Origin: a virus
Lineage: Duplodnaviria; Caudoviricetes
Length of the DNA stretch: 64,000 bases
Strand: one strand, 5' to 3'
Virus record (IMG/VR): IMGVR_UViG_2848581113_000005
Coordinates: 1 to 64,000 of that record
In this document: one piece after another, positions 1 to 64,000 of the stretch
Layout of the letters: the number at the start of each line of letters is the position of its first letter
How positions within the stretch are numbered: the first letter of the stretch is position 1
Program-made: the position numbers and the translations under genes
Notes under the pieces: generated by a model
What the model was told of the DNA's origin: nothing
What the model saw: only the letters and a program-made list of their open reading frames with translations
Database searches by the model: none

Positions 1-972
1 CTAAGGGCACTTATCTGTCCTTTCCATCCTCTTTAGGGCAAGCAGTCGCTGTTTGAGTTTTTCCGCTTTACCGGGATGAAACCTGGCCAGCAAATGAACT
101 TGGCCCAGCGTCTGTGCATAAGGGCCGCTGTCGAACACGGTAATCTCTCCCCGCAGGAAGGCCTGTTCTAAGTGATTAACAGCCGAGCGTATCTGGCTTT
201 GCCGGGAAACAGAAAGGCCAGGCTTAGAATTCACCGAAAGCTTGGTAACATCCATCCGCTCACCGGACGTCCTGATCTCATGCTTGGTGCGTTTGGGTCG
301 ATAGCCGTGCCTGAAAAGCATGCCGTAAACGCTGGCAATTACTTCCGTTTTAGCCGAATTATCAAGAAATGTTTCTGACGAGACGGCAATATCATCGACG
401 TAGCGGGAGTAAACTAACCCGCGGGCCTGAAGGCTGGCCTGCAACGCCGGCTCAGCGTTCCAGAATGCCAGGTTGGCCAGAAATGAACTGGTTATTGCCC
501 CCTGAGGCAACTCCCCCTGACGAGTCGTCAGGCGGGTCAGGCAGTCGGCAACGTCCTGCCCGAAGCAAAAAAAATTCCGCCATATGCCGTAAACCACTGC
601 GGCCGACGTTGCCGGAAAGAAGCCCATGATATCTTCGTTTATAACGATGGTCGCGCCGGCGTGCAGGGATGCATTGACCTTGTAGTCACATCCTTTCAGG
701 CTGCCGGTTAGGTAAGACGGATAAGTAACGTAGTCCAGTATGTTGCGTCTGATGCTGCGGTGAATTTTTTTAAGCGGTTCGTAGGCATCCCACGTCTGGC
801 GCACACTGCCGTCAGCCTTAGGAAGATTGCTGGCGAGACGGTACATCCGGTCGGAGCGACAGGCTAGGTTACTAAGCTCTCTGGCAGGGATATTCAGTGC
901 TTTTGCCAGCGACACCAGACTGCTGATGCGTCGTCTGCGGTAGAAGGGGCCGTTAGGCGGGATGTGGTTCAT
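1..972 (-). CDS. Retron-type reverse transcriptase
   Basis: Motifs NASLH (retron NAxxH), LPQGAITS, YSRYVDD and VTKL (VTG-like region Y). Likely ATG at 972 overlaps the HTH gene end; the ORF track extends it to 999. Stop codon at 1-3. Confidence 0.93.
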   Translation of the reverse strand: MNHIPPNGPFYRRRRISSLVSLAKALNIPARELSNLACRSDRMYRLASNLPKADGSVRQTWDAYEPLKKIHRSIRRNILDYVTYPSYLTGSLKGCDYKVNASLHAGATIVINEDIMGFFPATSAAVVYGIWRNFFCFGQDVADCLTRLTTRQGELPQGAITSSFLANLAFWNAEPALQASLQARGLVYSRYVDDIAVSSETFLDNSAKTEVIASVYGMLFRHGYRPKRTKHEIRTSGERMDVTKLSVNSKPGLSVSRQSQIRSAVNHLEQAFLRGEITVFDSGPYAQTLGQVHLLARFHPGKAEKLKQRLLALKRMERTDKCP

Positions 973-1294
973 TGAGCAGCTCCAGCGCGGTGCGCGCAAG
1001 TTCGCCCTGCAGACCTTTATCCATACCGTTGAGGTCGCCGGCTTCGGCAGCGATGAAAAAAATAATGCTGACAGGCACTTTCAACGCGGTGGCTATTTTA
1101 GTAAGCGTGGATAGAGTAGGGTCCCGCTTGTTATTTTCCAGCATGGAAAGGTATGAGACTGAGCATTCGGCCTTGTGTGCAAGATCCGTCTGCGATATTC
1201 CCCTTCTGGTCCGACACAACTTGATAGCCTGTCCGATATTCATAAGTAACCCCTGAATCAATATTGGGCCTGCTGCGTCTTGGCTTTGCTGCAT
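953..1294 (-). CDS. XRE/Cro-CI family HTH protein of the retron
   Basis: IGQAIKLCRTRRGISQTDLA...SYLSMLENNKRDPTLSTLTKIATAL is a typical XRE HTH. Start at 1294 (TAATG overlap with the upstream stop) or at 1243. Confidence 0.88.
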   Translation of the reverse strand: MQQSQDAAGPILIQGLLMNIGQAIKLCRTRRGISQTDLAHKAECSVSYLSMLENNKRDPTLSTLTKIATALKVPVSIIFFIAAEAGDLNGMDKGLQGELARTALELLNEPHPA

Positions 1295-1533
1295 TACTTC
1301 ATCCAGTCAGTAATATTTGTGACGAGACGTAATACAATGTCGATAATGCGCAGAGCCCGGAAGACAATATCGTCAGACCGGTTCCCGCTTTTTACCGGGC
1401 TGTCCTGATGGCTGCGTAGCTGTTGCAGCACATCGTCCAGCTCAGCCAGAGCGCCAGCATCGAGTTGGCTGCAGTGTGCATCGCGCAGCTTTTCTAGCGT
1501 TGCGATGGTGTTCTTTAAAGTGTCATGTTTCAT
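1294..1533 (-). CDS. 79-aa small protein, putative retron effector/toxin
   Basis: AAAGGAG RBS then ATG at 1533 (MKHDTLKN...). Helical with a hydrophobic C-terminus. Occupies the small-protein position of type VI retrons. Confidence 0.72.
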   Translation of the reverse strand: MKHDTLKNTIATLEKLRDAHCSQLDAGALAELDDVLQQLRSHQDSPVKSGNRSDDIVFRALRIIDIVLRLVTNITDWMK

Positions 1534-1844
1534 TCTGTTCTCCTTTGAATCGGCAAAACCGCCGAAGCCCCGTAACAAGGCGATGGCCGAAAGGAGCCAA
1601 CCCGATGCGCAAGCCCAACACCAGTCTTCGCGACGATGAAGCCCGTTAATCCAGATAGTACAGCTGCTCCGTAGCCGCTTATTGCGATCGGCCACATGCA
1701 GACCATCATGACGAACGTACTTCTGACTGACCTGTGACGCTGGTCTGTCTTTTTCTCCGACACCGGATGAAGGAGCGGCCTGATAAACAGGCAGTTACGC
1801 TAAGCCTTCGCTATTACGATGAGAACAAGAATTTTAAAGAACAC
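1508..1844 (-). ncRNA. Retron msr/msd-like ncRNA overlapping the small-protein start
   Basis: 12-bp inverted repeat 1833-1844/1508-1519 and inner 7-bp pair 1821-1827/1536-1542. Internal hairpins include GCCTG/CAGGC, TCCG/CGGA, CAGACCA/TGGTCTG and GTGGCCG/CGGCTAC. Confidence 0.75.
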
Positions 1845-1894
1845 GGCTCAGGCGGTACGCCTGACCTTCAGTAAGTAAAGCATAATCTTGGACA

Positions 1895-1937
1895 GTAGGC
1901 AATAAAATTTCACTGTCAGTGAAATTTTATTGCCTAC
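1895..1937. repeat. Perfect 21-bp inverted repeat with 1-nt spacer
   Basis: GTAGGCAATAAAATTTCACTG-T-CAGTGAAATTTTATTGCCTAC. Confidence 0.95.
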
Positions 1938-2033
1938 CTCAGTCAGCGTTGCGCTTCTGACACAAAGCAGACTATCAGACTCAGTTTTGCTCAGATCAGC
2001 AACAGTCTCAGATCGAGTGATAGCTAATACCAA

Positions 2034-4673
2034 TTACCGTATACACCACTGAATATCCTTCAGAATGTCATCCAGCCTCTCAATGGCCTGTGCGATTTCC
2101 GCAATAGCCTGCTTATGACGCTCATCGGATCTGGCCTGCTCATTAAGTTGTTCCTGTAAGCGCCGCCCAGTCTCTGCGTCCAGAAAATGCGCCTGACTGG
2201 CTTCCACTATCCAGCTGTTATCATTAGACGCGGTGCCGCTGACCCATGATGTCCACTCTGAGGCGTTGCCCGATTTATCCACCAGCCGTGCCCGAAAATA
2301 GAGCTTCTCCCCAGCCGCCAGCCCCTGCAAAGTGTGGGTTCGTTGCGGATAGGAAATATCGGCGAACTGCAGCGTGTCATCATCCTCTCCGTTTTTGTTG
2401 TAGCAAATTTCCGTTTTCAGCAGGACATCCGTCGGGTTGGCAAAATCCCAGTCCAGCCGGATACCAAAAAGTAGCGACGTGGTTCGGAGGGACTGCGGTG
2501 CCGACGGAACCTCTTTTCGGCTTCCTAGCAGGGTATCCTGCGTGTTCATCCAGATACTGGATATTGCCGCTGCATTCGTCGCCCTGACCCGCGCCTGATA
2601 GCGTCCGTCATCGACGTTCGGCACCTCAAGACTCCGTGCGGTAGTCTGGGGAGCCGTTATCCAGTTGCCGTTGTCTTTGCGCCATTCAACTTCATAAGCC
2701 ACGGCACTGTCGGCGGCGTCCCATGTGATCCGCAATGTGGTGGAGATGATGCCCTGATTAAGCGAATAATAACTGTCGATAAGGATATTCTTCGGTGCAG
2801 GCTGAACGCTGGGCGGAATGATGGTAACAGAGCGTTCGTCAATACGGGTATCCTTGTCGATAAGAGCATACTTGTCGGGGTTGTGCTCAACCGCCGTGAT
2901 GTCAAATGATACGCCGTCCTCTCCCGCTTTGATACCAATAACCCGAAAGGGTTTCTCCGCTATATAGCTGGATTCGATTGCCCAGACTGAGCCCACTTCA
3001 GGTTCATCTGAATAGGCATAACCACGATCCCACACGGAAACCTCCTGTCCGTTGATCGCTGAAATGAGATCCCTTTCTGCCTTACCTGACGGCAGGTTGA
3101 TGACAAGCCAATCCCCCACCTTTGCCGACGGCACCCGATCCAAGGTAATAATGTATCGTCTCGGCATAGCCTGGATACGCCCACTCCTTCCTGACCCTGA
3201 CAACAGGTTATCCGATACACCGATAAGGTAACCCGGCAGGGGAATGTGTCCCTCCAGTCCGACGATGAAAGTGACAGTCCGGTCATGTTCGTTGGTGTGT
3301 AACACCCATTTACCACGCCGGATGGCTTCACTCTGGCGGGTACAACCGATGGCAGTGATATCGGCCTGCCGGATACCATAGCGGCGTATCAGGCGAGGTT
3401 CAAACACCGGTTCGATAGCATCCTGATAACCATTCTGCGGATCGGACCAGCTTACCATGGCTGTAGAGTAATGGGTTTTCTCGCTGGCACTGGAATAGGT
3501 GAATTTACCGTCACGCACATTGGCACAGGTAAAGAGATAATCCATGTCACGGGGCATGTCCGCCAGCACGTTCATGTTGTTATTAGACCAAAAAGTCATG
3601 CCCCGGAAGATCCCCGCAATGTCACGCAACACAGCCCAGGCGTCTTCCTGTGACTGGATATAAACATTGCAGGTGAAACGCGGCTCTCCATGGCCTTCGC
3701 CATCCAACACAGTCTGATCACAATATTGAGCGATGCTATACAGATCCCATTTTGCCAAAGCCAGATTTTCCGCTTTCACCCGGGTGCCGATGCTGAACCG
3801 ATCATTGATCATCAGGTCATACAGCACCCATGCCGGATTGTCGCTCCATGCCCATTTGAAGGTGCCGTCCCAGCTGCCATGATAAAAACGGCGACGGGGT
3901 TCCAGATAATAATTACTCGGCACTCGGATGATGCGCATCTTGGGTTCGCAAGTGATTTGCGGGATATTACGGAACTGTTTGGCATCAAACTGAACAAACA
4001 ACAGGGCCGTTTCTGGATAGCTTAATTTGGCATCGATCACTTCGGTGATGGCCTCCACCACCATGGCATCAGCGATTCGGTTACTGTTCTGTTTTGGCGT
4101 CAACCGACGAAGGCGTACCTGCCAGCCCGAATGGGCGTTGGGTAAATCCACCCGGTGGGAACGTTCGTATTTAGTGGTGGTTTTGCCATCAACGGCAGTT
4201 TTCAGGATTTCCTTAAAAGCGCCGCCATCGGTGGCGAGGTCAATAGCATATTCAATACGATAGCCCACCGTGTCCCCGTTCTCTTTTTGTCTCTGCAACT
4301 GGGCCCACGATAACCGTAGGCGAACCGCTGACAGTTGGGTATTGGTGACCGTCGTTACCCACGAACTGACCAGTTCGGCGCTGACGATGCGGGCATTTTC
4401 GACTGCCGGCATCCCGGGGATATACGCCTGATGGGGAGTACCGGGGCGGAACTCCCATTTGACTCCTTCAAAATTGGGTCGGCCGTGGATGTCACTCAAT
4501 GGCGTGTTATCCAAAAAAATACGCTGACCATCCAGCTCTCCCGCAAATTCCCCTTCACCGAGAGCAAGGATGATCTTGGTATAAGAGGTGGATTGCAGGG
4601 AGTCCGGTGCTTCCACCGGGGTGCGCGGATGCTGACGGCCGCCTTTGTTACCCTGAATTGACTGCTTTTCCAT
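2034..4673 (-). CDS. Tail tip/host-specificity protein J-like, C-terminally shortened
   Basis: Colinear with the J at 33075-36230 up to about GRRL, then ends after about 40 unrelated residues. Confidence 0.88.
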   Translation of the reverse strand: MEKQSIQGNKGGRQHPRTPVEAPDSLQSTSYTKIILALGEGEFAGELDGQRIFLDNTPLSDIHGRPNFEGVKWEFRPGTPHQAYIPGMPAVENARIVSAELVSSWVTTVTNTQLSAVRLRLSWAQLQRQKENGDTVGYRIEYAIDLATDGGAFKEILKTAVDGKTTTKYERSHRVDLPNAHSGWQVRLRRLTPKQNSNRIADAMVVEAITEVIDAKLSYPETALLFVQFDAKQFRNIPQITCEPKMRIIRVPSNYYLEPRRRFYHGSWDGTFKWAWSDNPAWVLYDLMINDRFSIGTRVKAENLALAKWDLYSIAQYCDQTVLDGEGHGEPRFTCNVYIQSQEDAWAVLRDIAGIFRGMTFWSNNNMNVLADMPRDMDYLFTCANVRDGKFTYSSASEKTHYSTAMVSWSDPQNGYQDAIEPVFEPRLIRRYGIRQADITAIGCTRQSEAIRRGKWVLHTNEHDRTVTFIVGLEGHIPLPGYLIGVSDNLLSGSGRSGRIQAMPRRYIITLDRVPSAKVGDWLVINLPSGKAERDLISAINGQEVSVWDRGYAYSDEPEVGSVWAIESSYIAEKPFRVIGIKAGEDGVSFDITAVEHNPDKYALIDKDTRIDERSVTIIPPSVQPAPKNILIDSYYSLNQGIISTTLRITWDAADSAVAYEVEWRKDNGNWITAPQTTARSLEVPNVDDGRYQARVRATNAAAISSIWMNTQDTLLGSRKEVPSAPQSLRTTSLLFGIRLDWDFANPTDVLLKTEICYNKNGEDDDTLQFADISYPQRTHTLQGLAAGEKLYFRARLVDKSGNASEWTSWVSGTASNDNSWIVEASQAHFLDAETGRRLQEQLNEQARSDERHKQAIAEIAQAIERLDDILKDIQWCIR

Positions 4674-4690
4674 ATTTCATTCTCAGAACG

Positions 4691-5266
4691 TTATTGTTGG
4701 TCTTCCGCGTAGATACCCGCTGAAATGATGGCGCCACCAATACGGCGTCTGCCGTAGCCGATGGGCACAGGATTACCCTGTGCCACGGTGTTCACCGGAC
4801 CACCGAAAGCGTAGGACGGTTTGTTGTCGGGATCTTCGCGTCGTGCCAGTCCGCCCGGCATCGGAGAGAGCATCTGCACCACGCCGCCCAGCATCATGCC
4901 AACCCCGGACATGACCATAGGTGCGCCAAACGGAGTTGCCCATAAAAACGCACCGGCAACTACCATTACCGCTCCCAGAATGGTCTGAAAAATACCGGCG
5001 TTTTTGCTGCCGATAATCATCGGGGCAATGCGGATATTGTCTTCGACGGGAAAAGTCAGTTCGTCACGCTGGAGATTACGCTTACCATTGAACACAGCAA
5101 AGGTGAGTCCGCGCTCTTTTGCCGTCAACAGAAAGCGTTCAAAGCCGTCAATCAGGACAGACAGCGCCCGGATCGCTTCCTGCGGGGTAGAGACAGCCAG
5201 TTTATGTACCCGCCCGAAGCGGGCGCCGAGTACGCCGTATAACCGGATGGTTCTGAGTGTATTCAT
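4691..5266 (-). CDS. Tail assembly protein I-like
   Basis: IRLYGVLGARFGR...GNPVPIGYGRRRIGGAIISAG; likely ATG at 5266. Confidence 0.9.
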   Translation of the reverse strand: MNTLRTIRLYGVLGARFGRVHKLAVSTPQEAIRALSVLIDGFERFLLTAKERGLTFAVFNGKRNLQRDELTFPVEDNIRIAPMIIGSKNAGIFQTILGAVMVVAGAFLWATPFGAPMVMSGVGMMLGGVVQMLSPMPGGLARREDPDNKPSYAFGGPVNTVAQGNPVPIGYGRRRIGGAIISAGIYAEDQQ

Positions 5267-5270
5267 GAGG

Positions 5271-6011
5271 TTACTCCGATAAAAAAACCGCTGATACGGG
5301 AATGTGGTGATGGCGCAAAGTGATAATGGTGCGTTCCTGCCAATAGCCATGATAGGGTTCTCGCTTGCTGAGCTGCCCGTACAGATGGTGCAACATCAGA
5401 CCGTCACCCAGATAAACACTGGCATGATTGGGTTCATTAGCCTGTACCTGCATAATGATCACATCCCCTGCCTGTAATTCACCGCGACACGCGACAAATC
5501 CGGCAGCGGCATAGTGTTCCATATACAGATTTTCTCCCCGATCCCACCAGCTATCGGTGCGTTCAAAATCAGGGAGTTCAATAGTCCATTCCAGCCTGTA
5601 CCAATCACGCACGATGGCATAACAATCCCAAATACCGTGCACAAACGGGCGGCCAATTAATGGCTTAATACCTTCCATTGGCATCAGGGTACGGATATCC
5701 CCTTCCGGCCACGAAACAATCACCCATGGCGTTTGTGACCAGTCACACTGTGCGATATCCAACTGGCTCGGTTGCGTTGTCGCGTCGGGATGGCTGTGGA
5801 CAATGGCAACAATTGAACCTTTGTCTTCGGCAGCAGAATAATCCTCTGGGTGAATACGGAACTGTTCAGTGGGTGACGGTGCGGTGTTGCGACAAGGAAG
5901 ATAGCGCTGTCGGCGGTGTTGTTGAATAATCAGCCCGCAACATTCATTCGGGTAAGTGGCTTGAGCATGGGCCATGATGGCGCGGGCTGTGTATTTTCTC
6001 AGTATCGTCAT
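5271..6011 (-). CDS. Tail assembly protein K-like (JAB + NlpC/P60)
   Basis: ECCG, HSHPD, DCY and NHAxxY motifs; synteny. Confidence 0.9.
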   Translation of the reverse strand: MTILRKYTARAIMAHAQATYPNECCGLIIQQHRRQRYLPCRNTAPSPTEQFRIHPEDYSAAEDKGSIVAIVHSHPDATTQPSQLDIAQCDWSQTPWVIVSWPEGDIRTLMPMEGIKPLIGRPFVHGIWDCYAIVRDWYRLEWTIELPDFERTDSWWDRGENLYMEHYAAAGFVACRGELQAGDVIIMQVQANEPNHASVYLGDGLMLHHLYGQLSKREPYHGYWQERTIITLRHHHIPVSAVFLSE

Positions 6012-6013
6012 GG

Positions 6014-6754
6014 TTACCGCCTCAGCAGTGCCGAGCCAGGAAAACCACCAAAGGGTAATTGTTTCATGTCACCAAAGCGTTTTTTACAATCGCTCATGAG
6101 TCCCCCGCAGGCATCAGCCGCCGGATCATCAGTCGGCTTACCTCTTTCAGTAAAATATCGGGTGCCGGTATAGCCACACGGTGATTGGCGGTACTGTCCG
6201 CGAATGCACCATGTACACAGGCTGTGAATTTGCCGGGTCGGGATTTTAATCCCCTGTAAATCGGCTGGGGAAGAGAGGGAAAACTGGACGCTTTCATTAT
6301 CCTCCTGAGTTTTGCTGTCGATGTAGAAAACATCGATTTTTTCCTGTGTCGGATCGGCTTGCGGGTTTCCGTCGGGGAAATTGCGGGCATCCAGATAATG
6401 CGCAAAGGTCATGCGGATCGTGACACGCGCTTGCACCATGTTCTGATAAGCCAGACATAATGCACTGAGCGTGCCGTCCAGATTAGCCACATTGAGGGTA
6501 GGTGTTACCGCCCGCCCATCGCTGGTGACTTCCAGCCCTTCGATGCTGACGGGCCACGGTTTGTATTCGACACCTTGCCACCAGAGGGATTTCACCGGTA
6601 AATTCCCGGTACTTTCCAGCTCTGCGGCAGTATAGGGGATCGGGTGGTTGTGAAAATACAATACCGGCCCATCAAATGCTGAGCCATCGACCGCAAATAA
6701 TAAGATCTTACTCCCCGGCTCAAGCCGCTGAAGTGTCGTATTGATGGTCATCAT
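6014..6754 (-). CDS. Minor tail protein L-like
   Basis: C-terminal Cys cluster CTW...CGY...CG...C and FGGFPG. Confidence 0.9.
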   Translation of the reverse strand: MMTINTTLQRLEPGSKILLFAVDGSAFDGPVLYFHNHPIPYTAAELESTGNLPVKSLWWQGVEYKPWPVSIEGLEVTSDGRAVTPTLNVANLDGTLSALCLAYQNMVQARVTIRMTFAHYLDARNFPDGNPQADPTQEKIDVFYIDSKTQEDNESVQFSLSSPADLQGIKIPTRQIHSLCTWCIRGQYRQSPCGYTGTRYFTERGKPTDDPAADACGGLMSDCKKRFGDMKQLPFGGFPGSALLRR

Positions 6755-6762
6755 GAAATCTC

Positions 6763-7098
6763 TTACGGGTGGTAGATACGGGTGAAGGTCACGGAGAGCG
6801 TGAAATAAGCGCCATTGGCTTGAATAGTGAATTTTCCTGCCTGATACAATCCCAGCTCAGATAACGGATTACGCCATTTGAATGAGCGCCTGCCCTGATG
6901 CTCACGCAGAAAAACCATAATAGGCTGTATGTCAGACAGTGCTCCGACAAAAGACAACGGCCAGCTTTCGCGCTGCGCGTTGATCCCATCGCCTGACGTT
7001 TGTTTATAACCATCGCCAAACTGGACAGAACGTACAATCGGTTCAAACTCCCCGGCAGCCCCCACCCTTGCAGGGAAATCAAAAGTTTTTATCATCAT
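6763..7098 (-). CDS. Minor tail protein M-like
   Basis: FGDGYKQ...GIN motif; follows the tape measure gene. Confidence 0.88.
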   Translation of the reverse strand: MMIKTFDFPARVGAAGEFEPIVRSVQFGDGYKQTSGDGINAQRESWPLSFVGALSDIQPIMVFLREHQGRRSFKWRNPLSELGLYQAGKFTIQANGAYFTLSVTFTRIYHP

Positions 7099-10000
7099 CG
7101 GCCTCCTTTAATCGCAACACTGAGTTCACCCCCTTGATTTAAACTTTTATGTAGCAAAAATTTGAATCGCTGATCGACGAATTTCGCAATATCCTGCCCC
7201 GCTGACTCGGCTCCACGGGATGTTTTTGTGTCGTGAGTACCATCGGAATGGACCACAATATGGACGGTGTTATGAACCGTATTGAAGGTCTGGTTGCCCG
7301 TACTGCCAGTAGTCTGCACACCCAGCTTACCGTCAGTACCGCGTTTAAGTGGCAATATAGCTTCTGGTCCAGCTTCTCCCATCACCCCGCCCCCTTTGGC
7401 AAACTTAAACAAGGTTGGGCTGCTGACAACCTGCCCGCTGTACTGACTTAAATCCGCAGATTGATAAACACCGCCTTTCGCATTCATGATGGGACTCTTC
7501 CAGACATCCGGACCTATCGTTGTGCCAGAACCTACCGAAGACAGACCACCTCCCGCTGAGGACAATGCACTGGCTCCCATACTTCCCATCGCACCACCAA
7601 AGAAACCGGAGATTGCTTTGGTTATCAGTGCCTGCATTGCTATACGTACCAAGTCCTGAATGATGGATTGCGCCAGTGAGGCCGAGAGTTCCCGCATGGA
7701 TTCTGAAAATGATTTTGTGCCCGTCAACATGCCTGTTAAGGCGTTACCCGTGCGTTGTTCGACCACATCCAACAGCTCCATCTGTATTTTCTGGAAATCC
7801 CCCTGTGATACGTATAAATCCTTTGCAGCAGCAAATTGTGCCTCTTTGGAGCGATTAGCAGCCGCTGTCATTAACTGCTCATAACGTTCTTTGTTGAGAA
7901 GTCCGTTCCGGTAGTAGGTGTCATAAAGTGCTGTTTGTTCTGTAAGCTGATTTTGCAGTTGCACAACGGGATCGACCTCGCCCATCATATCCAGACGCGG
8001 GGCGGAAATTTGCTTCGCCTGTTCAGCTAATTTATCCTTTACCGAGGTTTGATATAACGTTCTGCTGGCAGATAAATATTCCTGCTCACTGAGCAACCGT
8101 TCGATGTACAGGGCTTTCAGCTCTTCACTGGCTTCTTTTTCCTGTCGAATCAGCGCCTTCGCCGGCGCATATTTTTCTGCCAGTGCCAGCCGCTGTTTCT
8201 GGTGATTTTCGGCATTAAAGGCTGTTAAACGTTGAATTTCCTGTTGAGAAACTAAACCGGATTGACCCACTTCATCCAGCTTTCGCTGGACTTCCTGTTC
8301 ACTCAGGATGATGCGCCCCAAACTTGTCGTGTGCACCGTTTCAAGATCAAGACGCAACTGACGATACTGGTTCAAAATTTGAGTGATTTTTCCTTTCTTA
8401 TCATCACCGTTCCCTGTCCACGGATTACCCGTACTGCCGCCACCTTGATTATTAGATAGGGGTTTGGGTTTTTCACCGGCTTCTAGCGCTTTCAATGCAG
8501 CCTGAGATTCTTCAAGCTGCTTCTTATGAAATTCCATTTTTTTGAGCGCTTTTTCGTATTCCGCCTCTGCGTGTATCACTTCTTCTTGCGCTTTCTTTTT
8601 GTTTGCCCACAGACCGCCAAATCCAACACCGGAAACAATATTTTTCTTACCCTGCAAATCAAGCCATATTTTGGCGGTTTCCTTTTTTTGCACATTCAGT
8701 GCATCTCGGTATTTCAGAATCCTAGAGGACAGTTCAATCTTTGAAAGCTGCATCAACGCATTTTTTGTCTCGAGCACAGCATCCTTTAAATTAGTTGCAC
8801 TTGCGCGAGCTTCTTGTGCCCGTTGATGGAAATAATAGAGAGCAGAACCTGCCAACATCGCGGCACCAAATGGCCCGCCAATCATGGCAAGTGCGCCACG
8901 GGCAAATCCCCCAGCGGCAGATAATGCCCGATAGGAATAAGAAAACCGACGATTTGCCGCTTCAAGTTGACTGGTTGCCTGTGTTTGCAATTTGAGGGCT
9001 TCGGTTTCTTGCCTGATCAGGGTTCTTTTTTCTTTCGAGTAATTGACGAAAAGACCGTGCAAACGATTTGTTCTTTCCAGATATTGAATATGCCTGCCCT
9101 GTGCTTCCGTTGATCGCAGCGTGGCATTGGCCTGTTCAATCGTTCGTTTTGCCGTTTCTGCCTGCTGTCTGGCAACATTACGAGCCGCTTTTTCGGTGGC
9201 TTTCCATGCCGTCATATTTTCACGCAAGCCCGCTGTCAGCTTCGTTGCCATTACAGGAATTAACGTATGCAATGCAATACTGGCAACCAGACTAAAATTT
9301 TCGGACAACGCATTAATCGCACTGGTGGCATTTTGCACCCCAGTACGCAATGGGCCGTCGGCGCTCTGTCCAATTTTAACCGCCATACCTTCAAACGCAC
9401 GGGTCAGCACATCCAGATCAGCCCCGAGGTTATTGGCACGCGCACTGGCCTGTTCATAAGCGACCTGCGTTCCGGTCAGGGCTTGAGTCAACTGCTCCAG
9501 TTTTTCCCGCCCGGTGACTAAGTTAGACGCCGCGCTGACATTCGCCCGCCCGAATAATTTCACCGCCTGTGCGGTTGAAAGTTTTTTGCCCGTCAGGGTT
9601 TCCAGTGCCGACGATAGCCCTACGACCGAGGGTTTCAGATTCTTGTCTGCCGAACGCTCCAGCGCCAGTATCACGTTACGCATGGCAGTGCCTGCCTCGC
9701 CGCCTTTAATGCCGCGTTCCGCCAGTATCTGGATAGCTGCGCCTAACTCTTCAAAGCTGACCCCTGCCAGTGCCGCTGCGGTACCGCCATTTTTAATGGC
9801 CTGCGCCGTTTCGTTAATTTCGGACGCACCGTATTTCGCCCCCGCCGCCAGTACGTTAATAAAGCGGTCAGCCTGTTCTGCACTGGCACCGAACTGATTA
9901 AGCGATAACGCCAAGGCACGGGTCGCATCTGGTAAATCAATACCGGACGCCTGCGCCAGTATTACCGCTTTTTCGGTTGCCAGCGTCAGTGCCTCGGTAC

Positions 10001-10421
10001 TTTTCAGCAGTTCTGGCTTTGCTGAGGCTATCAATTTAAATGCCTCGGCAATGCGGGTTACGCCGAATTCCGTGGTACGACCAATCCGTTGGGCATTTTC
10101 ATCCAGTTTCTTTAACTGCTCGCCCGTTGCACCAGTAATGGCGGATAAGTCGGACAACGCCTGTCCGTATTGGCGGGTATGGGAAATAATGGTGCTCAGT
10201 GAAAAGCCCGTACCTGCCAGCATCATTAACTGACCGGAGACGGATTTGATTTGCGAGGCCAGCGAGCTGTAGCTCTTTTTCACCTTGTTGGCATCTGCCA
10301 CCGATTTATCGCTAAAGCGTTGTGATCCCTGCCCGGCATAACGATAAGCATCCATGATCTGGGATTTAAACGAAGTGGCATTAACCAGCAAGCCGACCGT
10401 CAATGTCGATAAATTAGCCAT
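7095..10421 (-). CDS. Tape measure protein
   Basis: 1108 aa, Ala-rich and helical, with lambda-type C-terminal MGEAGPEAILPL. Confidence 0.92.
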   Translation of the reverse strand: MANLSTLTVGLLVNATSFKSQIMDAYRYAGQGSQRFSDKSVADANKVKKSYSSLASQIKSVSGQLMMLAGTGFSLSTIISHTRQYGQALSDLSAITGATGEQLKKLDENAQRIGRTTEFGVTRIAEAFKLIASAKPELLKSTEALTLATEKAVILAQASGIDLPDATRALALSLNQFGASAEQADRFINVLAAGAKYGASEINETAQAIKNGGTAAALAGVSFEELGAAIQILAERGIKGGEAGTAMRNVILALERSADKNLKPSVVGLSSALETLTGKKLSTAQAVKLFGRANVSAASNLVTGREKLEQLTQALTGTQVAYEQASARANNLGADLDVLTRAFEGMAVKIGQSADGPLRTGVQNATSAINALSENFSLVASIALHTLIPVMATKLTAGLRENMTAWKATEKAARNVARQQAETAKRTIEQANATLRSTEAQGRHIQYLERTNRLHGLFVNYSKEKRTLIRQETEALKLQTQATSQLEAANRRFSYSYRALSAAGGFARGALAMIGGPFGAAMLAGSALYYFHQRAQEARASATNLKDAVLETKNALMQLSKIELSSRILKYRDALNVQKKETAKIWLDLQGKKNIVSGVGFGGLWANKKKAQEEVIHAEAEYEKALKKMEFHKKQLEESQAALKALEAGEKPKPLSNNQGGGSTGNPWTGNGDDKKGKITQILNQYRQLRLDLETVHTTSLGRIILSEQEVQRKLDEVGQSGLVSQQEIQRLTAFNAENHQKQRLALAEKYAPAKALIRQEKEASEELKALYIERLLSEQEYLSASRTLYQTSVKDKLAEQAKQISAPRLDMMGEVDPVVQLQNQLTEQTALYDTYYRNGLLNKERYEQLMTAAANRSKEAQFAAAKDLYVSQGDFQKIQMELLDVVEQRTGNALTGMLTGTKSFSESMRELSASLAQSIIQDLVRIAMQALITKAISGFFGGAMGSMGASALSSAGGGLSSVGSGTTIGPDVWKSPIMNAKGGVYQSADLSQYSGQVVSSPTLFKFAKGGGVMGEAGPEAILPLKRGTDGKLGVQTTGSTGNQTFNTVHNTVHIVVHSDGTHDTKTSRGAESAGQDIAKFVDQRFKFLLHKSLNQGGELSVAIKGGR

Positions 10422-10424
10422 AAC

Positions 10425-10660
10425 TTAACCTAATAATTTCATGATAGCATCACACTGTGCCTGGACCGTATCACTGGGTGACGATACAGATACAGCAGGC
10501 GGACTGTCTGGCTGTTTGCGGTTTTTTAGTCGGTAATAGACCTGCCACTCGTTGAGCGTGGACGCAGGCAAAGACAGAATGCGATAGGGATCAATTTCGC
10601 CGAGCTGCTCAGCTAATGTGAAAGCAAAATGCAGCCACGGCGAGTGGGTTAGTTTTTTTC
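10425..10660 (-). CDS. Tail chaperone gpGT extension (-1 programmed frameshift)
   Basis: Slippery GAAAAAAAC before the gpG stop; the -1 frame is open (LTHSPWLHFAFTLAEQLGEIDPY...MKLLG*). Confidence 0.8.
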
Positions 10661-10996
10661 GGCGTCCTCCAGTGTGCCGATGGCGTGGCGCTTCACGGTC
10701 TGAATCGCTTCAATCAGGGTCGCGTTATCGTGGATGGCCATCAATTCTTCTGCGGTGGGCAGGTCATCAGTGGGAATGGATTGCCCCTTATCATCCACCA
10801 GACAATCCAACACCATCTGGATATTCAGGCGGGAGGCTTCGCGCCCGTCCCCGGCATCACTTAGCTTTTCCGCTTTTTCTTCCAGTTCCAGTAATTCCAG
10901 TGCCGTCATCCGGCGCAGGTTTATTTGCGTACCGAACAGTTCCACTGCTTTAATCTGCGGGCGCGGGGTGAGTAAGGCCGCTTTCAGCGCTTTCAT
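10649..10996 (-). CDS. Tail assembly chaperone gpG-like
   Basis: Lies between tail tube and tape measure; ends EKN* at the slippery site. Confidence 0.82.
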   Translation of the reverse strand: MKALKAALLTPRPQIKAVELFGTQINLRRMTALELLELEEKAEKLSDAGDGREASRLNIQMVLDCLVDDKGQSIPTDDLPTAEELMAIHDNATLIEAIQTVKRHAIGTLEDAEKN

Positions 10997-11454
10997 TGGG
11001 TGACTCCTGTTTTCTTGTCAGTAATACCCCAGACGAGGTTATTTTGTTTGCCTTTGACCGTGATTTGGATCACTTCACTCGCCGGGGCGTTAATGTCGTT
11101 CATTTCCCAACCTGAAAGCGCCAGTACCATCATGGCGGTACGTTTATTCGGCAGGGCAATGTAAAACTGCACGGTTTCACGCTTTTCCGCCGCGTTCAGG
11201 AAGGAGACAAAATCGGGGTTCTCCGGATCATCGATAAAGCCAAGGGATTTTTCCGGACCTTCAGGCATATCGGAAATAAACTGTTTGTTGGTATCCATCA
11301 GGGTGGTGCAGTCGACAAAACTGCCGGTCAGCCCCGTGGCTCCCAATGCCTTACAGTTAATTAATGGACGCATGTCTTCTACGGTGTCGCCGGGCTTGCC
11401 AAACTTCACCACTGTACCAGCAGGCAATACGGCGTATTCTGGCGATGTTGCCAT
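10993..11454 (-). CDS. Major tail tube protein
   Basis: Synteny; VDCTTL...FISDMPEGPEKS motif. Confidence 0.8.
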   Translation of the reverse strand: MATSPEYAVLPAGTVVKFGKPGDTVEDMRPLINCKALGATGLTGSFVDCTTLMDTNKQFISDMPEGPEKSLGFIDDPENPDFVSFLNAAEKRETVQFYIALPNKRTAMMVLALSGWEMNDINAPASEVIQITVKGKQNNLVWGITDKKTGVTQ

Positions 11455-11465
11455 TATGTGTTCTC

Positions 11466-11870
11466 CTATTGACTGTACCCTGATAAGGCATCACGGATTT
11501 CCTGTGCAAGCACTTTAATCACAGCGGTTTTGTTGTAGTCCAGTGCCGGACGGATAAAGGGATTTGGCACCTGCTTAATCGTGCCCATCTCCTGCGCCAG
11601 TGCTTTCATGCGATGGGGTTTTGTCGGACCCACGGTGATCATCACCCCGCCTTTATATTTTTTCGATTTTGCCGAGTTAATGTGGATGGCATCCCGCATA
11701 TGGGAACCCTCGCTTTTCCGGTTATAACCAGCATGCATTTCCATATCTTCTTTAACGATTTCCATGGCAACTTTTCCGGCTTTGCGCAGGATTTGGGTCT
11801 GGAGCTCACGGTCCAGCGCCTGCAATTTATGCCTCAACTCCACCCATCCCGTTGTTTTTGCGGTGATCAT
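11466..11870 (-). CDS. HK97 gp10-like neck/tail component
   Basis: EMGT...PNPFIRPALD motif; ATG at 11870. Confidence 0.82.
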   Translation of the reverse strand: MITAKTTGWVELRHKLQALDRELQTQILRKAGKVAMEIVKEDMEMHAGYNRKSEGSHMRDAIHINSAKSKKYKGGVMITVGPTKPHRMKALAQEMGTIKQVPNPFIRPALDYNKTAVIKVLAQEIRDALSGYSQ

Positions 11871-12253
11871 GTCAGATGCCCCGTGTAAATGATGATAAAG
11901 TCCCGTGTGATACGGTAGCGCTTGCGGTTTTCTGTCAATTCTTCTGCATTTTGGTACAGTGCACCGCGCGTCACCGCCTGTACCGGATAGTGACCGATAA
12001 AACCGTGTTGCACCGACTCCCATGTTGAGCAAATTTTACCTTCCAGCTTAAGGGCTTTTTTATAGTCATGTAGGATGAGACTGATTTGAAAGCGAGCCTC
12101 GATGAGTTGTGTGGCCGCCAGCCCAGAATTGAATTTCGCGTCACTGATACGCTGGTAGGTCACGCCCTCTAACACACTGGACGGCAGTATCAGCGGATAG
12201 ACAGGCAGCCCGGTTAATCGCGTTAAATCGGCTTGAAGTTCAGGTTCTATCAT
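11867..12253 (-). CDS. Tail completion/terminator protein
   Basis: Synteny; VTYQRISD; ATG at 12253. Confidence 0.7.
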   Translation of the reverse strand: MIEPELQADLTRLTGLPVYPLILPSSVLEGVTYQRISDAKFNSGLAATQLIEARFQISLILHDYKKALKLEGKICSTWESVQHGFIGHYPVQAVTRGALYQNAEELTENRKRYRITRDFIIIYTGHLT

Positions 12254-12572
12254 GACGAATATCCGTCTCCGTGGTGATAACGGCACGGTCAGTACGATTG
12301 CGGTCGACGGCGCGAATGGTAAACAGCCGTCCCTGATGTTCAACCAACCAATCAGGTTCAATGTCTTTTCTTGGCCTGACGGTAAATTGTTGCACCTCGA
12401 TCACCTGTTGCTGATCAGCCGTGCGGATTTTACGGTGGGATAGGGCTTCCGCCCGTGCCCAGGTTTCAGTGACATATGCCCACACAATGATTTCAGCACC
12501 CAGATCATCACGGTTTTTGACAGGACGGAACAGTTTAATGCGATAGCGAAGTGAGCCGGCTTTCATCGGCAT
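12240..12572 (-). CDS. Head closure (head-tail adaptor) protein
   Basis: MKAGSLRYRI N-terminus typical of the SPP1 gp16-like family; AGGAG RBS. Confidence 0.8.
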   Translation of the reverse strand: MPMKAGSLRYRIKLFRPVKNRDDLGAEIIVWAYVTETWARAEALSHRKIRTADQQQVIEVQQFTVRPRKDIEPDWLVEHQGRLFTIRAVDRNRTDRAVITTETDIRHDRT

Positions 12573-12576
12573 TCTC

Positions 12577-12879
12577 CTATAGAGGAATAAAACGGTAAGG
12601 TTCCAGCAACGCTTTAAATCCGGAGGGTAAGGCCTGTGCCTCCCGGTTTTCATACCAGTAACCGACCACCAGCATAATTGCCAGTGCCACATCATCGGTC
12701 GCTAACAGGCCGTCCGGATCATCCTTTGGCACCGCGTTCTCATACAGGCGGCGGTTCAGGTAGCTTTCTGCCTGTTTGATGGCAGCACGAGAATACGTGT
12801 CTAATAAATCATCTTCGGTGTGATTATCACTGTCGATACGGCACTGCTGCCGAAGCAGATCAAGCGTGGGAAAAGACAT
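12577..12879 (-). CDS. Head-tail connector (HK97 gp6-like)
   Basis: EDDLL...LVVGYWYENRE...LLEPYR. Confidence 0.88.
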   Translation of the reverse strand: MSFPTLDLLRQQCRIDSDNHTEDDLLDTYSRAAIKQAESYLNRRLYENAVPKDDPDGLLATDDVALAIMLVVGYWYENREAQALPSGFKALLEPYRFIPL

Positions 12880-12902
12880 GTCATCTCCTGCTAATACGGT
12901 GA

Positions 12903-14114
12903 CTACGCCTTATCTTCTGCCACTTTCAGCAGTTTCACGGCGTTGCTGTCCACCAGCAGGGAGCCGACCCGTTTGGTGGTGTAGAAGTGGATAAACGGCT
13001 TGTGGGTGTACGGATCACGCAGCATACGCACCCCCAGCCTGTCCAAAATGGTGTAGCAACGTTTGAAGTTACCGAACACCATCGGCACGGCACCTGCGTC
13101 CAGATCGGCAAATTGCTCATTCTCTGCGATACCGTAGCCCAGCAAGGCGGAGGGTTGCCCCAGTTGCAAACCCGGCTGCCACAGATAGTTGCCCTGACTG
13201 TCTTTCAGAGTGCGTACCTGAAACAGCATGTTGTTGTTCATCATGAATTTCGCCCCGTTGCGGTATGGCTTGCGCAGGGTGTAAATCAGTTTCAGGATTT
13301 CGTCTGCCGTGACCTCGGTTGGCTTTTTCAGCAATAGGTGCTGCAACGTACCCCATTTACGATCCTTGTCGTCCTGTGCTTCACTGCCGTAGGCCAGTAA
13401 GCCTTTTGGCTTGTTCTTGCCGTCGCCGTGGGTAAAGGCGCTTTCTTCCTGCTCGGCAAATTCCTGTATCAGCTCAGACGAGATAAAGGCTTCCACATCG
13501 AAAAAGGCATCATCCAGCATGGTCTGAGTGGCTGCCGGATTACCGTAGATTTCACCCCAGATGGGTTCGATGGGTGCCAGCTTTGGCGTTTTAGTTTCCG
13601 GGCGTTCGTCGGTTTCACCAACCCAGCCACTGTTAGTGCCACCCTGATTGATCAGTCGCTTAAAATTAGGATTGCCAACGGACACCACATGACATTCAGT
13701 GCGCATCACCACCTCGTCTTTCAGGGCACTGATGATATTGCGATCCAGCTCTTCCGGCACGGCATAGCCCCCTTCAGGATCGGTCGTGGTCTGCATCGCT
13801 TTTTGTTCCAATTCTGCCAGTCCGTCTTCGCGGCCTTTGCGGATAAATTGAGCAAATGCGGTTTTATGCTCACTGACGTCCTTGCTATTGCTACCGCCTG
13901 CCGGACGTTTCAGCCCGGCCAGCTCTTCTTCCAGCGCTGATTTCAGGGTATCTAGCTCGCTGAGTTTGCCGTTCAAGGTTTCCACTTGTCCGGCTAATTT
14001 GCCTTTTTCCGCCTCAATCGCGTCAATGCGCTGGTCATTCTTCTGCCGGAACTCGTCGAAACGCTGCTGAATTTCCTGCGCGACCTGTTGTATGTCTTTG
14101 ACTTCAATAGCCAT
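12903..14114 (-). CDS. HK97-family major capsid protein
   Basis: Coiled-coil delta domain, GGYAVPEE, LKDSQGNYLWQP. Confidence 0.93.
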   Translation of the reverse strand: MAIEVKDIQQVAQEIQQRFDEFRQKNDQRIDAIEAEKGKLAGQVETLNGKLSELDTLKSALEEELAGLKRPAGGSNSKDVSEHKTAFAQFIRKGREDGLAELEQKAMQTTTDPEGGYAVPEELDRNIISALKDEVVMRTECHVVSVGNPNFKRLINQGGTNSGWVGETDERPETKTPKLAPIEPIWGEIYGNPAATQTMLDDAFFDVEAFISSELIQEFAEQEESAFTHGDGKNKPKGLLAYGSEAQDDKDRKWGTLQHLLLKKPTEVTADEILKLIYTLRKPYRNGAKFMMNNNMLFQVRTLKDSQGNYLWQPGLQLGQPSALLGYGIAENEQFADLDAGAVPMVFGNFKRCYTILDRLGVRMLRDPYTHKPFIHFYTTKRVGSLLVDSNAVKLLKVAEDKA

Positions 14115-14126
14115 AAAAAACTCCGG

Positions 14127-14783
14127 TTAGTTAAAATGTAATGATTTCAGTGCATTCAGGGCAGACGCTGCTTCCGCCTCACGCAGCAACAGGGTGCCAT
14201 AGCCACCCGCCATAAAGGCTTTGGCCTGCGTTCGGGAGAGTCCAACATCGCACAGGACTCGTTCAATATGACTGGGATTGGGAATATCGCCCCGAGCAAA
14301 GGCCGATTTCACATTGCTCACCCGGGCATCATCGTTGGCGGGAAAGGTCACCAGACTTACTTCCCATAAATCGAGGTCTTTCAGTAAAAAAGCCGCTTTT
14401 GTCCGGTCATACTCCCCATCTTTCAGCACATAACCGATAGACAGGCCGGAGAGCGACCCTGCTTTCATATGGGCGTGTGCCCGTTTTGCCAGTGGGTCAT
14501 CGTCAATGAGCAGATGCCCTTTGAGATACAGCCCAGTTTCGTCTTCTTTCATTTCGGTATAGATACCGATGGGTTCATCCATTCGGTGTTGCCAGAGCAA
14601 AGCAGGCAGACTGCCTTTTTCTTTCCATTGTTTCAGGGTATTGGCAAAGGCACCGGGTAAAACGATATCGTCGGTACTGTCTTTCAGGCCGAATACCGAG
14701 CCATACCCTTCAAACTCGCCGGAATCACTGACAGATTTAATGTTCAAAGGCATATCAAGCCGTTGTTTGGTTATCATCGGCAT
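14127..14783 (-). CDS. HK97-family prohead protease
   Basis: FEGYGSVF, LWQH, GLSIGY, EVSLVTFPAN. Confidence 0.93.
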   Translation of the reverse strand: MPMITKQRLDMPLNIKSVSDSGEFEGYGSVFGLKDSTDDIVLPGAFANTLKQWKEKGSLPALLWQHRMDEPIGIYTEMKEDETGLYLKGHLLIDDDPLAKRAHAHMKAGSLSGLSIGYVLKDGEYDRTKAAFLLKDLDLWEVSLVTFPANDDARVSNVKSAFARGDIPNPSHIERVLCDVGLSRTQAKAFMAGGYGTLLLREAEAASALNALKSLHFN

Positions 14784-15987
14784 GGGATTCTTCCTCTTTT
14801 TTCGGGGCTTGTTTAGGTTTCGTGGTCATGTTCATCGGTGTGAGATAAATATCACCGCCCTCGCGGGGGTTGAGTTCTTCCAGCTCCCGGCATTCGTTCG
14901 GCGCGTAAATGCCCCAGTTAATGCCGGTGGCGTAGGATTCAAAACGGGATTTCATGTCACCACGCAGCAACGCGCCCGTGTTGAATTTGGCGTAGAACTG
15001 CCCCTGTTTGCTGTTTTTGACCAACCCCGCATTAATGCGCTGTTCAATCCGGGTGAGATAAGGTACCAAAGAGTAATTAATAAACCCGATCCCCAGATTT
15101 TCAATATTGTTAAAGGTGGCGCGGTCAGTGTTCTGCACCATATGCAGCGGCACCCGGAAGATGCGGCAGATTTCCTCAAGCTGAAACTTGCGGGTTTCCA
15201 GAAACTGCGCATCTTCGGCAGACAGGCTGATTTGATGCCATTTCAGTCCCATCTCCAGGATCATCGGCTTATGCGCGTTGACCAGTCCCTGATGACGGGC
15301 TTCAAAATCCGCCTTCAGCCGTTTATACGCCTCGTCTTTCAATGCCTGATCTGTTTGCAGTACGCCACTGGTGACTGCCCCGTTACCAAACAGCCGTGAT
15401 CCATGTTCTTCGGTGGCCAGCCCCAGCCCGATCGCTTGCCGGGCGTAGGTGATGGGGCTTAATCCAGTCAGTCCATCCAGCGTGAAGATGCGGACATGCC
15501 AGATCTCGTCTTGCGTCAATGTTTCATTATTCCCGTTCGGGAACGTCACCTGATATTCTGGCTGCCAGTCACGATTCAGTTTGGGAACGACAGCACCTGA
15601 ATCGAGCGGCAGTAATTCCACCACTTCCCCCAGTGCTTTGACTTTGTAAGCGTAGAAATTCCCCCGCAGGCACAGGCAGGCAATCAGCAACTCCCAGAAC
15701 TCCTGCGGCGTCATGTAATTATTGGGTTTGACCGACAACAGCTTATGTAACCGCTCGTTAACGGCGCGTCGGTTGCCGCGTTCTAATGGCTCATACAGCG
15801 AACAAGGCAGCATGCCAACGGATTCCGCCAGTACCCGTACGCAACTAAACACAGCGGTGAGCTGCATGGCTAACTGCGGGCTGACCCGCCGCCCGCTGTA
15901 GGTGTCATAAGACAAGCCAATCAGTTCACTTAAATTACGGGAGATCAGGGGTTCGGCGGATTTACGAAATAATCCGGGAAAAAACAT
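14755..15987 (-). CDS. HK97-family portal protein
   Basis: AVFSCVRVLAESV, GLSPI, EEICRIFRVP. Confidence 0.93.
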   Translation of the reverse strand: MFFPGLFRKSAEPLISRNLSELIGLSYDTYSGRRVSPQLAMQLTAVFSCVRVLAESVGMLPCSLYEPLERGNRRAVNERLHKLLSVKPNNYMTPQEFWELLIACLCLRGNFYAYKVKALGEVVELLPLDSGAVVPKLNRDWQPEYQVTFPNGNNETLTQDEIWHVRIFTLDGLTGLSPITYARQAIGLGLATEEHGSRLFGNGAVTSGVLQTDQALKDEAYKRLKADFEARHQGLVNAHKPMILEMGLKWHQISLSAEDAQFLETRKFQLEEICRIFRVPLHMVQNTDRATFNNIENLGIGFINYSLVPYLTRIEQRINAGLVKNSKQGQFYAKFNTGALLRGDMKSRFESYATGINWGIYAPNECRELEELNPREGGDIYLTPMNMTTKPKQAPKKEEESHADDNQTTA

Positions 15988-16163
15988 CAAACCTCCTTAT
16001 CGGGTTTCTGGCTCAACATGCGTGAAACCAAATACGACCAGCCAAGGCACAGCACACCCGACGCCATAAATCCGGCAGCCGGCAACAGCAACCATGCGCC
16101 GTAAGACAGCAAAACGCCGCCCGCCAGCCCGATTAACAGGGCAGCAATCATTAATTCTTTCAT
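15987..16163 (-). CDS. 58-aa membrane protein between terL and portal
   Basis: Hand-translated MKELMIAALLIGLAGGVLLSYGAWLL...; two hydrophobic segments; absent from the ORF track. Confidence 0.65.
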   Translation of the reverse strand: MKELMIAALLIGLAGGVLLSYGAWLLLPAAGFMASGVLCLGWSYLVSRMLSQKPDKEV

Positions 16164-16172
16164 GAAAAAACC

Positions 16173-17903
16173 TCAGAGTGAGCGAACACCGTGGGAGATC
16201 AAATGATCTGAAAGACTGGAGACTTCGTGCAAAATAGCCCGCCCCATCGCCATTATCAGCGCCACCGCGCCATCAATTTTGCTGTCTTTATGCTCTTTGA
16301 TGGGGCGCACAATGTCATCATTACCAGTCAGCGTTTTCCCGACGACATTGCCGATACACCAGGACATAATCGGATGACCGTCATGATGGAAACGCCCGGA
16401 CTGGATAGCGGCTTCCAGCTCTTTCATCGGGTCACTCATATGAGTGAAATTCTGGGTAATAATGATGGGATTAATTCCCTCGTCCGCCAGTGAATGTGAT
16501 AAACCGGTTGCTCCAAAGGGATCAATCGGAGCCTCATTGACAGGGTTCTGGTGACAGGCCAGTTTGGCTTCTTCGAGAATGTAGCGGTAATCCACTTCGG
16601 CCCCCTCCGTGACAGTCAGCAACCCCATCTCTGCCCATTTCTGAAAACGTTCGGCACTGCGGCGGTTCTCATTCTGCTCCACACTGTAGACAGTGTCATA
16701 CGGCACCCAGAAACACGGCGCGATACTGTAGAAATGGCGTTTACCGTCAATTTCACGCACAAAGAGCCGAGCCATGCTGTTCATGTCCAGCTTGCGAGCG
16801 AGATCAAAGGCCAGAAAACAGGGCTGGCCCTCGAATTGAGCCAGCGTTAGTGAGGTGTCTTCACATTGTTTCCAGTTCACCATATTGAAGTAAGCCTCCC
16901 GCGCAGACACCCAGATATTGAGGTGCTTGGTTTTAAAGACACTGGCTAAACGCGGGTTATTCAGGGCGCGTTGTTGCTGACTCAGCAAAAAATCAGCATA
17001 GACCGATACCCCCATATTGGGATTGGCTTTGCGTAACACCTCCGGAGAGGTCCAGTCATCTCCCTCATCCACCGTGTAGATCACCCCGAACAGTTCCTCG
17101 TTGGGCACATTGCCGGACAGCATTTCCATCACTTCGCGCCGCTTGTCATAACAGGGACCTTCAATGTTGTAACCTGCCGTGGTGATCCCCCACATCAGTG
17201 GCTGACGCCGTGCTCCCATGCCCGTGAGCATGGTGGTATACAGGTCATCGGTATCATGTTCATGGTATTCATCAACAATGGCGCAACTGGGGGACTGCCC
17301 GTCACCGGGATTGCCAATCAGCGGCTCAAACCTCGCCCCGTCTGCCGGGCGGTTCATATTGGCGGCATTCACTTCAATGCCGAACGCCTCAAGTAGCATC
17401 GGGGTACGCTTACACATCAATCGTGCTGGCCGGAACACTTCCCACGCCTGTTTCTCGGTCGTGGCACCGGAATACACTTCCGCGCCAAATTCGTCATCAC
17501 AGGTAAAGCAATAGAGTGCCACGCCCGCCGAAATTGCGGACTTGCCATTTTTACGGGGAATTTCGGTATATACTTCCCGAAATCGGCGTAGCCGGCTGCC
17601 TTTATGCACCCAGCCAAAGACCGAGCAGACAATAAACAATTGCCACGACTCCAACGTGATCGGCATCCGTTTGAATGCCCATTCCCCTTTGGTATGTGGC
17701 AGTAACTGGATAAATTTCGCGGCGCGTTCTGCCAGCTCCTTATCGAACCGGTATTTGAACTGCCGATTCTTTTCCTGATGCAGATTATCCAGATGCCGCT
17801 GACAGGCTTCCCTGACATAGCGACCGACTTCAATTTTGCCGCGCACGACATCACGGGCGTACTGGTTCGCCGCATTGACATTTGAATAGGATTTACGGCT
17901 CAT
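16173..17903 (-). CDS. Terminase large subunit
   Basis: Walker A IPRKNGKS, Walker B IVDEYH, ITTAG, KIDGAVA. Confidence 0.95.
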
Positions 17904-18394
17904 GATGAAATCATCCTTATAAACGGATTGTCCGTTTTGGCCTGACCTGCCGCCCCAATCAGGCGCTGGCGGCTGCTCGGATCTAAGCCCAACATGGCAC
18001 CGGTGGTATCCATTTCAGATTGTTGCTCTTTTTTGGCGGTCAGCTCCGGGTTTTTAATCGGCCCACCGGTTGCGCCTGTTACTGTATTGCCTTGTCGAGC
18101 GATATTTATCACAGCATTGCGCCAGAATTGATAAGCTACACACCAGCGTTCAAGCACCACGAGATCCGTGACACAGAGTAACCCTTGGGCGCATAACTCT
18201 TTGCTGGTCAGCTCCCACATCACCACGGCCAGCGACATTTCATTGTCGGCAAACCAATTTGGCGGTGATACGCTCGTCAATGATGTAAAGCTAGGTTCCT
18301 CCCGATTCAGTTTGCGCTTGCCCGGATTGCCCGCCAATGCTTTGCGTGCCGTCGGTTTTGGGCGACGACCTGATTTCCCCGCCGTTCCCGCCAT
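17900..18394 (-). CDS. Terminase small subunit (P27 family)
   Basis: GRRPKPT...[17 protein letters not shown]. Confidence 0.9.
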
Positions 18395-18419
18395 ACGCAG
18401 CACCTCCCGGGCTTAAAAA

Positions 18420-18545
18420 CAGTGAAAGATGAGTGAAAAGTACCCGATTTAAATTTCATTTTTCGCGGGTATAAAAAAAGACCCAAGGTGGCGGTCCCTT
18501 GGGTCGAGAGTGGCAGGAATTTGACCCGCCCCTCCCCCTTGTAAA
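18420..18545. other. Putative cos packaging region
   Basis: Non-coding gap between HNH and terS, with dyad ACCCAAGG-N8-CCTTGGGT (18481-18504) and a G-rich tract; this is the usual cos position. Confidence 0.55.
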
Positions 18546-18593
18546 CTATGGCATTCGAAATGATTACGCTGGAAATTAATATTCACTCAGCCT

Positions 18594-18944
18594 TCAGCGT
18601 GATCGCTCTGTGGCAGTCTTCTGTCGATGGCAGGCTTCACACAGTAGTTGTAGATTGCTTAACACATCGGTGCCGCCATGCGCTTTGAGTTGGATATGGT
18701 CAACCGTCGTGCCTGTGACTGCTCGTCCCTGTCGTAAGCAGTGCTGGCACAAATGATTATCCCGTTGTTTTACTGCAATTTTTAACTTATCCCACTGACT
18801 GCCATAACCACGAGCATGTCGGCTTTTGCCCTGCTGGTGACGTTGCCAGCCTGTGTGAAGATGGTCAGTACAGTAGCCGCTGCGGTCGATGGTAGTCTTG
18901 GGGCAGCCTTGCTTGCGACAGGCTCGGGGAATACGGGGTAGCAT
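18594..18944 (-). CDS. HNH endonuclease (terminase-associated)
   Basis: CQHC...VDHI...NLQLLCEACH. Confidence 0.9.
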   Translation of the reverse strand: MLPRIPRACRKQGCPKTTIDRSGYCTDHLHTGWQRHQQGKSRHARGYGSQWDKLKIAVKQRDNHLCQHCLRQGRAVTGTTVDHIQLKAHGGTDVLSNLQLLCEACHRQKTATERSR

Positions 18945-19362
18945 GTTCAGCCCTCGATATAGCAAAAAACCACCCGAAAGTGGCAGATTATCAAGCTCTC
19001 AGTAAGTCTTTATAGTTTTGCGGAAATGGAACTCCTGGCTCTTTTTTGAGTCTCCCTATTTTATTTACAATTTCCTCTTTTTCCTTTTCGGTGGCTGTCT
19101 TATAGAAGTCTTTAGCTGTAACTGGCACAACTCTTTTAGCTTCATGCCATGGTCTGTGGTAAGGCTCCTCTAGACCCTATAGCATATAAAAATTGTGTAG
19201 CTCAGTGCATAGCGCAAACTGGAAACATATCAATCTGTTTATAATAAATCGAAAGATAGGACGGTAGCATTCCCACCGTCCTTTCATCACTCACCTACAC
19301 TGTGTCCTAACATACTCCTGCAGCCTTGAAATGTTTGAATTGGTGAGGAGTGAGCGGTTTAT

Positions 19363-20742
19363 TTAGTCAAATTGAACATCAAAAGGTTTATTATCTCTAG
19401 CTAACTCTAATAACCTTAATGCTTCTCTTGAATATTTACGAGTAAAGCTTGATTTGCCTGTTCTTACCTTTTGATGATATATGTTATCTGTTTCCTTTAT
19501 ATCTTTCCCTGTAGCTTCTTTGATTTTTTGTATTAATTGATTTACGTAATTCCAATTACGATATCCAAGGGACTCTGCTAAAGACGTCATTGTAAAACAA
19601 TAATTAGCATTAAATAAATCTAACGAATCACCATCGGTAATTCCATAAACTCTTTCTAATTTACCATCATCTAAGGCTAACTCAGTCAACCTAGTATAAT
19701 CAATAGAAACTGTATTCATGGGTATGTCAGAGTTAATCAGCTTATAGTTTCTTGCTAATAATGCTCTCAATACCTTAGGATTAACATTATCCATTGCTGG
19801 ATGAGCAGCAAAGGCTTCAAACACCCATTTAAAATCATTAGATACTATTCTTTTTATTCTTACATGCTTATTATTATCAATATTAATCATCGCTTCTCTG
19901 GCAGGATAAGAGTTTTCATCTATTTCTTTATCTCTATTTAGTATATAGATGTTAGGAATCAACTCCCCCTCTTCCGATAGGATTTCATCTATATCAGACA
20001 AAATTCCTTTTATATTTTCATCCTCAATACTATAACCAATAAATATTAAAGGATGTTCAGCAAAAAAAGTTAATAATTTAGCACTAAGGTATTTTTTCTT
20101 ACTCAAAAAATCATCGTAATCATTTCTATTGATAACAATTGATGCTGGCTCATTACAAGAGCCATGTATTTTAAATATTTCTCCAGTGCTACTATTAACT
20201 AACCTTATGATTTTTTGTCCAACTATAATTTCATGGTCAGGAAAAATTCCATCAATTATATTGTCGTAATTAGTTGTTACAATGGAGTGTGGATGAATGG
20301 ATTTTAATGATTTTATTTCATCAGCAAACTCATTTTCATCAATTATTTCCAGACGATTAAAAAAATCGGCTATTTTATACTTCAGGTATATATCTCCATC
20401 ATAACGTTCACTGAATAATTCTTCAGGAAAATTAGACTTCCCTTCCGCCCAAGCCCAATCCCTATAAGCATCTGACAAGATAGTTCCAATGTCTATTAGT
20501 GACTCATTTTTTTGTGTGTAATACGCGAATGGACGCTTAATTTCTGGACATTGCTCCATTAAATTTTTAAGCAAACTCTCCCAATCTGGTCCGTTCGCGT
20601 ACCTTCTTGTCAGGCCTGAACCAATAAATAGAATTGGCTGACACTCAAGACTTTCTAGGCATGCTTGAATATCATCCGTTACATCTAATTGATATTGCTT
20701 ATAATCTCTGTTCATAGGATTTATCATTGATAACGAATACAT
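19363..20742 (-). CDS. SIR2-like (SIR2_2) domain protein, moron
   Basis: ILFIGSGLT, TTNYD, KIHGS and FIGYS motifs; AT-rich; start uncertain (20742-20790). Confidence 0.85.
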   Translation of the reverse strand: MYSLSMINPMNRDYKQYQLDVTDDIQACLESLECQPILFIGSGLTRRYANGPDWESLLKNLMEQCPEIKRPFAYYTQKNESLIDIGTILSDAYRDWAWAEGKSNFPEELFSERYDGDIYLKYKIADFFNRLEIIDENEFADEIKSLKSIHPHSIVTTNYDNIIDGIFPDHEIIVGQKIIRLVNSSTGEIFKIHGSCNEPASIVINRNDYDDFLSKKKYLSAKLLTFFAEHPLIFIGYSIEDENIKGILSDIDEILSEEGELIPNIYILNRDKEIDENSYPAREAMINIDNNKHVRIKRIVSNDFKWVFEAFAAHPAMDNVNPKVLRALLARNYKLINSDIPMNTVSIDYTRLTELALDDGKLERVYGITDGDSLDLFNANYCFTMTSLAESLGYRNWNYVNQLIQKIKEATGKDIKETDNIYHQKVRTGKSSFTRKYSREALRLLELARDNKPFDVQFD

Positions 20743-20840
20743 AAGATAATCCTCTCTATAAATATTTAGCCTGTCTATTAAGATTAGCAATTTTTGCTAG
20801 GTATCACACAGAGTTATCCGCTCTTCTTAATCTCTATACC

Positions 20841-21293
20841 TCAAAATTGGCATTCGGCCATACTCCACTCCCTTAGTCCGAGGAATTGGGCTTCGAGGGT
20901 TTCTAGTTCTCCGAGGAGATGTACATAATCCTGTTCAGCGTCTTTCGCCAGTTTGGCGGGTCTTGAACCACCCACGCTGGAGGTGGTAGTGGTTTTAAGC
21001 ACTGGACAGTTGGCTTTGACGTACACGCGCTGAGTATTGGCACGAAGATCATTACTAAGCTGATTAATCTTAGATTTGGCATTGGCGAGTTCCTGAGTGT
21101 ATTTGCTATCCAATTCATGCAGCATTTCAATATGTGTGTTCTGGTAGTTAATGGTATCGTTCAGTTGCTGGATTTCTGTTATCTGGCCGTTATTGATGCC
21201 AAGCTGTTTCTTATATCCAGAGCGGTATAAGAAGGCTGCTGCTGAGGCAATCATCAACGCAATAACCGTACCCTTGGTGAAATTGAGCTTCAT
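20841..21293 (-). CDS. Rz-like i-spanin
   Basis: N-terminal TM and coiled coil, VYVKANCP; follows the endolysin. Confidence 0.88.
   Translation of the reverse strand: MKLNFTKGTVIALMIASAAAFLYRSGYKKQLGINNGQITEIQQLNDTINYQNTHIEMLHELDSKYTQELANAKSKINQLSNDLRANTQRVYVKANCPVLKTTTTSSVGGSRPAKLAKDAEQDYVHLLGELETLEAQFLGLREWSMAECQF
20903..21082 (-). CDS. Rz1-like o-spanin embedded in Rz
   Basis: Lipobox ILSAC, Pro-rich PLPPPAW. Confidence 0.82.
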   Translation of the reverse strand: MPNLRLISLVMIFVPILSACTSKPTVQCLKPLPPPAWVVQDPPNWRKTLNRIMYISSEN

Positions 21294-21724
21294 GATAAAA
21301 ACATCTGGCGTTCAGATGCCCTGCGATTATCCAGCCCACGCAATACCTTGCCTGCTGCTTTATTCCACCGAGGAAACTCTGCCGCTGCGCCTTTATAATC
21401 ACCTTGATTAAGCTTCTTCAATAGCGTGGAGCCAGAAAAGTTACCACTGCCACAGTTGAATATAAACGAGCACAAAGCATCGAACTGGCCTTGACTCAAA
21501 GGGACTTTAACCCTTTGTATTAATGTGGTGTAAATAGATTGGAGATCATCCCGTAAGAATGCTTCAGCCTGTGGTTCTGTAATCACATCACCTTTTTTAA
21601 CCCCTTGGGTATGACCGTAACCAATTGTCCACGGGATACCATCGGTTGCCGGATCGGGGTAGGCTTGCAGCTTCAGACCTTCATACTGTTTGATGCACTC
21701 AAGACCTTTATCGCTGATTTCCAT
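21290..21724 (-). CDS. Endolysin, GH24 lysozyme
   Basis: EGLKLQAYPD...WTIGYGHT, QFDALCSF, GLDNRR. Confidence 0.93.
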   Translation of the reverse strand: MEISDKGLECIKQYEGLKLQAYPDPATDGIPWTIGYGHTQGVKKGDVITEPQAEAFLRDDLQSIYTTLIQRVKVPLSQGQFDALCSFIFNCGSGNFSGSTLLKKLNQGDYKGAAAEFPRWNKAAGKVLRGLDNRRASERQMFLS

Positions 21725-22046
21725 CAGAAGATGCTCCCGTTTTTTTCTCTGCCACTTTACGTAATAATTGACCGATAAAGTCCGTCCCCAAGTAACCCAT
21801 CATCACACTGCCGATATAGGCTAAGTCAGGATTCAGACCAAACAGATTTAAGACATCACGAATGAACCAAGCGAACATGGCACACATAAAGGCATCGATA
21901 GAGATTTTTAGCCAACCTCCACCGTTATAGCGACCGCGAAGGAAAGCCATTGTCCCGGCGAGTACCGCCCCGATGCCTTGTTCTTTTATCGATATGAGCC
22001 AGTCACCAAGGTGTGCCCAGATATCAGGATTTTCTTTCATCTTCAT
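21708..22046 (-). CDS. Lambda S-family holin with dual start (M-K-M)
   Basis: Three hydrophobic segments, GYLGTDFI, Met-Lys-Met start. Confidence 0.88.
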   Translation of the reverse strand: MKMKENPDIWAHLGDWLISIKEQGIGAVLAGTMAFLRGRYNGGGWLKISIDAFMCAMFAWFIRDVLNLFGLNPDLAYIGSVMMGYLGTDFIGQLLRKVAEKKTGASSDGNQR

Positions 22047-22211
22047 ATTTCCACCCCATCAGAACAATGGGTGTCCATGGGGTGAGTGATATCAACTCCG
22101 GTGAATTAACTAATAGGTAATTGCCTGATGTAGCTCAAGCAGGCTATTCTGTGCAACAAAAACATTTTTTTGAGGGAAAGGCTGTACCGAAGTACAGCCT
22201 TAAACTAACGA

Positions 22212-23195
22212 CTAAGAATAAACTACACCAGGAACTTTATCTTCGAAGATAAATTCAATCTCTAACGTTTCGCCAATATGTTTTTTAAACAGAGCTCCAA
22301 TTTCATCGAGGGAGTAATTATTGCTTACCGGATAAGATAAGGTACCTTTTCTGCTTACGTGACCATTAAAAATTTTGATTTCTTTGCCTAAGCACCGAAC
22401 TACCAGAATTTTGTTCCCAAATTCTTGTCTAACTGTCTCATTACTCTCTTTATCGACATCTAACTCAACAGACTGAATATTCCCCCAATGTCTACTTTCA
22501 TGACTGGAATAAAAGCCTGCAAGATTCTTTATTGGTGTATTATTACTAATTTCTTCCCAAGCACCAAAATTAAGTCCATCAATAATCTGAGCATAGCCAA
22601 ACAAGTTATCAGGATACAACCTCTCTTCAGCTACGCCTGTACCAATTGTTATTTTCCCTTTTAATCGAAATGTTGAATCTGACTTTACTTCTGGCTCCAG
22701 TTCTGGTTTCAAATCAGGTGTTGGCTCTGGTTTTACTTCTGGCTCAGATTCTGGTTTCGAATCAGGGGTTGGTTCTGGCTTTACTTCTGGTTCCGGGTCT
22801 GGTTTCGAATCAGGTGTTGGTTTCACCTTCTCTTCAAAAAACTGCCAATCACAAGCCATCATATCTTCCTGCGTTGGCTGCCACGGCACAAAGTTACCGT
22901 GTTCATTGCGCATATCGATATGCGTCAAATAATCATATTTAGTCCCAACTGCAACACCACCAACTGCATAAGCACTATCTTTCTCCACAGTTAAATCATT
23001 TACACGTGGAGTGATAACCAGATACATCTCATTATTCCCTTGGCAATTAACCCAAACAGAACGAGTAACACGCTTGCGTAGTTTTAATTGAATCAAAGCC
23101 CAAGAAAAAGAACCCATCGGTGCAATAAAACAATCACACTGATATTGTTTTGGATCAAATGGGCATTCATGTTCAGGCTTAATAAATTCAGACAT
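22212..23195 (-). CDS. DUF2829 (Tad2-like) domain + Pro/Glu repeat linker + unknown C-terminal domain
   Basis: GSFSWAL..KRVTRSVW...WQPTQEDMMACDW. Confidence 0.75.
   Translation of the reverse strand: MSEFIKPEHECPFDPKQYQCDCFIAPMGSFSWALIQLKLRKRVTRSVWVNCQGNNEMYLVITPRVNDLTVEKDSAYAVGGVAVGTKYDYLTHIDMRNEHGNFVPWQPTQEDMMACDWQFFEEKVKPTPDSKPDPEPEVKPEPTPDSKPESEPEVKPEPTPDLKPELEPEVKSDSTFRLKGKITIGTGVAEERLYPDNLFGYAQIIDGLNFGAWEEISNNTPIKNLAGFYSSHESRHWGNIQSVELDVDKESNETVRQEFGNKILVVRCLGKEIKIFNGHVSRKGTLSYPVSNNYSLDEIGALFKKHIGETLEIEFIFEDKVPGVVYS
22684..22825. repeat. Three 48-bp in-frame tandem repeats (KPEPTPDSKPESEPEV-like)
   Basis: TTTACTTCTGG recurs at 22684, 22732 and 22780. Confidence 0.9.
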
Positions 23196-23347
23196 ACTAT
23201 TTCCTTATATTTATAAATAATAGGAAGACAAATTTAATATTTAACTTCCATTCTATGTTAAACATCCTGAATATATTAAACAATTATAATGATTTAATAT
23301 ATCGATTCGCCTTGTGTGGTCATATCTACAATTCACTGAAATCAATT

Positions 23348-24385
23348 TCATTTATTTGTGAATATTTTGATTTCCTGCTCAGTCCGCTTAAACCGTTCCT
23401 CTTCCAGTTCAACACCCAGCACACGACGATTGAGTTTCAACGCGGCTTTCAGTGTTGCCCCGGAACCCATAAAGAAATCCGCCACCAGATCCCCTTCCCG
23501 GCTGCTGGACTGGATAATATGCGCCATCAGGTCTGCTGGTTTTTCGCACGGATGTTTGCCCGGATAATATTGCACGGGCGCAAAATGCCAGACATCAGTA
23601 TAAGGCACGGCAGCTGTCACTGAGAACGAACGGCGCATCAAACCATATTCCTGCCGCAATTCATCATACTGACGCGACAGGGTTAAATGAGAATCCACCA
23701 GATCAGAATACGGGGTGCTCAGTTCACCACGCTGGTGCTTTTCTTTGGCGATACGGTCAAACAGCACCTGCAACTTTTGGTAATCAGTTTCATTGGGTAA
23801 CTGCCACTGGCTATCGCTGAACCAGTGACTGGCCATCTGCTTCCCAGTGGCGGCGTGAATGTCTTTTGCCGTGACACCTAACGTTTTTCGGGCATCACGA
23901 AAATAATCGACCAATGGTTTAAATACTAACTGTTTCAGGTCCTGACATTGTTTGAAATAGCCATCACCTTTCGAGTGATAAGGTCCCTGGTAATGTTCGG
24001 CAAAAATGATGCGTTCGGTGGCTGGAAAATACATTCGCAGGCTTTCTTTGTTTTGTCTGCGCCACGGGCCGGACGGTTTCGCCCAGATAATATGGTTCAG
24101 CACGTTAAACCGTTCCCGCACCAGCAGCTCCGTATCAGAGGCCAGACGTGAACCACAAAACATATACAGGCTGCCGTTCGGTTTCAGTACCCGCCAAAAC
24201 TCGGCAAGCAGTTCATCCAGCCACGCAAGATATGCCGTGACGTCTGCCCACTGGTTATCCCAGCTGCAGTCTTTCACGCGAAAGTACGGCGGGTCAGTGG
24301 CAATTAAGTCGATACAGTTATCCGGCAGGGTTTTGATAAATTTCAGCGAGTCGTCGTTAATTAATGTGACAGGGCTTAAAGGCAC
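23348..24385 (-). CDS. Orphan N6-A/N4-C DNA methyltransferase
   Basis: DPPY, HPCEKP, DFFMGSG. Confidence 0.92.
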   Translation of the reverse strand: MPLSPVTLINDDSLKFIKTLPDNCIDLIATDPPYFRVKDCSWDNQWADVTAYLAWLDELLAEFWRVLKPNGSLYMFCGSRLASDTELLVRERFNVLNHIIWAKPSGPWRRQNKESLRMYFPATERIIFAEHYQGPYHSKGDGYFKQCQDLKQLVFKPLVDYFRDARKTLGVTAKDIHAATGKQMASHWFSDSQWQLPNETDYQKLQVLFDRIAKEKHQRGELSTPYSDLVDSHLTLSRQYDELRQEYGLMRRSFSVTAAVPYTDVWHFAPVQYYPGKHPCEKPADLMAHIIQSSSREGDLVADFFMGSGATLKAALKLNRRVLGVELEEERFKRTEQEIKIFTNK

Positions 24386-24473
24386 AGTAGTTTTCCCTAA
24401 ATCAATGCTGGCGGATTTTCAGGAAAGCCACGGTGAAAAGCGTTAACCTTTCACCGTGTAAGACATCATCCTA

Positions 24474-24674
24474 TCAAGGGTTACGCTTGAAAAACATGTC
24501 ATCGTCCCGGCTTTCCATCAAACCCGCCAGACGAAATTGTGTTAACAATAATTGGCAGCGGGGTTCAGGTAGCCCCGTCAGGGTAGAAACATCGGAAACC
24601 GAGACCCAATCATGCGGGGGAATGGTCTCTAAAACGCAGGCGGCGGATGTTGTCATATCTTCATGTTTTAGCAT
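24474..24674 (-). CDS. Small putative winged-helix protein
   Basis: MLKHEDMT...VSVSDVSTLTGL; lies after the late promoter region. Confidence 0.55.
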   Translation of the reverse strand: MLKHEDMTTSAACVLETIPPHDWVSVSDVSTLTGLPEPRCQLLLTQFRLAGLMESRDDDMFFKRNP

Positions 24675-24853
24675 GATAAATGTAACCTCTTGGTGAGTTT
24701 TCGTGCATAAACACACATGTAACTCTGACCCATGACAACAGCAAGTCTTATGTTTATTTCAGGCATAAAAAAACCCCGCATTAGCGAGGTCTGATAAATC
24801 GGTATATTCAGTGACATTACAATCACGTTATCACAATATACCGACTTTTGTAA

Positions 24854-25252
24854 TTACGCAACCGCTCTAACCAATTCTTTTCGCACACCTTTATTTATTT
24901 CCAACGTCACCCCAGAGACCGCCAGAACGCCTTCGATAAACCCTTCCGCTACCTGTACCCGTTTGGTCACTTCGTTATGGGAAATCCCTAACGGGTCACT
25001 CATCGACCGCAATGCGATCCCTTTAATATAGTGCAGCACAATAAGCTGGAATAAATAAGGATCATGTTGTTTCAATCGCAACACAGCCGCATCTAGCGCC
25101 ATGCCGTCATCATCACAACACGGGGAACGCATTCTCCGGTTACGGGGCAGCAATCTCTTAAATCCGGCAGCCACGGAGGGCCAGTCTACCGGGCTTTTGC
25201 CCTCACAGACCCATGCGCCCCATTGGTTCAGGATCATTCGCATATCACGCAT
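24854..25252 (-). CDS. Late antiterminator Q
   Basis: WGAW...WPSVAAGF...CCDDDG; paralogue at 63551. Confidence 0.88.
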   Translation of the reverse strand: MRDMRMILNQWGAWVCEGKSPVDWPSVAAGFKRLLPRNRRMRSPCCDDDGMALDAAVLRLKQHDPYLFQLIVLHYIKGIALRSMSDPLGISHNEVTKRVQVAEGFIEGVLAVSGVTLEINKGVRKELVRAVA

Positions 25253-25264
25253 TGGTGTCCTCGC

Positions 25265-27160
25265 TTATCCACATTCATTTTCTGTAACATTCTGCCTCTT
25301 CCACACTTCGTCATACTCAGACACCGGCATATTAGCGATATAGTGATAGGGTTCAGCCTGTTCCTGGTGTAAAAACTGATGGGATTTTTTGTCCAGATAA
25401 AGCCCAATACCGCCCTCCCAGCCATTGCCGTTCCGTTGTTTTTCAATCAGTATCATGGCGGCCGGACCGGCCAGTTTTTCCCGCTCCTTATCCGTTAACA
25501 TTGCCCCGGTTTCCTGCTTTTGCAGTACACGTTCACGAGCTTTATTACGCCAGATAATCATCAGGTTGTCTGTCAAGTCGGTAATCGCCCCAGTGCCTTT
25601 GACATCCATCTTCCCCGTCGGTCTCTCTTCACTGTCACCTTTCCGGCTGTGTGTCACCAAAATCACATGGCTGCGGGTTCTGTTTTTGAAGTCACACAAA
25701 GCATCCACAAAGGCTTTCTGTCCATTGTAATCATCTTCCCCGATACCACATTTCATCAGGCTGTCGATAACAAACAGCTGGATACCATAACGACGCTGCG
25801 CATAGTTAAAGATATCAATCACTCTCGCGGCTTTTGCCGTTCCCGTCAGGCCAAATACCCACAGCCGATCATCGTAAAATTGAAATGCCGAGTCGATTTC
25901 TATCACAGGTGGTCTTTCTGAGCAGGCCGCCTGCTGGGTCAGGCGCTTAAGCAACTGCCCCGGTTTCAGCTCGAAAGAAGCCACACAAGCGCGTATTCCC
26001 TGCCCCATCGCTTCACACAGCAAATGCCCGACCATTTCACTTTTCCCATGTCCGTTCACACCATTAAGCACCGTGAGTTCTGACTCGCGAAAACTGAAAT
26101 GAGGGTTCAACATGTCCCACGGTGTTTTAAACAGACAATGTTCCTGACCGTAGAAAGCATCAATCGTGTCCTGATAAAACTCTCTCGCACTGCACAACTC
26201 TTCCGGATCAAAAAAGATCGCCGTTTCAAGACAACGCACCACGTCATCCTGTGTCATACCCGCCTGTAAGCACGCGTTGATATCCTTGTACGGTAACCTG
26301 ACTAGCCGACAGCGATATTCGCCCAATCGGTTGGCAATCTCTTTTGCGGCTTCCCGTCCCACGTCGTCGTTGTCCATTGAGATCCAAATTTCCTCAAAGC
26401 GATCAAGGTTGTGGTATTCAAACTCAATCCACTGCTGCTTGGCGCCCTTACCGCCCCCGAACGGCACAGAAAGGGCCGGCAAACCGTACTGGTGATAACT
26501 CATGCAGTCGATCTCCCCTTCACACAAAATAACTAGCCGGACGTGATTCGGTATCGCCTGCCAGCCAAACAGACAGGGTTCACACTGAGATTCAGCCATA
26601 ATGACTTTCTTGCCATTGGGACGCTCAGTGCTGATGCGCTTGACTTGCAACAACTCCCCGTTTCGTTTGTAAGGAAACGCAATAGCAGGTAATTCTCTGT
26701 TTTCAGCATGAAACCAGACACAGGCATCACCTATCTCAAACGCTTCCGCCGTCTGGCGGGTGATCCCCCGGCTTTCCAGATAGGCATAGCACACGTTGGG
26801 TTTAAAGACATGTTTCGTCAGCCTGTTGCGATCTGGCCGGACAAAGTTTTTTTTCTGCTTCGCGACGAAGTGGTGATCGTCATCCGCAATCCCCAGAAAC
26901 TGTTTTGCCTCAGCCATGGCTTGATGCAGACTACAGTCACGCACCTGCACCCATAAATCCAGCAGATCACCACCGGTTCCTTCTGCAAAGTCAGACCAGA
27001 CTTTCTTGCCGGACAGATTAATTTTCAGGCTTTTTCCCGCTTCGCCATTGACCGATCCCACTACCCACTCATGCCCTTCCCTACGCCCGTCGGGCAGCAG
27101 GTATTTTGTTACCCGCGCTACGCTACCCCAGAGTTTTTCCGATAGTTCTTTTGGTGTCAT
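25265..27160 (-). CDS. Bifunctional TOPRIM primase / SF4 helicase
   Basis: CEGEIDCMS, DND, GVNGHGKS, VIDSL, VTHSRK, VKGTG. Confidence 0.9.
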   Translation of the reverse strand: MTPKELSEKLWGSVARVTKYLLPDGRREGHEWVVGSVNGEAGKSLKINLSGKKVWSDFAEGTGGDLLDLWVQVRDCSLHQAMAEAKQFLGIADDDHHFVAKQKKNFVRPDRNRLTKHVFKPNVCYAYLESRGITRQTAEAFEIGDACVWFHAENRELPAIAFPYKRNGELLQVKRISTERPNGKKVIMAESQCEPCLFGWQAIPNHVRLVILCEGEIDCMSYHQYGLPALSVPFGGGKGAKQQWIEFEYHNLDRFEEIWISMDNDDVGREAAKEIANRLGEYRCRLVRLPYKDINACLQAGMTQDDVVRCLETAIFFDPEELCSAREFYQDTIDAFYGQEHCLFKTPWDMLNPHFSFRESELTVLNGVNGHGKSEMVGHLLCEAMGQGIRACVASFELKPGQLLKRLTQQAACSERPPVIEIDSAFQFYDDRLWVFGLTGTAKAARVIDIFNYAQRRYGIQLFVIDSLMKCGIGEDDYNGQKAFVDALCDFKNRTRSHVILVTHSRKGDSEERPTGKMDVKGTGAITDLTDNLMIIWRNKARERVLQKQETGAMLTDKEREKLAGPAAMILIEKQRNGNGWEGGIGLYLDKKSHQFLHQEQAEPYHYIANMPVSEYDEVWKRQNVTENECG

Positions 27161-27217
27161 GGTGCTTTTCCCTTTAACTTGCTAAATCCATAGCGAATCG
27201 CCAGCCTGTTATCAACA

Positions 27218-27946
27218 TCATCGTTCGATGTAGTAATAGTTCCCATATTTCTGAATGGGAGAATGATCCGGGCTCTGATTTTGTTGTGGCTCCCGCTGAT
27301 ACGTTTTCGCGTTACGCAACCAATTGTTCAATGCCCGTCCCCAATCCACAAACTGACTGCCTTTGCTGGCATGATGGTCAGCAAATTTTAAAAATTCTTC
27401 CCGCAGGTTCACGCCCAGTTCATTAGCCAGTGCCTGATGCTGTGCTGTTGGGAGAAAAATGTTTGGCAAGGAGTGTTTGTTTTCCGTTTTTTGTGACGAT
27501 TTCTCGCAGACGTCTATAACAGGTTCCTTGACTGGTTCAAAAGAGTGACTGGTTCTGGTGCCATCTGGCGGCATAGGGGGTATATCACCTGACGGCACAG
27601 GGGTGCCAACAGGTGGCATAGGTATGTTTTCTGGCGGCACAGGGGGTATGCTTTTTGGTGGCACAGGGGCAGCCGATAAATTCAGGTAATAGACATTCGA
27701 GGCATTTCCCTTACCGTTATGGTTACCCAGCCGGTTTTCCTTGATAAGCAGCCCCATCTCAATCAGGGCATCAATGTGACTTCTCACCGCACTCTTACTA
27801 CATTCGCAATGATCTGCAATGTGTCGGTATGAAGGCCAGCACTCGCCTTTGTCGTTTGCATTATCCGCTAATTTTATAAGCACCAGTTTTCTCAGGGGGT
27901 TTCCTACCCTGATACTCATTGCCTTCGCCATCAGACTCATACTCAT
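27218..27946 (-). CDS. Replication initiator with N-terminal HTH
   Basis: KLVLIKLADNANDKGECWPSY; internal repeats; upstream of the helicase. Confidence 0.82.
   Translation of the reverse strand: MSMSLMAKAMSIRVGNPLRKLVLIKLADNANDKGECWPSYRHIADHCECSKSAVRSHIDALIEMGLLIKENRLGNHNGKGNASNVYYLNLSAAPVPPKSIPPVPPENIPMPPVGTPVPSGDIPPMPPDGTRTSHSFEPVKEPVIDVCEKSSQKTENKHSLPNIFLPTAQHQALANELGVNLREEFLKFADHHASKGSQFVDWGRALNNWLRNAKTYQREPQQNQSPDHSPIQKYGNYYYIER
27567..27667. repeat. Five iteron-like repeats (GRYGGCAYAGG) within the initiator gene, putative ori
   Basis: Copies at 27567, 27591, 27612, 27633 and 27657. Confidence 0.7.
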
Positions 27947-28038
27947 GCCGTTTCCCCCTTACAGTACGCTAAACAACATCCACATGTTCATATCGGACTC
28001 ATCCAAAACGCCATGCATAATCCACCACCGACGGGAAC

Positions 28039-28275
28039 TTATTCATGGGCTTTGACTTCAGGCGTTGGAAAAACTTTAGGCAGATCAGGACGCAGTTCAT
28101 GAGCCAAGACTTCCCCGTTCGAAAAAACTACGATATCAGGCACCAACGACACCGAAACCCGTTTTTTTCCGTATAACCATGCGCTGATGAGAGATTGTCT
28201 GCACCCAAGAACCTGAGCCAGCTTTGTTTGACTACCTGCAATTTTTATAACTTTTTGTATCACGCTGTTTTTCAT
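28039..28275 (-). CDS. Cro/YdaS-like HTH regulator
   Basis: GSQTKLAQVLGCRQSLISAW...ELRPDL; GGAG RBS; divergent from cI. Confidence 0.85.
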   Translation of the reverse strand: MKNSVIQKVIKIAGSQTKLAQVLGCRQSLISAWLYGKKRVSVSLVPDIVVFSNGEVLAHELRPDLPKVFPTPEVKAHE

Positions 28276-28300
28276 TAATGCCTTCTCCAACACTACAGCA

Positions 28301-28373
28301 ATAATCTTATCACTATAGATCAATGTAAATCACTATTGGTGTATTTGTAAAGGTATCACTTTAGAGATAGAAT
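28301..28373. promoter_or_regulatory. OR-like switch with divergent promoters and three WATCACT operator half-sites
   Basis: Plus strand TTGTAA(28345)-N17-TAGAAT(28368); minus strand TTTACA-N17-GATTAT; operators at 28308, 28328 and 28354. Confidence 0.72.
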
Positions 28374-28416
28374 GAGAAACAGATGTTCCAAGACAGGAGT
28401 GCTTGGGCTATATCAT

Positions 28417-28567
28417 GTATTTCACGTAAATGCGGGAATAACAATCACGGTTCGCCGGTGTCTTTACCTAAGCTCACAGATTCCCCGTAAGTACGGGGAT
28501 AACTGAAATCTGGATGCTGCCGTTGCGGGTATAAGCACAGGTTCCCCGTAAGTACGGGGATAACTCA
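28417..28567 (+). CRISPR. Type I-E-like mini-CRISPR array (3 repeats, 2 spacers of about 32 nt), no cas genes in the window
   Basis: Core TTCCCCGTAAGTACGGGGATAAC at 28481 and 28542, and an 18/23 degenerate copy at 28420. Exact 61-bp period; 7-bp stem with 4-nt loop. Confidence 0.85.
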
Positions 28568-28688
28568 CAGACAGTTAGAAGCCAATAATCCTTTTTAAAT
28601 AGTTTCCTCATCGGTACAGAGATTGAACTGAAGAGATAAATTGATTTGTTCTCTGTAAATACGAAGGTAAACCACTCATGAGGCACTT

Positions 28689-29300
28689 ATGACTCTTGCT
28701 GATAGATTGAAAGAAGCCATGGCAGATAAAGGGCTTACCCAATCCGCTCTTGCAGAAAAAGCCGGCATGGCTCAATCCATGATATGGAAATTACTCTCAG
28801 GAAAAGCAGCCAAAACAGGTAAGCTCGTTGATTTGGCAAAGGCGCTTGGCGTACGCCCGGAATGGCTCAGTGATGGCAGCGGTAGTAAATATCAAACGGG
28901 TGAGGCTGATTTTGCTGTCATGCATGACAACCGTTATGTACCTATAAAAATTTATGAGGAAGAACAAGAAACCCATGAATCATTCATGGTTCCTGCCCTT
29001 TCTGAACTGCAAACCCATTTTGATTCATGCCGGGCTTATCGTATCACCCAGAATACAGGCTGCGCTGAAGCGCCGGAAGGGACTTTAATCATTGTTGATA
29101 AAGATGAAGAAACTGCCAATGATGATTTAGTCTATGCGCGTATAGGCGATCATTATTCGGTTTATCGTTATAAGCAAGGTGGCTCAGTCAGCTTTTTGTC
29201 TGTTGACGACACGCGCATACCCTTGATAACCCTTTCACCTGGCATTGACATAATTGGTGTTATTGTTTATTTATTTCGTGACATGAAACGGAGACGATAA
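28689..29300 (+). CDS. CI-like repressor (XRE HTH + degenerate S24-like C-terminal domain)
   Basis: TLADRLKEAM...TQSALAEKAG...LGVRPEWL; GAGG RBS. Confidence 0.87.
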   Translation: MTLADRLKEAMADKGLTQSALAEKAGMAQSMIWKLLSGKAAKTGKLVDLAKALGVRPEWLSDGSGSKYQTGEADFAVMHDNRYVPIKIYEEEQETHESFMVPALSELQTHFDSCRAYRITQNTGCAEAPEGTLIIVDKDEETANDDLVYARIGDHYSVYRYKQGGSVSFLSVDDTRIPLITLSPGIDIIGVIVYLFRDMKRRR

Positions 29301-29508
29301 TTCTCTCATTCCATATCAACCTTTCACGCATAACCTCCCGGTTTCACTCGAAATACGCCCAAATCTTTCCTCCCTTTACGCCAAGACACTGTTTTTTAAC
29401 ACAGCGTCTTGGGTGTTACTTGACTCATTGCAATTATCAATTCATGAAACAATTTCAATCCTATAAAATTATTTAATATCAATGAGATAATTAAATAAAA
29501 CCAATTTT

Positions 29509-29589
29509 TATCACTATAGGTATGGATTTAACAGAACTTAGGTGATAATGTTAGTCTCATCAAAGTGATAGGAATAATCACCAAAAGAT
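29509..29589. promoter_or_regulatory. OL-like operator cluster
   Basis: TATCACTATAG (29509, same as 28308), GGTGATA, AGTGATA, AATCACC. Confidence 0.62.
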
Positions 29590-29604
29590 TAATAGCGAGG
29601 ATTT

Positions 29605-30024
29605 ATGAGTACCTTTATTTCTGGCACTACCGAGAAACCGACTACAAAACAAAAAAACGCCATAAGCATTAAATATATTATTGCAAATATCGCACAAGCA
29701 GACGTTTTGCACTCAGGAACAACACAGATCCCCTTTTTGGCAGACCCGCGTTTGAATTCATATAATAAGTACAAACACCGGAATAACTGCATGGATACAA
29801 AAAATAAAAAGGAATTCAAATATCATATACTGACGACCTATCTGGCCAGCCAAAAACAGACAAAGCCGGCTCCTTGCTATAAATTAGAAACTATCATCGA
29901 TTACGGTTATGCGCTCTATAAGCGGAGAGGACGGTATATGTATTTAATTGATATCATCCCTATTATTAAAACAAAAAATAAAACACCATTGGCAATAAAA
30001 AACCGTTACACAACAAACCAATAA
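29605..30024 (+). CDS. Hypothetical early protein (doubtful or degenerate)
   Basis: GAGG RBS and ATG; very AT-rich with no recognisable motif. Confidence 0.3.
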   Translation: MSTFISGTTEKPTTKQKNAISIKYIIANIAQADVLHSGTTQIPFLADPRLNSYNKYKHRNNCMDTKNKKEFKYHILTTYLASQKQTKPAPCYKLETIIDYGYALYKRRGRYMYLIDIIPIIKTKNKTPLAIKNRYTTNQ

Positions 30025-30356
30025 AATAAAAAATATAATTTTTATAAGTATAGAAACTTAATTACAGTGACTGCACTGGGGAATATTTCGATATAAATTT
30101 AGACCGGTTACACATAAGAAGAGAATATGAAATATATATTATATGAGAACTACAAAGCTGGAATAATTTTTCATACTGATATGATGAACGAGAACCTGAT
30201 GTGGTGATCTACAACTAAAGATTAAAAAAACTCAAATGGTATTCCTCAGCACTGGACCGGAATACATCATTTTTGTGTGACGGATGTGAAGGTAACCACT
30301 GAAAAAGTTGTCAGGGTGGCTTTGGCAAGCAATTATCAGAAAGGAAGTAGTAAGTC

Positions 30357-30539
30357 ATGGCAACGAGATACATTAGTCTTAAAGAAATGTGCAAATTGGT
30401 AGGGAAGAGCCATCCTACTTTGTGGCGGATGTGGGCAAAGAGAAACGAATTTCCAAAACCATCAAAGACAGAAAGCGGAATTTTTTTGGGCTGGCCTGAA
30501 GAAGTTTATGAAAAGTGGGTTAAAGAGAAAAATCCTTAA
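30357..30539 (+). CDS. AlpA-family excisionase/recombination directionality factor
   Basis: ISLKEMCKLVGKSHPTLWRM...FPKP...GW; adjacent to att. Confidence 0.85.
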   Translation: MATRYISLKEMCKLVGKSHPTLWRMWAKRNEFPKPSKTESGIFLGWPEEVYEKWVKEKNP

Positions 30540-30588
30540 GACACCCATTAGAACACCTGCACTTCCTGCAGTATCTAGAAAAAATTGA

Positions 30589-30601
30589 TAAGTTATTGAT
30601 T
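30589..30601 (-). promoter_or_regulatory. IHF-binding site next to att
   Basis: AATCAATAACTTA matches WATCAANNNNTTR. Confidence 0.7.
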
Positions 30602-30605
30602 TTAA

Positions 30606-30650
30606 TGGTACGCCCTACAGGATTCGAACCTGTGACCTACGGCTTAGAAG
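30606..30650 (-). other. att core: duplicated 3' half of tRNA-Arg(UCU)
   Basis: CTTCTAAGCCGTAGGTCACAGGTTCGAATCCTGTAGGGCGTACCA contains the anticodon loop, T arm and CCA; the 5' half is absent. Confidence 0.9.
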
Positions 30651-30711
30651 AAAGTAGGTTGTTAAATATCATATTGAAATATAAAGATTTACCTTTGCTC
30701 GCATCGTATTT

Positions 30712-30784
30712 TGTGTCGTTAATTGTCTAATAATGATTTTGGTTGTTGTTCATGTGTCGTTAGTAGAGACACAAAAACGACACA
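30712..30784. repeat. Integrase arm-type repeats
   Basis: TGTGTCGTT at 30712 and 30753; inverted copy AACGACACA at 30776. Confidence 0.62.
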
Positions 30785-30830
30785 GTACCTTGTGCATTAG
30801 ATGTGTATGCTTTGCCCTTGTTCCACCAGC

Positions 30831-32093
30831 TTACTCCCCAATCTTCTCCCTCACATTCCACACCGAATCCTCCGGCATCTGCACACGGACATCCAGACGG
30901 CATCCTTCGGGAATGTCACAGGGTTCACCGTCGGCATAATAGACCCGCTCATCCCCCACGAAGGTTTTTATCTGCCAGTTCTGAAAACGTTCTGGTAAGT
31001 GGCTGTGCTGACGGTGGAAGACCTCTATCGTGATGCTGCCGTCTTTTTCCACCCGGTCATCAAGGTAAATCAGTTCGAGGCCGTTGTTGTTCTTCGGTGA
31101 GGAGATACCGCCGTGTACACCCCATGCTTTATCTGAATTATAGCCGAGGATATTCTCTATCTGATAATGGCCCGGGCCCAGTTTGGTGACCGTGGCCCCT
31201 TCCGATTCGTCGTTGGTGGTAAAGGTGCCGTCGGGGTGGATTTGGATGATGGGGGAGGAGGCTCTGAGAAAACCGTTGCTGTCTTTGGTGGTGTTGCCTG
31301 TATTATAAAAAGATATCCACTTAGTCCACTGACCACCAGATCGAAAACGAGTTGCCATCCTATTACCTTCAATTTGCAGCTGAGCTATTCGCCCGGTGTT
31401 GTCACTACCCCCGTTTCGCGTCATAACCATAATAGGGGCATAATCAGCCCAATAATTATCGGCACCATAGCCACCTGCACCATACCAGCCAGTTGTAACC
31501 AGATTATTCGCATCGGCAACACTCTGTGCTTGTGGATATGCAATTGGATTTGTCCCTACACCATAATCACCCAGTTTTAGAGCATCCGCTAAACCAAGGT
31601 TTTTCACAAACTCCTGTTTATTGGGAATATCTGCGCCGTTCTGGGATTTCGTTAATTTCCCCTCAACTGACTGATTTAAATCATTCATCGCGGCATACAG
31701 CGCCTTAATCGACTGCAACGCCACCGTCTGACCGTTCGGCAGTGTCACGTTGATCACGCCATTCTGCGACATCCATTTATCCATGTTCTGGAGGAACTGG
31801 ACGATATAGCTGTTAATTGCCACCATATGCCGCGCCGCATCCGAGACGGTATCGGGAACGGTCGTTTGTATCTGGTAGGTCACATTATTCAGGGTGACGG
31901 GGACCTTATCGGCCAAAACCAATTCCGTATCAGAGTTCACCGCCTGAATCAGGTGCAACAAGTTATCCTTGCCGGACTGGATGACAATAAGTTGTCCCGG
32001 CGCCACCCCGTTGATGTTGGCTTTAAACTGGGTGCCCGTGCCCCGGACAATCGCCGAGCCGGACACAGTGCTAAGAGTGCCTTGTGAATACAT
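30831..32093 (-). CDS. Tail fibre protein
   Basis: N-terminal MYSQGT...GTGTQF, NGADIPNKQEFVKNLGL, C-terminal ASPII...CRLDVRVQMPEDS. Confidence 0.85.
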   Translation of the reverse strand: MYSQGTLSTVSGSAIVRGTGTQFKANINGVAPGQLIVIQSGKDNLLHLIQAVNSDTELVLADKVPVTLNNVTYQIQTTVPDTVSDAARHMVAINSYIVQFLQNMDKWMSQNGVINVTLPNGQTVALQSIKALYAAMNDLNQSVEGKLTKSQNGADIPNKQEFVKNLGLADALKLGDYGVGTNPIAYPQAQSVADANNLVTTGWYGAGGYGADNYWADYAPIMVMTRNGGSDNTGRIAQLQIEGNRMATRFRSGGQWTKWISFYNTGNTTKDSNGFLRASSPIIQIHPDGTFTTNDESEGATVTKLGPGHYQIENILGYNSDKAWGVHGGISSPKNNNGLELIYLDDRVEKDGSITIEVFHRQHSHLPERFQNWQIKTFVGDERVYYADGEPCDIPEGCRLDVRVQMPEDSVWNVREKIGE

Positions 32094-32111
32094 AGGGTTA
32101 TTCCTGATTAT

Positions 32112-32768
32112 TTATGCGAATGGATCGTGGGCGATGAAAATATAGTCAGAAAGGCGAGATTCCATTTCATCTCTATAAGGGTTATAGCCTGCAAAACTAG
32201 ACCAGTACCAAGTTATTTCCAATGTCTTATTTTTGTAATTCATTATTGGATTATATAAATACCATTCAGTTCTTTCTGTTTGTATGGCAACTAACGAAGA
32301 AAGTATTAGGCCTTTCCCTGAAAATGGATACACTGTATTGTAATAATTCTTGCCTGACCTGACATAATTATTGAAACTTCTTATATCTACTAACTCAGTA
32401 ATTTGTAGTGGAAACAATGTTGACGAATAAAACAAATTACCACTTTCATTGTAAATATTTAAACCTGTTCCGTTGGCTTTATCGCTGGGCAATATTCTTC
32501 TGTAGGCGTACACAATACAAGACTCGCTACAGAAAAGCCTCCCTTGATCATAGTTGACCATAGGGTCACACGATACACCGTTTTTGGGTTTGCAGAAGAA
32601 CAGATAATCACTGGCGTTTGGAAGCAGGAGCTTAACATTGGTGACTTCCCTCATTCCATTCCAGAATTGAGCATTATCAGCAGCTTGGAATACCGCTTCT
32701 AAGACCATACACTCCGTATTTGAAACAGCTATCTCTTCACCGTCAAATCTAATGATTCCTCTACTCAC
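32112..32768 (-). CDS. Hypothetical tail-tip protein
   Basis: Between J and the fibre; GLNIYNESGNL motif. Confidence 0.6.
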   Translation of the reverse strand: MSRGIIRFDGEEIAVSNTECMVLEAVFQAADNAQFWNGMREVTNVKLLLPNASDYLFFCKPKNGVSCDPMVNYDQGRLFCSESCIVYAYRRILPSDKANGTGLNIYNESGNLFYSSTLFPLQITELVDIRSFNNYVRSGKNYYNTVYPFSGKGLILSSLVAIQTERTEWYLYNPIMNYKNKTLEITWYWSSFAGYNPYRDEMESRLSDYIFIAHDPFA

Positions 32769-33075
32769 GGTTCACCTTCATAAGAGTGCAGTATGGTTTA
32801 TTGGTCAGTGGAACACTTAGCCACCACTTCACAATTCCATTTTCGATCCTAATATTGGCGGGTGCTTGATATTTATAGCCGTTACCCAACCACCCTATCT
32901 CTAAATTACTTGAACAAATTACCGTTAAATCATTACCATACTTAAGATATTGTTGGGGAATATTCCAACTGGTCATGCCGGATTCAACATAAAAAGATTC
33001 TAAAACGATAGAAGTATTTTGGAGCAGATCGACTGACCTGCCGTAATTATCGTATATTTTAAATTTAACTGACAT
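32761..33075 (-). CDS. Hypothetical tail-tip protein
   Basis: Coupled to the J stop codon. Confidence 0.55.
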   Translation of the reverse strand: MSVKFKIYDNYGRSVDLLQNTSIVLESFYVESGMTSWNIPQQYLKYGNDLTVICSSNLEIGWLGNGYKYQAPANIRIENGIVKWWLSVPLTNKPYCTLMKVNRE

Positions 33076-36000
33076 TATTCAACCACCATTTCTATACGTA
33101 ATTTCCCATTAGTATCGTATAATTTGATTCCGTTTCTGTTTATGCGAATTCCGTTACCGTTTATATCAAACGTATTCCTCTTAGCATCAAGAGTGAATCC
33201 TTGTTGATTGGGAATATAATTACTTGATGTGATGCGCTCTGCGACCCGGGCTTCATTAAACAAAGCCTTATCGATAAACAGGTCCTGAATAAACACCTGC
33301 CCGTTTTTAATCACAAAAACAGGCTCAGATTTCCCATTGGTTGGATTGACCACGGTAAATTGGTTGGCCCTGACAGCAAAATGAGTCTCAATCTGTCCGT
33401 TCTTCACCTCAGTACTAATTGCCAGTCCAGCTTTGTAAAATTGGTCTTTGTACCAAACCCCAGCCCCTATGTCATAAATGGCATACCCGTCACCCTTCGC
33501 ATCAAAAACAGCGGTGGCCTTGGTCTGAACAGCCGCAGCATTCTCACCAACATCAGCCTGCACTTTTTCCATTTTCTCAGCAAGCGCTTTCTGGTCGGTT
33601 ATCTGTGTTGTTTTTACTTCCAGTATTTCCGCCCGCATCTCGCCATTTTCTTTCAGTTGGCGCTGAACCACAGAGCCGATGAGGGAGGCATTTTCCATTA
33701 TGGCCTCGTTGGTAAAATCGAACTGCCCTTCCAGCCGCTTTCCGGCTTCGGTGGTGAGGAACTGGTCCCCTGCCGCCTGCACTATCCAGCGGGTATCCGT
33801 TGACGATTCGCCCCGGACAAAGTCTGTCCACGGGGATGGGTTGCCGGATTTATCCACCAGCCGCGCCCGGAAGTAGAAGGCCACCCCAGCGGCCAATCCC
33901 TGCATTGTGTGCGTGCGCTGGGGATAGGGAATATCCGCCAGCAACATCAGCCCTTCGCCGTCATTGGTCTGGCTGTACTGAATTTCCGTTTTCAGGGTAT
34001 CGTCGGTCTGGGGGGCAAATCCCCAGTCCAGCTGGATACCGAAGAAAATCGGTGTGGTCCTGAAACCCAGTGGAGCGGGCGGGTTGCCTTCCTTGCCCTT
34101 CAGGTGGGTTTCGGTCGCATTGGCCCAGATACTGGAAATTTCCGCTGCATTAATCGCCCGCACCCGTGCCTGATAACGACCGGCGTAGATATTGGGAATT
34201 TCAAAGCCCTGTGTTGAGGTTCGGGGTGCCGATATCCAGTTGCCGTTATCCCGCCGCCACTCTGCTTCATAGGCGATGGCATTTTCCACGGCCTCCCATG
34301 TCACGCGCAGTGTGGTCACCGCTATGCCCTGATGCACACGGCTATCACTGCTGATAGTCACGTTCTTCGGCGGTGACTGAACCCCCGGCGGGATCACCGA
34401 AATGGGGCGTTCATCAATCCGGGTGCCGGTGTCGATATGGGTATATTTGCCGGGGTTGTGCTCCACGGCGGTGATCTCAAATGACACCCCGTCTTCCCCT
34501 TCTTTGATGCCCGTGACCCTGAACTGCTGAAGCGCCAAATCGGACGCATCAATAGACCAGACACTTTCGGCCATCGGTGTTTCTGAATACAGGGCAGTGA
34601 CTGTGACCACGCTCCCGTTAACCGCCTGAATGGTCCGCCCCTGCGCCTTGCCGGACGGCAGGTTCAGAATTAACCGCTCCCCGATTTTCGCCGACGATAC
34701 CCTGTCCAGCGTGATATTGCGTCCATCTACGGCACGGATGCGACCGCCCAATACCCGGCCTGAAAACATCTCATCCACGATACCCAGAATGTAACCGGGC
34801 AGGGGAATTTTTCCCTCCAGCCCCACGGTGAACGTCACCATGCGGTCATACTCGTTGGTCAGCAACACCCATTTACCGCGCCGGATGGCTTCACTCTGGC
34901 GGGTACACCCAATCGCCGTGATATCGGCCTGCCTGACCTGAAAGCGTTTTATCAGCCGGTTATCGAAGACCGGTTCAACCGCATCCTGATAGCCATTTTG
35001 TGGATCGGACCAGCTCACCATGGCCGTGGAATAATGGGTTTTCTCGCTGGCACTGGAATAGTTAAATTTCCCGTCCCGGACATTGGCACGGGTATAGAGA
35101 TAATCCATGTCACGCGGCATATCCGCCAGCGCATTCATGTTATTGTTGGCCCAATAGGTCATGCCCCGGAAAATACCCGCAATATCCCGCAGTACCGTCC
35201 ATGCATCCTCCTGTGACTGGATATAGACATTGCAGGTATGGCGTGGCTCTTTCCCACCCTTGCCATCAGGCACAAGCTGGTCACAATACTGGGCAATGCG
35301 ATACAGGTCCCATTTGGCCAGACTCAGGTTTTCTGCCTTCACACGGGTACCAATGCTGAACCGGTCATTGATCATCAGGTCATACAGTACCCACGCCGGA
35401 TTGTCAGTCCATGCCCATTTAAACACTCCACTCCAGACACCGGCATAAGTGCGGCTATCTGGATTGTAGTTATCCGGTACACGAATGATGCGCATTTTGG
35501 GCTCACAGGCTATCTGCGGGATGTTCCTAAACTGCTTGGCGTCAAACTGGACAAACAACAGGGCGGTTTCGGGGTAGCTCAGTTTGGCGTCGATAATTTC
35601 CGTGATGGATTCAACGACCATCGTATCCTCAATACGGCCTGTGTTTTGTTTGGGGGTCAGACGGCGTACCCGCACCTGCCAGCCAGAATGCGCCTCAGGC
35701 AAATCAATCCGGTGTGAGCGCTCGTATTTGGTCATGGTTTTGCCATCGACTGCCGTTTTCAGGACTGCCTGATACGCGCCGCCATCCGTCGCCACCTCAA
35801 GGGTGTAATCAATGCGATACCCGACCGTGTCCATGTTATCTTGCTGCTTGAGTAATCGCGGCCATGACAGGCGAATGCGTACCGCCGATAGCTGGGTATT
35901 GGTGACCGATTTCACCCACGATTCGATTAACTCCGTACCGACCGTCAAGTCGTTCTCGACCGCCGGCATGCCGGGGATATAATCCTGATGGGGCGTGCCG

Positions 36001-36230
36001 GGACGAAATGCCCATTTCACCCCGTCAAAATTAGCCTGACCATCAGGGCCCATGAGCGGCGTGTTATCGACAAAAATATTGGTGCCGTCCAGCCCGCCCG
36101 CGAATTCGCCTTCTCCCAGCGCAAGCAGGATCTTGGCATAGGAGGTTGATTGCAACGAATCCGGCGATTCGACCGGCGTGCGCGGGTTTTCCTGACCCCC
36201 CTTACTGCCCTGAATACGCTGTTTTTCCAT
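33075..36230 (-). CDS. Tail tip/host-specificity protein J-like (full length)
   Basis: FN3-like segments and C-terminal PVFVIKNGQVFI; ATG at 36230. Confidence 0.92.
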   Translation of the reverse strand: MEKQRIQGSKGGQENPRTPVESPDSLQSTSYAKILLALGEGEFAGGLDGTNIFVDNTPLMGPDGQANFDGVKWAFRPGTPHQDYIPGMPAVENDLTVGTELIESWVKSVTNTQLSAVRIRLSWPRLLKQQDNMDTVGYRIDYTLEVATDGGAYQAVLKTAVDGKTMTKYERSHRIDLPEAHSGWQVRVRRLTPKQNTGRIEDTMVVESITEIIDAKLSYPETALLFVQFDAKQFRNIPQIACEPKMRIIRVPDNYNPDSRTYAGVWSGVFKWAWTDNPAWVLYDLMINDRFSIGTRVKAENLSLAKWDLYRIAQYCDQLVPDGKGGKEPRHTCNVYIQSQEDAWTVLRDIAGIFRGMTYWANNNMNALADMPRDMDYLYTRANVRDGKFNYSSASEKTHYSTAMVSWSDPQNGYQDAVEPVFDNRLIKRFQVRQADITAIGCTRQSEAIRRGKWVLLTNEYDRMVTFTVGLEGKIPLPGYILGIVDEMFSGRVLGGRIRAVDGRNITLDRVSSAKIGERLILNLPSGKAQGRTIQAVNGSVVTVTALYSETPMAESVWSIDASDLALQQFRVTGIKEGEDGVSFEITAVEHNPGKYTHIDTGTRIDERPISVIPPGVQSPPKNVTISSDSRVHQGIAVTTLRVTWEAVENAIAYEAEWRRDNGNWISAPRTSTQGFEIPNIYAGRYQARVRAINAAEISSIWANATETHLKGKEGNPPAPLGFRTTPIFFGIQLDWGFAPQTDDTLKTEIQYSQTNDGEGLMLLADIPYPQRTHTMQGLAAGVAFYFRARLVDKSGNPSPWTDFVRGESSTDTRWIVQAAGDQFLTTEAGKRLEGQFDFTNEAIMENASLIGSVVQRQLKENGEMRAEILEVKTTQITDQKALAEKMEKVQADVGENAAAVQTKATAVFDAKGDGYAIYDIGAGVWYKDQFYKAGLAISTEVKNGQIETHFAVRANQFTVVNPTNGKSEPVFVIKNGQVFIQDLFIDKALFNEARVAERITSSNYIPNQQGFTLDAKRNTFDINGNGIRINRNGIKLYDTNGKLRIEMVVE

Positions 36231-36281
36231 ATTCCACCCACAAAAAAAGTCGCTGCAGCGACCTGATGAACACATTAAGAT

Positions 36282-36857
36282 TTATTGCTGATCTTCCGCA
36301 TAGATGCCGGCTGAGATAATCGCCCCGCCAATACGGCGCTTGCCATAGCCCACCGGCACGGGATTCCCCTGTGCGATGGAGTTGACCGGTCCCCCAAAGG
36401 CATAGGACGGTTTATTGTCCGGATCTTCCCGTCGGGCCAGTCCCCCCGGCATCGGCGACAGCATCTGCACCACGCCCCCCAGCATCATCGACACCCCTGA
36501 CATCACCAGCGGCACCCCGTATGGCGTGGCCCACATAAACGCCCCGGCCACCACCATCACCGCCCCGAGGATAGTCTGAAAAACACCCCCGCGTTTGCTG
36601 CCAATCACCACCGGGGCAATGCGGATGTCGTCCTCACCGGAAAATGCCAGTTCATCCCGGCTGATATTGCGTTTTCCGCTGAACACCGCAAAGGTCAGTC
36701 CACGCTCTTTCGCGGTCAGCAGGAACTTTTCGAAGCCGTCAATTAAGACAGACAGCGCCCGGATGGCTTCCCGGGGAGATGATACGGCCAATTGATACTC
36801 CCGCCCGAAGCGCGCACCGAGTATTCCGTATAACCGTATTATTCGTACTGTTTCCAT
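36282..36857 (-). CDS. Tail assembly protein I-like
   Basis: Closely similar to 4691-5266. Confidence 0.9.
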   Translation of the reverse strand: METVRIIRLYGILGARFGREYQLAVSSPREAIRALSVLIDGFEKFLLTAKERGLTFAVFSGKRNISRDELAFSGEDDIRIAPVVIGSKRGGVFQTILGAVMVVAGAFMWATPYGVPLVMSGVSMMLGGVVQMLSPMPGGLARREDPDNKPSYAFGGPVNSIAQGNPVPVGYGKRRIGGAIISAGIYAEDQQ

Positions 36858-36860
36858 GAT

Positions 36861-37601
36861 TCACTCCAATAAAAAACCTGCCGAAGCAGATTGATGTCGA
36901 TAACGTAAGATTAATCTCGTTCGCTCCTGCCAGTACCCACTGTAAGACACGCGATTGCTAAGCTGCCCATACATATGGTGTAACATTAATCCCTCACCGA
37001 GATAGATCCCGGCATGATTGGGTTCTTTGGCCTGTACCTGCATAATAATCACATCACCGACCTGTAATTCATCACTACACTCAATAAATCCAGCAGTAGC
37101 ATAGTTCTGCATATACAGGTTTTCGCCCCGATTCCACCAGCCATCTGAACGCGCAAAGTCTGGGATATCAATATTGCGTTCCAGCCGATACCAGTCACGG
37201 ACAATGGCATAGCAGTCCCAGATGCCGTGCACGAACGGGCGACCGAGCAAAGGCTTGATGCCTTCGTTGGGCATTAAGGTACGGATATCCCCCTCCGGCC
37301 ACGACACAATCACCCACGGGAGTTGTGACAGGTCGCACTGGGCGATATCCAACTGGCTGGGTTGCGTGGTGGCGTCAGGGTGGCTGTGAACAATGGCAAC
37401 AATCGTTCCGGCATCTTCGGCTCTCGCGTAGTCTTCGGGGTGAAGGCTGAATTGTTCTGTGGGTGAAGGGGCGGTATTGCGGCAGGGAATATAGTGCTGT
37501 TTGCGGCTGTTTTGTATCACCAGACCACAGCATTCATTGGGGTATTCGGCCTGTGCGTGGTCGGTGATATCACTGACAACATTTTTACGTAATATTTTCA
37601 T
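36861..37601 (-). CDS. Tail assembly protein K-like
   Basis: ECCG, HSHPD, DCY, NHAG. Confidence 0.9.
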   Translation of the reverse strand: MKILRKNVVSDITDHAQAEYPNECCGLVIQNSRKQHYIPCRNTAPSPTEQFSLHPEDYARAEDAGTIVAIVHSHPDATTQPSQLDIAQCDLSQLPWVIVSWPEGDIRTLMPNEGIKPLLGRPFVHGIWDCYAIVRDWYRLERNIDIPDFARSDGWWNRGENLYMQNYATAGFIECSDELQVGDVIIMQVQAKEPNHAGIYLGEGLMLHHMYGQLSNRVSYSGYWQERTRLILRYRHQSASAGFLLE

Positions 37602-37602
37602 A

Positions 37603-38343
37603 TCACCGCCTTAGCAGTGCAGAGCCGGGGAAGCCACCAAACGGAAGCTGATTACCTTTTCCAAAACGCACTTCGCATCCCGTAGACAACAACCCAGAAC
37701 ATGCATCTTTCGAAGGATCGTCAGTCGGGTTACCATCTTCATCAAAATACTTTGTTCCCGTGTAGTTGCAGGGAGACTTACGATACAGTCCCCGCATACA
37801 CCATGTGCACAAACTATGAATTTGGCGTGTTGGAATTTTAATACCCTGTAAATCAGCAGGGGAAGACAAGGCAAAATGCACCTCGGTATTGTCTTCATGT
37901 GTCTTACTGTCAATATAGAAAACATCGATTCTTTCCTGCGTGGGATCGGCTTCTGGATTCCCGTCTGGAAAATTACGGGCATCCAGATAATGCGAAAATG
38001 TCATATGAATCGTGACGCGCGCCTGAACTAGGTTCTGATACGCCAGACACATTGCACTAATGGTGCCATCCAAATTGGCGACACTGAGCAGGGGTGAGAC
38101 AGTTCCACCATCACTATTTACCTCCAAACCCTCAGTTCTGACAGGCCACGCTTTATACTCCTTGTCCTGCCACCAAATTGATTTAGCGGGTAAATTATCA
38201 ACATATCCCAGTTCCTTTTCTGTGTAAGGAATAGAGTGATTATGAAAGTACAGCTCTGGCCCACCAAATGCCGAACCATCGACAGCAAATAATAAGACTT
38301 TGTTTCCTGCTTCCAGTTTTTGTACGTCTGACGTTATGCTCAT
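37603..38343 (-). CDS. Minor tail protein L-like
   Basis: Cys cluster and FGGFPG. Confidence 0.9.
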   Translation of the reverse strand: MSITSDVQKLEAGNKVLLFAVDGSAFGGPELYFHNHSIPYTEKELGYVDNLPAKSIWWQDKEYKAWPVRTEGLEVNSDGGTVSPLLSVANLDGTISAMCLAYQNLVQARVTIHMTFSHYLDARNFPDGNPEADPTQERIDVFYIDSKTHEDNTEVHFALSSPADLQGIKIPTRQIHSLCTWCMRGLYRKSPCNYTGTKYFDEDGNPTDDPSKDACSGLLSTGCEVRFGKGNQLPFGGFPGSALLRR

Positions 38344-38687
38344 GCGCTAAATGCCTGTTCAAATGTTGCTGATATTTTCATAACTCCACCCGCCATCGGA
38401 GTCATGGTTATTGAGTCTGCTTTAATACGGTATAATCCTTTCTCACCGAATGGTGGCGTCCATATAAATGACTTCAGGGTGTGCCTTCGAATAAACTGAA
38501 AAATGGGCATCACTTCATCTTTCAGCCCCATGTAAGAGTAAGGCCATATCTGGGTTTCCGGATTAATGCCATCTCCTGAAACCTGCTTATAGCCATCACC
38601 AAATTCAACCACTCTGATTCGATGTTTAAATTCACCGCTGGGCGAGTCCTGAATTTGAGTTCGCCATTTAAATTCTTCAATAGCCAT
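38340..38687 (-). CDS. Minor tail protein M-like
   Basis: FGDGYKQ...GIN. Confidence 0.88.
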   Translation of the reverse strand: MAIEEFKWRTQIQDSPSGEFKHRIRVVEFGDGYKQVSGDGINPETQIWPYSYMGLKDEVMPIFQFIRRHTLKSFIWTPPFGEKGLYRIKADSITMTPMAGGVMKISATFEQAFSA

Positions 38688-38698
38688 ATAAGCACCTA

Positions 38699-38788
38699 TA
38701 AAAAAACCTCACCGAAGTGAGGTTATTGAATGTAAAAAAACCGCAGTTAAGCGGCCTTAGAAATGAAAAACCCGCACGAGGCGGGTTT
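38699..38788 (-). terminator. Three stacked intrinsic terminators
   Basis: AACCTCAC/GTGAGGTT, CCGC/GCGG and AAACCCGC/GCGGGTTT, each with a minus-strand U tract. Confidence 0.75.
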
Positions 38789-39515
38789 AGGGGTATAGTT
38801 TATCTTTACTAATGATATTGACCAAATGGTGGCAAGGTTCCATTGATAGCTTCATTTCCGACCCCCATAGAGCCATGTCGTGCTGATCTAACCCATCTGC
38901 ACTCCACGGAAGGATACCTTTAATCCCATGTCCATATGGTGTTAACACATCTATAAATTGTTTTTCCGTACAGTCATAGACTCTGACTTCACCAATTTTT
39001 ATCATTCCTTGCGCCCATAATCGACCACCTAGAATGGTTTGTATATGATCACAAATTAAATAATCATGTTTTGAAAGCAAGCATTTATATATTTGCTTGG
39101 CAATACCAACACCTTGATAGTTAATGAGTACTTCAATACCTCTTATCTGTTTACCTGTTTTTAGAATACCATCGTCATAAAAGTTAAAATCATTAAATGC
39201 TACCCTGCCAATCAGCGAATCTTCATTAGGTTCATGCATATCTAATGACAATAATTCTTCAATTATCTGCCATTTTTTTAACCCTGCGCTTTTTAGTACG
39301 GCTGCATGATGCGAATAGAAATCCTTTGTTCCGCATCCCATCTCGACTAACTCGCAATAGTAATCGAACTCACTACCAATTAATGCATATTCAATCACTC
39401 TAACTAAATCGCCATCAGAAGATAAGTAATGAAATGTGTCTATTATTGTCTCTGATGTACTGAAAGGCTTGCGCTTTAAATCCTTAGAATAGTTTTTAGT
39501 GAAATTAGGAGCCAA
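38787..39515 (-). CDS. GNAT-like acetyltransferase-fold protein (moron)
   Basis: IRGIEV...YQGVGIAKQIY (motif A) and QT..GGRLW; TTG start. Confidence 0.6.
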   Translation of the reverse strand: MAPNFTKNYSKDLKRKPFSTSETIIDTFHYLSSDGDLVRVIEYALIGSEFDYYCELVEMGCGTKDFYSHHAAVLKSAGLKKWQIIEELLSLDMHEPNEDSLIGRVAFNDFNFYDDGILKTGKQIRGIEVLINYQGVGIAKQIYKCLLSKHDYLICDHIQTILGGRLWAQGMIKIGEVRVYDCTEKQFIDVLTPYGHGIKGILPWSADGLDQHDMALWGSEMKLSMEPCHHLVNIISKDKLYP

Positions 39516-39530
39516 TTCGCTATCTCCGGT

Positions 39531-39881
39531 TTAGTGAAGAGATAAACTATTATACTGTGACATAAAACCAATAATTGAAGATTTAATCAGCTTTATAGTC
39601 TTATCAGCATCTATGCACAATTCAGGGTATTGTGTTTTAGGGTCAACTATAACATTCACTTTGTTACGTCTGTATAAGAATTCCGCAAAGGGAACAACAT
39701 AAAAGGCATCGCTTTTATTATCGTTGTTTATTGTAACGATAAATATTTGCCGATTAGGATCATTTCTAAAGCTCAACCGTCGAATAAAAAAATCTTTCTG
39801 CAAACGGTCATCAAAGAACCTATCAACTATTTCCGTCGAGTGGCTAATAGTCTGTATAGATCTGGTATGTTCAGTTCTCAT
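39531..39881 (-). CDS. Hypothetical partner of the GNAT-like gene
   Basis: 116-aa AT-rich ORF 15 bp upstream of it. Confidence 0.6.
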   Translation of the reverse strand: MRTEHTRSIQTISHSTEIVDRFFDDRLQKDFFIRRLSFRNDPNRQIFIVTINNDNKSDAFYVVPFAEFLYRRNKVNVIVDPKTQYPELCIDADKTIKLIKSSIIGFMSQYNSLSLH

Positions 39882-40067
39882 ATAGCCCCTAACGTTATGA
39901 AATTAAAGTAAATAAATGATTGGCATTTATCTCATTGGCAAATTACCTTAAGGTAATCATAGGGGCATCTTGATATCAAATCAATAACCGCGGTTATATT
40001 TCTTTTGTTTCGTTGACCATTAAAACGTATCAAAATGTTTCAGTTTTTAGCCATCCGTGGCTTGGGG

Positions 40068-40892
40068 TTAGTTTAGCAAACCAACTTTCCGTTCAAGCGC
40101 ACGCTTCGTCGAGTAAGTCGCTCCGGATACATCCCATAAGTAAGTATGAAACCTAGAAGTAATCGGTGAATTCAGTAATACCATCGCTGGTGATATCGAT
40201 TCTTCCCAAATGTCAGCCATCTTCTTAAGCTGTCTGTAAATTACACCAATGTTACTTAATTCAAGAGATAGGTCTATTTCCGTAGATTGAGGTACAAACA
40301 ATTCTTCACGCCCCAGAAACTCACCTTCAATCGCTTTGGTTGCCAGATACTCTATTGCAGAGGGTAATTGTTCATCTGTAAGCTCATTTATATGACTTAC
40401 TCCAAACTCATGATGCACCATTTGGAATAGCTTCTTGCTATTTATTCCATATTTGCCCATCAACGTATTAACCAGACCACGTAATGGTGTACGATCTTCG
40501 ACTGTGGTTTTTTTAGCTTTAACCTCGCCAGTTGTCCAGTATTCATAAAGAACGTCATCACACTCTTCCTGATAACGGATAACTTTATCCCTGATCGATG
40601 CTTTCACTTTATTAGGGCTGATAGTGGCTAACCAGCCAGCAAGTTTGCGGAGGGCTAGACAAGCCATATTGCGTTTTTTGCCATCTGCGGCAACTATAAC
40701 GATTTCCGTTACAGTTGATTTAAATCTTTGTTTTATCTTCTCTAATTGCGATTGCCAAGCTAAACCCATGCCATCAACAATAGGTCGCATAGGTACATAT
40801 GGTTCACCATTATAATTAACCAAATATAGATGATCGCCGTGAAATGGGACGTTGATTGTGTTACTTGATTCATTAAGTGGTATACTTAGCAT
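40068..40892 (-). CDS. P22 Ant-like antirepressor (P22_AR_N)
   Basis: VPFHGD...PYVPMRPIVDGMGLAWQSQ...YQEECDDVLYEYWT. Confidence 0.9.
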   Translation of the reverse strand: MLSIPLNESSNTINVPFHGDHLYLVNYNGEPYVPMRPIVDGMGLAWQSQLEKIKQRFKSTVTEIVIVAADGKKRNMACLALRKLAGWLATISPNKVKASIRDKVIRYQEECDDVLYEYWTTGEVKAKKTTVEDRTPLRGLVNTLMGKYGINSKKLFQMVHHEFGVSHINELTDEQLPSAIEYLATKAIEGEFLGREELFVPQSTEIDLSLELSNIGVIYRQLKKMADIWEESISPAMVLLNSPITSRFHTYLWDVSGATYSTKRALERKVGLLN

Positions 40893-40969
40893 GTCTATAT
40901 TCCTTTGGTCGGTATTAGACGATTTAGAAGCCCCTCGCTATTACCAGTAGTTCGGGGCTTCGCTGTTTT
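40892..40969 (+). ncRNA. sar-like antisense RNA to ant
   Basis: Extended -10 TGGTATACT (40878-40886), hairpin GTCTA/TAGAC over the ant RBS, terminator GAAGCCCC/GGGGCTTC-TGTTTT. Confidence 0.6.
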
Positions 40970-41141
40970 AAGTCAATAACATTTATTACGTGATTGTTAC
41001 GTTTTGTAAAGATTTCTATAGTGAATTTGGGAAGCGCTTCTAAAATTAGACCAATCAATCTATTATTAACGGGTGATCGGTTGCATTAGTTATATAGTGT
41101 GATAATTTAGCTAGCTTCCTACCGTCCGTAGCATTCAATCC

Positions 41142-41852
41142 TTAAGCTACTTCTACTTTCAAATCCGTAGCTGAAAATCTACCCATTTTGGCGTGATACC
41201 ACTGTGAACCGCGCTGTTCTGCTTCTTTCATCATTTGACGCAGTGCTTTTTCGAATGACTCTTCATGCACTACTGACATTTGAGTAACTTGTCCGCCCGG
41301 TGCAACATGAGGGACTTTTTTGTGAGGCACTGACCAAGCCATGACCAGCTGCCTGCTTTTGGCATCACTCAATCCATAAGTAGCTTTTAGGTAACTATAA
41401 CCTTGGTAACCAACGGGAATAGTACCTTGCTCCATGTGTTCCATTTTCTGCTCAACAACAGCGATACGGCGATCGTGTTCAACATTTGCCAATGCCATAG
41501 CTGCAATGATTTCATTTGGCGTTGTTAGCCTGCTGTTGTACATAGTTTCCAATTTATCGACTAGTGAACGGCGAACCGTCTTTGATTCGCGAGCAGCAAC
41601 ACGAAGAGCCTGTTTGATATTCATTGAGATTACCTCAATCGGCCTACCGCCAGCTTCGCCAGAAGGTTTTACGAAAGTTTCGTAAAACTCTCCATTGAGT
41701 TCATCCTTGATTCTATTTAAAAAGTCGTTATTTCTGATTGGCTTTTCATTGCATTCTTGACGTGTTTGGTTCACAAGAATCAACAACTGCTGGGTGTCAA
41801 TGGTTTTTTCGGTGACAAAATTGAAGCTATTTGCTACATTGTGATTAGTCAT
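41142..41852 (-). CDS. Second antirepressor-like protein
   Basis: IRNNDFLNRIKDEL...GGRP...QALRVAARESKTVRR; likely ATG at 41852 with GGAG RBS. Confidence 0.7.
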   Translation of the reverse strand: MTNHNVANSFNFVTEKTIDTQQLLILVNQTRQECNEKPIRNNDFLNRIKDELNGEFYETFVKPSGEAGGRPIEVISMNIKQALRVAARESKTVRRSLVDKLETMYNSRLTTPNEIIAAMALANVEHDRRIAVVEQKMEHMEQGTIPVGYQGYSYLKATYGLSDAKSRQLVMAWSVPHKKVPHVAPGGQVTQMSVVHEESFEKALRQMMKEAEQRGSQWYHAKMGRFSATDLKVEVA

Positions 41853-42045
41853 TAAAAACTCTCCGTAGAGTTGGTCTGTTTGAAACCAGTAGCCGTTAAC
41901 TACTGGTTTTCTGTTTTTAGAACACCTGCAAGTGTTCTGGAAAATTGAATTGTCATTCGTTACAATGGCTAAGTTGTTTATCTCGCACGGTAAATGACAC
42001 TCAGAAGCCCTAACTGTCCCCAAAACAGTTGGGGTTTCGTTGTTT

Positions 42046-42216
42046 CTATACTGCATTCTTTCGTTGCCCTGCTACTCTATTCATTCTGTCTTTCAATGTT
42101 TTCACAATCTCAGCGTTTAGAGAGCGCTCGCTTTTGTCTGACTCCTCTTCGTACCACGCTCTAACTTCGGGTGGCATTCTTAAAGGATAAGGGGGGATTC
42201 TTTGCTTATGACTCAT
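42046..42216 (-). CDS. Arc-like ribbon-helix-helix repressor (56 aa)
   Basis: Hand-translated MSHKQRIPPYPLRMPPEVRAWYEEES..ERSLNAEIV; absent from the ORF track. Confidence 0.85.
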   Translation of the reverse strand: MSHKQRIPPYPLRMPPEVRAWYEEESDKSERSLNAEIVKTLKDRMNRVAGQRKNAV

Positions 42217-42341
42217 AATGATTCCTTTTTTCTCCTTGAAATCAACTTATCATGGTTAAATGATGGATCATAAGGACTCACTTGTCAAACATATATTTGC
42301 TATCTAAACTGCCGGATAGTGAGTCTAAAGGAGTCAACATA

Positions 42342-42752
42342 ATGTCACGTATAGCGCCATACCCTTTACGAATGCCGCCTGAGTTAAGGGAAGCGTTAGA
42401 AGAGAGAGCGAAAAAATCAAAGAGAAGCCTCCAGCAAGAGGTCATTTACCACATTGATATGTCGCTACAACTCGAAAAGCTTCTCGCATCTGCACCTCCA
42501 TCATCAGATGATACTTATACGCGGATGGCAAAAGCATTGAGGCTGGAAAACGAAGTCAAAAAGAAGAATGAAGATATTGAAAGACTAAAAATGCAAGTCA
42601 GTTTGTTGGCTGAGTCAACTAAAGGGTCTGACATAAATAGATTTAATACCATTCGGCAAAATGTTGAGATCATGCGATCAGCTATAAACAAGATTGAAAA
42701 CGCAATGCCACCAGAACTAATAGCCACAAACCCCAACAAAAAAGCCCCGTGA
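42342..42752 (+). CDS. Mnt-like Arc-family repressor with coiled-coil tail
   Basis: PYPLRMPPELREALEERAKKSKRSLQQEVI; divergent from arc. Confidence 0.82.
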   Translation: MSRIAPYPLRMPPELREALEERAKKSKRSLQQEVIYHIDMSLQLEKLLASAPPSSDDTYTRMAKALRLENEVKKKNEDIERLKMQVSLLAESTKGSDINRFNTIRQNVEIMRSAINKIENAMPPELIATNPNKKAP

Positions 42753-42973
42753 TGGGGCTGATTGGCTTTTGGGTACTATTTACAAATAGGGCTATTACTT
42801 CTCATGACCACCTGACAATTCATTATCCCAGTACTTTATTTTCCTGATGAATGCTTCATGAATTTCACTAGGCAGAGTGCGCTTTATTGTGGATATTTCA
42901 TCTTCAAAATCTTTATAGATGCTAGTTGAATCCCGCCCTGCCTGTAGGTGACTATTCTTAAATTGAATTGTTT

Positions 42974-43267
42974 CTATTTCTTTATTGTTTCAGACATGTT
43001 TTTATCATACTGATCTTGAATGTAATTAAACATCTTTATAGCTTCAGAACATTCATCATTTTTTTTATTTTTCAACTTACAGCTATAATAAGTCAGCGTA
43101 TTGATGCTTGAAATGGCACTTAAATTCTCAATTTGCCATTTACAAAAGTCAGGGTCTTCATGCCCTGAGCAAGTGGCATTTACCATTTCTATAAAAAAAT
43201 CTTTCTCAATTTCTTTTGCTTGCCCAAGTGCCGGAATGAGAAGCACTAACCATAAAAATTTTTTCAT
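42974..43267 (-). CDS. Small exported Cys-containing protein (moron)
   Basis: Signal peptide MKKFLWLVLLIPALGQA; four Cys. Confidence 0.65.
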   Translation of the reverse strand: MKKFLWLVLLIPALGQAKEIEKDFFIEMVNATCSGHEDPDFCKWQIENLSAISSINTLTYYSCKLKNKKNDECSEAIKMFNYIQDQYDKNMSETIKK

Positions 43268-43581
43268 CTATACCTCCAATAATTTTTAACTTATGCAATG
43301 GTAGCCTATAGATATTGCAATTTGAAGCAAACAAAAACCCACCGAAGCGGGTTATAAATTATGGTTTGTATGTAGTTTATCGGCTCGGAAGTCTTATAGT
43401 TATGCAGGTTTGCACAGTTTACCTTAATAAGTTATGCGCATATTTGCATAGTGCTTTTTCAATGAGTTAGATTTAATCCAACCATAACAAACTGATTTCA
43501 CTTAATTATAACGAATCGTTAGAACCAAAAAAAGCCCATAGGATTATTTGGCTCTTGGGGCAGATCATATGACTCTTCATA

Positions 43582-44169
43582 TCATTCGTTAAGCTTAATA
43601 CTATGAAGCCAATATATATATCTTTCCTGAAATTGGTTACGTATTGCTTTTGGTAGCCCTTTATTAAGGATCTCTATTTCCGATTGATAATGAAGCTCTA
43701 TCTCTTGAGTTTCCTTGTCTATGTTTGCTTTTATCAACGTTTCTGATAATTCCTTAACCCTATCATCTATTAATTCTATTCCATCCTTCCTTCTTTTATA
43801 GAAAAACTCAGGTGGGACTTTGGATGGCTTAAACTTTTTAAGAGTTACTTCTTCTATTTTTTCTTGAACTTCGCTGCCACAATGCTTGCATTTAAGCGCT
43901 TCAATGTTGATCAGCTCTGCACAAAATGGACATTTTATTTGATTGCTTTTACTATCACCATCAAGAGCTTTCCTTCCTCCAAAGATAGTCAACAGCAAGC
44001 CACACAAAGCAACAAAACAGCTAATCAATAAGAAATTTTGTCTTTGTGCCACTAACCCGATATTGTTAACCCTTCCACCATATCCAGTTGCTACACTCAC
44101 ATCCATATTAAGTGATGCAAAAATAGCAATAACACCGATTACCAGAAGGAAGATTCCAAAATTTTTCAT
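43582..44169 (-). CDS. Membrane protein with zinc ribbon (moron)
   Basis: Two TM segments, then CPFCAE...CKHC. Confidence 0.72.
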   Translation of the reverse strand: MKNFGIFLLVIGVIAIFASLNMDVSVATGYGGRVNNIGLVAQRQNFLLISCFVALCGLLLTIFGGRKALDGDSKSNQIKCPFCAELINIEALKCKHCGSEVQEKIEEVTLKKFKPSKVPPEFFYKRRKDGIELIDDRVKELSETLIKANIDKETQEIELHYQSEIEILNKGLPKAIRNQFQERYIYWLHSIKLNE

Positions 44170-44238
44170 CCCAAGCCTCTATTTAATTAATGCATTGATT
44201 GATTATTCCATGAACAAATTAAATTATTTAAACAAAAT

Positions 44239-44717
44239 CTACAATTTCCAGCCACAAGCTGTGGATATTTCTTTTGCGACTTCATTTATGTGGTCTATTT
44301 TAAATTCGACGACTATTTGAGTCTTTCCATATGGTTTATACCCAAAGATTACATTTTGTTTACCATATATTTTTTTTATGAACCCCACTGGACTTGGAGC
44401 AAAAGCAGAATCATTACCTCCCCCATAACCCAACTTTCAGTTATTGCATTTTTTTTATCTATCCTGAATGTCACTTTAGTATAATCGTCAATTCCTAGAT
44501 ATTCATCTGTCGCAAGGTAAGCTTCTGTTCTATTGTTCCCACATCGTAATACTAATGCTCCCTCTCCGCTTTCTGGTGACAAAACAGCGAAGTAGTCAAC
44601 CTTATCTGTGAGCTTATTTACTTCTTTTGTAATAAACCATTTACCAAGATCTTGATATTCACTTGCAGTTGAAATTAACGGCAACAAACAAGTGAAAACC
44701 AATAATAACCTTTTCAT
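44239..44717 (-). pseudogene. Frameshifted exported protein (possibly VasI/TagO-like)
   Basis: Signal peptide and LVLRC in the first ORF; joins the second ORF (GYGGGNDSAF...TACGWKL) if one G is added at 44429-44431. Confidence 0.6.
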
Positions 44718-44905
44718 CCTTCACCCTCATTCTAATCAGATACATGAATCTTAGTTAAAATGCGATGCAAAATGAAGCAAAATAGACAGTTGCAAGTCGT
44801 AATGTGATCTACGCATAAGCATATATTCCCATTTAATTTATGGTTACATCTCAGCCCAAAGCAACCAACCGGAGGGATGGCTGATTAACTCCGGGGAGAT
44901 GTGAT

Positions 44906-45433
44906 ATGGATAGAAATAAATACAATGAGAAATTTACAAAATTTCCATATAAAACAAACATTCGCGAAGATGACATTAATAATGGGGGTATAGACCTAAC
45001 AAAAGAACCGCATCGAATTGATGAAATTCATGAAATCCAAGACTATCCTTTTATGAAAAAAATCTTACTAAATATTAACGCAAAAAACCAAACATACATG
45101 ACATTTGGTTGTGATTTTGGCATCTTAAATGATAACCATTGTGGGTATATCGATTTTTCATATAGACCAGACAAAATTCCTGCTGACTATACCGCCATAC
45201 GAAATTTAGATAATGATTTTTATAGGTATTTATCTAATCTTGATTTACCTTGGAGTGCTCCCGGTAGTCCAGTAGACTACGCCAAAAACGCGCTTCGTTG
45301 GGAATATTCAGGTCTAGTAGTTTATGATTCCCCCAAATATGAGAAAGTTTCTCTTTGGATGCGTGCGAAAGAGTATGAAGCTCTTGAGTGGTTGGCAACT
45401 TATGTTCATGACTTTTTGATTGATCATCACTAA
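44906..45433 (+). CDS. Hypothetical protein (antisense-oriented moron)
   Basis: 175-aa ORF with GGAG RBS and a downstream hairpin. Confidence 0.7.
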   Translation: MDRNKYNEKFTKFPYKTNIREDDINNGGIDLTKEPHRIDEIHEIQDYPFMKKILLNINAKNQTYMTFGCDFGILNDNHCGYIDFSYRPDKIPADYTAIRNLDNDFYRYLSNLDLPWSAPGSPVDYAKNALRWEYSGLVVYDSPKYEKVSLWMRAKEYEALEWLATYVHDFLIDHH

Positions 45434-45488
45434 TCATAATTATTTCTCACAAAAAGCCACCGTATTGGTGGCTACTGGTTAATAATTT

Positions 45489-48329
45489 CTACCGCCCTTT
45501 GATAGTACGATACAGCGCAGATGCAGGATTGTTTAGCATTTGATTAACACCAACCTCAACCATCTGCTTGAATTCACGCCTAACTGCTGCATCATTGCCG
45601 CTAGTAGATGATTGCTGCTGCTGCAAAGGCGAACTGACATTAATATCACCCATGTTGAAATTTATACCACCAGCCGCTAGTGGCTGCATTCCGTACATCT
45701 TAGGAGTTGGCGCGCTGATCGTTAAAGGTTGGGAACCGCCAACATGACCGCCAGAGGCATAACCTTTCTTGGCGCTATCCATTAAGCGATATAAGTTAGC
45801 CACACCAAGACGCTCCACCGCTTCTTTAGTGAATACAAACTCTCCACCGTGAACGACACCTTTAGGCTCGTATTTACCACCATTTCCAGTATAACCCCCT
45901 CCAGCAAATCCAAGAGCCGCCCCGAATGAAGTGCCACCAAATGCTGCTTTCATGGCTTGCAACATAGCCATTTGCATAAGCATCTTGGTGATCATACTAA
46001 GAATGGATTTGGTAAAGTCGGCAAAATCAGCCTTGCCTGTGAGGAGGAAATCAGCCATTGAGTTACTCATGCCAGCAAATGCAGCCTGTGAGATCTGAGC
46101 AACATTAGCATAAGTATTTGTGGCTTGATCTTGGAAGTCAGCAAAGCCTTTCTGGATGCCTTTTTGCCAATTGCTCCGTAACGCCTCTTCTTCTTCGAAG
46201 TGTTTCTTTAGCGCATCTTTTTCTTCTGGTGACTTCGCTTTTTCCAAAGCAATATCTTGTTGATAGATTCGGTCAGATTTTCCAGCACTATCAGTTAATG
46301 CTCTTGTTCGTGCATTAATTTCCTCGATTCGCTTGAATTGCTTGTCCAGCTCAGCATTCTTTTGCTTCTGTAACTCAACTTCGTCACCCACAACAGCTAA
46401 TGCGCGTTGAGAAGCTAGAATGGATTCTTTTTGCAGAAGTAGTGATTGTTCATCTTGAGTCAGCTTTCTCTTTCCTTGAGCTTCTTCCAAAATGGCAATT
46501 TTGGCTTCCGTATCCCACAACTTTTTACGCTCAGAACTGATAACATCATTGATGGTCTTATGTTCTTTAAGGACTTTTAGCTGAACTTGCAGTGATAACA
46601 GAGCTTGATTTGCTGCTTCATCAGCACGAGTGCCTGCATCAACCTTGAATTTAGGCTCTTTTGGAGGTTTTTTTCCAGTACCGGGCATTTTACGGTCCCG
46701 GTACTTATAGTTAATCATTTTCTTCGCTTCTTGATACTGCTCCTCAGTTAATGCGTATTTTTCGGCTTTTAGTTTCGCTAACTCTTCATTTCTTTTGGTT
46801 TCCCAACTCGAATAATTATTATGCCATTTTTGGCGAATTCTAAATTTTTCAACCTCTATCTGCTCTGTATTCTTTTTAGATTGCTCACTAGCATTCTTAA
46901 TATCAATTTGAAATTTTTCTTCTTTGAGAGCTTCTATTTCTTTTTTCAGTCCATCAATTCTATATTGTGGCGTGATGAATAAATTACTCAGACTTCTCAG
47001 CAACTCTTCTTTTTCGCGTATTTGTTCCTCTAACGTGTTTTTCCGACCTTTATTAAGCATTGCATCCCAAGCGCTTTTAGCGGCATTTTGGATACCCACC
47101 CACGCAGATTCCAAATACCCTAAATTCTGGGTGATATCTCTTGCTCCATCGTTAATGGATTGAGCGTAGGCATCAATAGCGACTCTGGCTGCCTCTGTTT
47201 TATTGCCTTGCAATTCTAAGGTACGAATTTGCTCCAGCTGTGCAACGGTTAAATGGTGATTAGCTTTCTCCAATTCCAGCGACATTTTTAGCGGTTCATC
47301 CTGCAACCGTTGAAACTGGCTGATTGTCGTCTCAACGGCCTGCCCGGTAATGTAATTCATCTGGGCTGCTGCCTTAGCAATACGGGATATTTCATTGTCT
47401 CTGAATAACCCTGTACCAACGACACTTGAGATAGATGCGGCCATTTCAGACCGAGTTATCCCGCCACCCACCATCACTCGGGCCATTTCATTGAGCTGTC
47501 CGGCTGTTTTATTCGCGTAATTGCCCGTTAAAATGAGCTGTTTATTAAATTGAGTAAATTCCTTTTCTGCATCATAAGCAGCCTTGGCAATCCCTCCCAC
47601 CGCAGTAACAACCAGACCAATACCTCCACCCCGCAATAACCCTCCCATACCAAGAGTATTTGCGATATTTTTTAGATTATTAATAGCGGACTTATTTTTT
47701 CCGTCTAAATCACCGGTGGCCTTGCTCGTTTCTTTTAGTTTATTGATATAAATCTCTGCCGCAGAACTGACGCCTAATTGCGCGGCTCGATGCCTCAGTA
47801 GCTCATTACGGCTCAGGTTTTGAGTTGCCAACTGGTCTTTTAATCTGGCAAGAAACATCTGACCCGCAGCTGATTGTTTCGCATCAGCATCTGCCATCTG
47901 TTTCTTTTTGCCAATAATGTCAGACAGAATATTGCGGTAAGACTCAAGGTCTAACTTTTCGGATTGCCGGGCTTTTCTGGCCGCAGCCTGAATTTTGGTT
48001 AACTGTTCTGACGCAGTGGCATTACGTTTAATAGCATCGATTTGTTTAAAGAACGACTCCGCGACTTTATCCTGTTCCGCCGCAAGAGTCTTTGAGGCTG
48101 ACGCTGCTTGCCGTTCCTTGGTGGCCAAATCCGCAATACTTTTGTGTATCCGGTCAATTTCTTTCGCCATTGCCGCAGAAGCTGCGGACTGCTTTTCCGA
48201 TTGCCCTGTTAACTGGCCTGTGGCGTTACTGGCCTTTTCAGCCGCATCTTTGAATGAGTTTAACTTCTGCTCGCCTCTCTCCAGATCAGAGGTATTCACC
48301 TTTAATGAAATAGTCGCTACATCAGTCAT
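45489..48329 (-). CDS. Tape measure protein (lambda H-like)
   Basis: FNKQLILTGN, C-terminal GGYTG..GKYEPKGVVHGGEFV; ATG at 48329. Confidence 0.92.
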   Translation of the reverse strand: MTDVATISLKVNTSDLERGEQKLNSFKDAAEKASNATGQLTGQSEKQSAASAAMAKEIDRIHKSIADLATKERQAASASKTLAAEQDKVAESFFKQIDAIKRNATASEQLTKIQAAARKARQSEKLDLESYRNILSDIIGKKKQMADADAKQSAAGQMFLARLKDQLATQNLSRNELLRHRAAQLGVSSAAEIYINKLKETSKATGDLDGKNKSAINNLKNIANTLGMGGLLRGGGIGLVVTAVGGIAKAAYDAEKEFTQFNKQLILTGNYANKTAGQLNEMARVMVGGGITRSEMAASISSVVGTGLFRDNEISRIAKAAAQMNYITGQAVETTISQFQRLQDEPLKMSLELEKANHHLTVAQLEQIRTLELQGNKTEAARVAIDAYAQSINDGARDITQNLGYLESAWVGIQNAAKSAWDAMLNKGRKNTLEEQIREKEELLRSLSNLFITPQYRIDGLKKEIEALKEEKFQIDIKNASEQSKKNTEQIEVEKFRIRQKWHNNYSSWETKRNEELAKLKAEKYALTEEQYQEAKKMINYKYRDRKMPGTGKKPPKEPKFKVDAGTRADEAANQALLSLQVQLKVLKEHKTINDVISSERKKLWDTEAKIAILEEAQGKRKLTQDEQSLLLQKESILASQRALAVVGDEVELQKQKNAELDKQFKRIEEINARTRALTDSAGKSDRIYQQDIALEKAKSPEEKDALKKHFEEEEALRSNWQKGIQKGFADFQDQATNTYANVAQISQAAFAGMSNSMADFLLTGKADFADFTKSILSMITKMLMQMAMLQAMKAAFGGTSFGAALGFAGGGYTGNGGKYEPKGVVHGGEFVFTKEAVERLGVANLYRLMDSAKKGYASGGHVGGSQPLTISAPTPKMYGMQPLAAGGINFNMGDINVSSPLQQQQSSTSGNDAAVRREFKQMVEVGVNQMLNNPASALYRTIKGR

Positions 48330-48367
48330 TTTGTTTCCTTCGGGTATAAAAAACCTCCCGAAGGAGG

Positions 48368-49126
48368 TTATGCAACGTTTGGATAAATGAGCTTCATCTG
48401 GCCTTTTATGTTGAATGCTGCCATGCACCTAGCTTCGAAGTCTTTATAATCAATACAACTTTTCGCAATGTTAGTGATCGCAGTCATTTGAGTACCAACA
48501 GAATGTAGCGCTTCATCTTTCAGGAATTGATGTATCTTTTCGCCACTGTCTTTTGCTGATTCTTTGGCTGCTTCATAGACATAATCAGGCAAAGCAACAC
48601 CATAGACCCATTTAGCCGTAATTTGCCCAAATAACGCAGGGCTGCCGCCAACATGACCAAAGTATGGAAGCCCAGTCATCTTTGATAGCGCTTGGTAATA
48701 CGGTTCTTGGAATCGTTTTTCCCACGTTGTTGGTTCTTGGTAGGTTAATAGCCCGATAACCTGATCTTCTGTTAACGTCAGGTTCTGCGCCATCAGCATA
48801 TTTTTGATGTGGCGGTCACATGCTCTGGCAAATTTAGGGGAGAGCCAGCGAGCGAATTCAATAACCAGTTCAGGATGAATCCAAGTACCGCCATAACGTC
48901 CTTTTTCAGTTCTAACTAAAAGACGGGAAATCCCGCCTTTAGAATTTATTGCTTCTATATCAAGTTCTTCACCAATTTCTTTTAAGTACTCTTTGGTTGA
49001 ATCCAATCTCAACCAATCAAATACCTTTTTCCCAAAATGCGTTGCAGCAGTAGTCGCATTAGCCCAACATTCGTTACTAAATGGAAATAGTTGTTCGTCG
49101 TACTTCATAGGGATTATTTTTGTCAT
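48368..49126 (-). CDS. KilA-N domain protein
   Basis: NATTAA..FGK...WLR...GGTWIHPELVIEFARWLSPKF; ATG at 49126. Confidence 0.88.
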   Translation of the reverse strand: MTKIIPMKYDEQLFPFSNECWANATTAATHFGKKVFDWLRLDSTKEYLKEIGEELDIEAINSKGGISRLLVRTEKGRYGGTWIHPELVIEFARWLSPKFARACDRHIKNMLMAQNLTLTEDQVIGLLTYQEPTTWEKRFQEPYYQALSKMTGLPYFGHVGGSPALFGQITAKWVYGVALPDYVYEAAKESAKDSGEKIHQFLKDEALHSVGTQMTAITNIAKSCIDYKDFEARCMAAFNIKGQMKLIYPNVA

Positions 49127-49299
49127 CGTAAGTACCTTTAGGTGATAGAGTCTGTTCACGTAGGAATGAGCGACCCAAGACGGTACGATGACAACCATCG
49201 CCCACCCTCAGACTCTATCCCTTAAGACTCTCGGTTTTGCGCCCGTGACAGCGCCAGAAATGAAAAAACCTCCACTAGGGAGGTCATTGAATGGATTGA

Positions 49300-49610
49300 T
49301 TATTTCTTATGCATGACTTCGAGTGACTTCATCTCCATTACCCGAATATCGTTAAATACGGTCGCCCTGTCTTTGATGTTGAGGTAATCCATGACCTGAT
49401 TTAATGGCGTGTAATCCAGCCCTGTCGCACCGTTCATACCTACGCGCCACTGTGTTCGCATGGCGCTGAACACGAGGTATGAATCCCAGATATCAGGCCA
49501 CACCTCAACATCATATTCCTCGGGAATGAAGCCAAATGCCCGTTCAAAATCTGCGGCATCTTTTGCATTCATTCCTCCATACATGGATTCAGCGACCGCA
49601 ATCAGTTTTT
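49300..49610 (-). CDS. Tail chaperone gpT-like extension (-1 frameshift)
   Basis: Slippery GAAAAAAAC at the gpG end; TQWRVGMNGATGLDY. Confidence 0.78.
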
Positions 49611-49904
49611 TTCGCGATGACCCAATAATTCGTTGTAATACGTGGTCGTGATTGCCGTTGTAGCTGACGGGTAGTTGTCCAGCAGTAACTTGAGATTATC
49701 CACGTTATAGGGTTCTGCTATCGCCCAGTCAGCAATAATTTGCTCAAAAAAGGCCTGCGCGGGCATTTCACGCATGTTATCCAGCTCACTGATAGGTTTG
49801 TGATGAAAGGTGAAGGTGACAACCTCGGGGATTTCTTGCCCTGCGACGGGGATCTGAACATCTGCCTTGAATTTGGGGTTAGGAACGAGTGTAAACTTGG
49901 CCAT
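49602..49904 (-). CDS. Tail assembly chaperone gpG-like
   Basis: Synteny; ends REKN*. Confidence 0.8.
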   Translation of the reverse strand: MAKFTLVPNPKFKADVQIPVAGQEIPEVVTFTFHHKPISELDNMREMPAQAFFEQIIADWAIAEPYNVDNLKLLLDNYPSATTAITTTYYNELLGHREKN

Positions 49905-49944
49905 CTAAAAAATCCTCAAAAGAAAAGCCCCAGAGGGGCTAACA

Positions 49945-50601
49945 TTATTCTGCATTGGTATAAATCTGCATTTCTGATTTAAGGGAAAAGCGGGCGGTGA
50001 CGTTTTCTACTTCATTCATTGCCGTATTGGGTACACGCTGGAACGAAACGGAAGCAGTGTAATAGCGGTCTTCTGCGGCACGTTTGTTGTAGAATCGAAT
50101 GGCCGTGATTTGCTTACTGTCATCCAGCCTCATCAGTAACTGACGAATGGGCAACTTAGCATCATGCGCAAAGGTATAGACCTGAACGACTCCATTTTTA
50201 TAGGTGTCGATGGTTTCTGCCTGTTCGTCTTCCAAAAACTGAACTTCCTGCGTTTGCTGCTCGCCGCCCTCGGTTGAAAGCGTCATTACCTGTGGCATGA
50301 CTTCCCAAGCCAGTACTTTCTTCAATGATCCCGCTCCACCTCCCGCAGGAAATACATTTTTATCTGAGGTGTCCAATCCCTCAAGCGTGATACTTTTTTC
50401 AGTCACCGTTTTGACACGATATACGCCAGAGGCTTTCTTCCAGCCAGAACTGACATGAACGATATCTCCCTTAGTAATACCCGCAGCGGAGTCTGGTGTT
50501 AGCACAACTTCTTCTGCGTTAGATGCTGCGGAGAATTTCACTTCATCCCCGTATTTGCTAGCAAGGTAAACACGGGAACCATTGGGAATGTTATAGGCCA
50601 T
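49945..50601 (-). CDS. Tail tube protein
   Basis: IPNGS..., EGGEQQ..QFLED. Confidence 0.82.
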   Translation of the reverse strand: MAYNIPNGSRVYLASKYGDEVKFSAASNAEEVVLTPDSAAGITKGDIVHVSSGWKKASGVYRVKTVTEKSITLEGLDTSDKNVFPAGGGAGSLKKVLAWEVMPQVMTLSTEGGEQQTQEVQFLEDEQAETIDTYKNGVVQVYTFAHDAKLPIRQLLMRLDDSKQITAIRFYNKRAAEDRYYTASVSFQRVPNTAMNEVENVTARFSLKSEMQIYTNAE

Positions 50602-50647
50602 CATTAACCTCTTTTATGCATAAAAAAAGCCGCTATCGGCGGCGGTA

Positions 50648-51049
50648 TTATCGAACTGAATCACATCGGTATGATGTACGTATGGGAAGGGTGTAGTTAG
50701 TGCCATCCTGAATAGACGGAAAAAGAGCTGGCTCATCGTTAAGGTATAAATCATCAGCTAATGACAGGCCGTTCTGTAAATAACCAGTCACCCGGTCAGC
50801 AATCTGCATTAAGACAGCATCACCTGAGCCAGATTTACCAACAACATTCATCTGAATCACGCCACGAAAGACAGGCATATCTAGCGACAGTCCGATATTT
50901 TGCGGTGTCGCAGGCATAATATGCAGTTGCAGATATGTCTCATTAATGTCATCAAACGGCATGTTGGGCCACGCCACCTTGAGGCTTTCCCGCTTGGCTA
51001 TGTTTGCAACCAGCCTTCGAATAGCATTATTTATCGCTGACTGATTCAT
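50648..51049 (-). CDS. Tail terminator-like protein
   Basis: VAWPN..F, GVIQMNV; synteny. Confidence 0.72.
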   Translation of the reverse strand: MNQSAINNAIRRLVANIAKRESLKVAWPNMPFDDINETYLQLHIMPATPQNIGLSLDMPVFRGVIQMNVVGKSGSGDAVLMQIADRVTGYLQNGLSLADDLYLNDEPALFPSIQDGTNYTLPIRTSYRCDSVR

Positions 51050-51627
51050 GGTTTTGTCTCCGTCACTGCCTCGCTAAAGAATTTCTGGAATTCCTGTGCG
51101 GTGACGGCGATCATGCCATTGGGCGCCTGTGTTGAGTGCCCCATTTCAAGACGATAAGCATAAGGAACAACATTGGAGAAATAGACAGCTTTGACACCAA
51201 CCTTAAACTGCCCAATCACCAACTCCCCCACGGCTTTGGTCATAGTGCCACTTTTATCAATGCGTCCGGTTTCTTCCGTCGGGATATCATCAAAGGTGAC
51301 CTGCCAGTTACCCCGGAATCGACCGCCGGTATAACCCGGAGGTGCTTTGATATCCATAGAATCCTGTGAGCGAGCGCGTTTCTTTAGCTGCCGTTTTTTG
51401 GGTGTCAGATTACTGGGGTCTGAACGCTGATGTTCATTCCAGTCATGAACCGCCTGATTGTATTCTCTCGCCGTTTGGTTGATTTTCCACAGTTCGGGAT
51501 TCCCCACCGGTGACATGATAACCAATCGCGACAGTATCTTGATAAATGCCCCTCTTGATGCCGCCTCAATATTACCTTTGGCTTTATTCACAAACGCATC
51601 AATGGATGCCATAAACGGATCTGCCAT
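51046..51627 (-). CDS. Neck/tail component (gp10-like)
   Basis: SPVG, GRFRGNWQV, PYAYRLEMGHSTQAP. Confidence 0.75.
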   Translation of the reverse strand: MADPFMASIDAFVNKAKGNIEAASRGAFIKILSRLVIMSPVGNPELWKINQTAREYNQAVHDWNEHQRSDPSNLTPKKRQLKKRARSQDSMDIKAPPGYTGGRFRGNWQVTFDDIPTEETGRIDKSGTMTKAVGELVIGQFKVGVKAVYFSNVVPYAYRLEMGHSTQAPNGMIAVTAQEFQKFFSEAVTETKP

Positions 51628-51628
51628 A

Positions 51629-51982
51629 TCACGCCCTTAACTGAGATTGATAACACAGCACGATATCAGCAGGCTTGATTGGGTTAGGCTCAATAATCCT
51701 CAGCCAGACTTCATCCACCAGCACCAAATCGCCTTTAGCTATCTGAGTGTCTGGAGAAAAGACCATCTTGATATCCGTAGACAACACTAAAGAGCCGTCA
51801 ATTTCATTAGGGCTATATCGAGTCTTTACACCGACAACATTAAATTGACTCTCCAGTTCGTGATGCTCTTTGCCCTCATCATCAACCCAATGTCGCCCGG
51901 CACGCTTCACCTGAAATTGAGCGCCATATTTTTTCAGTAATCGCTCAGTCGTTTTCTGCATTCTGGGATAGAAAGCTGCCAT
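51629..51982 (-). CDS. Head-tail joining protein
   Basis: Synteny. Confidence 0.65.
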   Translation of the reverse strand: MAAFYPRMQKTTERLLKKYGAQFQVKRAGRHWVDDEGKEHHELESQFNVVGVKTRYSPNEIDGSLVLSTDIKMVFSPDTQIAKGDLVLVDEVWLRIIEPNPIKPADIVLCYQSQLRA

Positions 51983-51983
51983 A

Positions 51984-52466
51984 TCACCCCCTGAATACTT
52001 TAAATGTCATCCCACCACCGGATAAGAAATCACGCAGCATTGAGTTAAACCAAGTGATGTTTGGCGAGCCCGAGTTAGTGCCCTCCGCATACGTGACCGA
52101 CACAGCCCCACTCACGGATTCAGACAGTACCTCACCACCCACCGTAGGCGTTAAATCGTGTTCCAACGAATCGATCGCCAGCCGACACTGAGCATGAGTC
52201 AACGGCAGAGGAATAGCATCATCTGGCACTAATTCCCCATCAACATAAATTCCTTTACGCGGGAAAGCCAACGACTGATTTTTATTGGTTCGGTTTCCTT
52301 TCCAACGCTTTGTTGCCAGATAATCCATCGCCTGAAACAGCAACGACGGCAGAACGCTATCATCCGGCAGGGTATAACCTCGCTGAACGGCAAACTGCTT
52401 TAAGTCCTCAACACTGGCGTAACTATTGAAGGTTGGCGAGTGTTTATCGGCATCAATCATGTTCAC
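51984..52466 (-). CDS. Head-tail adaptor
   Basis: NSYASV...QSLAFPR...AQCRLA. Confidence 0.72.
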   Translation of the reverse strand: MNMIDADKHSPTFNSYASVEDLKQFAVQRGYTLPDDSVLPSLLFQAMDYLATKRWKGNRTNKNQSLAFPRKGIYVDGELVPDDAIPLPLTHAQCRLAIDSLEHDLTPTVGGEVLSESVSGAVSVTYAEGTNSGSPNITWFNSMLRDFLSGGGMTFKVFRG

Positions 52467-52500
52467 CTCAAAAAAATAAAGGGGCAGATGCCCCTATTTG

Positions 52501-53511
52501 TTATTGACCGTCGGCCGTATTCTTCCCTTTACTACCAGAAACAGGTTTACCACTTAACACTGCCGCGAACGGGACGTTTTTACGGTCAAACTTACGCTCC
52601 CAATTAGTCGCTTTGGCAATATCAGTGATTGACGGGGTTTTGTTTGGGTCTTCCTCACCCAACCAACTGAAACCAGCGGGTTGCAGGATAAAGGTTTTGC
52701 GTTCCCACAATACCTCAGCCCCACCTCCATTACCGCCTGATGCCTTACGGTCTAATTCAACCGGGGTATGAGGATTACCGCTGCCGTAACCAAATGCACC
52801 ACCGCCGAAGAAAACAGTCAGATAGCGCCCATCTTCATATTTCAGGCTGTCATCCATAAACAGCGGCTTGCCCAGATAGGTTTGCAAAATAATACGGCCT
52901 TCCGAATCGCGAATGGTTTCAATCAGGTTCTTGGTCGCCATCTGTTTCATAACCACGGAGTGGACACCGATAGCGCTGAATGTGTCGGCGGCATCACCGG
53001 CTGTAAATGCCGCGTCAATCAGATTGTCGGCTGAAATTTCATCACCACCTTGGATCACCATGTCGCTACCATCCTTCGCAATGTTACTGCCGATAATCCC
53101 ACGTGCAGTACCAATCAGATAGCGTTGCCATTGGCGAGTCCAGTAGGTCCCGAAGCGGTTACGGATATGCGCCATGGGTTCACTGTTTGCCAGTTCTGCG
53201 GCCAAGTCCGCCACACCGTAGCCTTTGTTCAAGAATAAAACGCGTGTTTTCAGACTGGATTGACTGGCTTTCCCTACCGCACCGATTTGGTCAGGGTTAT
53301 CCGAGGTTGCATTAGGCGCTTCATTTGCGTCTAAATCATTCCAGTAGTTGATCGTTGCTGTTCCCTGACTATCAGAAGCAATAGCGTCTAATTGAGGCAG
53401 GCGAGTAATGATACCAGATTCAAATACAGCGGTTTTTTCCGGGCTGTTCACCGGTGCAATGGCTTGATAATAATCACCACGAAAAATATCGGATAAACGA
53501 GTTGTTGGCAT
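52501..53511 (-). CDS. Major capsid protein
   Basis: 336 aa after the scaffold gene; MPTTRLSDI..., VHSVV. Confidence 0.8.
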   Translation of the reverse strand: MPTTRLSDIFRGDYYQAIAPVNSPEKTAVFESGIITRLPQLDAIASDSQGTATINYWNDLDANEAPNATSDNPDQIGAVGKASQSSLKTRVLFLNKGYGVADLAAELANSEPMAHIRNRFGTYWTRQWQRYLIGTARGIIGSNIAKDGSDMVIQGGDEISADNLIDAAFTAGDAADTFSAIGVHSVVMKQMATKNLIETIRDSEGRIILQTYLGKPLFMDDSLKYEDGRYLTVFFGGGAFGYGSGNPHTPVELDRKASGGNGGGAEVLWERKTFILQPAGFSWLGEEDPNKTPSITDIAKATNWERKFDRKNVPFAAVLSGKPVSGSKGKNTADGQ

Positions 53512-53528
53512 AAATTGATACTCCTAAT

Positions 53529-54233
53529 TTACTGAGTTTTTTGGAGGCGTTTAAATTCCTCGGGATCTTCATCAAATAAACGGATGCGTTCAGCTTCCGT
53601 ATAGTCGTGCCAAGTTCTACCGCCGCCCCGAGCAACAGTCTGGCGCTGACCTTCACCTCCGGTTCCGGTCGCTTTACTGCCGATAACAACAGGCGCAAAC
53701 AGCTTGTTGCCACGAAATTCTTTTTCTAAATCGTCAATAGTGAGTGCTGACGGCTTGCCTTCCGCATCAATCACACGCGTTTTTCCCTCTTCAACAATGA
53801 GACGTGATTTGATATGAGGAAGAAGTAACGCTGCACTGTCACCCGCCAGTTTCGCCGCCAGAGACTGCGCCACGTTATCCACCAGCAAGGTGCGCAAATT
53901 GCCGTCTTTTTCGTCGAGTTGGGCTAACAGTTCTTTTTCACGGGCAGAGAGTTTTTCGGCCCAGCTTTTTTCCAATGCTTCAATGTCACCGTTCTTGCGG
54001 GCTTGTTCCTCAGCGGCTTTCTTTGCGGCCTCTTCCGCCTGTCGGCGTTTCTCCTGCTCCGATTTCTTTTCAGAAAGCAGCTCATCCACTTTTTTTTGCA
54101 GACCGGAGACATCGGGAATGTCTGGCATCCCTTCAATATGCAACTGATATTGATCGCCCTGCGCTTTGTACATGGCTTTTTGCTCATCCGTTAGCGCCTC
54201 AAATTCTTCTTTCGTTAATAAAAATTTAAACAT
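53529..54233 (-). CDS. Capsid scaffolding protein
   Basis: Charged coiled coil upstream of the capsid gene; ATG at 54233. Confidence 0.72.
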   Translation of the reverse strand: MFKFLLTKEEFEALTDEQKAMYKAQGDQYQLHIEGMPDIPDVSGLQKKVDELLSEKKSEQEKRRQAEEAAKKAAEEQARKNGDIEALEKSWAEKLSAREKELLAQLDEKDGNLRTLLVDNVAQSLAAKLAGDSAALLLPHIKSRLIVEEGKTRVIDAEGKPSALTIDDLEKEFRGNKLFAPVVIGSKATGTGGEGQRQTVARGGGRTWHDYTEAERIRLFDEDPEEFKRLQKTQ

Positions 54234-54319
54234 CGTCAACCTCAGGTTTTGATGATGCAGTCGCTGACTGCGGGTAATAAAAAAGGCCACCGAAGTGACC
54301 TTATGACCATGTTAGCTGA

Positions 54320-55440
54320 TTAGTCATAACCAGCTTCCCTGAATGCTTGTCCGTCAATCTCTTTCAGTTTCGCCAGTGAGATAAACTCGCCCTTGTCTGT
54401 ATAGAATTGCGAAGGATGCATACCCCCTCTTGCATGAGTCGGTAGCGCACTTCACCAAAGACTTGCTTTTGTCTCCATGCAGGTTGCCGCTGTATCCATT
54501 CAAGAAATGTCGTTTCGGTGGGCACTTGACCATCCATTGATGCTCGAGTTCCTTCGTTCATTTCATCAACATCAATGCCAAGTTCGCGCCAGGATTTCAC
54601 GACCAATGTTTCGATTGAGCGACAATTAAAATGAAGTTTACCGGGGCCTTGCAGATACGGAACTTTGTGACCGATAGGCTTTCCATTCAGCGTATATTTA
54701 AGTCCGTCACGCACAATGCAATCATGGGAAGTTTTATTATCTAGCGTGGACACCCAGCACTTGCAATCCAGAATAGCTTTGTTGGCTTCAACAAACTGAT
54801 TTCTTGCCGTGGCTTGTAAGTGATTGATGGCGGTCTTGGCGATACTAGTCGCATTGGCCCGGCTAATTTGCAATGCGCCATCTTTGTAACCCTGATTAGC
54901 ATGACCGCGTATTTTTCGCCCTATGTCTACCGCACTCTCCCCGTTAAGGTAACCCTTACGTACCGTGTTATTAATACGGGCCATCCGATCTTTTTCCAGC
55001 CCCTCCGCCCATTCAGACAGTAATTTGCCTTGGAAGGGGCGAGACATCACCGAAGAATACAGCATATCTTCTGTGATGCTCATGAGCGGGTACTGCCTGA
55101 GTACGGCATTAGGCAGCAGGGAATCAAATAAAGAAGGATAGAAACTAATCTCATAACGAACGTGTTCCAGCATTTCACGAGACAACACTGACAGTGCATT
55201 ATCGACAGCATTTTTATTAATTACCCTGACGCTGAATAGCAATGATTCTAATTTTCGCACCGTAAAACTGTTTGCATCCATGTTTGTGTCATCCAGTGCC
55301 ACTATTAACGAGGCAGTTAACTGTGCATCAAACTCATTCAATGCCTTAACCACCCGACGCGCAACACCTGTTGAATAACGCCCAGAAAACAGGGAATGTG
55401 CAATCAACTCATCCATGATGGTTTCGTTGATGGATTTCAT
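54320..55440 (-). CDS. Minor head protein (SPP1 gp7/MuF-like); apparent frameshift near the C-terminus
   Basis: STLDNKTS..C, HFNCRS; the frame shifts at G5 54423-54427. Confidence 0.8.
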
Positions 55441-55444
55441 TTAT

Positions 55445-56821
55445 CTACCCCAGCATGTCAGGTTCTTTATTTCGGAGTTGATCTTCGATAGCCTCCGGCA
55501 ATTCGTCCTGTGGAACAATGTTGATGCTTTGCAGGTATCGAATGAAATCGACCTTACGCATTTCGCCAGACTGGACAGCAGATAGCAGCGTGGAAATGGC
55601 CGCAGAATCAAGCTGGGCAATGTCATAGACTTTGTTCAACTCAATTGTGGCTCCCCCTGCACCAGCGAATTGAACGCAGAACTGGAGCGCCCGGCTAAAT
55701 GCTTGTTCAACATTGCCGGCACATAGCGATAAAATGGAGTTATCCGTCTGCGCCTCGTTTTGTGCCTGTGTAGCTGTTCGTGCCGATGTGCCGCGCTCCA
55801 CCAGTTTAGCCCCCAGCATGGCCATCTGCTTTTCCCGGCGCTCAGCTACGGTGATTTGGATATTGCGCTCTTCAGGTTGGGCGAATTTCATATCACCGTT
55901 TGGCGGCAGCAATATTCCATTACGTGACCCCACCGTAAAGCCATCAGAAAAATATTTATCCGCCCATACTTCGGTCAGTCCCGTCAAGGCCACCATCGGC
56001 TGCCCTACTGTATGGGCTGATTCTGCAATATCGGCTTCAGCCTGATAATGTTTGATATTCACATAGGCAATATCCGCCAGTGGTGGTGCATCCGGTGTGT
56101 GATCATTGTTCATTGAGCCTATCCATGACCACGGCAATTCAAATAATGGCTGACCTGTTGCATCTTTCAGTTCCACCCAGTCATGCGCAATCAAATTGCC
56201 GTCCTGATACCAGTGTCGTGAATATGCCCGCCCCTCAATGAGCCTCAACTCAATCCAGTGATCAATCAGTTGCAAATCAAAGTTATCCGTGTCCTTCGGC
56301 TCTTTATAATGCACCACCACCAGCGATGTTTTCCCGTTGGTCACCCGCCAGTTAATAATTTCCTTGGCGGTAAATAATCGGATATAGGGGCGTCCTTTTT
56401 CAGCCTCTGATTGAATGCCCGAACCAGAAAAATCACTCAATAAACCTGCTCGCCCGCGCTGTAATACTTGGGATAACGCATCGCGTATCATCTGTGTTAA
56501 TGGCTGGCCTTCACCATCAATATCCGTTTCCAGATACTCAATGCCCCCGGAGATATCAATTTTGACGGGTTTATTGAATGCAATACCCAATAACCCACTC
56601 AGGGTGCGCCCCGTCGCGTTGATAAATGACGCCCGGAGCAAATAACGCTCATAGCGCTTATTACTTGCATCATCCTTCTCTTTCTTATCTGCCGGATGGG
56701 GCAAGTACCTTTCTTTCCGGCTCTTAATCACCCGTTCGCCATCAACACAATCGCCGATCATGTTCCATTCTGACAAAAACTCGGTGTAGGCCGGATGTCT
56801 GTAATCAACGTTTGTGCTCAT
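55445..56821 (-). CDS. Portal protein (DUF4055-like)
   Basis: YLPHP, YLLRASF, PPLADIAYVNIKHYQ; follows terL. Confidence 0.82.
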   Translation of the reverse strand: MSTNVDYRHPAYTEFLSEWNMIGDCVDGERVIKSRKERYLPHPADKKEKDDASNKRYERYLLRASFINATGRTLSGLLGIAFNKPVKIDISGGIEYLETDIDGEGQPLTQMIRDALSQVLQRGRAGLLSDFSGSGIQSEAEKGRPYIRLFTAKEIINWRVTNGKTSLVVVHYKEPKDTDNFDLQLIDHWIELRLIEGRAYSRHWYQDGNLIAHDWVELKDATGQPLFELPWSWIGSMNNDHTPDAPPLADIAYVNIKHYQAEADIAESAHTVGQPMVALTGLTEVWADKYFSDGFTVGSRNGILLPPNGDMKFAQPEERNIQITVAERREKQMAMLGAKLVERGTSARTATQAQNEAQTDNSILSLCAGNVEQAFSRALQFCVQFAGAGGATIELNKVYDIAQLDSAAISTLLSAVQSGEMRKVDFIRYLQSINIVPQDELPEAIEDQLRNKEPDMLG

Positions 56822-56822
56822 G

Positions 56823-58394
56823 TTAGTTCCAGTTGAAATTGAGTGTTTTTGTGAAGCGCAGAGGCTTATGCAAGACGCGATACCGTGTCGCATCCCAATC
56901 GTGATCTTCCTGCTCGGTGTCAACATCATCAGAATTTTTAGTGTCACGAACTAAAACAGGAACGCGACTAATCCAACCCCGGCAATGGTCGAAGACATAG
57001 AACGCAGGTTTTTCTGGCATACCTGATTCTGATTGCTTACCTTCAATGACCGCCTCTAACATGTCAGCGAAGAGGGACGCACCATTGATACGAGAGCCGG
57101 GGTTTTTGTTTGCTTTCACCCATTCGACTTTTTGTGCCTCCATTTTTTGAGCTATGGAATCCTCATCGTCGTTCGGTGTATAAATTGAGTTATCAGCGGG
57201 TCCCTTTATCACCGTCTTACAAATGCCGGGCATAATATTAAGCTGGCCTTGTGTTTTGCCCTCTTTGACTATTTCATCGGGGATCGTTGTCTCTAACCCA
57301 ACTAAGCGCTCATCAATCCACTTAATACCTTTCGCAACATTGGTTGATGACATGCTCAACCCTTTGTTTAACTCATCAGGTGGACAACCGTACCATTCTC
57401 CAATCAAAATTAATGATCCTGCTGGTGGACAAAATGTACGGCCATTAGACAAGGTTGCTTCTGTGCCGTCTGACTCAGCCCACCACAAATTAGAGAAAGG
57501 CTTTGATTCTCCCCAGTCGTGAGAGCGATCAACCGTCCAGCTATCCGGAATTTTGAATGGCTTGATAACGTGGTAATTAGCATTCCACAGATGGTCAAAG
57601 CGTCCGCCACTGGTAACATCCCATGAACCCTCAACCCATGCCTTTCTTCGGTTTGGGTCTTTAATGCCCATCAACGTTGCGATGTACTGCGGGTCTAGGT
57701 AGGGGTTTTCTTTAAATGATCCGTGGATGGCTACGCGAGTTAGCGTGATATCTTCGTCTCGCTCAGTCTGTGGATTGAAGACCTTCTGAGTCTCACGAAT
57801 AACCGTTCCACGCGGCGCAGGTTCGATAAACCGTTTCTTAACCCATGTGTGACCGATGCCAAACGGGTTTGTTGTGCTGAAAGTTTCCAATGGGATCGGT
57901 TTTAACAAAGAGCCGTCTTCAAGTGGGTAATCCTCCGGCCTGAATGATGAGCGGCGACAAGAGAACATGGCTTCGTAAAAGTCGGCTGATTTCTGTTTGG
58001 TTAATTCGTTAAAGCCGATAAAAGGGAATTCCTGCCCGTGATAATCCCAATAATCATCGGCTTCTTTGCCGAACCGAAATAACAACTCTTCACCTGTCGG
58101 CCATACCCAACGTAATTCTGACGCCGAAGCCAGAAAGCGAGCACCATCTTTAAACAGGCGATACATACGCTTTGATTGGGTAATGATGTCAGCGAGGTTT
58201 TTATATTCCGTATCGAATATCACCCCACGCCAGAATGAACCATAGCCAACACCGACATTGCGCCGGAAGCGTGCGAGCTGTGCCGCTGTTTTACCGGGTC
58301 CTCGTGTGCCTTCATACAGAATTTCGTTACACGGGCAACTTAATGATAACGACTGTGAGCCGGGCAGCGGTTTCCAAACCACATTGTAATTCAT
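56823..58394 (-). CDS. Terminase large subunit
   Basis: GTRGPGKT, FNELT, TTNP, HDWG, EDHDWD. Confidence 0.9.
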   Translation of the reverse strand: MNYNVVWKPLPGSQSLSLSCPCNEILYEGTRGPGKTAAQLARFRRNVGVGYGSFWRGVIFDTEYKNLADIITQSKRMYRLFKDGARFLASASELRWVWPTGEELLFRFGKEADDYWDYHGQEFPFIGFNELTKQKSADFYEAMFSCRRSSFRPEDYPLEDGSLLKPIPLETFSTTNPFGIGHTWVKKRFIEPAPRGTVIRETQKVFNPQTERDEDITLTRVAIHGSFKENPYLDPQYIATLMGIKDPNRRKAWVEGSWDVTSGGRFDHLWNANYHVIKPFKIPDSWTVDRSHDWGESKPFSNLWWAESDGTEATLSNGRTFCPPAGSLILIGEWYGCPPDELNKGLSMSSTNVAKGIKWIDERLVGLETTIPDEIVKEGKTQGQLNIMPGICKTVIKGPADNSIYTPNDDEDSIAQKMEAQKVEWVKANKNPGSRINGASLFADMLEAVIEGKQSESGMPEKPAFYVFDHCRGWISRVPVLVRDTKNSDDVDTEQEDHDWDATRYRVLHKPLRFTKTLNFNWN

Positions 58395-58879
58395 TCACCT
58401 AATACCCCGCCCTGTTGCTGTTGTGCGACTTTTTCCCAATCATCCACGCTGTCACATGCAGGAACGGGCATAATGTTGTGCGTCGCCTCAACTTTCTGCT
58501 CTACCTTGTGTCTGTTGGTATAAACATCCCCACACTCTTTTGCGGCTTGCTCAGCTAATTGTGCAGTTAGCGCAAAATTACGCATGCCCTCAGCTTTAAC
58601 CGCCATTCGGTCTAGCATTCTCAAACGGTAGGCTTTATTCGCTATGGGGATGTCTGTTATTTCGGTTTGGAATCGTTCACGGGTTTCATTAAAAAGCTCT
58701 ACCCACTTTTTCGCTAATTTACGCCCACTTGACTTTGTTGGGTCATGAGATTCGACTTGCTGGCGGCTCACTTTTAACCCAAATTCATTTTTGACGGACT
58801 CAACCACTTGGGAGGGGGTATCATAGCAGGCAAGGGATTGAATAATATAAATTTTAACCTCTGACTTTAACGCTGCCAT
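58391..58879 (-). CDS. Terminase small subunit (DUF2280-like)
   Basis: LACYDTPSQV...IANKAYRL...EQAAKE. Confidence 0.8.
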   Translation of the reverse strand: MAALKSEVKIYIIQSLACYDTPSQVVESVKNEFGLKVSRQQVESHDPTKSSGRKLAKKWVELFNETRERFQTEITDIPIANKAYRLRMLDRMAVKAEGMRNFALTAQLAEQAAKECGDVYTNRHKVEQKVEATHNIMPVPACDSVDDWEKVAQQQQGGVLGE

Positions 58880-58909
58880 AATCAATACCTGTCAAAACTA
58901 GTCAAAAAT

Positions 58910-59572
58910 TTAAGCCAGTTTCATTAAACAGGTTCCGCACGCTCTGGATATATTCAACCTAGCCACTTCTGGCTTTTCGCTTGCGGCATCAATGATTGCT
59001 TGAACCTCTTCACTAGCGCCATATCGACGAACAACGCCGACAAACTCTTCTACATCATGCCCTCTTAATTTCAGCTTGGGCATACCTTCCTGTGTGAACT
59101 TGGGTGCGCCAAATTCATCCATATCTTGTGCTATATGGTAAAGCTCATGATCGACCAATGCGCAAAACTCAGCATCAGAACATTGAGCGCAGTAATCAGC
59201 CGCTAATGTGATAACAAACTTAGGTATGCGACCAAACCATTCATACATTTGTTGTTCCATTCTGGCTTTCTGCCAACCACCAGCACGCATCATGACCTCT
59301 TCACATTGACCTAGTACATACCGACCTTTCTTATTGAATGAGTTTGAGGCCCACATAAAACAAATATCAGCATCAATTAAGTGCATATGATCAGGATTAT
59401 GAATATCGCCATCATCGTCGAGTAGATGCTGCTGTACCCACTCATTAACCTCTGGGGCGGGGGCTATTTTTATGTGCGGAGAAAATGCTTCGATAAACTC
59501 ATGTGGTGGATATGGCCTAGCTAATGCTTCATCACTCATAACTTCCTCAATCAGAACATTTAACTGGCTCAA
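58910..59572 (-). CDS. Putative phage metallopeptidase
   Basis: HELYH and HDVEEF motifs. Confidence 0.8.
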   Translation of the reverse strand: MSQLNVLIEEVMSDEALARPYPPHEFIEAFSPHIKIAPAPEVNEWVQQHLLDDDGDIHNPDHMHLIDADICFMWASNSFNKKGRYVLGQCEEVMMRAGGWQKARMEQQMYEWFGRIPKFVITLAADYCAQCSDAEFCALVDHELYHIAQDMDEFGAPKFTQEGMPKLKLRGHDVEEFVGVVRRYGASEEVQAIIDAASEKPEVARLNISRACGTCLMKLA

Positions 59573-59904
59573 TTTATATTTTGATAAACACTTCCGCTGA
59601 AACTACCAGAATCAAGATCAGAGATAGATTCAATTACAGCATTGACAGCATCCGAAAAAGGAACGGAGAAAAATTCATTGTGTAACCAATAACTCTCCAG
59701 TTTTTTATGTGCCATTTTTTCAATAAGCCTGTAATCAAATCGCCTCTCTGTTACAAAGCTTTCGATAACGGAAAATCCAAATTTTCTTTTTAATTCAGCA
59801 AATCTTCCCAAGCATTTTCCACGAGCAGACATGCCGACTTTTACCTTAACGCCATCAGTGGCAACGTAAATTCGACCACCTCTATCGGCCTTCTTCTTTC
59901 TCAT
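59569..59904 (-). CDS. T5orf172/GIY-YIG-like domain protein
   Basis: IYV...VKVGMS...EKMAH...EFF. Confidence 0.72.
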   Translation of the reverse strand: MRKKKADRGGRIYVATDGVKVKVGMSARGKCLGRFAELKRKFGFSVIESFVTERRFDYRLIEKMAHKKLESYWLHNEFFSVPFSDAVNAVIESISDLDSGSFSGSVYQNIN

Positions 59905-60147
59905 AATGCTTTCCTTTAGGTGGTAAGCCTAAGTTCACGCGGATATAGCAGTCCACAGAGTTAAAGCAATGCTGCTTACCCTATAGACTCATCTCGTGAG
60001 GCTCTGTGTTTGAATAGCCCGTGACGGGCAGATTGAGAAATAACTAATTGGATTAAATAAAGACCTAAACGAGACCACTACCACCAAAAACCTACACAAA
60101 ACTCTATCAAGCAGCCTCAAGGAAGCCGCTTTGTAGCATTTTGTAAA

Positions 60148-60690
60148 TCAGCGATTGCTTATTGATATCCAGTCCATTTGGCCTCTTTCTTCTATCTGAG
60201 CAATCTGATTCAATAACTGCGGCTTCTTCTCTCTTCCCCAGCGACGAAGTAGACGACCTGACATACTGGCCACATCTTTTTCTTTCATGTATTCCAGCAT
60301 GACAGCATTGCGCTCTTGTTCCATTGAGTGGATATTCTTCTTAATAACACCAGCCATCCAGTTAAAGGCTGCAATGAAAGCCTCTTTGAATCTAATAGCC
60401 TCCGCGCCAGTAAATCCCATGACTAACATCATCCACCCATCTTTAGTCATCCGATAGAATGGTTGTGGTTTGCCGTTCTGTAACTCGTTGTTTTCATGGC
60501 AAAGCGTAAAATTGCGCTCTGCAAATTCAGATGAACAAGACTTGATAACAGAACGCGTTTTTCGCAAAACATCCTTATGCTCTCGCTTAAAAACTTTCGC
60601 CACTTTAAATGTATCCGTCTCTGTTTCCTGTCCAGACATAAAAACCAAATCACGAAAATCAATTCCGTTTACTATTGTTGGGTAATTCAC
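60148..60690 (-). CDS. Rha family regulator
   Basis: VAKVFKREHKDVLR...MTKDGWMMLVMGFTG..A..FKEAFIAAFN. Confidence 0.9.
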   Translation of the reverse strand: MNYPTIVNGIDFRDLVFMSGQETETDTFKVAKVFKREHKDVLRKTRSVIKSCSSEFAERNFTLCHENNELQNGKPQPFYRMTKDGWMMLVMGFTGAEAIRFKEAFIAAFNWMAGVIKKNIHSMEQERNAVMLEYMKEKDVASMSGRLLRRWGREKKPQLLNQIAQIEERGQMDWISISNR

Positions 60691-61120
60691 GATGCTTATC
60701 CTTAACTTAGGTAATGAACCTTTGCCGCATAGGAGATCAGCCCATCGAGTAGCATCAGTTTTAGCTGATTTCTCAAAGGCTCATTCCTAAATAAAGGCTC
60801 GATGTTTAGATTAGCGCTGCGGTGCGCGATGAAATGCAGATATAAAAATGCCACCAGCCCGTGTGCGTTGGGTACGCGATAGGTACGGGGTGATGACATG
60901 GGTTATTGCTTTAACCACTCAAGGGAATGGGTAAAGGAATAATTACCTATTTTTAATTAAAGTGTCACCAATCACTCTTATTCGTCTTTGAGCGTTGGCT
61001 TCTTATGTATCATTATTTTTCCCTAAAAAAATTTCTGTATTTTGTGAATTAGGAAATTCCAAATTTGTTCCCATTACATACAATTTAATCTCTTTTTCTT
61101 TTATATTTAAGGAGATAAAT

Positions 61121-61300
61121 ATGAGCTATACTTTCCAAAAAGGTGATGTGGTTATTCTCAAAAGTGGTGGACCCGAAATGACAATAGATTCACGCGACAC
61201 GTACTCACAAGACGTTGAAAAATATAAATGTTTCTGGTTCGTTGAAGGCAACTTACAGAAAGACTCATTTGACGTGGCTACTTTAGAAAAAGCAGAATAA
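61121..61300 (+). CDS. YodC/DUF2158-like small protein
   Basis: FQKGDVVILKSGGPEMT...CFWF; AAGGAG RBS. Confidence 0.8.
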   Translation: MSYTFQKGDVVILKSGGPEMTIDSRDTYSQDVEKYKCFWFVEGNLQKDSFDVATLEKAE

Positions 61301-61353
61301 TTATATAGGCGCTTACCCTAAGTAAGCACCAAATTGCTTCAACCACCCCAGAA

Positions 61354-61554
61354 TCATTTGCTCTGGGGTGATGTATTCTCTACTCTCTGATTCCATGATT
61401 GAATAGCAGAATCATGATCACAGTCTTCTGGCCCATTAGCATTACAGTCAATACATTGCACAAAAAACCATGGGCCATCTGAATGCACGTTCATTTCTGT
61501 GCGCTCACTATTACAAAATGGACACGGTTTAATTTCATCTATTTCAGCCATCAT
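61354..61554 (-). CDS. Lar-family restriction alleviation protein
   Basis: KPCPFC...CIDC.A.GP...AIQSWNQR. Confidence 0.8.
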   Translation of the reverse strand: MMAEIDEIKPCPFCNSERTEMNVHSDGPWFFVQCIDCNANGPEDCDHDSAIQSWNQRVENTSPQSK

Positions 61555-62017
61555 TACCTCTACATTCAGTCTTCACATAATCCCTCAGTCCAAGGTACTG
61601 GGCTTCGAGGGTTTCCAGTTCTCCGAGGAGACGTACATAATCCTGTTCAGCGTCTTTCTCCAGTCGGGCGGATCCTGAACCATCCATGCCGGGGGAGGAA
61701 GCGGTTTCAGACACTGGACATTCTGCCCTGACATACACGCGCTTAACGTGAGTGCGCAAATCATCGCTAAGCTGAGTGATTTTAGATTTGGCATTCGTTA
61801 GTTCCTGTAAGCGGGTGGTGTCTATTTCTGCAAGGTGTTTGATGCGTTCTTCCTTGCTGGTGATGAGGGCGTTTTTTTGTGATAACTGGGTGTTCAGTGA
61901 TTGATTATCTTTAGTGAGCTGTCCATTCTCTGCATACACCGAGTAGATGAAATGGACCGCTGAACCCATCAGAGCCACAAAAACCATCACCGCGATAGCC
62001 TTAACTTTCCACTTCAT
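61544..62017 (-). CDS. Rz-like i-spanin
   Basis: TM and coiled coil; paralogue of 20841-21293. Confidence 0.88.
   Translation of the reverse strand: MKWKVKAIAVMVFVALMGSAVHFIYSVYAENGQLTKDNQSLNTQLSQKNALITSKEERIKHLAEIDTTRLQELTNAKSKITQLSDDLRTHVKRVYVRAECPVSETASSPGMDGSGSARLEKDAEQDYVRLLGELETLEAQYLGLRDYVKTECRGNDG
61585..61794 (-). CDS. Rz1-like o-spanin
   Basis: Lipobox LSAC, Pro-rich. Confidence 0.82.
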   Translation of the reverse strand: MPNLKSLSLAMICALTLSACMSGQNVQCLKPLPPPAWMVQDPPDWRKTLNRIMYVSSENWKPSKPSTLD

Positions 62018-62148
62018 CGCCGTAACACCAATTTAATAAAAGACAGCAGCCCGCCAATGATCAAGAAAAACTCCCACCCCTTCACACCTAACAGAGACAG
62101 AATGAAAGCAAACAGGAACAGCAGCCCAGACAGATAATGATCTTTCAT
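62014..62148 (-). CDS. 44-aa membrane protein between endolysin and Rz
   Basis: Hand-translated MKDHYLSGLLFLFAFILSLLGVKGWEFFLIIGGLLSF...; ATGA overlaps at both ends. Confidence 0.6.
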   Translation of the reverse strand: MKDHYLSGLLFLFAFILSLLGVKGWEFFLIIGGLLSFIKLVLRR

Positions 62149-62546
62149 AGGAGTTCATATGCCTTTGTAAACACATCATCAGAATAGGGTTGCTGGCCGT
62201 TCTCATGCTGGATAATGGACTTAGCCAATGCAATCAGGGTTTGCTTGTTAACTTCAATCTTATCGAACGGGTCAACATTGAGCGCCCTGGCAACCCCGTT
62301 AATGTAAGCCGTGGTGTTATTTTCATTGCTGGGCGCATATCGATTGATGATTTTAGAGATACTGTTATGCCCGCCTTTATGGTAATTCAGAAGCAACTTC
62401 ATCAATGCCCGGATACCATATTCAGCAGATTCAAACCGACAGAACCGCTTTTCGATATTCCAGTCATGAGGCAATTGACCCTGCCACTTATTAGCAGGAT
62501 TGTGATCAATGTTGCCGGGATTGTTATTGCGTATGCCTCTGGTCAT
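62145..62546 (-). CDS. Endolysin (RNNNPGNI lysozyme-like family)
   Basis: RGIRNNNPGNI, RYAP..EN.T..Y, HENG; lies between holin and Rz. Confidence 0.8.
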   Translation of the reverse strand: MTRGIRNNNPGNIDHNPANKWQGQLPHDWNIEKRFCRFESAEYGIRALMKLLLNYHKGGHNSISKIINRYAPSNENNTTAYINGVARALNVDPFDKIEVNKQTLIALAKSIIQHENGQQPYSDDVFTKAYELL

Positions 62547-62866
62547 TGCTTATCTCCCAAACGCTTATTGATAGCCCGAACAGCAAAGCCGCGGATTTTC
62601 TCAACACCAATAAAACCGATGGCGCCACCAATAGCCGGTGCGAAACTGCCCGGAATGCCAAACATCTCCAAGCCACTGGATACACACCATGACAGAGCGC
62701 CGCACAGTAAGGCTTCGACCCAGCGGTTTTTGCGTTCCACGCCGTCATAAATCAGACGACCGTAACAAATCAGGATGGCCAGGATAGAGCCGGATATCTG
62801 CGGCCATGAATGCTTTAGGCCGTTTAACAAATCGGCCCACAAATCAGGATTTTCTTTCATTTTCAT
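62543..62866 (-). CDS. Holin with dual start (M-K-M)
   Basis: EALLCG, GGAIGFIGVEKIR; starts at 62866 and 62860. Confidence 0.85.
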   Translation of the reverse strand: MKMKENPDLWADLLNGLKHSWPQISGSILAILICYGRLIYDGVERKNRWVEALLCGALSWCVSSGLEMFGIPGSFAPAIGGAIGFIGVEKIRGFAVRAINKRLGDKQ

Positions 62867-63059
62867 ATTCCACCCCATCAGATAATGGGCGTCCGTGGGG
62901 TGAGAGAGTCGCCCCTGTGAGTTGAGTTAATAGGTTGCCAGCCGCAATGCATGTATACGGATGTGATGAGAGTGATTGCGGTGGCAAATACAGAAAAGGC
63001 CACGCCAGAGCGCAGCCTTGATATTTTGAACTAGCCGGAATTACCGGAGGGTTGGGTGT

Positions 63060-63114
63060 TATCCGTGATCAAATAACCACTATCCGTTATCAAATAGCGT
63101 TATCCGTGATCAAA
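63060..63114. repeat. Three 14-bp direct repeats TATCCGTKATCAAA
   Basis: Copies at 63060, 63081 and 63101. Confidence 0.9.
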
Positions 63115-63117
63115 GGG

Positions 63118-63432
63118 TTATTTCCCGTTCGGCTTCTCTCTTGTCGCCCAATAGCGATCGTGTTCTTCCGGCGTGGCTTTCTGGTCTTCAAATAAGTCCG
63201 CAATTTTAAAACCATCAGGAAGCAACGCCCATGCAACATAAAAGTATCGAGGTTTAAATTCTTCTCCTATCCATGGATAAATACCGACACATTCTCCGTC
63301 GTCAAATCGGACATAGCCAATATGCCAACCGTCACAAGGGTTATAAACCAGTACTTCTTGATCATCCATATCAAATGTAGGCAGTTCAGAGGCAGGACGA
63401 AAAACCAAGGATTCTGTTACGGGTGTAGACAT
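63118..63432 (-). CDS. DUF551-like hypothetical phage protein
   Basis: PASELP...EVLV...WALLP. Confidence 0.55.
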   Translation of the reverse strand: MSTPVTESLVFRPASELPTFDMDDQEVLVYNPCDGWHIGYVRFDDGECVGIYPWIGEEFKPRYFYVAWALLPDGFKIADLFEDQKATPEEHDRYWATREKPNGK

Positions 63433-63550
63433 TTGTTCCCCCAGAAAGCAAAAATCCCCGCGAATGCGAGGCCTGACAGTTCGATAAGCTATGTGACATT
63501 GCTATCACTCTTATCACGATAGCAGTATTTTTACGATCGTAAAGTTATTT

Positions 63551-63970
63551 TCAGAAATTGCTGCATAATTGGTGTAAGTTAGTATCATCTGACTCCATCT
63601 GAACGTATTTATCCATTTCCAATGGCACATCCAGCATCATTAACATGCCATCAATGACCCCCTCAGCTTTTTGTAATCGCTTCCCAATGTAGGTATCAGA
63701 ACAATGATAATCATTTGCCAGCTGCATAAAGGTTTTGCCGAAAACGTAATAGTCGAACAGCAAATCATGCGCCTCACTGTTTTTCTTGTTCAGCCTCGCC
63801 ATGCAACCGGAGATAATTAATGCATCATCGTCACAACATTGCGACCTAGATTTGACCTTATTAGGGATCAACCCTTTAAATCCCGCCGCAATAGACGACC
63901 AAGAAACCTCTTCCCGATTATCAGCTGCCCACGCTCCCCAGCGCTCCATTACCCATTGAATATTACGCAT
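63551..63970 (-). CDS. Late antiterminator Q
   Basis: MERWGAW...WSSIAAGF...CCDDD. Confidence 0.88.
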
Positions 63971-64000
63971 TGGCTTCTCCTGCATTTATCTTTTGCGAGC

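Follow-up and report, generated by a model that had tools for sequence, protein, structure and literature searches.

A conserved two-tier helix closes the non-coding RNA of a Xenorhabdus type VI retron over the start of its small protein gene

Introduction

In the canonical retron, the non-coding RNA (ncRNA) carries terminal complementary segments, a1 and a2, that enclose the msr and msd regions (Mestre et al., 2020, PMC7736814). Type VI retrons, which serve in phage defence, have a Cro/C1-type HTH gene by the reverse transcriptase (RT) gene and an auxiliary small protein (SP) of 75-79 residues (Mestre et al., 2020; Garcia-Rodriguez et al., 2026, bioRxiv 10.64898/2026.04.27.721009). Full-text literature searches on type VI retron RNA returned only two preprints, on Retron-Sen3 and on Vpa2, and for this one retron type their texts give opposite models of control, namely restraint by an antitoxin (Sen3) and translation unlocked by msDNA (Vpa2). 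According to the text of the Sen3 preprint, tagged SP is detectable without phage, the HTH protein neutralises SP without the ncRNA or the RT, and RT-dependent single-stranded DNA (ssDNA) is made constitutively, at a level that does not change on infection (Garcia-Rodriguez et al., 2026). The Vpa2 text describes a translational lock that is relieved by reverse-transcribed DNA, with no msDNA detectable in the absence of a trigger (Zhang et al., 2025, bioRxiv 10.1101/2025.10.22.683967).

The retron locus of the window (the whole 64-kb stretch of DNA that was analysed) is 100% identical to Xenorhabdus szentirmaii DSM 16338. The retron of this species (Mestre-582) is assigned to the cl2075 lineage in the Sen3 preprint text (Garcia-Rodriguez et al., 2026), and the exact locus is already catalogued. 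It stands in the lineage of Sen3, yet a conserved helix covers the SD and the first codons of its putative toxin gene, and a conserved fold is predicted to compete with that helix.

Results

Gene content of the locus

On sequence grounds the locus is a type VI retron with the gene order SP-HTH-RT, all on the minus strand. The RT (323 residues, 1-972) is of the type VI clade, with RT_VI (E 3.5e-71) as the best match among 59 PADLOC RT models and Pfam RVT_1 above cutoff; it contains YVDD, with the DD at 193-194 as in Sen3, and NAXXH in the form NASLH, while the VTG triplet reads VTK. [quoted passage not shown] SP and HTH stand together in 63/63 loci with a copy of each (49 distinct pairs). In a viral contig collection, 0 matches were obtained with a 22-nt probe derived from the retron RNA, which gives no sign there of the cassette travelling on phages.

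A two-tier helix over the start of the SP gene

On the minus strand, GTGTTCTTTAAA (1844-1833) is complementary to TTTAAAGAACAC (1519-1508) over 12/12 Watson-Crick pairs, and the latter falls within codons 5-9 of SP (+14 to +25 of the ORF), exactly as an earlier note on this DNA had claimed. Both arms of this outer tier emerge from a repeat search and are 313 bp apart; the 5' arm (GUGUUCUUUAAA, 1833-1844) is a1-like and is conserved and covarying in the alignment described below, and the 3' arm (1508-1519) is a2-like, with near-fixed synonymous codons. An inner tier is formed over the SD by TGTTCTC (1827-1821) and GAGAACA (1542-1536), a pairing that the same note had pointed out and that proves to be one pair longer, with eight pairs when the U-G pair 1828/1535 is counted. 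The 5' arm of the inner tier, UUGUUCUC (1821-1828), recognised by pairing and conservation, is an anti-SD, and its 3' arm, GAGAACAG (1542-1535), is part of the SD region AAAGGAGAACAG (1535-1545). With the outer tier on codons 5-9 and the inner anti-SD on the SD, the initiation region of SP therefore lies inside the helix that closes the ncRNA. The AUG stands between the two tiers. Its earlier placement in an internal loop agrees with the minimal reading, an asymmetric loop of 4 x 15 nt; in the MFE fold of this locus, AUUCU also pairs with AGAAU and covers the A and the U of the start codon.

Both tiers are part of the MFE structure predicted for 1860-1500 (-124.8 kcal/mol, z -2.14; 3/100 shuffles fold as well), and msr-like short hairpins lie inside the closing helix of the predicted fold, together with a long variable hairpin. 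The calculated cost of opening the RBS (-15 to +13 around the AUG) is 9.6 kcal/mol in the ncRNA-only RNA, 3.9 kcal/mol in the full RNA and 3.0 kcal/mol without the 5' part. Within the 64-kb window the outer 12-mer is confined to these two places, and 0/100 dinucleotide shuffles had any match, which speaks against a chance repeat; the lack of a U-run speaks against an intrinsic terminator.

Conservation and covariation of the helix

From 71 segments (60 distinct cores), 44 loci were retained after 8 had been dropped for short flanks and 8 for failing a regular expression for the upstream stem-loop; since 30/44 loci were retrieved by the 22-nt probe, which derives from an invariant block of the RNA, the set is biased towards close RNA relatives. 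Both tiers are kept with compensatory changes in these 44 loci, and the 8 loci that failed the stem-loop pattern show the same arms, except for L031, in which the wrong ATG was picked. The pairing of the closing stem is real, conserved and covarying in homologues, non-conservation having been named beforehand as refuting.

For the outer tier, 88.8% of 599 cells are paired in the MAFFT alignment A2 (44 loci, not structure-fitted), whereas shifting the partner by 1-3 columns leaves 35.5-55.8% paired. Five of its 14 pairs change on both sides, and such double changes fill 18 cells, as against 4.1 +/- 1.6 in shuffles, of which 0/500 reach 18; kinship among the sequences inflates this test, and likewise the permutation test below. 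There are also G-U replacements, in 20 rows at pair 37-497 and, as U-G, in 14 rows at pair 36-498, which fit the pairing of an RNA and not a palindrome in DNA. Because the outer tier has a nearly invariant core, much of its support consists of conservation and G-U changes and not of Watson-Crick swaps.

These columns bear directly on the view that the inverted repeat acts on DNA, perhaps as a pair of operators bound by the HTH protein, or has arisen by chance. An XRE-type HTH protein is indeed encoded in the operon, and both arms have a highly conserved core; however, the 313 bp between the arms, the inclusion of both arms in the sequence of RNA-library contigs, and the replacements in 20/44 rows and, at the next pair, in 14, which keep the RNA pairing and break the DNA symmetry, all argue for RNA, and the shuffled sequences do not give the 12-mer even once in 100 attempts. 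A DNA-level or fortuitous origin is thus very improbable.

In alignment A2 the lineages disagree by two columns on where the inner 5' arm falls, and the inner tier was therefore assessed by a structure-fitted table and an energy permutation, not by A2 counts. In the table, the G, A and G of the SD are paired in 25/25 distinct sequence types, and each of the spacer positions +4 to +7 shows 3-5 pair types. Cognate arms are more stable than non-cognate arms in both the inner (-12.0 versus -9.9 kcal/mol) and the outer tier (-14.8 versus -12.2 kcal/mol), and the cognate mean was equalled by 0/5000 permutations. In four loci (L022, L026, L027 and L041) the residues encoded by codons 5-9 differ and the 5' arm differs to match. 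Furthermore, synonymous choice is near-fixed in SP codons 7-12 (52-100% top codon; Leu only as TTA/TTG in 28/29 rows), and top-codon use reaches 91-100% in codons 22-29, compared with 44-93%, mostly 44-78%, in codons 56-79.

A competing fold of the full transcript

For the full RNA, the nearest-neighbour model predicts a second conserved fold that is mutually exclusive with the closing stem. The full-length MFE structure is without the stem, the alternative being approximately 5 kcal/mol more stable, and forcing the closing stem on the full RNA gives an ensemble value of -232.8 versus -237.6. In the calculations on full-length RNA, the SD pairs with the 5' arm at P <= 0.01 in 43/44 loci; in the short construct it prefers the 5' arm (P >= 0.5) in 25/44 loci and the GCUCCUU block in 10. 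The SD has a mean pairing probability of 0.89 for the short construct and 0.71 for the full RNA, whereas the AUG is variable across loci (0.06 to 1.00). The alternative fold, in which AAAGG of the SD region pairs with CCUUU, would hide the RBS only weakly, at 3.9 kcal/mol to open.

Central to this fold is an invariant block on the minus strand (1589-1624), comprising IR1 (approximately 1624-1607), a segment that pairs with SP nucleotides 62-77 (1608-1595) and a second anti-SD, GCUCCUUU (1597-1590). The CTCCTTT that had previously been placed at about 1595-1589 is present in it, one base away at 1596-1590. The block is invariant in 14 protein-found loci; in 56 metagenome loci, its invariance over the 22 nt covered by the probe follows from the way in which they were retrieved. 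Owing to this invariance, the predicted pairing of the SD with the second anti-SD can show no covariation. The predicted partner of the block in SP codons 21-26, CAGCCAACUCGAUGCU (1456-1471), is a 16-mer that is the same in 34/39 distinct loci, the other five differing by 1-2 bases. IR1 is predicted to pair with IR2 (1259-1274), 3' of the SP stop, and the duplex of approximately 1624-1607 with 1274-1259 has an energy of -23.9 kcal/mol, versus -13.8 kcal/mol for shuffled partners. IR2 lies 13-22 nt after the stop in 38/39 distinct loci (+22 in 32) and at +48 in L062. As both arms are invariant, they show no covariation, and the text of the Sen3 preprint likewise gives none for IR1-IR2 (Garcia-Rodriguez et al., 2026).

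Transcript boundaries and upstream elements

Directly upstream of the 5' arm lies a conserved stem-loop (1845-1866, minus strand; core UCAGGCG-UAC-CGCCUGA) that is present in both the short and the full folds. On A2, 99.7% of its cells are paired and 2/7 pairs have compensatory changes, and the variants in the 8 loci outside the regular-expression anchor are still paired. It corresponds to the '18-nt stem-loop' described as required for defence in the Sen3 preprint text (Garcia-Rodriguez et al., 2026). Further upstream is a candidate promoter (1874-1902, minus strand) with -35 TTGCCT (1902-1897), a 17-nt spacer and an extended -10 TGcTTTACT (1882-1874), from which a transcript start near 1867 is predicted. 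Its columns T19, T22, A25 and T27 in alignment A1 are invariant and G20 is nearly so. A promoter and terminator scan of the minus strand over 900-2200 listed no promoter or terminator; the scan requires A as the second base of the -10 hexamer, a rule that the candidate breaks, and it is therefore conservation that recommends it.

Among RNA-library contigs, one spans 294-1846 and hence both arms, and another 1258-1840. Contig ends fall at 1840, 1846, 1850 and 1857, and a record from X1 reaches 1886, where it closes with adapter letters; neither these ends nor the gap in listed cover at 1857-1890 is usable as a transcript start. A start downstream of 1833 had been named beforehand as refuting the sequestration, and the contigs extend past the 5' arm, to 1846-1857. 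Non-templated A-runs follow 1258 (in one contig) and 1592 on the minus strand, and an RNA 3' end is placed at about 1258, just past IR2. Word depths in X1 are 7,424-24,452 over 1369-1857, 464 over 1-1337 and 40 over 1890-3000, which is a hint only, as contig depth cannot rank the parts of a gene. These depths are in line with the RNA-seq enrichment published for Sen3 and Vpa2, as given in the preprint texts.

An Rfam search of 1-2600 in E-value mode gave no retron or riboregulator family, the other matches being far below gathering scores; two sub-threshold matches to miRNA models fall on a 43-bp palindrome (1895-1937), and there are four other weak matches in 1-2600.

An inner helix and the priming of reverse transcription

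Within the closing stem, a further helix, P2, is predicted between 1811-1799 and 1619-1607, with GCGAAGGCUUAGCG (1798-1811, minus strand) as its 5' strand. It corresponds to RNAalifold pairs 116-128 / 341-353 on A1, where 139/140 cells are paired, with one-sided changes only, and may be an alternative a1/a2-like priming site. Canonical retrons have a conserved branching G by a1 and a 2'-5' branched msDNA, as in the Ec86 context. Here G is invariant at 1809 and 1800 and nearly invariant at 1798, and a branching G may be among these.

P2 weighs on the proposal that the closing stem is only an a1/a2 helix for priming msDNA, its overlap with the SP start reflecting a compact operon and leaving translation unaffected. 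Terminal a1/a2 segments around msr and msd are the standard retron layout (PMC7736814), the present helix likewise surrounds short msr-like hairpins together with a long variable one, and Sen3, according to its preprint text, makes RT-dependent ssDNA. However, P2 lies in the canonical position, preceding both the msr and the variable hairpins and with an invariant G adjoining, and as a second candidate priming helix it means that the closing stem need not prime. In addition, the inner tier follows the sequence of the SD and spacer in every lineage, which is hard to see as coincidence, and an SD within a composite helix of 20 bp should affect initiation. A role confined to priming is consequently distinctly unlikely.

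Discussion

A proposed damping helix in a hybrid RNA

The reading that we favour, with slightly better than even confidence, is that the closing stem is the conserved two-tier basal helix of a hybrid RNA of approximately 610 nt, comprising a structured ncRNA and the SP mRNA, in a type VI retron of the cl2075 lineage, and that it damps SP translation. The helix would form the base of the ncRNA fold recognised by the RT and would hold the SP output per RNA low, the damping being suggested by the fold calculations. The HTH antitoxin would neutralise the leftover SP, following the pattern of Retron-Sen3, a relation that at this locus is suggested by analogy. As SP of Sen3 is detectable without phage, any such damping is incomplete. 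In the alternative fold, the partners of the block 1624-1589 would be IR2, SP codons 21-26 and, in a weak pairing, the SD, leaving a1, the AUG and a2 free.

The earlier note had gone further and taken the ncRNA for a translational lock on SP. The structural half of this proposal holds, as a conserved and covarying stem pairs the SD, but the full-length model prefers a fold without that stem. In its strong form, the proposal makes the stem the main control of the toxin, with SP made only once msDNA synthesis or RNase H opens the stem on infection, as in Vpa2. According to the text of Zhang et al. (2025), the RBS and AUG of Vpa2 lie in stem-loops of the hybrid RNA, cells suffer toxicity when the non-coding part is deleted, translation of SP needs active RT and is induced by Vpa2 msDNA in trans, and a conserved 7-nt direct repeat, shared between the msd and the riboregulator, is proposed to let msDNA displace the riboregulator. 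At the present locus, the closing-stem fold lifts the opening cost of the RBS to 9.6 kcal/mol, and GCUCCUU occurs twice (1776-1770 and 1597-1591, minus strand), both copies being complementary to an SD of the AAGGAGC type. GCTCCTT is likewise found twice on the retron strand in most related loci; in others, such as L002, L012, L013, L014 and L041, that strand has a single copy or none. However, the sequence of the Vpa2 repeat is not given in the preprint text, and GCUCCUU is a candidate counterpart of it. Furthermore, Vpa2 belongs, in the preprint texts, to a distant 'Large' lineage, whereas Sen3, of cl2075 like this locus, is described as making ssDNA and SP constitutively, with ssDNA unchanged on infection and SP neutralised by HTH alone. 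Cleavage of the template by RNase H would, moreover, not on its own open the 12+8-bp duplex, which would stay paired in trans. That the stem is the main control is therefore unlikely, and the associated suggestion, that reverse transcription could release the lock in place of a protein complex holding the effector, finds no support in the protein-level control by HTH reported for Sen3.

The damping reading can be extended, tentatively and with a doubtful prospect of being correct, to a two-state switch with the outer tier as hinge. The closed state would serve the RT without ribosome loading, and the open state, built from the IR1-IR2, block-to-codons 21-26 and block-to-SD pairings, would translate SP at a low rate, such that translation and reverse transcription would be mutually exclusive on each RNA molecule. 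The balance of states could be set by binding of the RT or HTH, by a phage cue, or by msDNA in which AAGGAGC resembles an SD. If this is true, a differing balance would explain the 'locked' Vpa2 and the 'constitutively armed' Sen3, and, should both folds interconvert, the two published control models could be reconciled in a single RNA architecture.

As it stands, the finding is an independent re-derivation of what the two preprints describe, since a stem over the toxin start and the idea of a translation block are already present in their texts (Garcia-Rodriguez et al., 2026; Zhang et al., 2025). A possible addition is the reach of the outer tier into SP codons 5-9, which the Sen3 preprint text does not mention and which its figures or supplements may draw.

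Comparison with known systems

In the hok/sok type I toxin mRNA, a long-range fold-back closes the SD and rearrangement of the RNA permits translation. The likeness to this system is one of mode of action only, as the present element serves an RT and has neither an antisense RNA nor a sign of a 3'-processing trigger. The canonical retron ncRNA (e.g. Retron-Eco1/Ec86), as described in the literature text consulted, resembles the present one in its terminal arms, short msr hairpins, long variable hairpin and location upstream of the RT; in contrast, the 3' arm here lies in a protein-coding gene, the SD is in the helix, the ncRNA extends to approximately 337 nt, and P2, as an inner helix, is a rival for the a1/a2 role.

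The hybrid RNA (hyRNA) of Vpa2, as presented in the preprint text (Zhang et al., 2025), likewise combines the template for the RT with the coding sequence of SP in a single transcript; in Vpa2 the RBS is sequestered, and the transcript is abundant and is bound by HTH and RT. Vpa2 differs in its distant RT/SP lineage and 55-aa SP model, in the location of the RBS and AUG, which lie within local stem-loops belonging to a 'second arm', and in a1/a2-like repeats that join the 5' part to the 3' end past the SP gene, whereas the helix described here ends inside codons 5-9.

The closest system is Sen3, for which control is known by experiment, the Xenorhabdus locus being known from its sequence. The two agree, as far as the Sen3 text describes, in the SP-HTH-RT order, the 79-aa SP, the DD at 193-194, the IR1-IR2 arms around the SP gene, an alternative fold with the RBS paired elsewhere and an RNA that reaches to just before the HTH RBS. 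The features of cl2075 ncRNAs, comprising the upstream stem-loop, the inner anti-SD:SD tier (here 1828-1821 / 1542-1535) and the IR1-IR2 pairing, are all found at this locus.

The retron cassette and its surroundings

The minus strand of window positions 1-2033 carries a compact retron cassette that immediately follows a phage tail gene (2034-4673) encoding an 879-aa protein with GpJ FNIII-A and Phage-tail_3 domains. An untranslated stretch of ~330 nt opens the cassette and is followed, on the same strand, by the ORF of the small protein SP (1533-1294, 79 codons; PADLOC SP_VI, E 8.9e-41), the gene for a 96-aa Cro/C1-type protein, HTH (1243-953; HTH_VI, E 5.1e-31), and that for a 323-aa reverse transcriptase, RT (972-1; RT_VI, E 3.5e-71). 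SP matched no Pfam family. The RT (window 4-972) retains YVDD (DD at 193-194) and an intact NAXXH motif (NASLH); the retron-typical VTG triplet reads VTK at this locus. With SP as the query, a locus of 100% identity was recovered from Xenorhabdus szentirmaii DSM 16338, as well as 13 further loci from Enterobacterales and Betaproteobacteria, with SP identity down to 49%.

The retron occupies a moron-like position closing a prophage tail operon; the gene it adjoins encodes a GpJ-like tail tip protein that, at 879 aa, is short. A perfect 43-bp palindrome (1895-1937; 21-nt arms, 1-nt spacer) sits between the retron and the stop of the tail gene (2034). It is the sole region with a strong Rfam 'hit', albeit to sub-threshold miRNA models, and a candidate -35 (1902-1897) falls inside its retron-proximal arm. 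In TAATG (1296-1292) an ATG overlaps the stop codon of SP and begins a potential N-terminal extension of HTH, 17 codons long and in the same frame; the resulting ORF (953..1294) would be 113 aa, and the extension crosses the inverted repeat IR2 (1274-1259).

A covarying helix over the SP start

The earlier note had described a closing stem in the retron non-coding RNA (ncRNA) that pairs across the start region of SP, an observation that is correct and well supported. The 12-nt arms of the outer tier (1844-1833 and 1519-1508) are indeed perfectly complementary, the 3' arm being SP codons 5-9, and the 12-mer has no other occurrence in the 64 kb and none in 100 shuffles. The inner tier (1828-1821 / 1542-1535) comprises 8 pairs including one U-G and covers the GAG of the SD as well as the spacer; both tiers are present in the minimum free energy (MFE) fold of 1860-1500. 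Only the coordinate of the second anti-SD, CTCCTTT in the DNA, is a base off (1596-1590, not about 1595-1589).

Conservation of the pairing, the lack of which the note would have taken as a refutation, is evident among homologues. Both tiers were recovered by RNAalifold from the 14 protein-found loci, and metagenome contigs searched with a 22-nt stretch of the invariant ncRNA block (1624-1589) added 56 loci; the same probe matched nothing in the collection of viral contigs, despite the position of the retron beside a phage tail gene. Filtering took 71 segments to 60 distinct cores, from which 8 that were too short and 8 failing a regex anchor in the upstream stem-loop were removed, leaving 44 for MAFFT alignment. 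On this alignment 88.8% of 599 outer-tier cells are paired, versus 35.5-55.8% with slid partners; both sides change in 5 of 14 pairs, and there are 18 double-change cells compared with 4.1 +/- 1.6 in shuffles (reached by 0/500). Much of the variation is from A-U to G-U or from U-A to U-G, changes that preserve pairing in the RNA while breaking the symmetry of the DNA; that the stem arose at the DNA level or by chance is highly improbable. In the divergent loci L015, L022, L026, L027 and L041 the arm sequences differ yet still match each other, and the 8 loci failing the regex anchor have matching arms together with covarying versions of the upstream stem-loop. Since MAFFT mis-registered the inner tier, its counts come from a structure-fitted table. 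There, all 25 distinct types pair the G, A and G of the SD, and each of the spacer positions +4 to +7 has 3-5 kinds of pair. Cognate arms also pair better than non-cognate ones in either tier (cognate mean reached by 0/5000 permutations); the shuffle and permutation tests are both inflated by the shared ancestry of the loci but consistent in direction. Synonymous codons are nearly fixed at SP codons 7-12 and 22-29 and vary more across the C-terminal half.

The transcript

A candidate extended -10 (TGnTnnAnT, 1882-1874), which every one of the 14 protein-found loci retains, is preceded 17 nt upstream by a -35-like TTGCCT. It places the predicted transcript start at about 1867, at the base of a stem-loop (1866-1845) that is conserved and covaries. 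RNA-library contigs from three studies include the region (294-1846, 1258-1840, 1592-1850 and one reaching 1857); the start site is not derivable from such contigs, but they hold sequence upstream of the 5' arm, so the start downstream of 1833 that the note had regarded as damaging is not borne out.

Non-templated A-runs (minus strand) in two of these contigs mark 3' termini of RNA, one immediately ahead of the HTH RBS (after 1258) and one inside the second GCUCCUU (after 1592). The latter, seen in a single contig from run X13, hints at a shorter RNA of about 1850-1592, which processing or RNase H might have produced. In one RNA library, word depths are 7,424-24,452 over the ncRNA and SP (1369-1857) versus 464 for the HTH-RT contig (1-1337), a measure that cannot rank parts of a gene; these depths match the RNA-seq enrichment reported for the type VI retrons Sen3 and Vpa2 (Garcia-Rodriguez et al., 2026; Zhang et al., 2025).

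A second, competing fold

For the whole RNA (1868-1252) the MFE structure lacks the closing stem (z -4.06; 0/20 shuffles as stable). Instead, the invariant block (1624-1589) pairs with IR2 after the SP stop (1274-1259) and with SP nt 62-77 (1471-1456), and its CCUUU pairs with AAAGG of the SD. The in-ORF partner is an identical 16-mer in 34 of 39 distinct loci, while IR2 lies at +22 from the SP stop in 32, at +13 to +21 in six others and, in L062, at +48. When the closing stem is imposed, the penalty is about 5 kcal/mol (ensemble -232.8 versus -237.6), which is within model error for a 600-nt RNA. The energy needed to open the RBS is 9.6 kcal/mol in an ncRNA-only construct, compared with 3.9 for the full RNA and 3.0 without the 5' part. 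In the 44 loci, short and long constructs alike have a mostly paired SD (mean 0.89 and 0.71, respectively); the 5' arm is its partner in 25 of the 44 short constructs and almost never in long ones. On these modelled energies and SD partners, the RNA has two conserved states that exclude each other, and the closing stem is the one that hides the RBS well.

The stretches 1589-1624, 1456-1471 and 1259-1274 are almost invariant in nucleotides across Gamma- and Betaproteobacteria, more so than the proteins (SPs are only about 50% identical), and they pair mutually in the predicted full-length fold.

Function of the helix and comparison with other type VI retrons

Three things are shown for the locus: a two-tier helix that covaries and spans the SD and first codons, a conserved fold that competes with it, and the type VI gene set. 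On balance, the helix probably forms the base of the RT-recognised fold and would lower SP translation per RNA, with any SP still made held by HTH, by analogy with Sen3. It is doubtful that the closing stem is purely a priming helix, because a predicted inner helix, P2 (1811-1799 / 1619-1607; 139/140 cells paired), holds the canonical a1/a2 position beside the invariant G1800; either of the two may be the one used for priming.

A full-text literature search on type VI retron RNA found two preprints. In Retron-Vpa2, the RT template and SP share one abundant 'hybrid RNA' with the RBS and AUG within stem-loops; removal of the non-coding part is toxic, SP translation requires active RT, and msDNA in trans induces it (Zhang et al., 2025, bioRxiv 10.1101/2025.10.22.683967). 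The earlier note had likewise proposed a translational lock on a putative toxin, which reverse transcription or RNase H action could release. The lock is supported in part, by the helix over the SD and first codons, and its essentials are already in print; release by RT is demonstrated in the distant Vpa2 lineage, and the two direct copies of GCUCCUU at the present locus (1776-1770 and 1597-1591) would be compatible with the release device proposed for Vpa2 (Zhang et al., 2025). We nonetheless consider such release unlikely at this locus, as its closest relative, Sen3, behaves otherwise (Garcia-Rodriguez et al., 2026) and RNase H alone would not melt the 20-bp composite duplex.

The second preprint covers Retron-Sen3 and 53 retrons of the cl2075 lineage (Garcia-Rodriguez et al., 2026, bioRxiv 10.64898/2026.04.27.721009). 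The present locus is already catalogued there: the X. szentirmaii retron is named Mestre-582 and its SP is modelled. The cl2075 RNA is described with a stem-loop upstream of the 5' repeat, the inverted repeats IR1-IR2 and an alternative fold that gives the RBS different pairing partners; in Sen3, ssDNA and SP are produced constitutively, SP is neutralised by HTH without ncRNA or RT, and the trigger is RecBCD inhibition (Garcia-Rodriguez et al., 2026). Pairing with SP codons 5-9 is not mentioned in the text of that preprint that the search covered, and the extension of the closing helix into the SP ORF is possibly a new detail. Possibly new too is that the two folds are near-isoenergetic in silico, which suggests a switch; a two-fold switch of this kind could reconcile the two published models.

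What the first reader, a model, noticed from the sequence alone, without database searches (positions are those of the whole stretch)
28345..28689. Cas-less type I-E-like mini-CRISPR array in the predicted leader of the cI repressor transcript
Seen: three repeats at an exact 61-bp period (28420, 28481, 28542) with a TCCCCGT-AAGT-ACGGGGA hairpin. The two spacers are about CACGGTTCGCCGGTGTCTTTACCTAAGCTCAC and AATCTGGATGCTGCCGTTGCGGGTATAAGCAC. The array lies between a good sigma70 promoter (TTGTAA-N17-TAGAAT, overlapping the operators) and the cI start, and no cas genes are in the window. Known: 29+32 spacing and this hairpin geometry typify I-E arrays (E. coli GTGTTCCCCGCGCCAGCGGGGATAAACCG); phage mini-arrays and Racr RNAs exist. 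Inference: lysogeny-coupled crRNAs that borrow host Cas6e/Cascade to exclude competing elements or silence genes. Cas6 cleavage of the leader might also tune CI levels, linking host CRISPR status to the lysis-lysogeny switch. I do not know of this placement being described.
Basis: partly seen in the sequence, partly recalled or inferred. Interest (0 to 1): 0.92.

Follow-up and report, generated by a model that had tools for sequence, protein, structure and literature searches.

The report
Prophage mini-CRISPR array before cI gene
A tiny CRISPR array without its own Cas genes sits in the leader of a prophage repressor gene in a Xenorhabdus bacterium, and one of its two spacers was copied from the host's flagellar gene flgF, so it looks like a borrowed or fossil CRISPR piece, not an anti-phage weapon.

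Summary
Window 28414-28564 carries one degenerate and two near-perfect type I-E-like repeats at an exact 61-nt period. They lie between a sigma70-like promoter and a cI-like gene of a lambdoid provirus. The same DNA is in Xenorhabdus szentirmaii DSM 16338.

- Host: no Cas6e, Cas7e or Cas1 and no other such repeat were found in that genome; 21 of 36 Xenorhabdus species genomes have Cas6e.
- Spacer 2: an exact 33-bp capture of the host flagellar gene flgF with an AAG PAM. It is set in the opposite sense to the repeats, so a cI-sense crRNA would meet a non-PAM.
- Spacer 1: no target found anywhere.
- Evolution: the array plus a 105-nt tail is a ~231-bp cassette, present in 4 of 36 species genomes and 3 of 17 IMG/VR relatives. 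Its spacers are frozen. The plus-strand hairpin is kept through G·U changes.
- Expression: RNA-library contigs from two studies run unbroken from the array through cI.

Best reading: a CRISPR-derived cassette transcribed with cI and inert in this host. In Cas-bearing hosts it more likely acts as a crRNA mimic or regulator than as immunity. The closest precedent is the NilD CRISPR RNA of X. nematophila, which I recall but could not read.

The parts
28039..28323 (-). cro-like gene (94 aa), divergent from cI
   Evidence: ORF. Pfam YdaS_toxin/Cro/HTH_3.
28300..28373 (.). Operator and promoter region: plus-strand promoter TTGTAA-17-TAGAAT (28345-28373) and two minus-strand cro-side promoters (28351->28322, 28329->28301)
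   Evidence: The stretch 28324-28373 is 94-100% identical in three intact array-bearing relatives and is shared with array-less relatives.
28374..28413 (+). Native cI leader with a CCAAG...CTTGG hairpin (28388-28406)
   Evidence: Present in array-less relatives too. RNA contigs start at 28391 and 28414.
28414..28442 (+). Repeat 1: degenerate and chimeric. The 5' part is native phage leader; the last 4 nt (TAAC) belong to the cassette
   Evidence: 70% identity to repeat 2. Kept in 7 array-less Xenorhabdus loci and, over 22 nt, in 3 genomes outside the 36 Xenorhabdus handles in the family sample.
28443..28474 (.). Spacer 1 (32 nt; 33 with 28475). Target unknown
   Evidence: No target found. It differs at 2 of 32 positions from the window copy in each of three divergent array-bearing relatives and is identical in L080.
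28475..28503 (+). Repeat 2 (stem 28483-28488/28493-28498, loop AAGT). A Cas6e cut would be expected after 28498, by analogy
   Evidence: The core is identical to host-array repeats of G024 and G021.
28504..28536 (-). Spacer 2: a 33-bp copy of flgF. On the minus strand it reads G plus a 32-nt protospacer that follows AA in flgF, which gives an AAG PAM
   Evidence: The ends of the homology are sharp on both sides in the 23 genomes compared.
28536..28564 (+). Repeat 3 (stem 28544-28549/28554-28559)
28565..28669 (+). 105-nt A+T-rich 'tail' that belongs to the same insertion as the array
   Evidence: Absent from array-less relatives. 96-99% identical in three relatives and 88.5% in a fourth, against 77-87% at cI third codon positions. 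No match to a profile of 12 host CRISPR leaders on either strand.
28670..29300 (+). cI ribosome site and cI-like repressor gene (203 aa, start 28689)
   Evidence: HTH_3 E 2.5e-10; Peptidase_S24 E 5e-6, profile positions 30-116 only.

Best explanation
What it is (shown): a CRISPR-derived cassette of about 231 bp (window 28439-28669), inserted in the 5' leader of the cI repressor gene of a lambdoid Xenorhabdus prophage. It holds two intact repeats of the Xenorhabdus type I-E family, two spacers and a 105-nt tail, and it joins the phage at a repeat-like native hairpin.

Origin (inferred): at least spacer 2 was made by genuine I-E Cas1-Cas2 adaptation in a Cas-bearing Xenorhabdus. It is exactly 33 bp of flgF, starting with the G of an AAG PAM. 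It was integrated in the sense opposite to the repeats, on the side next to the tail.

Expression (supported, not proven): the lysogenic promoter at 28345-28373 reads through the array into cI, so the array is part of the cI mRNA leader in lysogens.

In this host (inferred from absence): X. szentirmaii has no Cas6e, Cas7e, Cas1 or other array. The RNA is therefore not processed and the array is inert as CRISPR; it is only a structured leader.

In Cas-bearing hosts (inference, about 30% likely as the selected role): Cas6e would cut after each hairpin. That would release a leader fragment with no 5' handle, plus a 61-nt crRNA-like RNA whose handle (ATAACTGA) departs from the host's ATAAACCG. The guide of that RNA is the wrong sense for its PAM. 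Such products cannot license interference. This would explain why a spacer against the host's own flgF is tolerated. They would act, if at all, as competitors for Cas6e and Cas7 (like RNA anti-CRISPRs) or as NilD-like regulators. Processing would also give the cI mRNA a new 5' end.

The confidence given covers identity, origin, expression and inertness in this host, not the decoy role.
For: Repeats and period.

Host-type repeat: GTGTTCCCCGTAGGTACGGGGATAAACCG with 32-nt spacers. The cassette's 23-nt core is identical to the array repeats of G024 and G021. The degenerate repeat pattern is found in 27 of 36 genus genomes.

Cassette as an indel: alignment of 13 homologous immunity regions and 17 IMG/VR relatives, 3 of them with an array.

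flgF origin of spacer 2:
- A 33-nt match is listed in at least 28 of 36 genomes.
- It lies in a 251-aa FlgF-like ORF, antisense to the window plus strand.
- The PAM is AAG in 22 of 23 genomes and AGG in 1.
- The window copy differs from the flgF of 6 genomes only at position 2.

In-genus control for PAM side: a G024 host-array spacer matches phage gene 55445-56947 at 29 of 32 positions, with AAG next to the ATAAACCG end of the repeat. The flgF spacer has the opposite arrangement.

Expression: promoter present and no plus-strand terminator. RNA contigs span 28391-29360 (X5, depth 15.5 against about 5-6 on the cro side) and 28414-29387 (X9, depth 25 against 3-5), from two studies.

Plus strand as the RNA strand: the hairpin pairs 6 of 6 in all 8 repeat copies on the plus strand, with G·U pairs in L081/L029 and L030. 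On the minus strand it loses 1-2 pairs in those copies. The 3' flank ATAAC is invariant while the 5' flank varies.

No Cas in the host. No other repeat.

Pressure from I-E on this phage family: 3 of 208 unique host spacer cores match the 82-kb record.

Cassette conservation above cI third codon positions.
Against: - RNA contigs give neither strand nor transcript ends, and DNA carry-over cannot be excluded. In X1 and X3 the whole stretch lies in one long contig.
- No processing data exist for any host.
- PAM register, repeat geometry (5+16+7 nt on the minus strand) and spacer polarity all fit a minus-strand array. Spacer 2 lies next to the tail and occurs only in G001 and G024. So the functional strand is not settled.
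- The two G·U-compatible changes could be chance (1 in 4).
- Carriers are not enriched in Cas-bearing hosts. Of the 4 carrier genomes, 2 have Cas6e, against 21 of 36 overall.
- The tail is conserved more than the repeats. Selection may therefore act on cI control and not on anything CRISPR-related.
- The Cas6e and Cas7e family searches rang only in Thermus among 14 control genomes and not in E. coli, so their first-look sensitivity is imperfect. They did detect 21 Xenorhabdus Cas6e genes at E below 1e-30.
- The G001 assembly may be incomplete.
Confidence: 0.55

Rival explanations
1. Pure fossil. The array was captured or built once and has no selected function in any host. It persists because it sits harmlessly in the cI leader.
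For: The spacers are frozen: the same spacer 1 is in all five lineages (win, L080, L079, L081/L029, L030), with 2 differences from the window copy in the three divergent ones. Spacer 1 has no target. The 5'-handle part is not the host consensus. It is retained in two Cas6e-less genomes, G001 and G026. Array-less relatives are more numerous: 10 of 13 aligned genus loci and 14 of 17 IMG/VR loci.
Against: The plus-strand hairpin is kept in all 8 copies through wobble-compatible changes. The cassette is more conserved than cI third codon positions; the window and L080 are 99-100% identical in the cassette but 94% in cI. In G024/L003 the prophage lost cro, yet promoter, array and cI are kept and covered in RNA libraries.
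Confidence: 0.3
2. First reader's model. crRNAs made during lysogeny use host Cas6e and Cascade to destroy competing phages or plasmids (superinfection exclusion).
For: Virus-borne mini-arrays of one or two spacers with host-like repeats that target related viruses are documented (PMC11656645, passages read). The repeat core is identical to host arrays. The target of spacer 1 might simply be unsampled.
Against: The host here has no Cas. Spacer 1 has no match in any of these searches:
- 50,697 phage records;
- plasmids, chance hits only at E=5;
- 36 genus genomes and 301 family genomes;
- IMG/VR and metagenome contigs by exact 26-mer;
- the provirus itself.
Spacer 2 is a host gene. There is no spacer turnover between lineages. 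The handle differs from the host's at 4 of 8 positions.
Confidence: 0.08
3. Host-gene control. The cI-leader RNA or its Cas6e product is antisense to flgF mRNA and lowers flagellar rod synthesis in lysogens, either through Cascade without cleavage or as a plain antisense RNA. The effects would be on motility, flagellum-dependent secretion, or entry of flagellotropic phages.
For: 33 nt of the plus-strand RNA are complementary to the flgF coding strand. Against the host's own flgF, 30 of 33 pair in G001 and 31 of 33 pair in G024. A plasmid type IV-A spacer that represses host pilN is a precedent (PMC11656645, passage). NilD was proposed to regulate endogenous genes (recalled; paper not read).
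Against: In the plus register the PAM position reads TGA, and position 1 mismatches the host's own flgF in both G001 and G024. Three other array-bearing lineages (G010/L081, G026, L079) lack spacer 2 altogether. The sharp 33-bp ends and AAG PAM point to an adaptation event, not to an evolved antisense RNA.
Confidence: 0.12
4. The functional array is on the minus strand. The tail is its leader, repeat 1 is the degenerate terminal repeat, and its crRNAs carry a flgF guide with a proper AAG PAM. That would be a host-chromosome-targeting weapon, or lethal autoimmunity that forced Cas loss.
For: On the minus strand the unit is a 28-nt repeat, then G, then a 32-nt spacer, with flanks of 5+16+7 nt as in host arrays. 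AAG is found in 22 of 23 flgF genes. The newest spacer is next to the tail and the degenerate repeat is at the far end.
Against: No minus-strand promoter is predicted in 28566-28700. The tail does not match a profile of 12 host leaders. The asymmetric parts of the repeat (GTT...ATAA, loop AAGT) match host repeats in the plus sense. The minus-strand hairpin is damaged in L081/L029 and L030. G024 has a full I-E operon, and its own flgF mismatches only at PAM-distal positions 29 and 31. That would be self-lethal if such a crRNA worked.
Confidence: 0.1
5. Cracr-type array. The spacers partly match the host cas promoter or CreR targets, so that the host's own Cascade shuts off cas expression.
For: Prophage-borne two-spacer I-E 'Cracr arrays' that silence the casA promoter are reported in Salmonella (bioRxiv 10.1101/2024.10.29.618823, sections 7 and 8 read).
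Against: Both spacers, in both registers, score only 18-21 of 32 matches anywhere in the 18-kb cas loci of G024 and G010. Shuffled spacers do as well (mean about 19, maximum 21-23). The spacers here are full length (32 nt), not the 21-24-nt pseudo-spacers described there.
Confidence: 0.03

Closest known systems
NilD CRISPR RNA of Xenorhabdus nematophila (Veesenmeyer et al. 2014, Mol Microbiol 93:1026). I saw only the title in reference lists; the content is recalled.
   Same: As recalled: a free-standing type I-E repeat-spacer-repeat in a Xenorhabdus genome, away from the cas genes. It is expressed as a small RNA that needs Cas6e but not Cas3, and it was proposed to regulate endogenous genes. 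A second Xenorhabdus genome here (G024, also IMG/VR contig L003) carries this same array at 99% identity and has a complete I-E operon.
   Different: The window's host has no Cas6e. I do not know whether the cI-leader position, the prophage context or the flgF match were described there.
Virus-borne mini-CRISPR arrays (reviewed in PMC11656645, passages read; PMC6858448, search listing only)
   Same: One or two spacers, no cas genes, repeats like those of the host's CRISPR system, carried by a virus.
   Different: Those spacers mostly target related viruses. Here one spacer is a host flagellar gene in inverted sense and the other has no target. The repeat ends differ from the host consensus. 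The array lies inside the repressor's mRNA leader.
RNA anti-CRISPRs (Racr, solitary repeat units; PMC10651486, abstract and passages read)
   Same: A phage-encoded repeat mimic directly downstream of a promoter, with an intact Cas6 hairpin. The RNA upstream of the first cut lacks a 5' handle, which is the form shown to build aberrant Cas6-Cas7 complexes.
   Different: This is an array with full-length spacers at exact CRISPR spacing, not a solitary repeat. Inhibition is untested. It is not next to a recognised acr gene (not searched for).
Prophage I-E 'Cracr arrays' (bioRxiv 10.1101/2024.10.29.618823, abstract and sections 7-8 read)
   Same: A two-spacer I-E-like array on a prophage of an enterobacterial host, processed by host Cas6e in that study.
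   Different: No match of either spacer to Xenorhabdus cas loci. Spacers are 32 nt, not shortened.

Membership tests
Type I-E CRISPR array | Direct repeats of about 29 nt separated by about 32-nt spacers (61-nt period) | tested here: met
   three copies, spacing 61 and 61. Host arrays in the genus have the same period.
Type I-E CRISPR array | Repeat homologous to I-E repeats, with the Cas6e stem-loop | tested here: met
   The 23-nt core is identical to host-array repeats of G024 and G021. The plus-strand stem pairs 6 of 6 in 8 of 8 copies.
Type I-E CRISPR array | Repeat 3' end that gives the consensus 8-nt 5' handle (ATAAACCG in Xenorhabdus arrays) | tested here: not met
   The cassette has ATAACTGA and ATAACTCA against ATAAACCG, which is 4 of 8 positions different.
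Type I-E CRISPR array | Spacers derived from protospacers with the subtype's PAM, in the sense set by the repeat | tested here: inconclusive
   Spacer 2 has an AAG PAM and 33-bp ends, but it is inverted relative to the repeats when compared with the host control. Spacer 1 has no protospacer.
Type I-E CRISPR array | Leader and nearby or genomic cas genes | tested here: not met
   No Cas6e, Cas7e or Cas1 in the host genome. No similarity to host leaders.
Virus-borne mini-CRISPR array | One or two spacers on a viral genome with host-like repeats and no cas genes | tested here: met
   The record is classed as a provirus.
Virus-borne mini-CRISPR array | Spacers target related viruses | tested here: not met
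   spacer 1; spacer 2 = host flgF.
Racr (RNA anti-CRISPR) | Solitary repeat mimic that binds Cas6 and inhibits CRISPR-Cas | not testable with these tools
   Hairpin and promoter proximity are present. It is an array, not solitary. Inhibition needs an assay.
Cracr array | Pseudo-spacer with PAM-proximal match to a cas promoter or CreR target | tested here: not met
   best matches in two cas loci equal those of shuffled spacers.
NilD CRISPR RNA | Sequence identity to the published nilD locus; Cas6e-dependent small RNA | not testable with these tools
   The paper is not held. No small-RNA reads were available; only contigs.

The most novel reading that the evidence does not exclude
The prophage has wired a CRISPR mini-array into the leader of its own repressor mRNA. 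In Cas6e-bearing hosts, Cas6e cleavage would both set the 5' end, and so the stability or translation, of the cI message and release crRNA mimics. One mimic is antisense to the flagellar rod gene flgF. Lysogeny, host CRISPR status and flagellar expression would then be coupled. This would also give a concrete target hypothesis (flgF) for the long-unexplained NilD colonisation phenotype, if the G024-type locus is nilD.
Probability: 0.12. Interest if true: 0.8.

Novelty: new variant of a known kind. Interest (0 to 1): 0.55.

Why it matters
Phage-borne mini-arrays and repeat mimics are known, so the kind is not new. This case adds three checkable points.
1. The array is built into the transcript of the lysogeny repressor, so it is expressed exactly when the phage is a prophage.
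2. One spacer is a textbook Cas1-Cas2 capture (33 bp, AAG PAM) of a host housekeeping gene, set in the sense that disarms it. That is a natural example of how a self-spacer can survive.
3. The same cassette sits in both Cas-bearing and Cas-less Xenorhabdus species. This gives a ready comparison for asking whether such arrays act as decoys, regulators or fossils.

If the locus in the second genome is the published nilD, the flgF match and the cI-leader context would bear directly on how NilD works.

Tried and rejected
Rfam: no family matched 27000-30500 at E up to 1.

Phage collection: no blastn match to 27900-29400.

Tail as a CRISPR leader: a profile of 12 host leaders gave no hit in the region on either strand; the best hits lay elsewhere in the window at E 5.7 or worse. 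Plain blastn gave only weak hits, best E 0.017.

Cracr idea: rejected.

Other small repeat clusters in Cas-less genomes (L008, L010, L012, L015, L016, L022, L013): these are remnants of ordinary arrays with host-type flanks, not this cassette.

Self-targeting of the G024 prophage by G024's own array: the only G024 match to window 55540-55690 is the spacer itself.

RNA runs X1 and X3: one long contig each covers the whole stretch, so they say nothing about transcript limits.

Parts of the stretch without RNA-contig cover (28288-28409 in X9; 27983-28043 and 28288-28348 low or zero in X5) are only a weak hint that transcription starts near the promoter.

NilD: three searches and seven papers that cite it gave only reference-list mentions or one general sentence (none). 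One search ('NilD RNA') found an unrelated paper. Supplementary files were not opened.

Full report
OBSERVATION. The repeat finder gives one direct-repeat family of three 30-nt copies starting at 28414, 28475 and 28536. Spacing is exactly 61 and 61 nt, and identity to the reference copy is 70%, 100% and 97%. The 23-nt core occurs twice in the window at up to 3 mismatches, while none of 100 shuffles had any match. Each good copy holds a 6-bp stem with a 4-nt loop. The promoter TTGTAA-17-TAGAAT lies at 28345-28373, opposite two cro-side promoters, and no plus-strand terminator or second promoter is predicted before cI. The neighbouring genes form a lambdoid immunity and replication block:
- a Cro/YdaS-like gene (28039-28323, minus strand);
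- a cI-like gene (28689-29300; HTH_3 plus a partial Peptidase_S24 match);
- an HTH_36 replication protein;
- a Toprim/DnaB-like primase-helicase;
- a Q antiterminator.

SOURCE AND HOST. The window is the first 64 kb of an 82,405-bp IMG/VR provirus record. The same array region, letter for letter over the 1.6 kb shown, lies in Xenorhabdus szentirmaii DSM 16338 (record title given by the tool). One search found it 100% identical over the 371-nt query. That genome (G001) has only these two copies of the repeat at up to 3 mismatches. It has no match to Cas6e (PF08798; TIGR01907), Cas7e (TIGR01869) or Cas1 (PF01867). One caveat applies. Among the 14 control genomes, the Cas6e and Cas7e searches rang only in Thermus, not in E. 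coli, whereas Cas1 rang in 7 including E. coli. The same Cas6e search did find 21 of 36 Xenorhabdus species genomes at E of 1e-30 or better, so a Xenorhabdus-type gene would have been seen.

THE REPEATS ARE OF THE GENUS'S OWN I-E FAMILY. Xenorhabdus arrays read GTGTTCCCCGTAGGTACGGGGATAAACCG plus 32-nt spacers. A degenerate form of the repeat is present in 27 of 36 genomes, many with tens of copies. The cassette's core GTTCCCCGTAAGTACGGGGATAA is identical to the array repeats of G024 and G021. The ends differ. The first two bases are not GT, and the last four read CTGA or CTCA instead of ACCG. A Cas6e product would therefore carry ATAACTGA where host crRNAs carry ATAAACCG.

THE ARRAY IS A CASSETTE IN THE cI LEADER. 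A DNA search of the genus and an alignment of 13 homologous cro-cI regions give this picture:
- Seven loci (L031-L037) have a short leader. After the promoter comes a small hairpin, then a sequence like 'repeat 1', then the cI ribosome site directly.
- Three loci (L038, L039, L041) lack even that sequence.
- Two loci (G010, G026) have 'repeat 1', spacer 1, one repeat and a 105-nt tail.
- The window (= G001) and G024 (= IMG/VR contig L003/L080) have two spacers.

So spacer 1, repeat, spacer 2, repeat and tail (28439-28669) form an indel of about 231 bp. 'Repeat 1' is a chimera of native leader and the cassette's first bases. Its first 22 nt also occur at 95% identity in three genomes of the family sample that are not among the 36 Xenorhabdus handles. 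Among 17 IMG/VR relatives of the cI protein, 3 carry an array (L079 and L081 with one spacer, L080 with two) and 14 do not. Of the four carrier genomes among the 36 species, G024 and G010 have Cas6e, while G001 and G026 do not. G024 has a full cas3-cse1-cse2-cas7-cas5-cas6e-cas1 operon and a 20-repeat array.

SPACER 2 IS HOST flgF. Window 28504-28536 matches one place in at least 28 of the 36 genomes listed. In L043 that place lies in a 251-aa ORF whose translation reads as the flagellar rod protein FlgF. I named it from the sequence, from the flgE-like and flgG-like neighbours, and from recall; no family search was run on it. The window plus strand is antisense to that gene.

I compared 23 genomes:
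- The homology is exactly 33 nt, with mismatching bases on both sides.
- On the flgF coding strand it reads G plus 32 nt and is preceded by AA. That gives an AAG PAM in 22 of 23 genomes and AGG in 1.
- The window copy differs from the flgF of six genomes only at position 2. The G024 copy differs only at position 31.
- Against the carrier's own flgF, the mismatches are at positions 2, 17 and 29 in G001, and at 29 and 31 in G024.

A 33-bp unit beginning with the last PAM base is what I-E adaptation is known to insert (established knowledge for E. coli, recalled). Xenorhabdus arrays also show occasional variation of the last repeat base. An in-genus control confirms the rule. A spacer in G024's own array matches phage gene 55445-56947 of this window at 29 of 32 positions, with AAG next to the ATAAACCG end of the repeat. 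In the cassette the PAM-side end of the flgF spacer abuts the other end of the repeat. The spacer is therefore inverted relative to the repeats.

WHICH STRAND? This is the main unresolved point.

For the minus strand:
- The PAM register fits.
- The repeat geometry (5+16+7 nt around the palindromic stem) fits.
- The extra spacer lies next to the tail.
- The degenerate repeat is at the far end.

For the plus strand:
- The asymmetric parts of the repeat match host repeats in that sense.
- The only good promoter faces that way, and none is predicted on the minus strand in the tail.
- The tail does not resemble 12 host leaders.
- The hairpin pairs 6 of 6 in all 8 repeat copies on the plus strand. 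In L081/L029 and L030, two substitutions give G·U pairs on the plus strand but C·A mismatches on the minus strand.
- The 3' flank ATAAC is invariant while the 5' flank varies.
- A working minus-strand crRNA would be self-lethal in G024.

My reading is that adaptation once used the tail side as a pseudo-leader, while transcription runs the other way. That would make the flgF guide harmless. This reading is an inference.

EXPRESSION. Logan contigs of four RNA libraries were laid on 27800-29600.
- In X5 (sequence identical to the window), one contig spans 28391-29360 at depth 15.5. Contigs on the cro side have depth about 5-6.
- In X9 (another organism and study, carrying the G024-type variants at 28480, 28505 and 28534), one contig spans 28414-29387 at depth 25, against 3-5.
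- Both begin just downstream of the predicted start and end just past cI.
- X1 and X3 give single long contigs and are uninformative.

Contigs carry no strand and cannot prove a single transcript. This is support, not proof, for co-transcription of the array with cI.

TARGETS AND RIVAL FUNCTIONS. Spacer 1 has no match in any of these:
- the phage collection;
- plasmids, where only chance hits at E=5 appeared;
- the 36 genus genomes, other than homologous arrays;
- 301 family genomes, best spacer-part hit E 0.018;
- the 82-kb provirus, at up to 9 mismatches;
- IMG/VR by exact 26-mer, where only L003's own array matched;
- metagenome contigs.

Neither spacer matches the cas loci of G024 or G010 better than shuffled spacers do. 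This argues against the recently described Cracr mechanism.

Spacers do not turn over. Spacer 1 differs at 2 of 32 positions from the window copy in each of L079, L081 and L030, and is identical in L080. The tail is 96-99% identical in three comparisons and 88.5% in the fourth. cI third codon positions are 77-87% identical. The window and L080 are 99-100% identical across the cassette but 94% in cI. Something in the cassette is therefore conserved or recently exchanged, and the tail at least as much as the repeats.

Host I-E systems do target this phage family. Of 208 unique spacer cores taken from 27 array loci, 3 match the record at up to 3 mismatches. An anti-CRISPR role would therefore have a use.

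COMPARISON WITH WHAT IS KNOWN.
- Virus-borne mini-arrays and solitary repeat units: PMC11656645 passages.
- RNA anti-CRISPRs that are cut by Cas6 and build handle-less aberrant complexes: PMC10651486 passages.
- Prophage I-E Cracr arrays: preprint sections 7 and 8.
- A plasmid spacer repressing host pilN.

These all set the frame. A study of X. griffiniae noted a two-spacer array in a phage-related region of strain BMMCB (PMC11566119, section 19). The closest case is NilD of X. nematophila, which I know only from recall. Its paper is not held, and the citing papers gave no details.

This element passes the tests for 'virus-borne mini-array with host-type I-E repeats'. It fails those for a working I-E array: handle, leader, cas genes and spacer sense. 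It also fails the tests for anti-virus targeting and for Cracr.

VERDICT. This is a real CRISPR-derived cassette and an orphan in this host. It is most likely transcribed as part of the cI leader. It is not an anti-phage array by any evidence found. Its role in Cas-bearing hosts is open: a crRNA mimic or decoy at about 30%, a fossil at about 30%, flgF control at about 12%. I score it as a new variant of a known kind, of moderate interest. The nilD comparison is the first thing to do.

Noticed in passing
L003/L080 (IMGVR_UViG_649633108_000004) and G024:C1 about 3319990-3320355; junction corresponds to window about 28336: In this second carrier the cro-like gene and the start of the replication gene are deleted. 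The sequence runs from inside the 242-aa replication ORF straight into the -35 region. Promoter, array and cI are kept, and an RNA contig with this genome's variants covers array plus cI. It looks like a defective prophage that retains the repressor module.
   Followed up: partly
window 55599-55630 (gene 55445-56947, minus strand); record positions about 69459 and about 63176: Host I-E array spacers from three Xenorhabdus genomes (G024, G021, G004) match this provirus at 1-3 mismatches in 29 nt. The G024 one matches 29 of 32 positions with an AAG PAM. G024's own genome has no copy of that protospacer.
   Followed up: partly
window 28565-28669: The 105-nt tail between the last repeat and the cI ribosome site is more conserved between lineages (96-99% in three comparisons) than the repeats (79-86%) or cI third codon positions (77-87%). 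It folds into three small hairpins in the centroid structure. Its function is unknown; it may control cI.
   Followed up: partly
window 28414-28436 and array-less relatives L031-L037; G118, G226, G252: The native leader element in front of cI resembles an I-E repeat in phages that have no array (my own count from the alignment: about 18 of 30 positions). Over 22 nt it is 95% conserved in three genomes that are not among the 36 Xenorhabdus handles. It could be an old solitary repeat or an unrelated regulatory hairpin.
   Followed up: partly
window 27564-27603 and 27630-27669: A 40-nt direct repeat (78% identity, 66 nt apart) lies inside the 242-aa replication gene, in a proline- and glycine-rich coding stretch. 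It may be iteron-like or just a coding repeat.
   Followed up: no
window 28689-29300: The cI-like protein matches Peptidase_S24 only over profile positions 30-116, at E 5e-6. Another first-stage note (e1-6204027) says the catalytic Ser-Lys residues are missing. I did not check the residues.
   Followed up: no
L077 (G024:C1:3575000-3593000) positions about 4480 and about 15312: Solitary repeat-like hairpins flank the cas operon: one between the array and cas3, one after the cas1-cas2 end. The second matches what the X. griffiniae paper calls a conserved repeat-spacer-degenerate-repeat at the end of cas2. They may be regulatory crRNA-like elements.
   Followed up: no
The genome search controls: The Cas6e and Cas7e family searches rang in Thermus thermophilus but not in the E. 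coli control genome, whereas Cas1 did ring there. The first-look filter may miss some true I-E genes.
   Followed up: no
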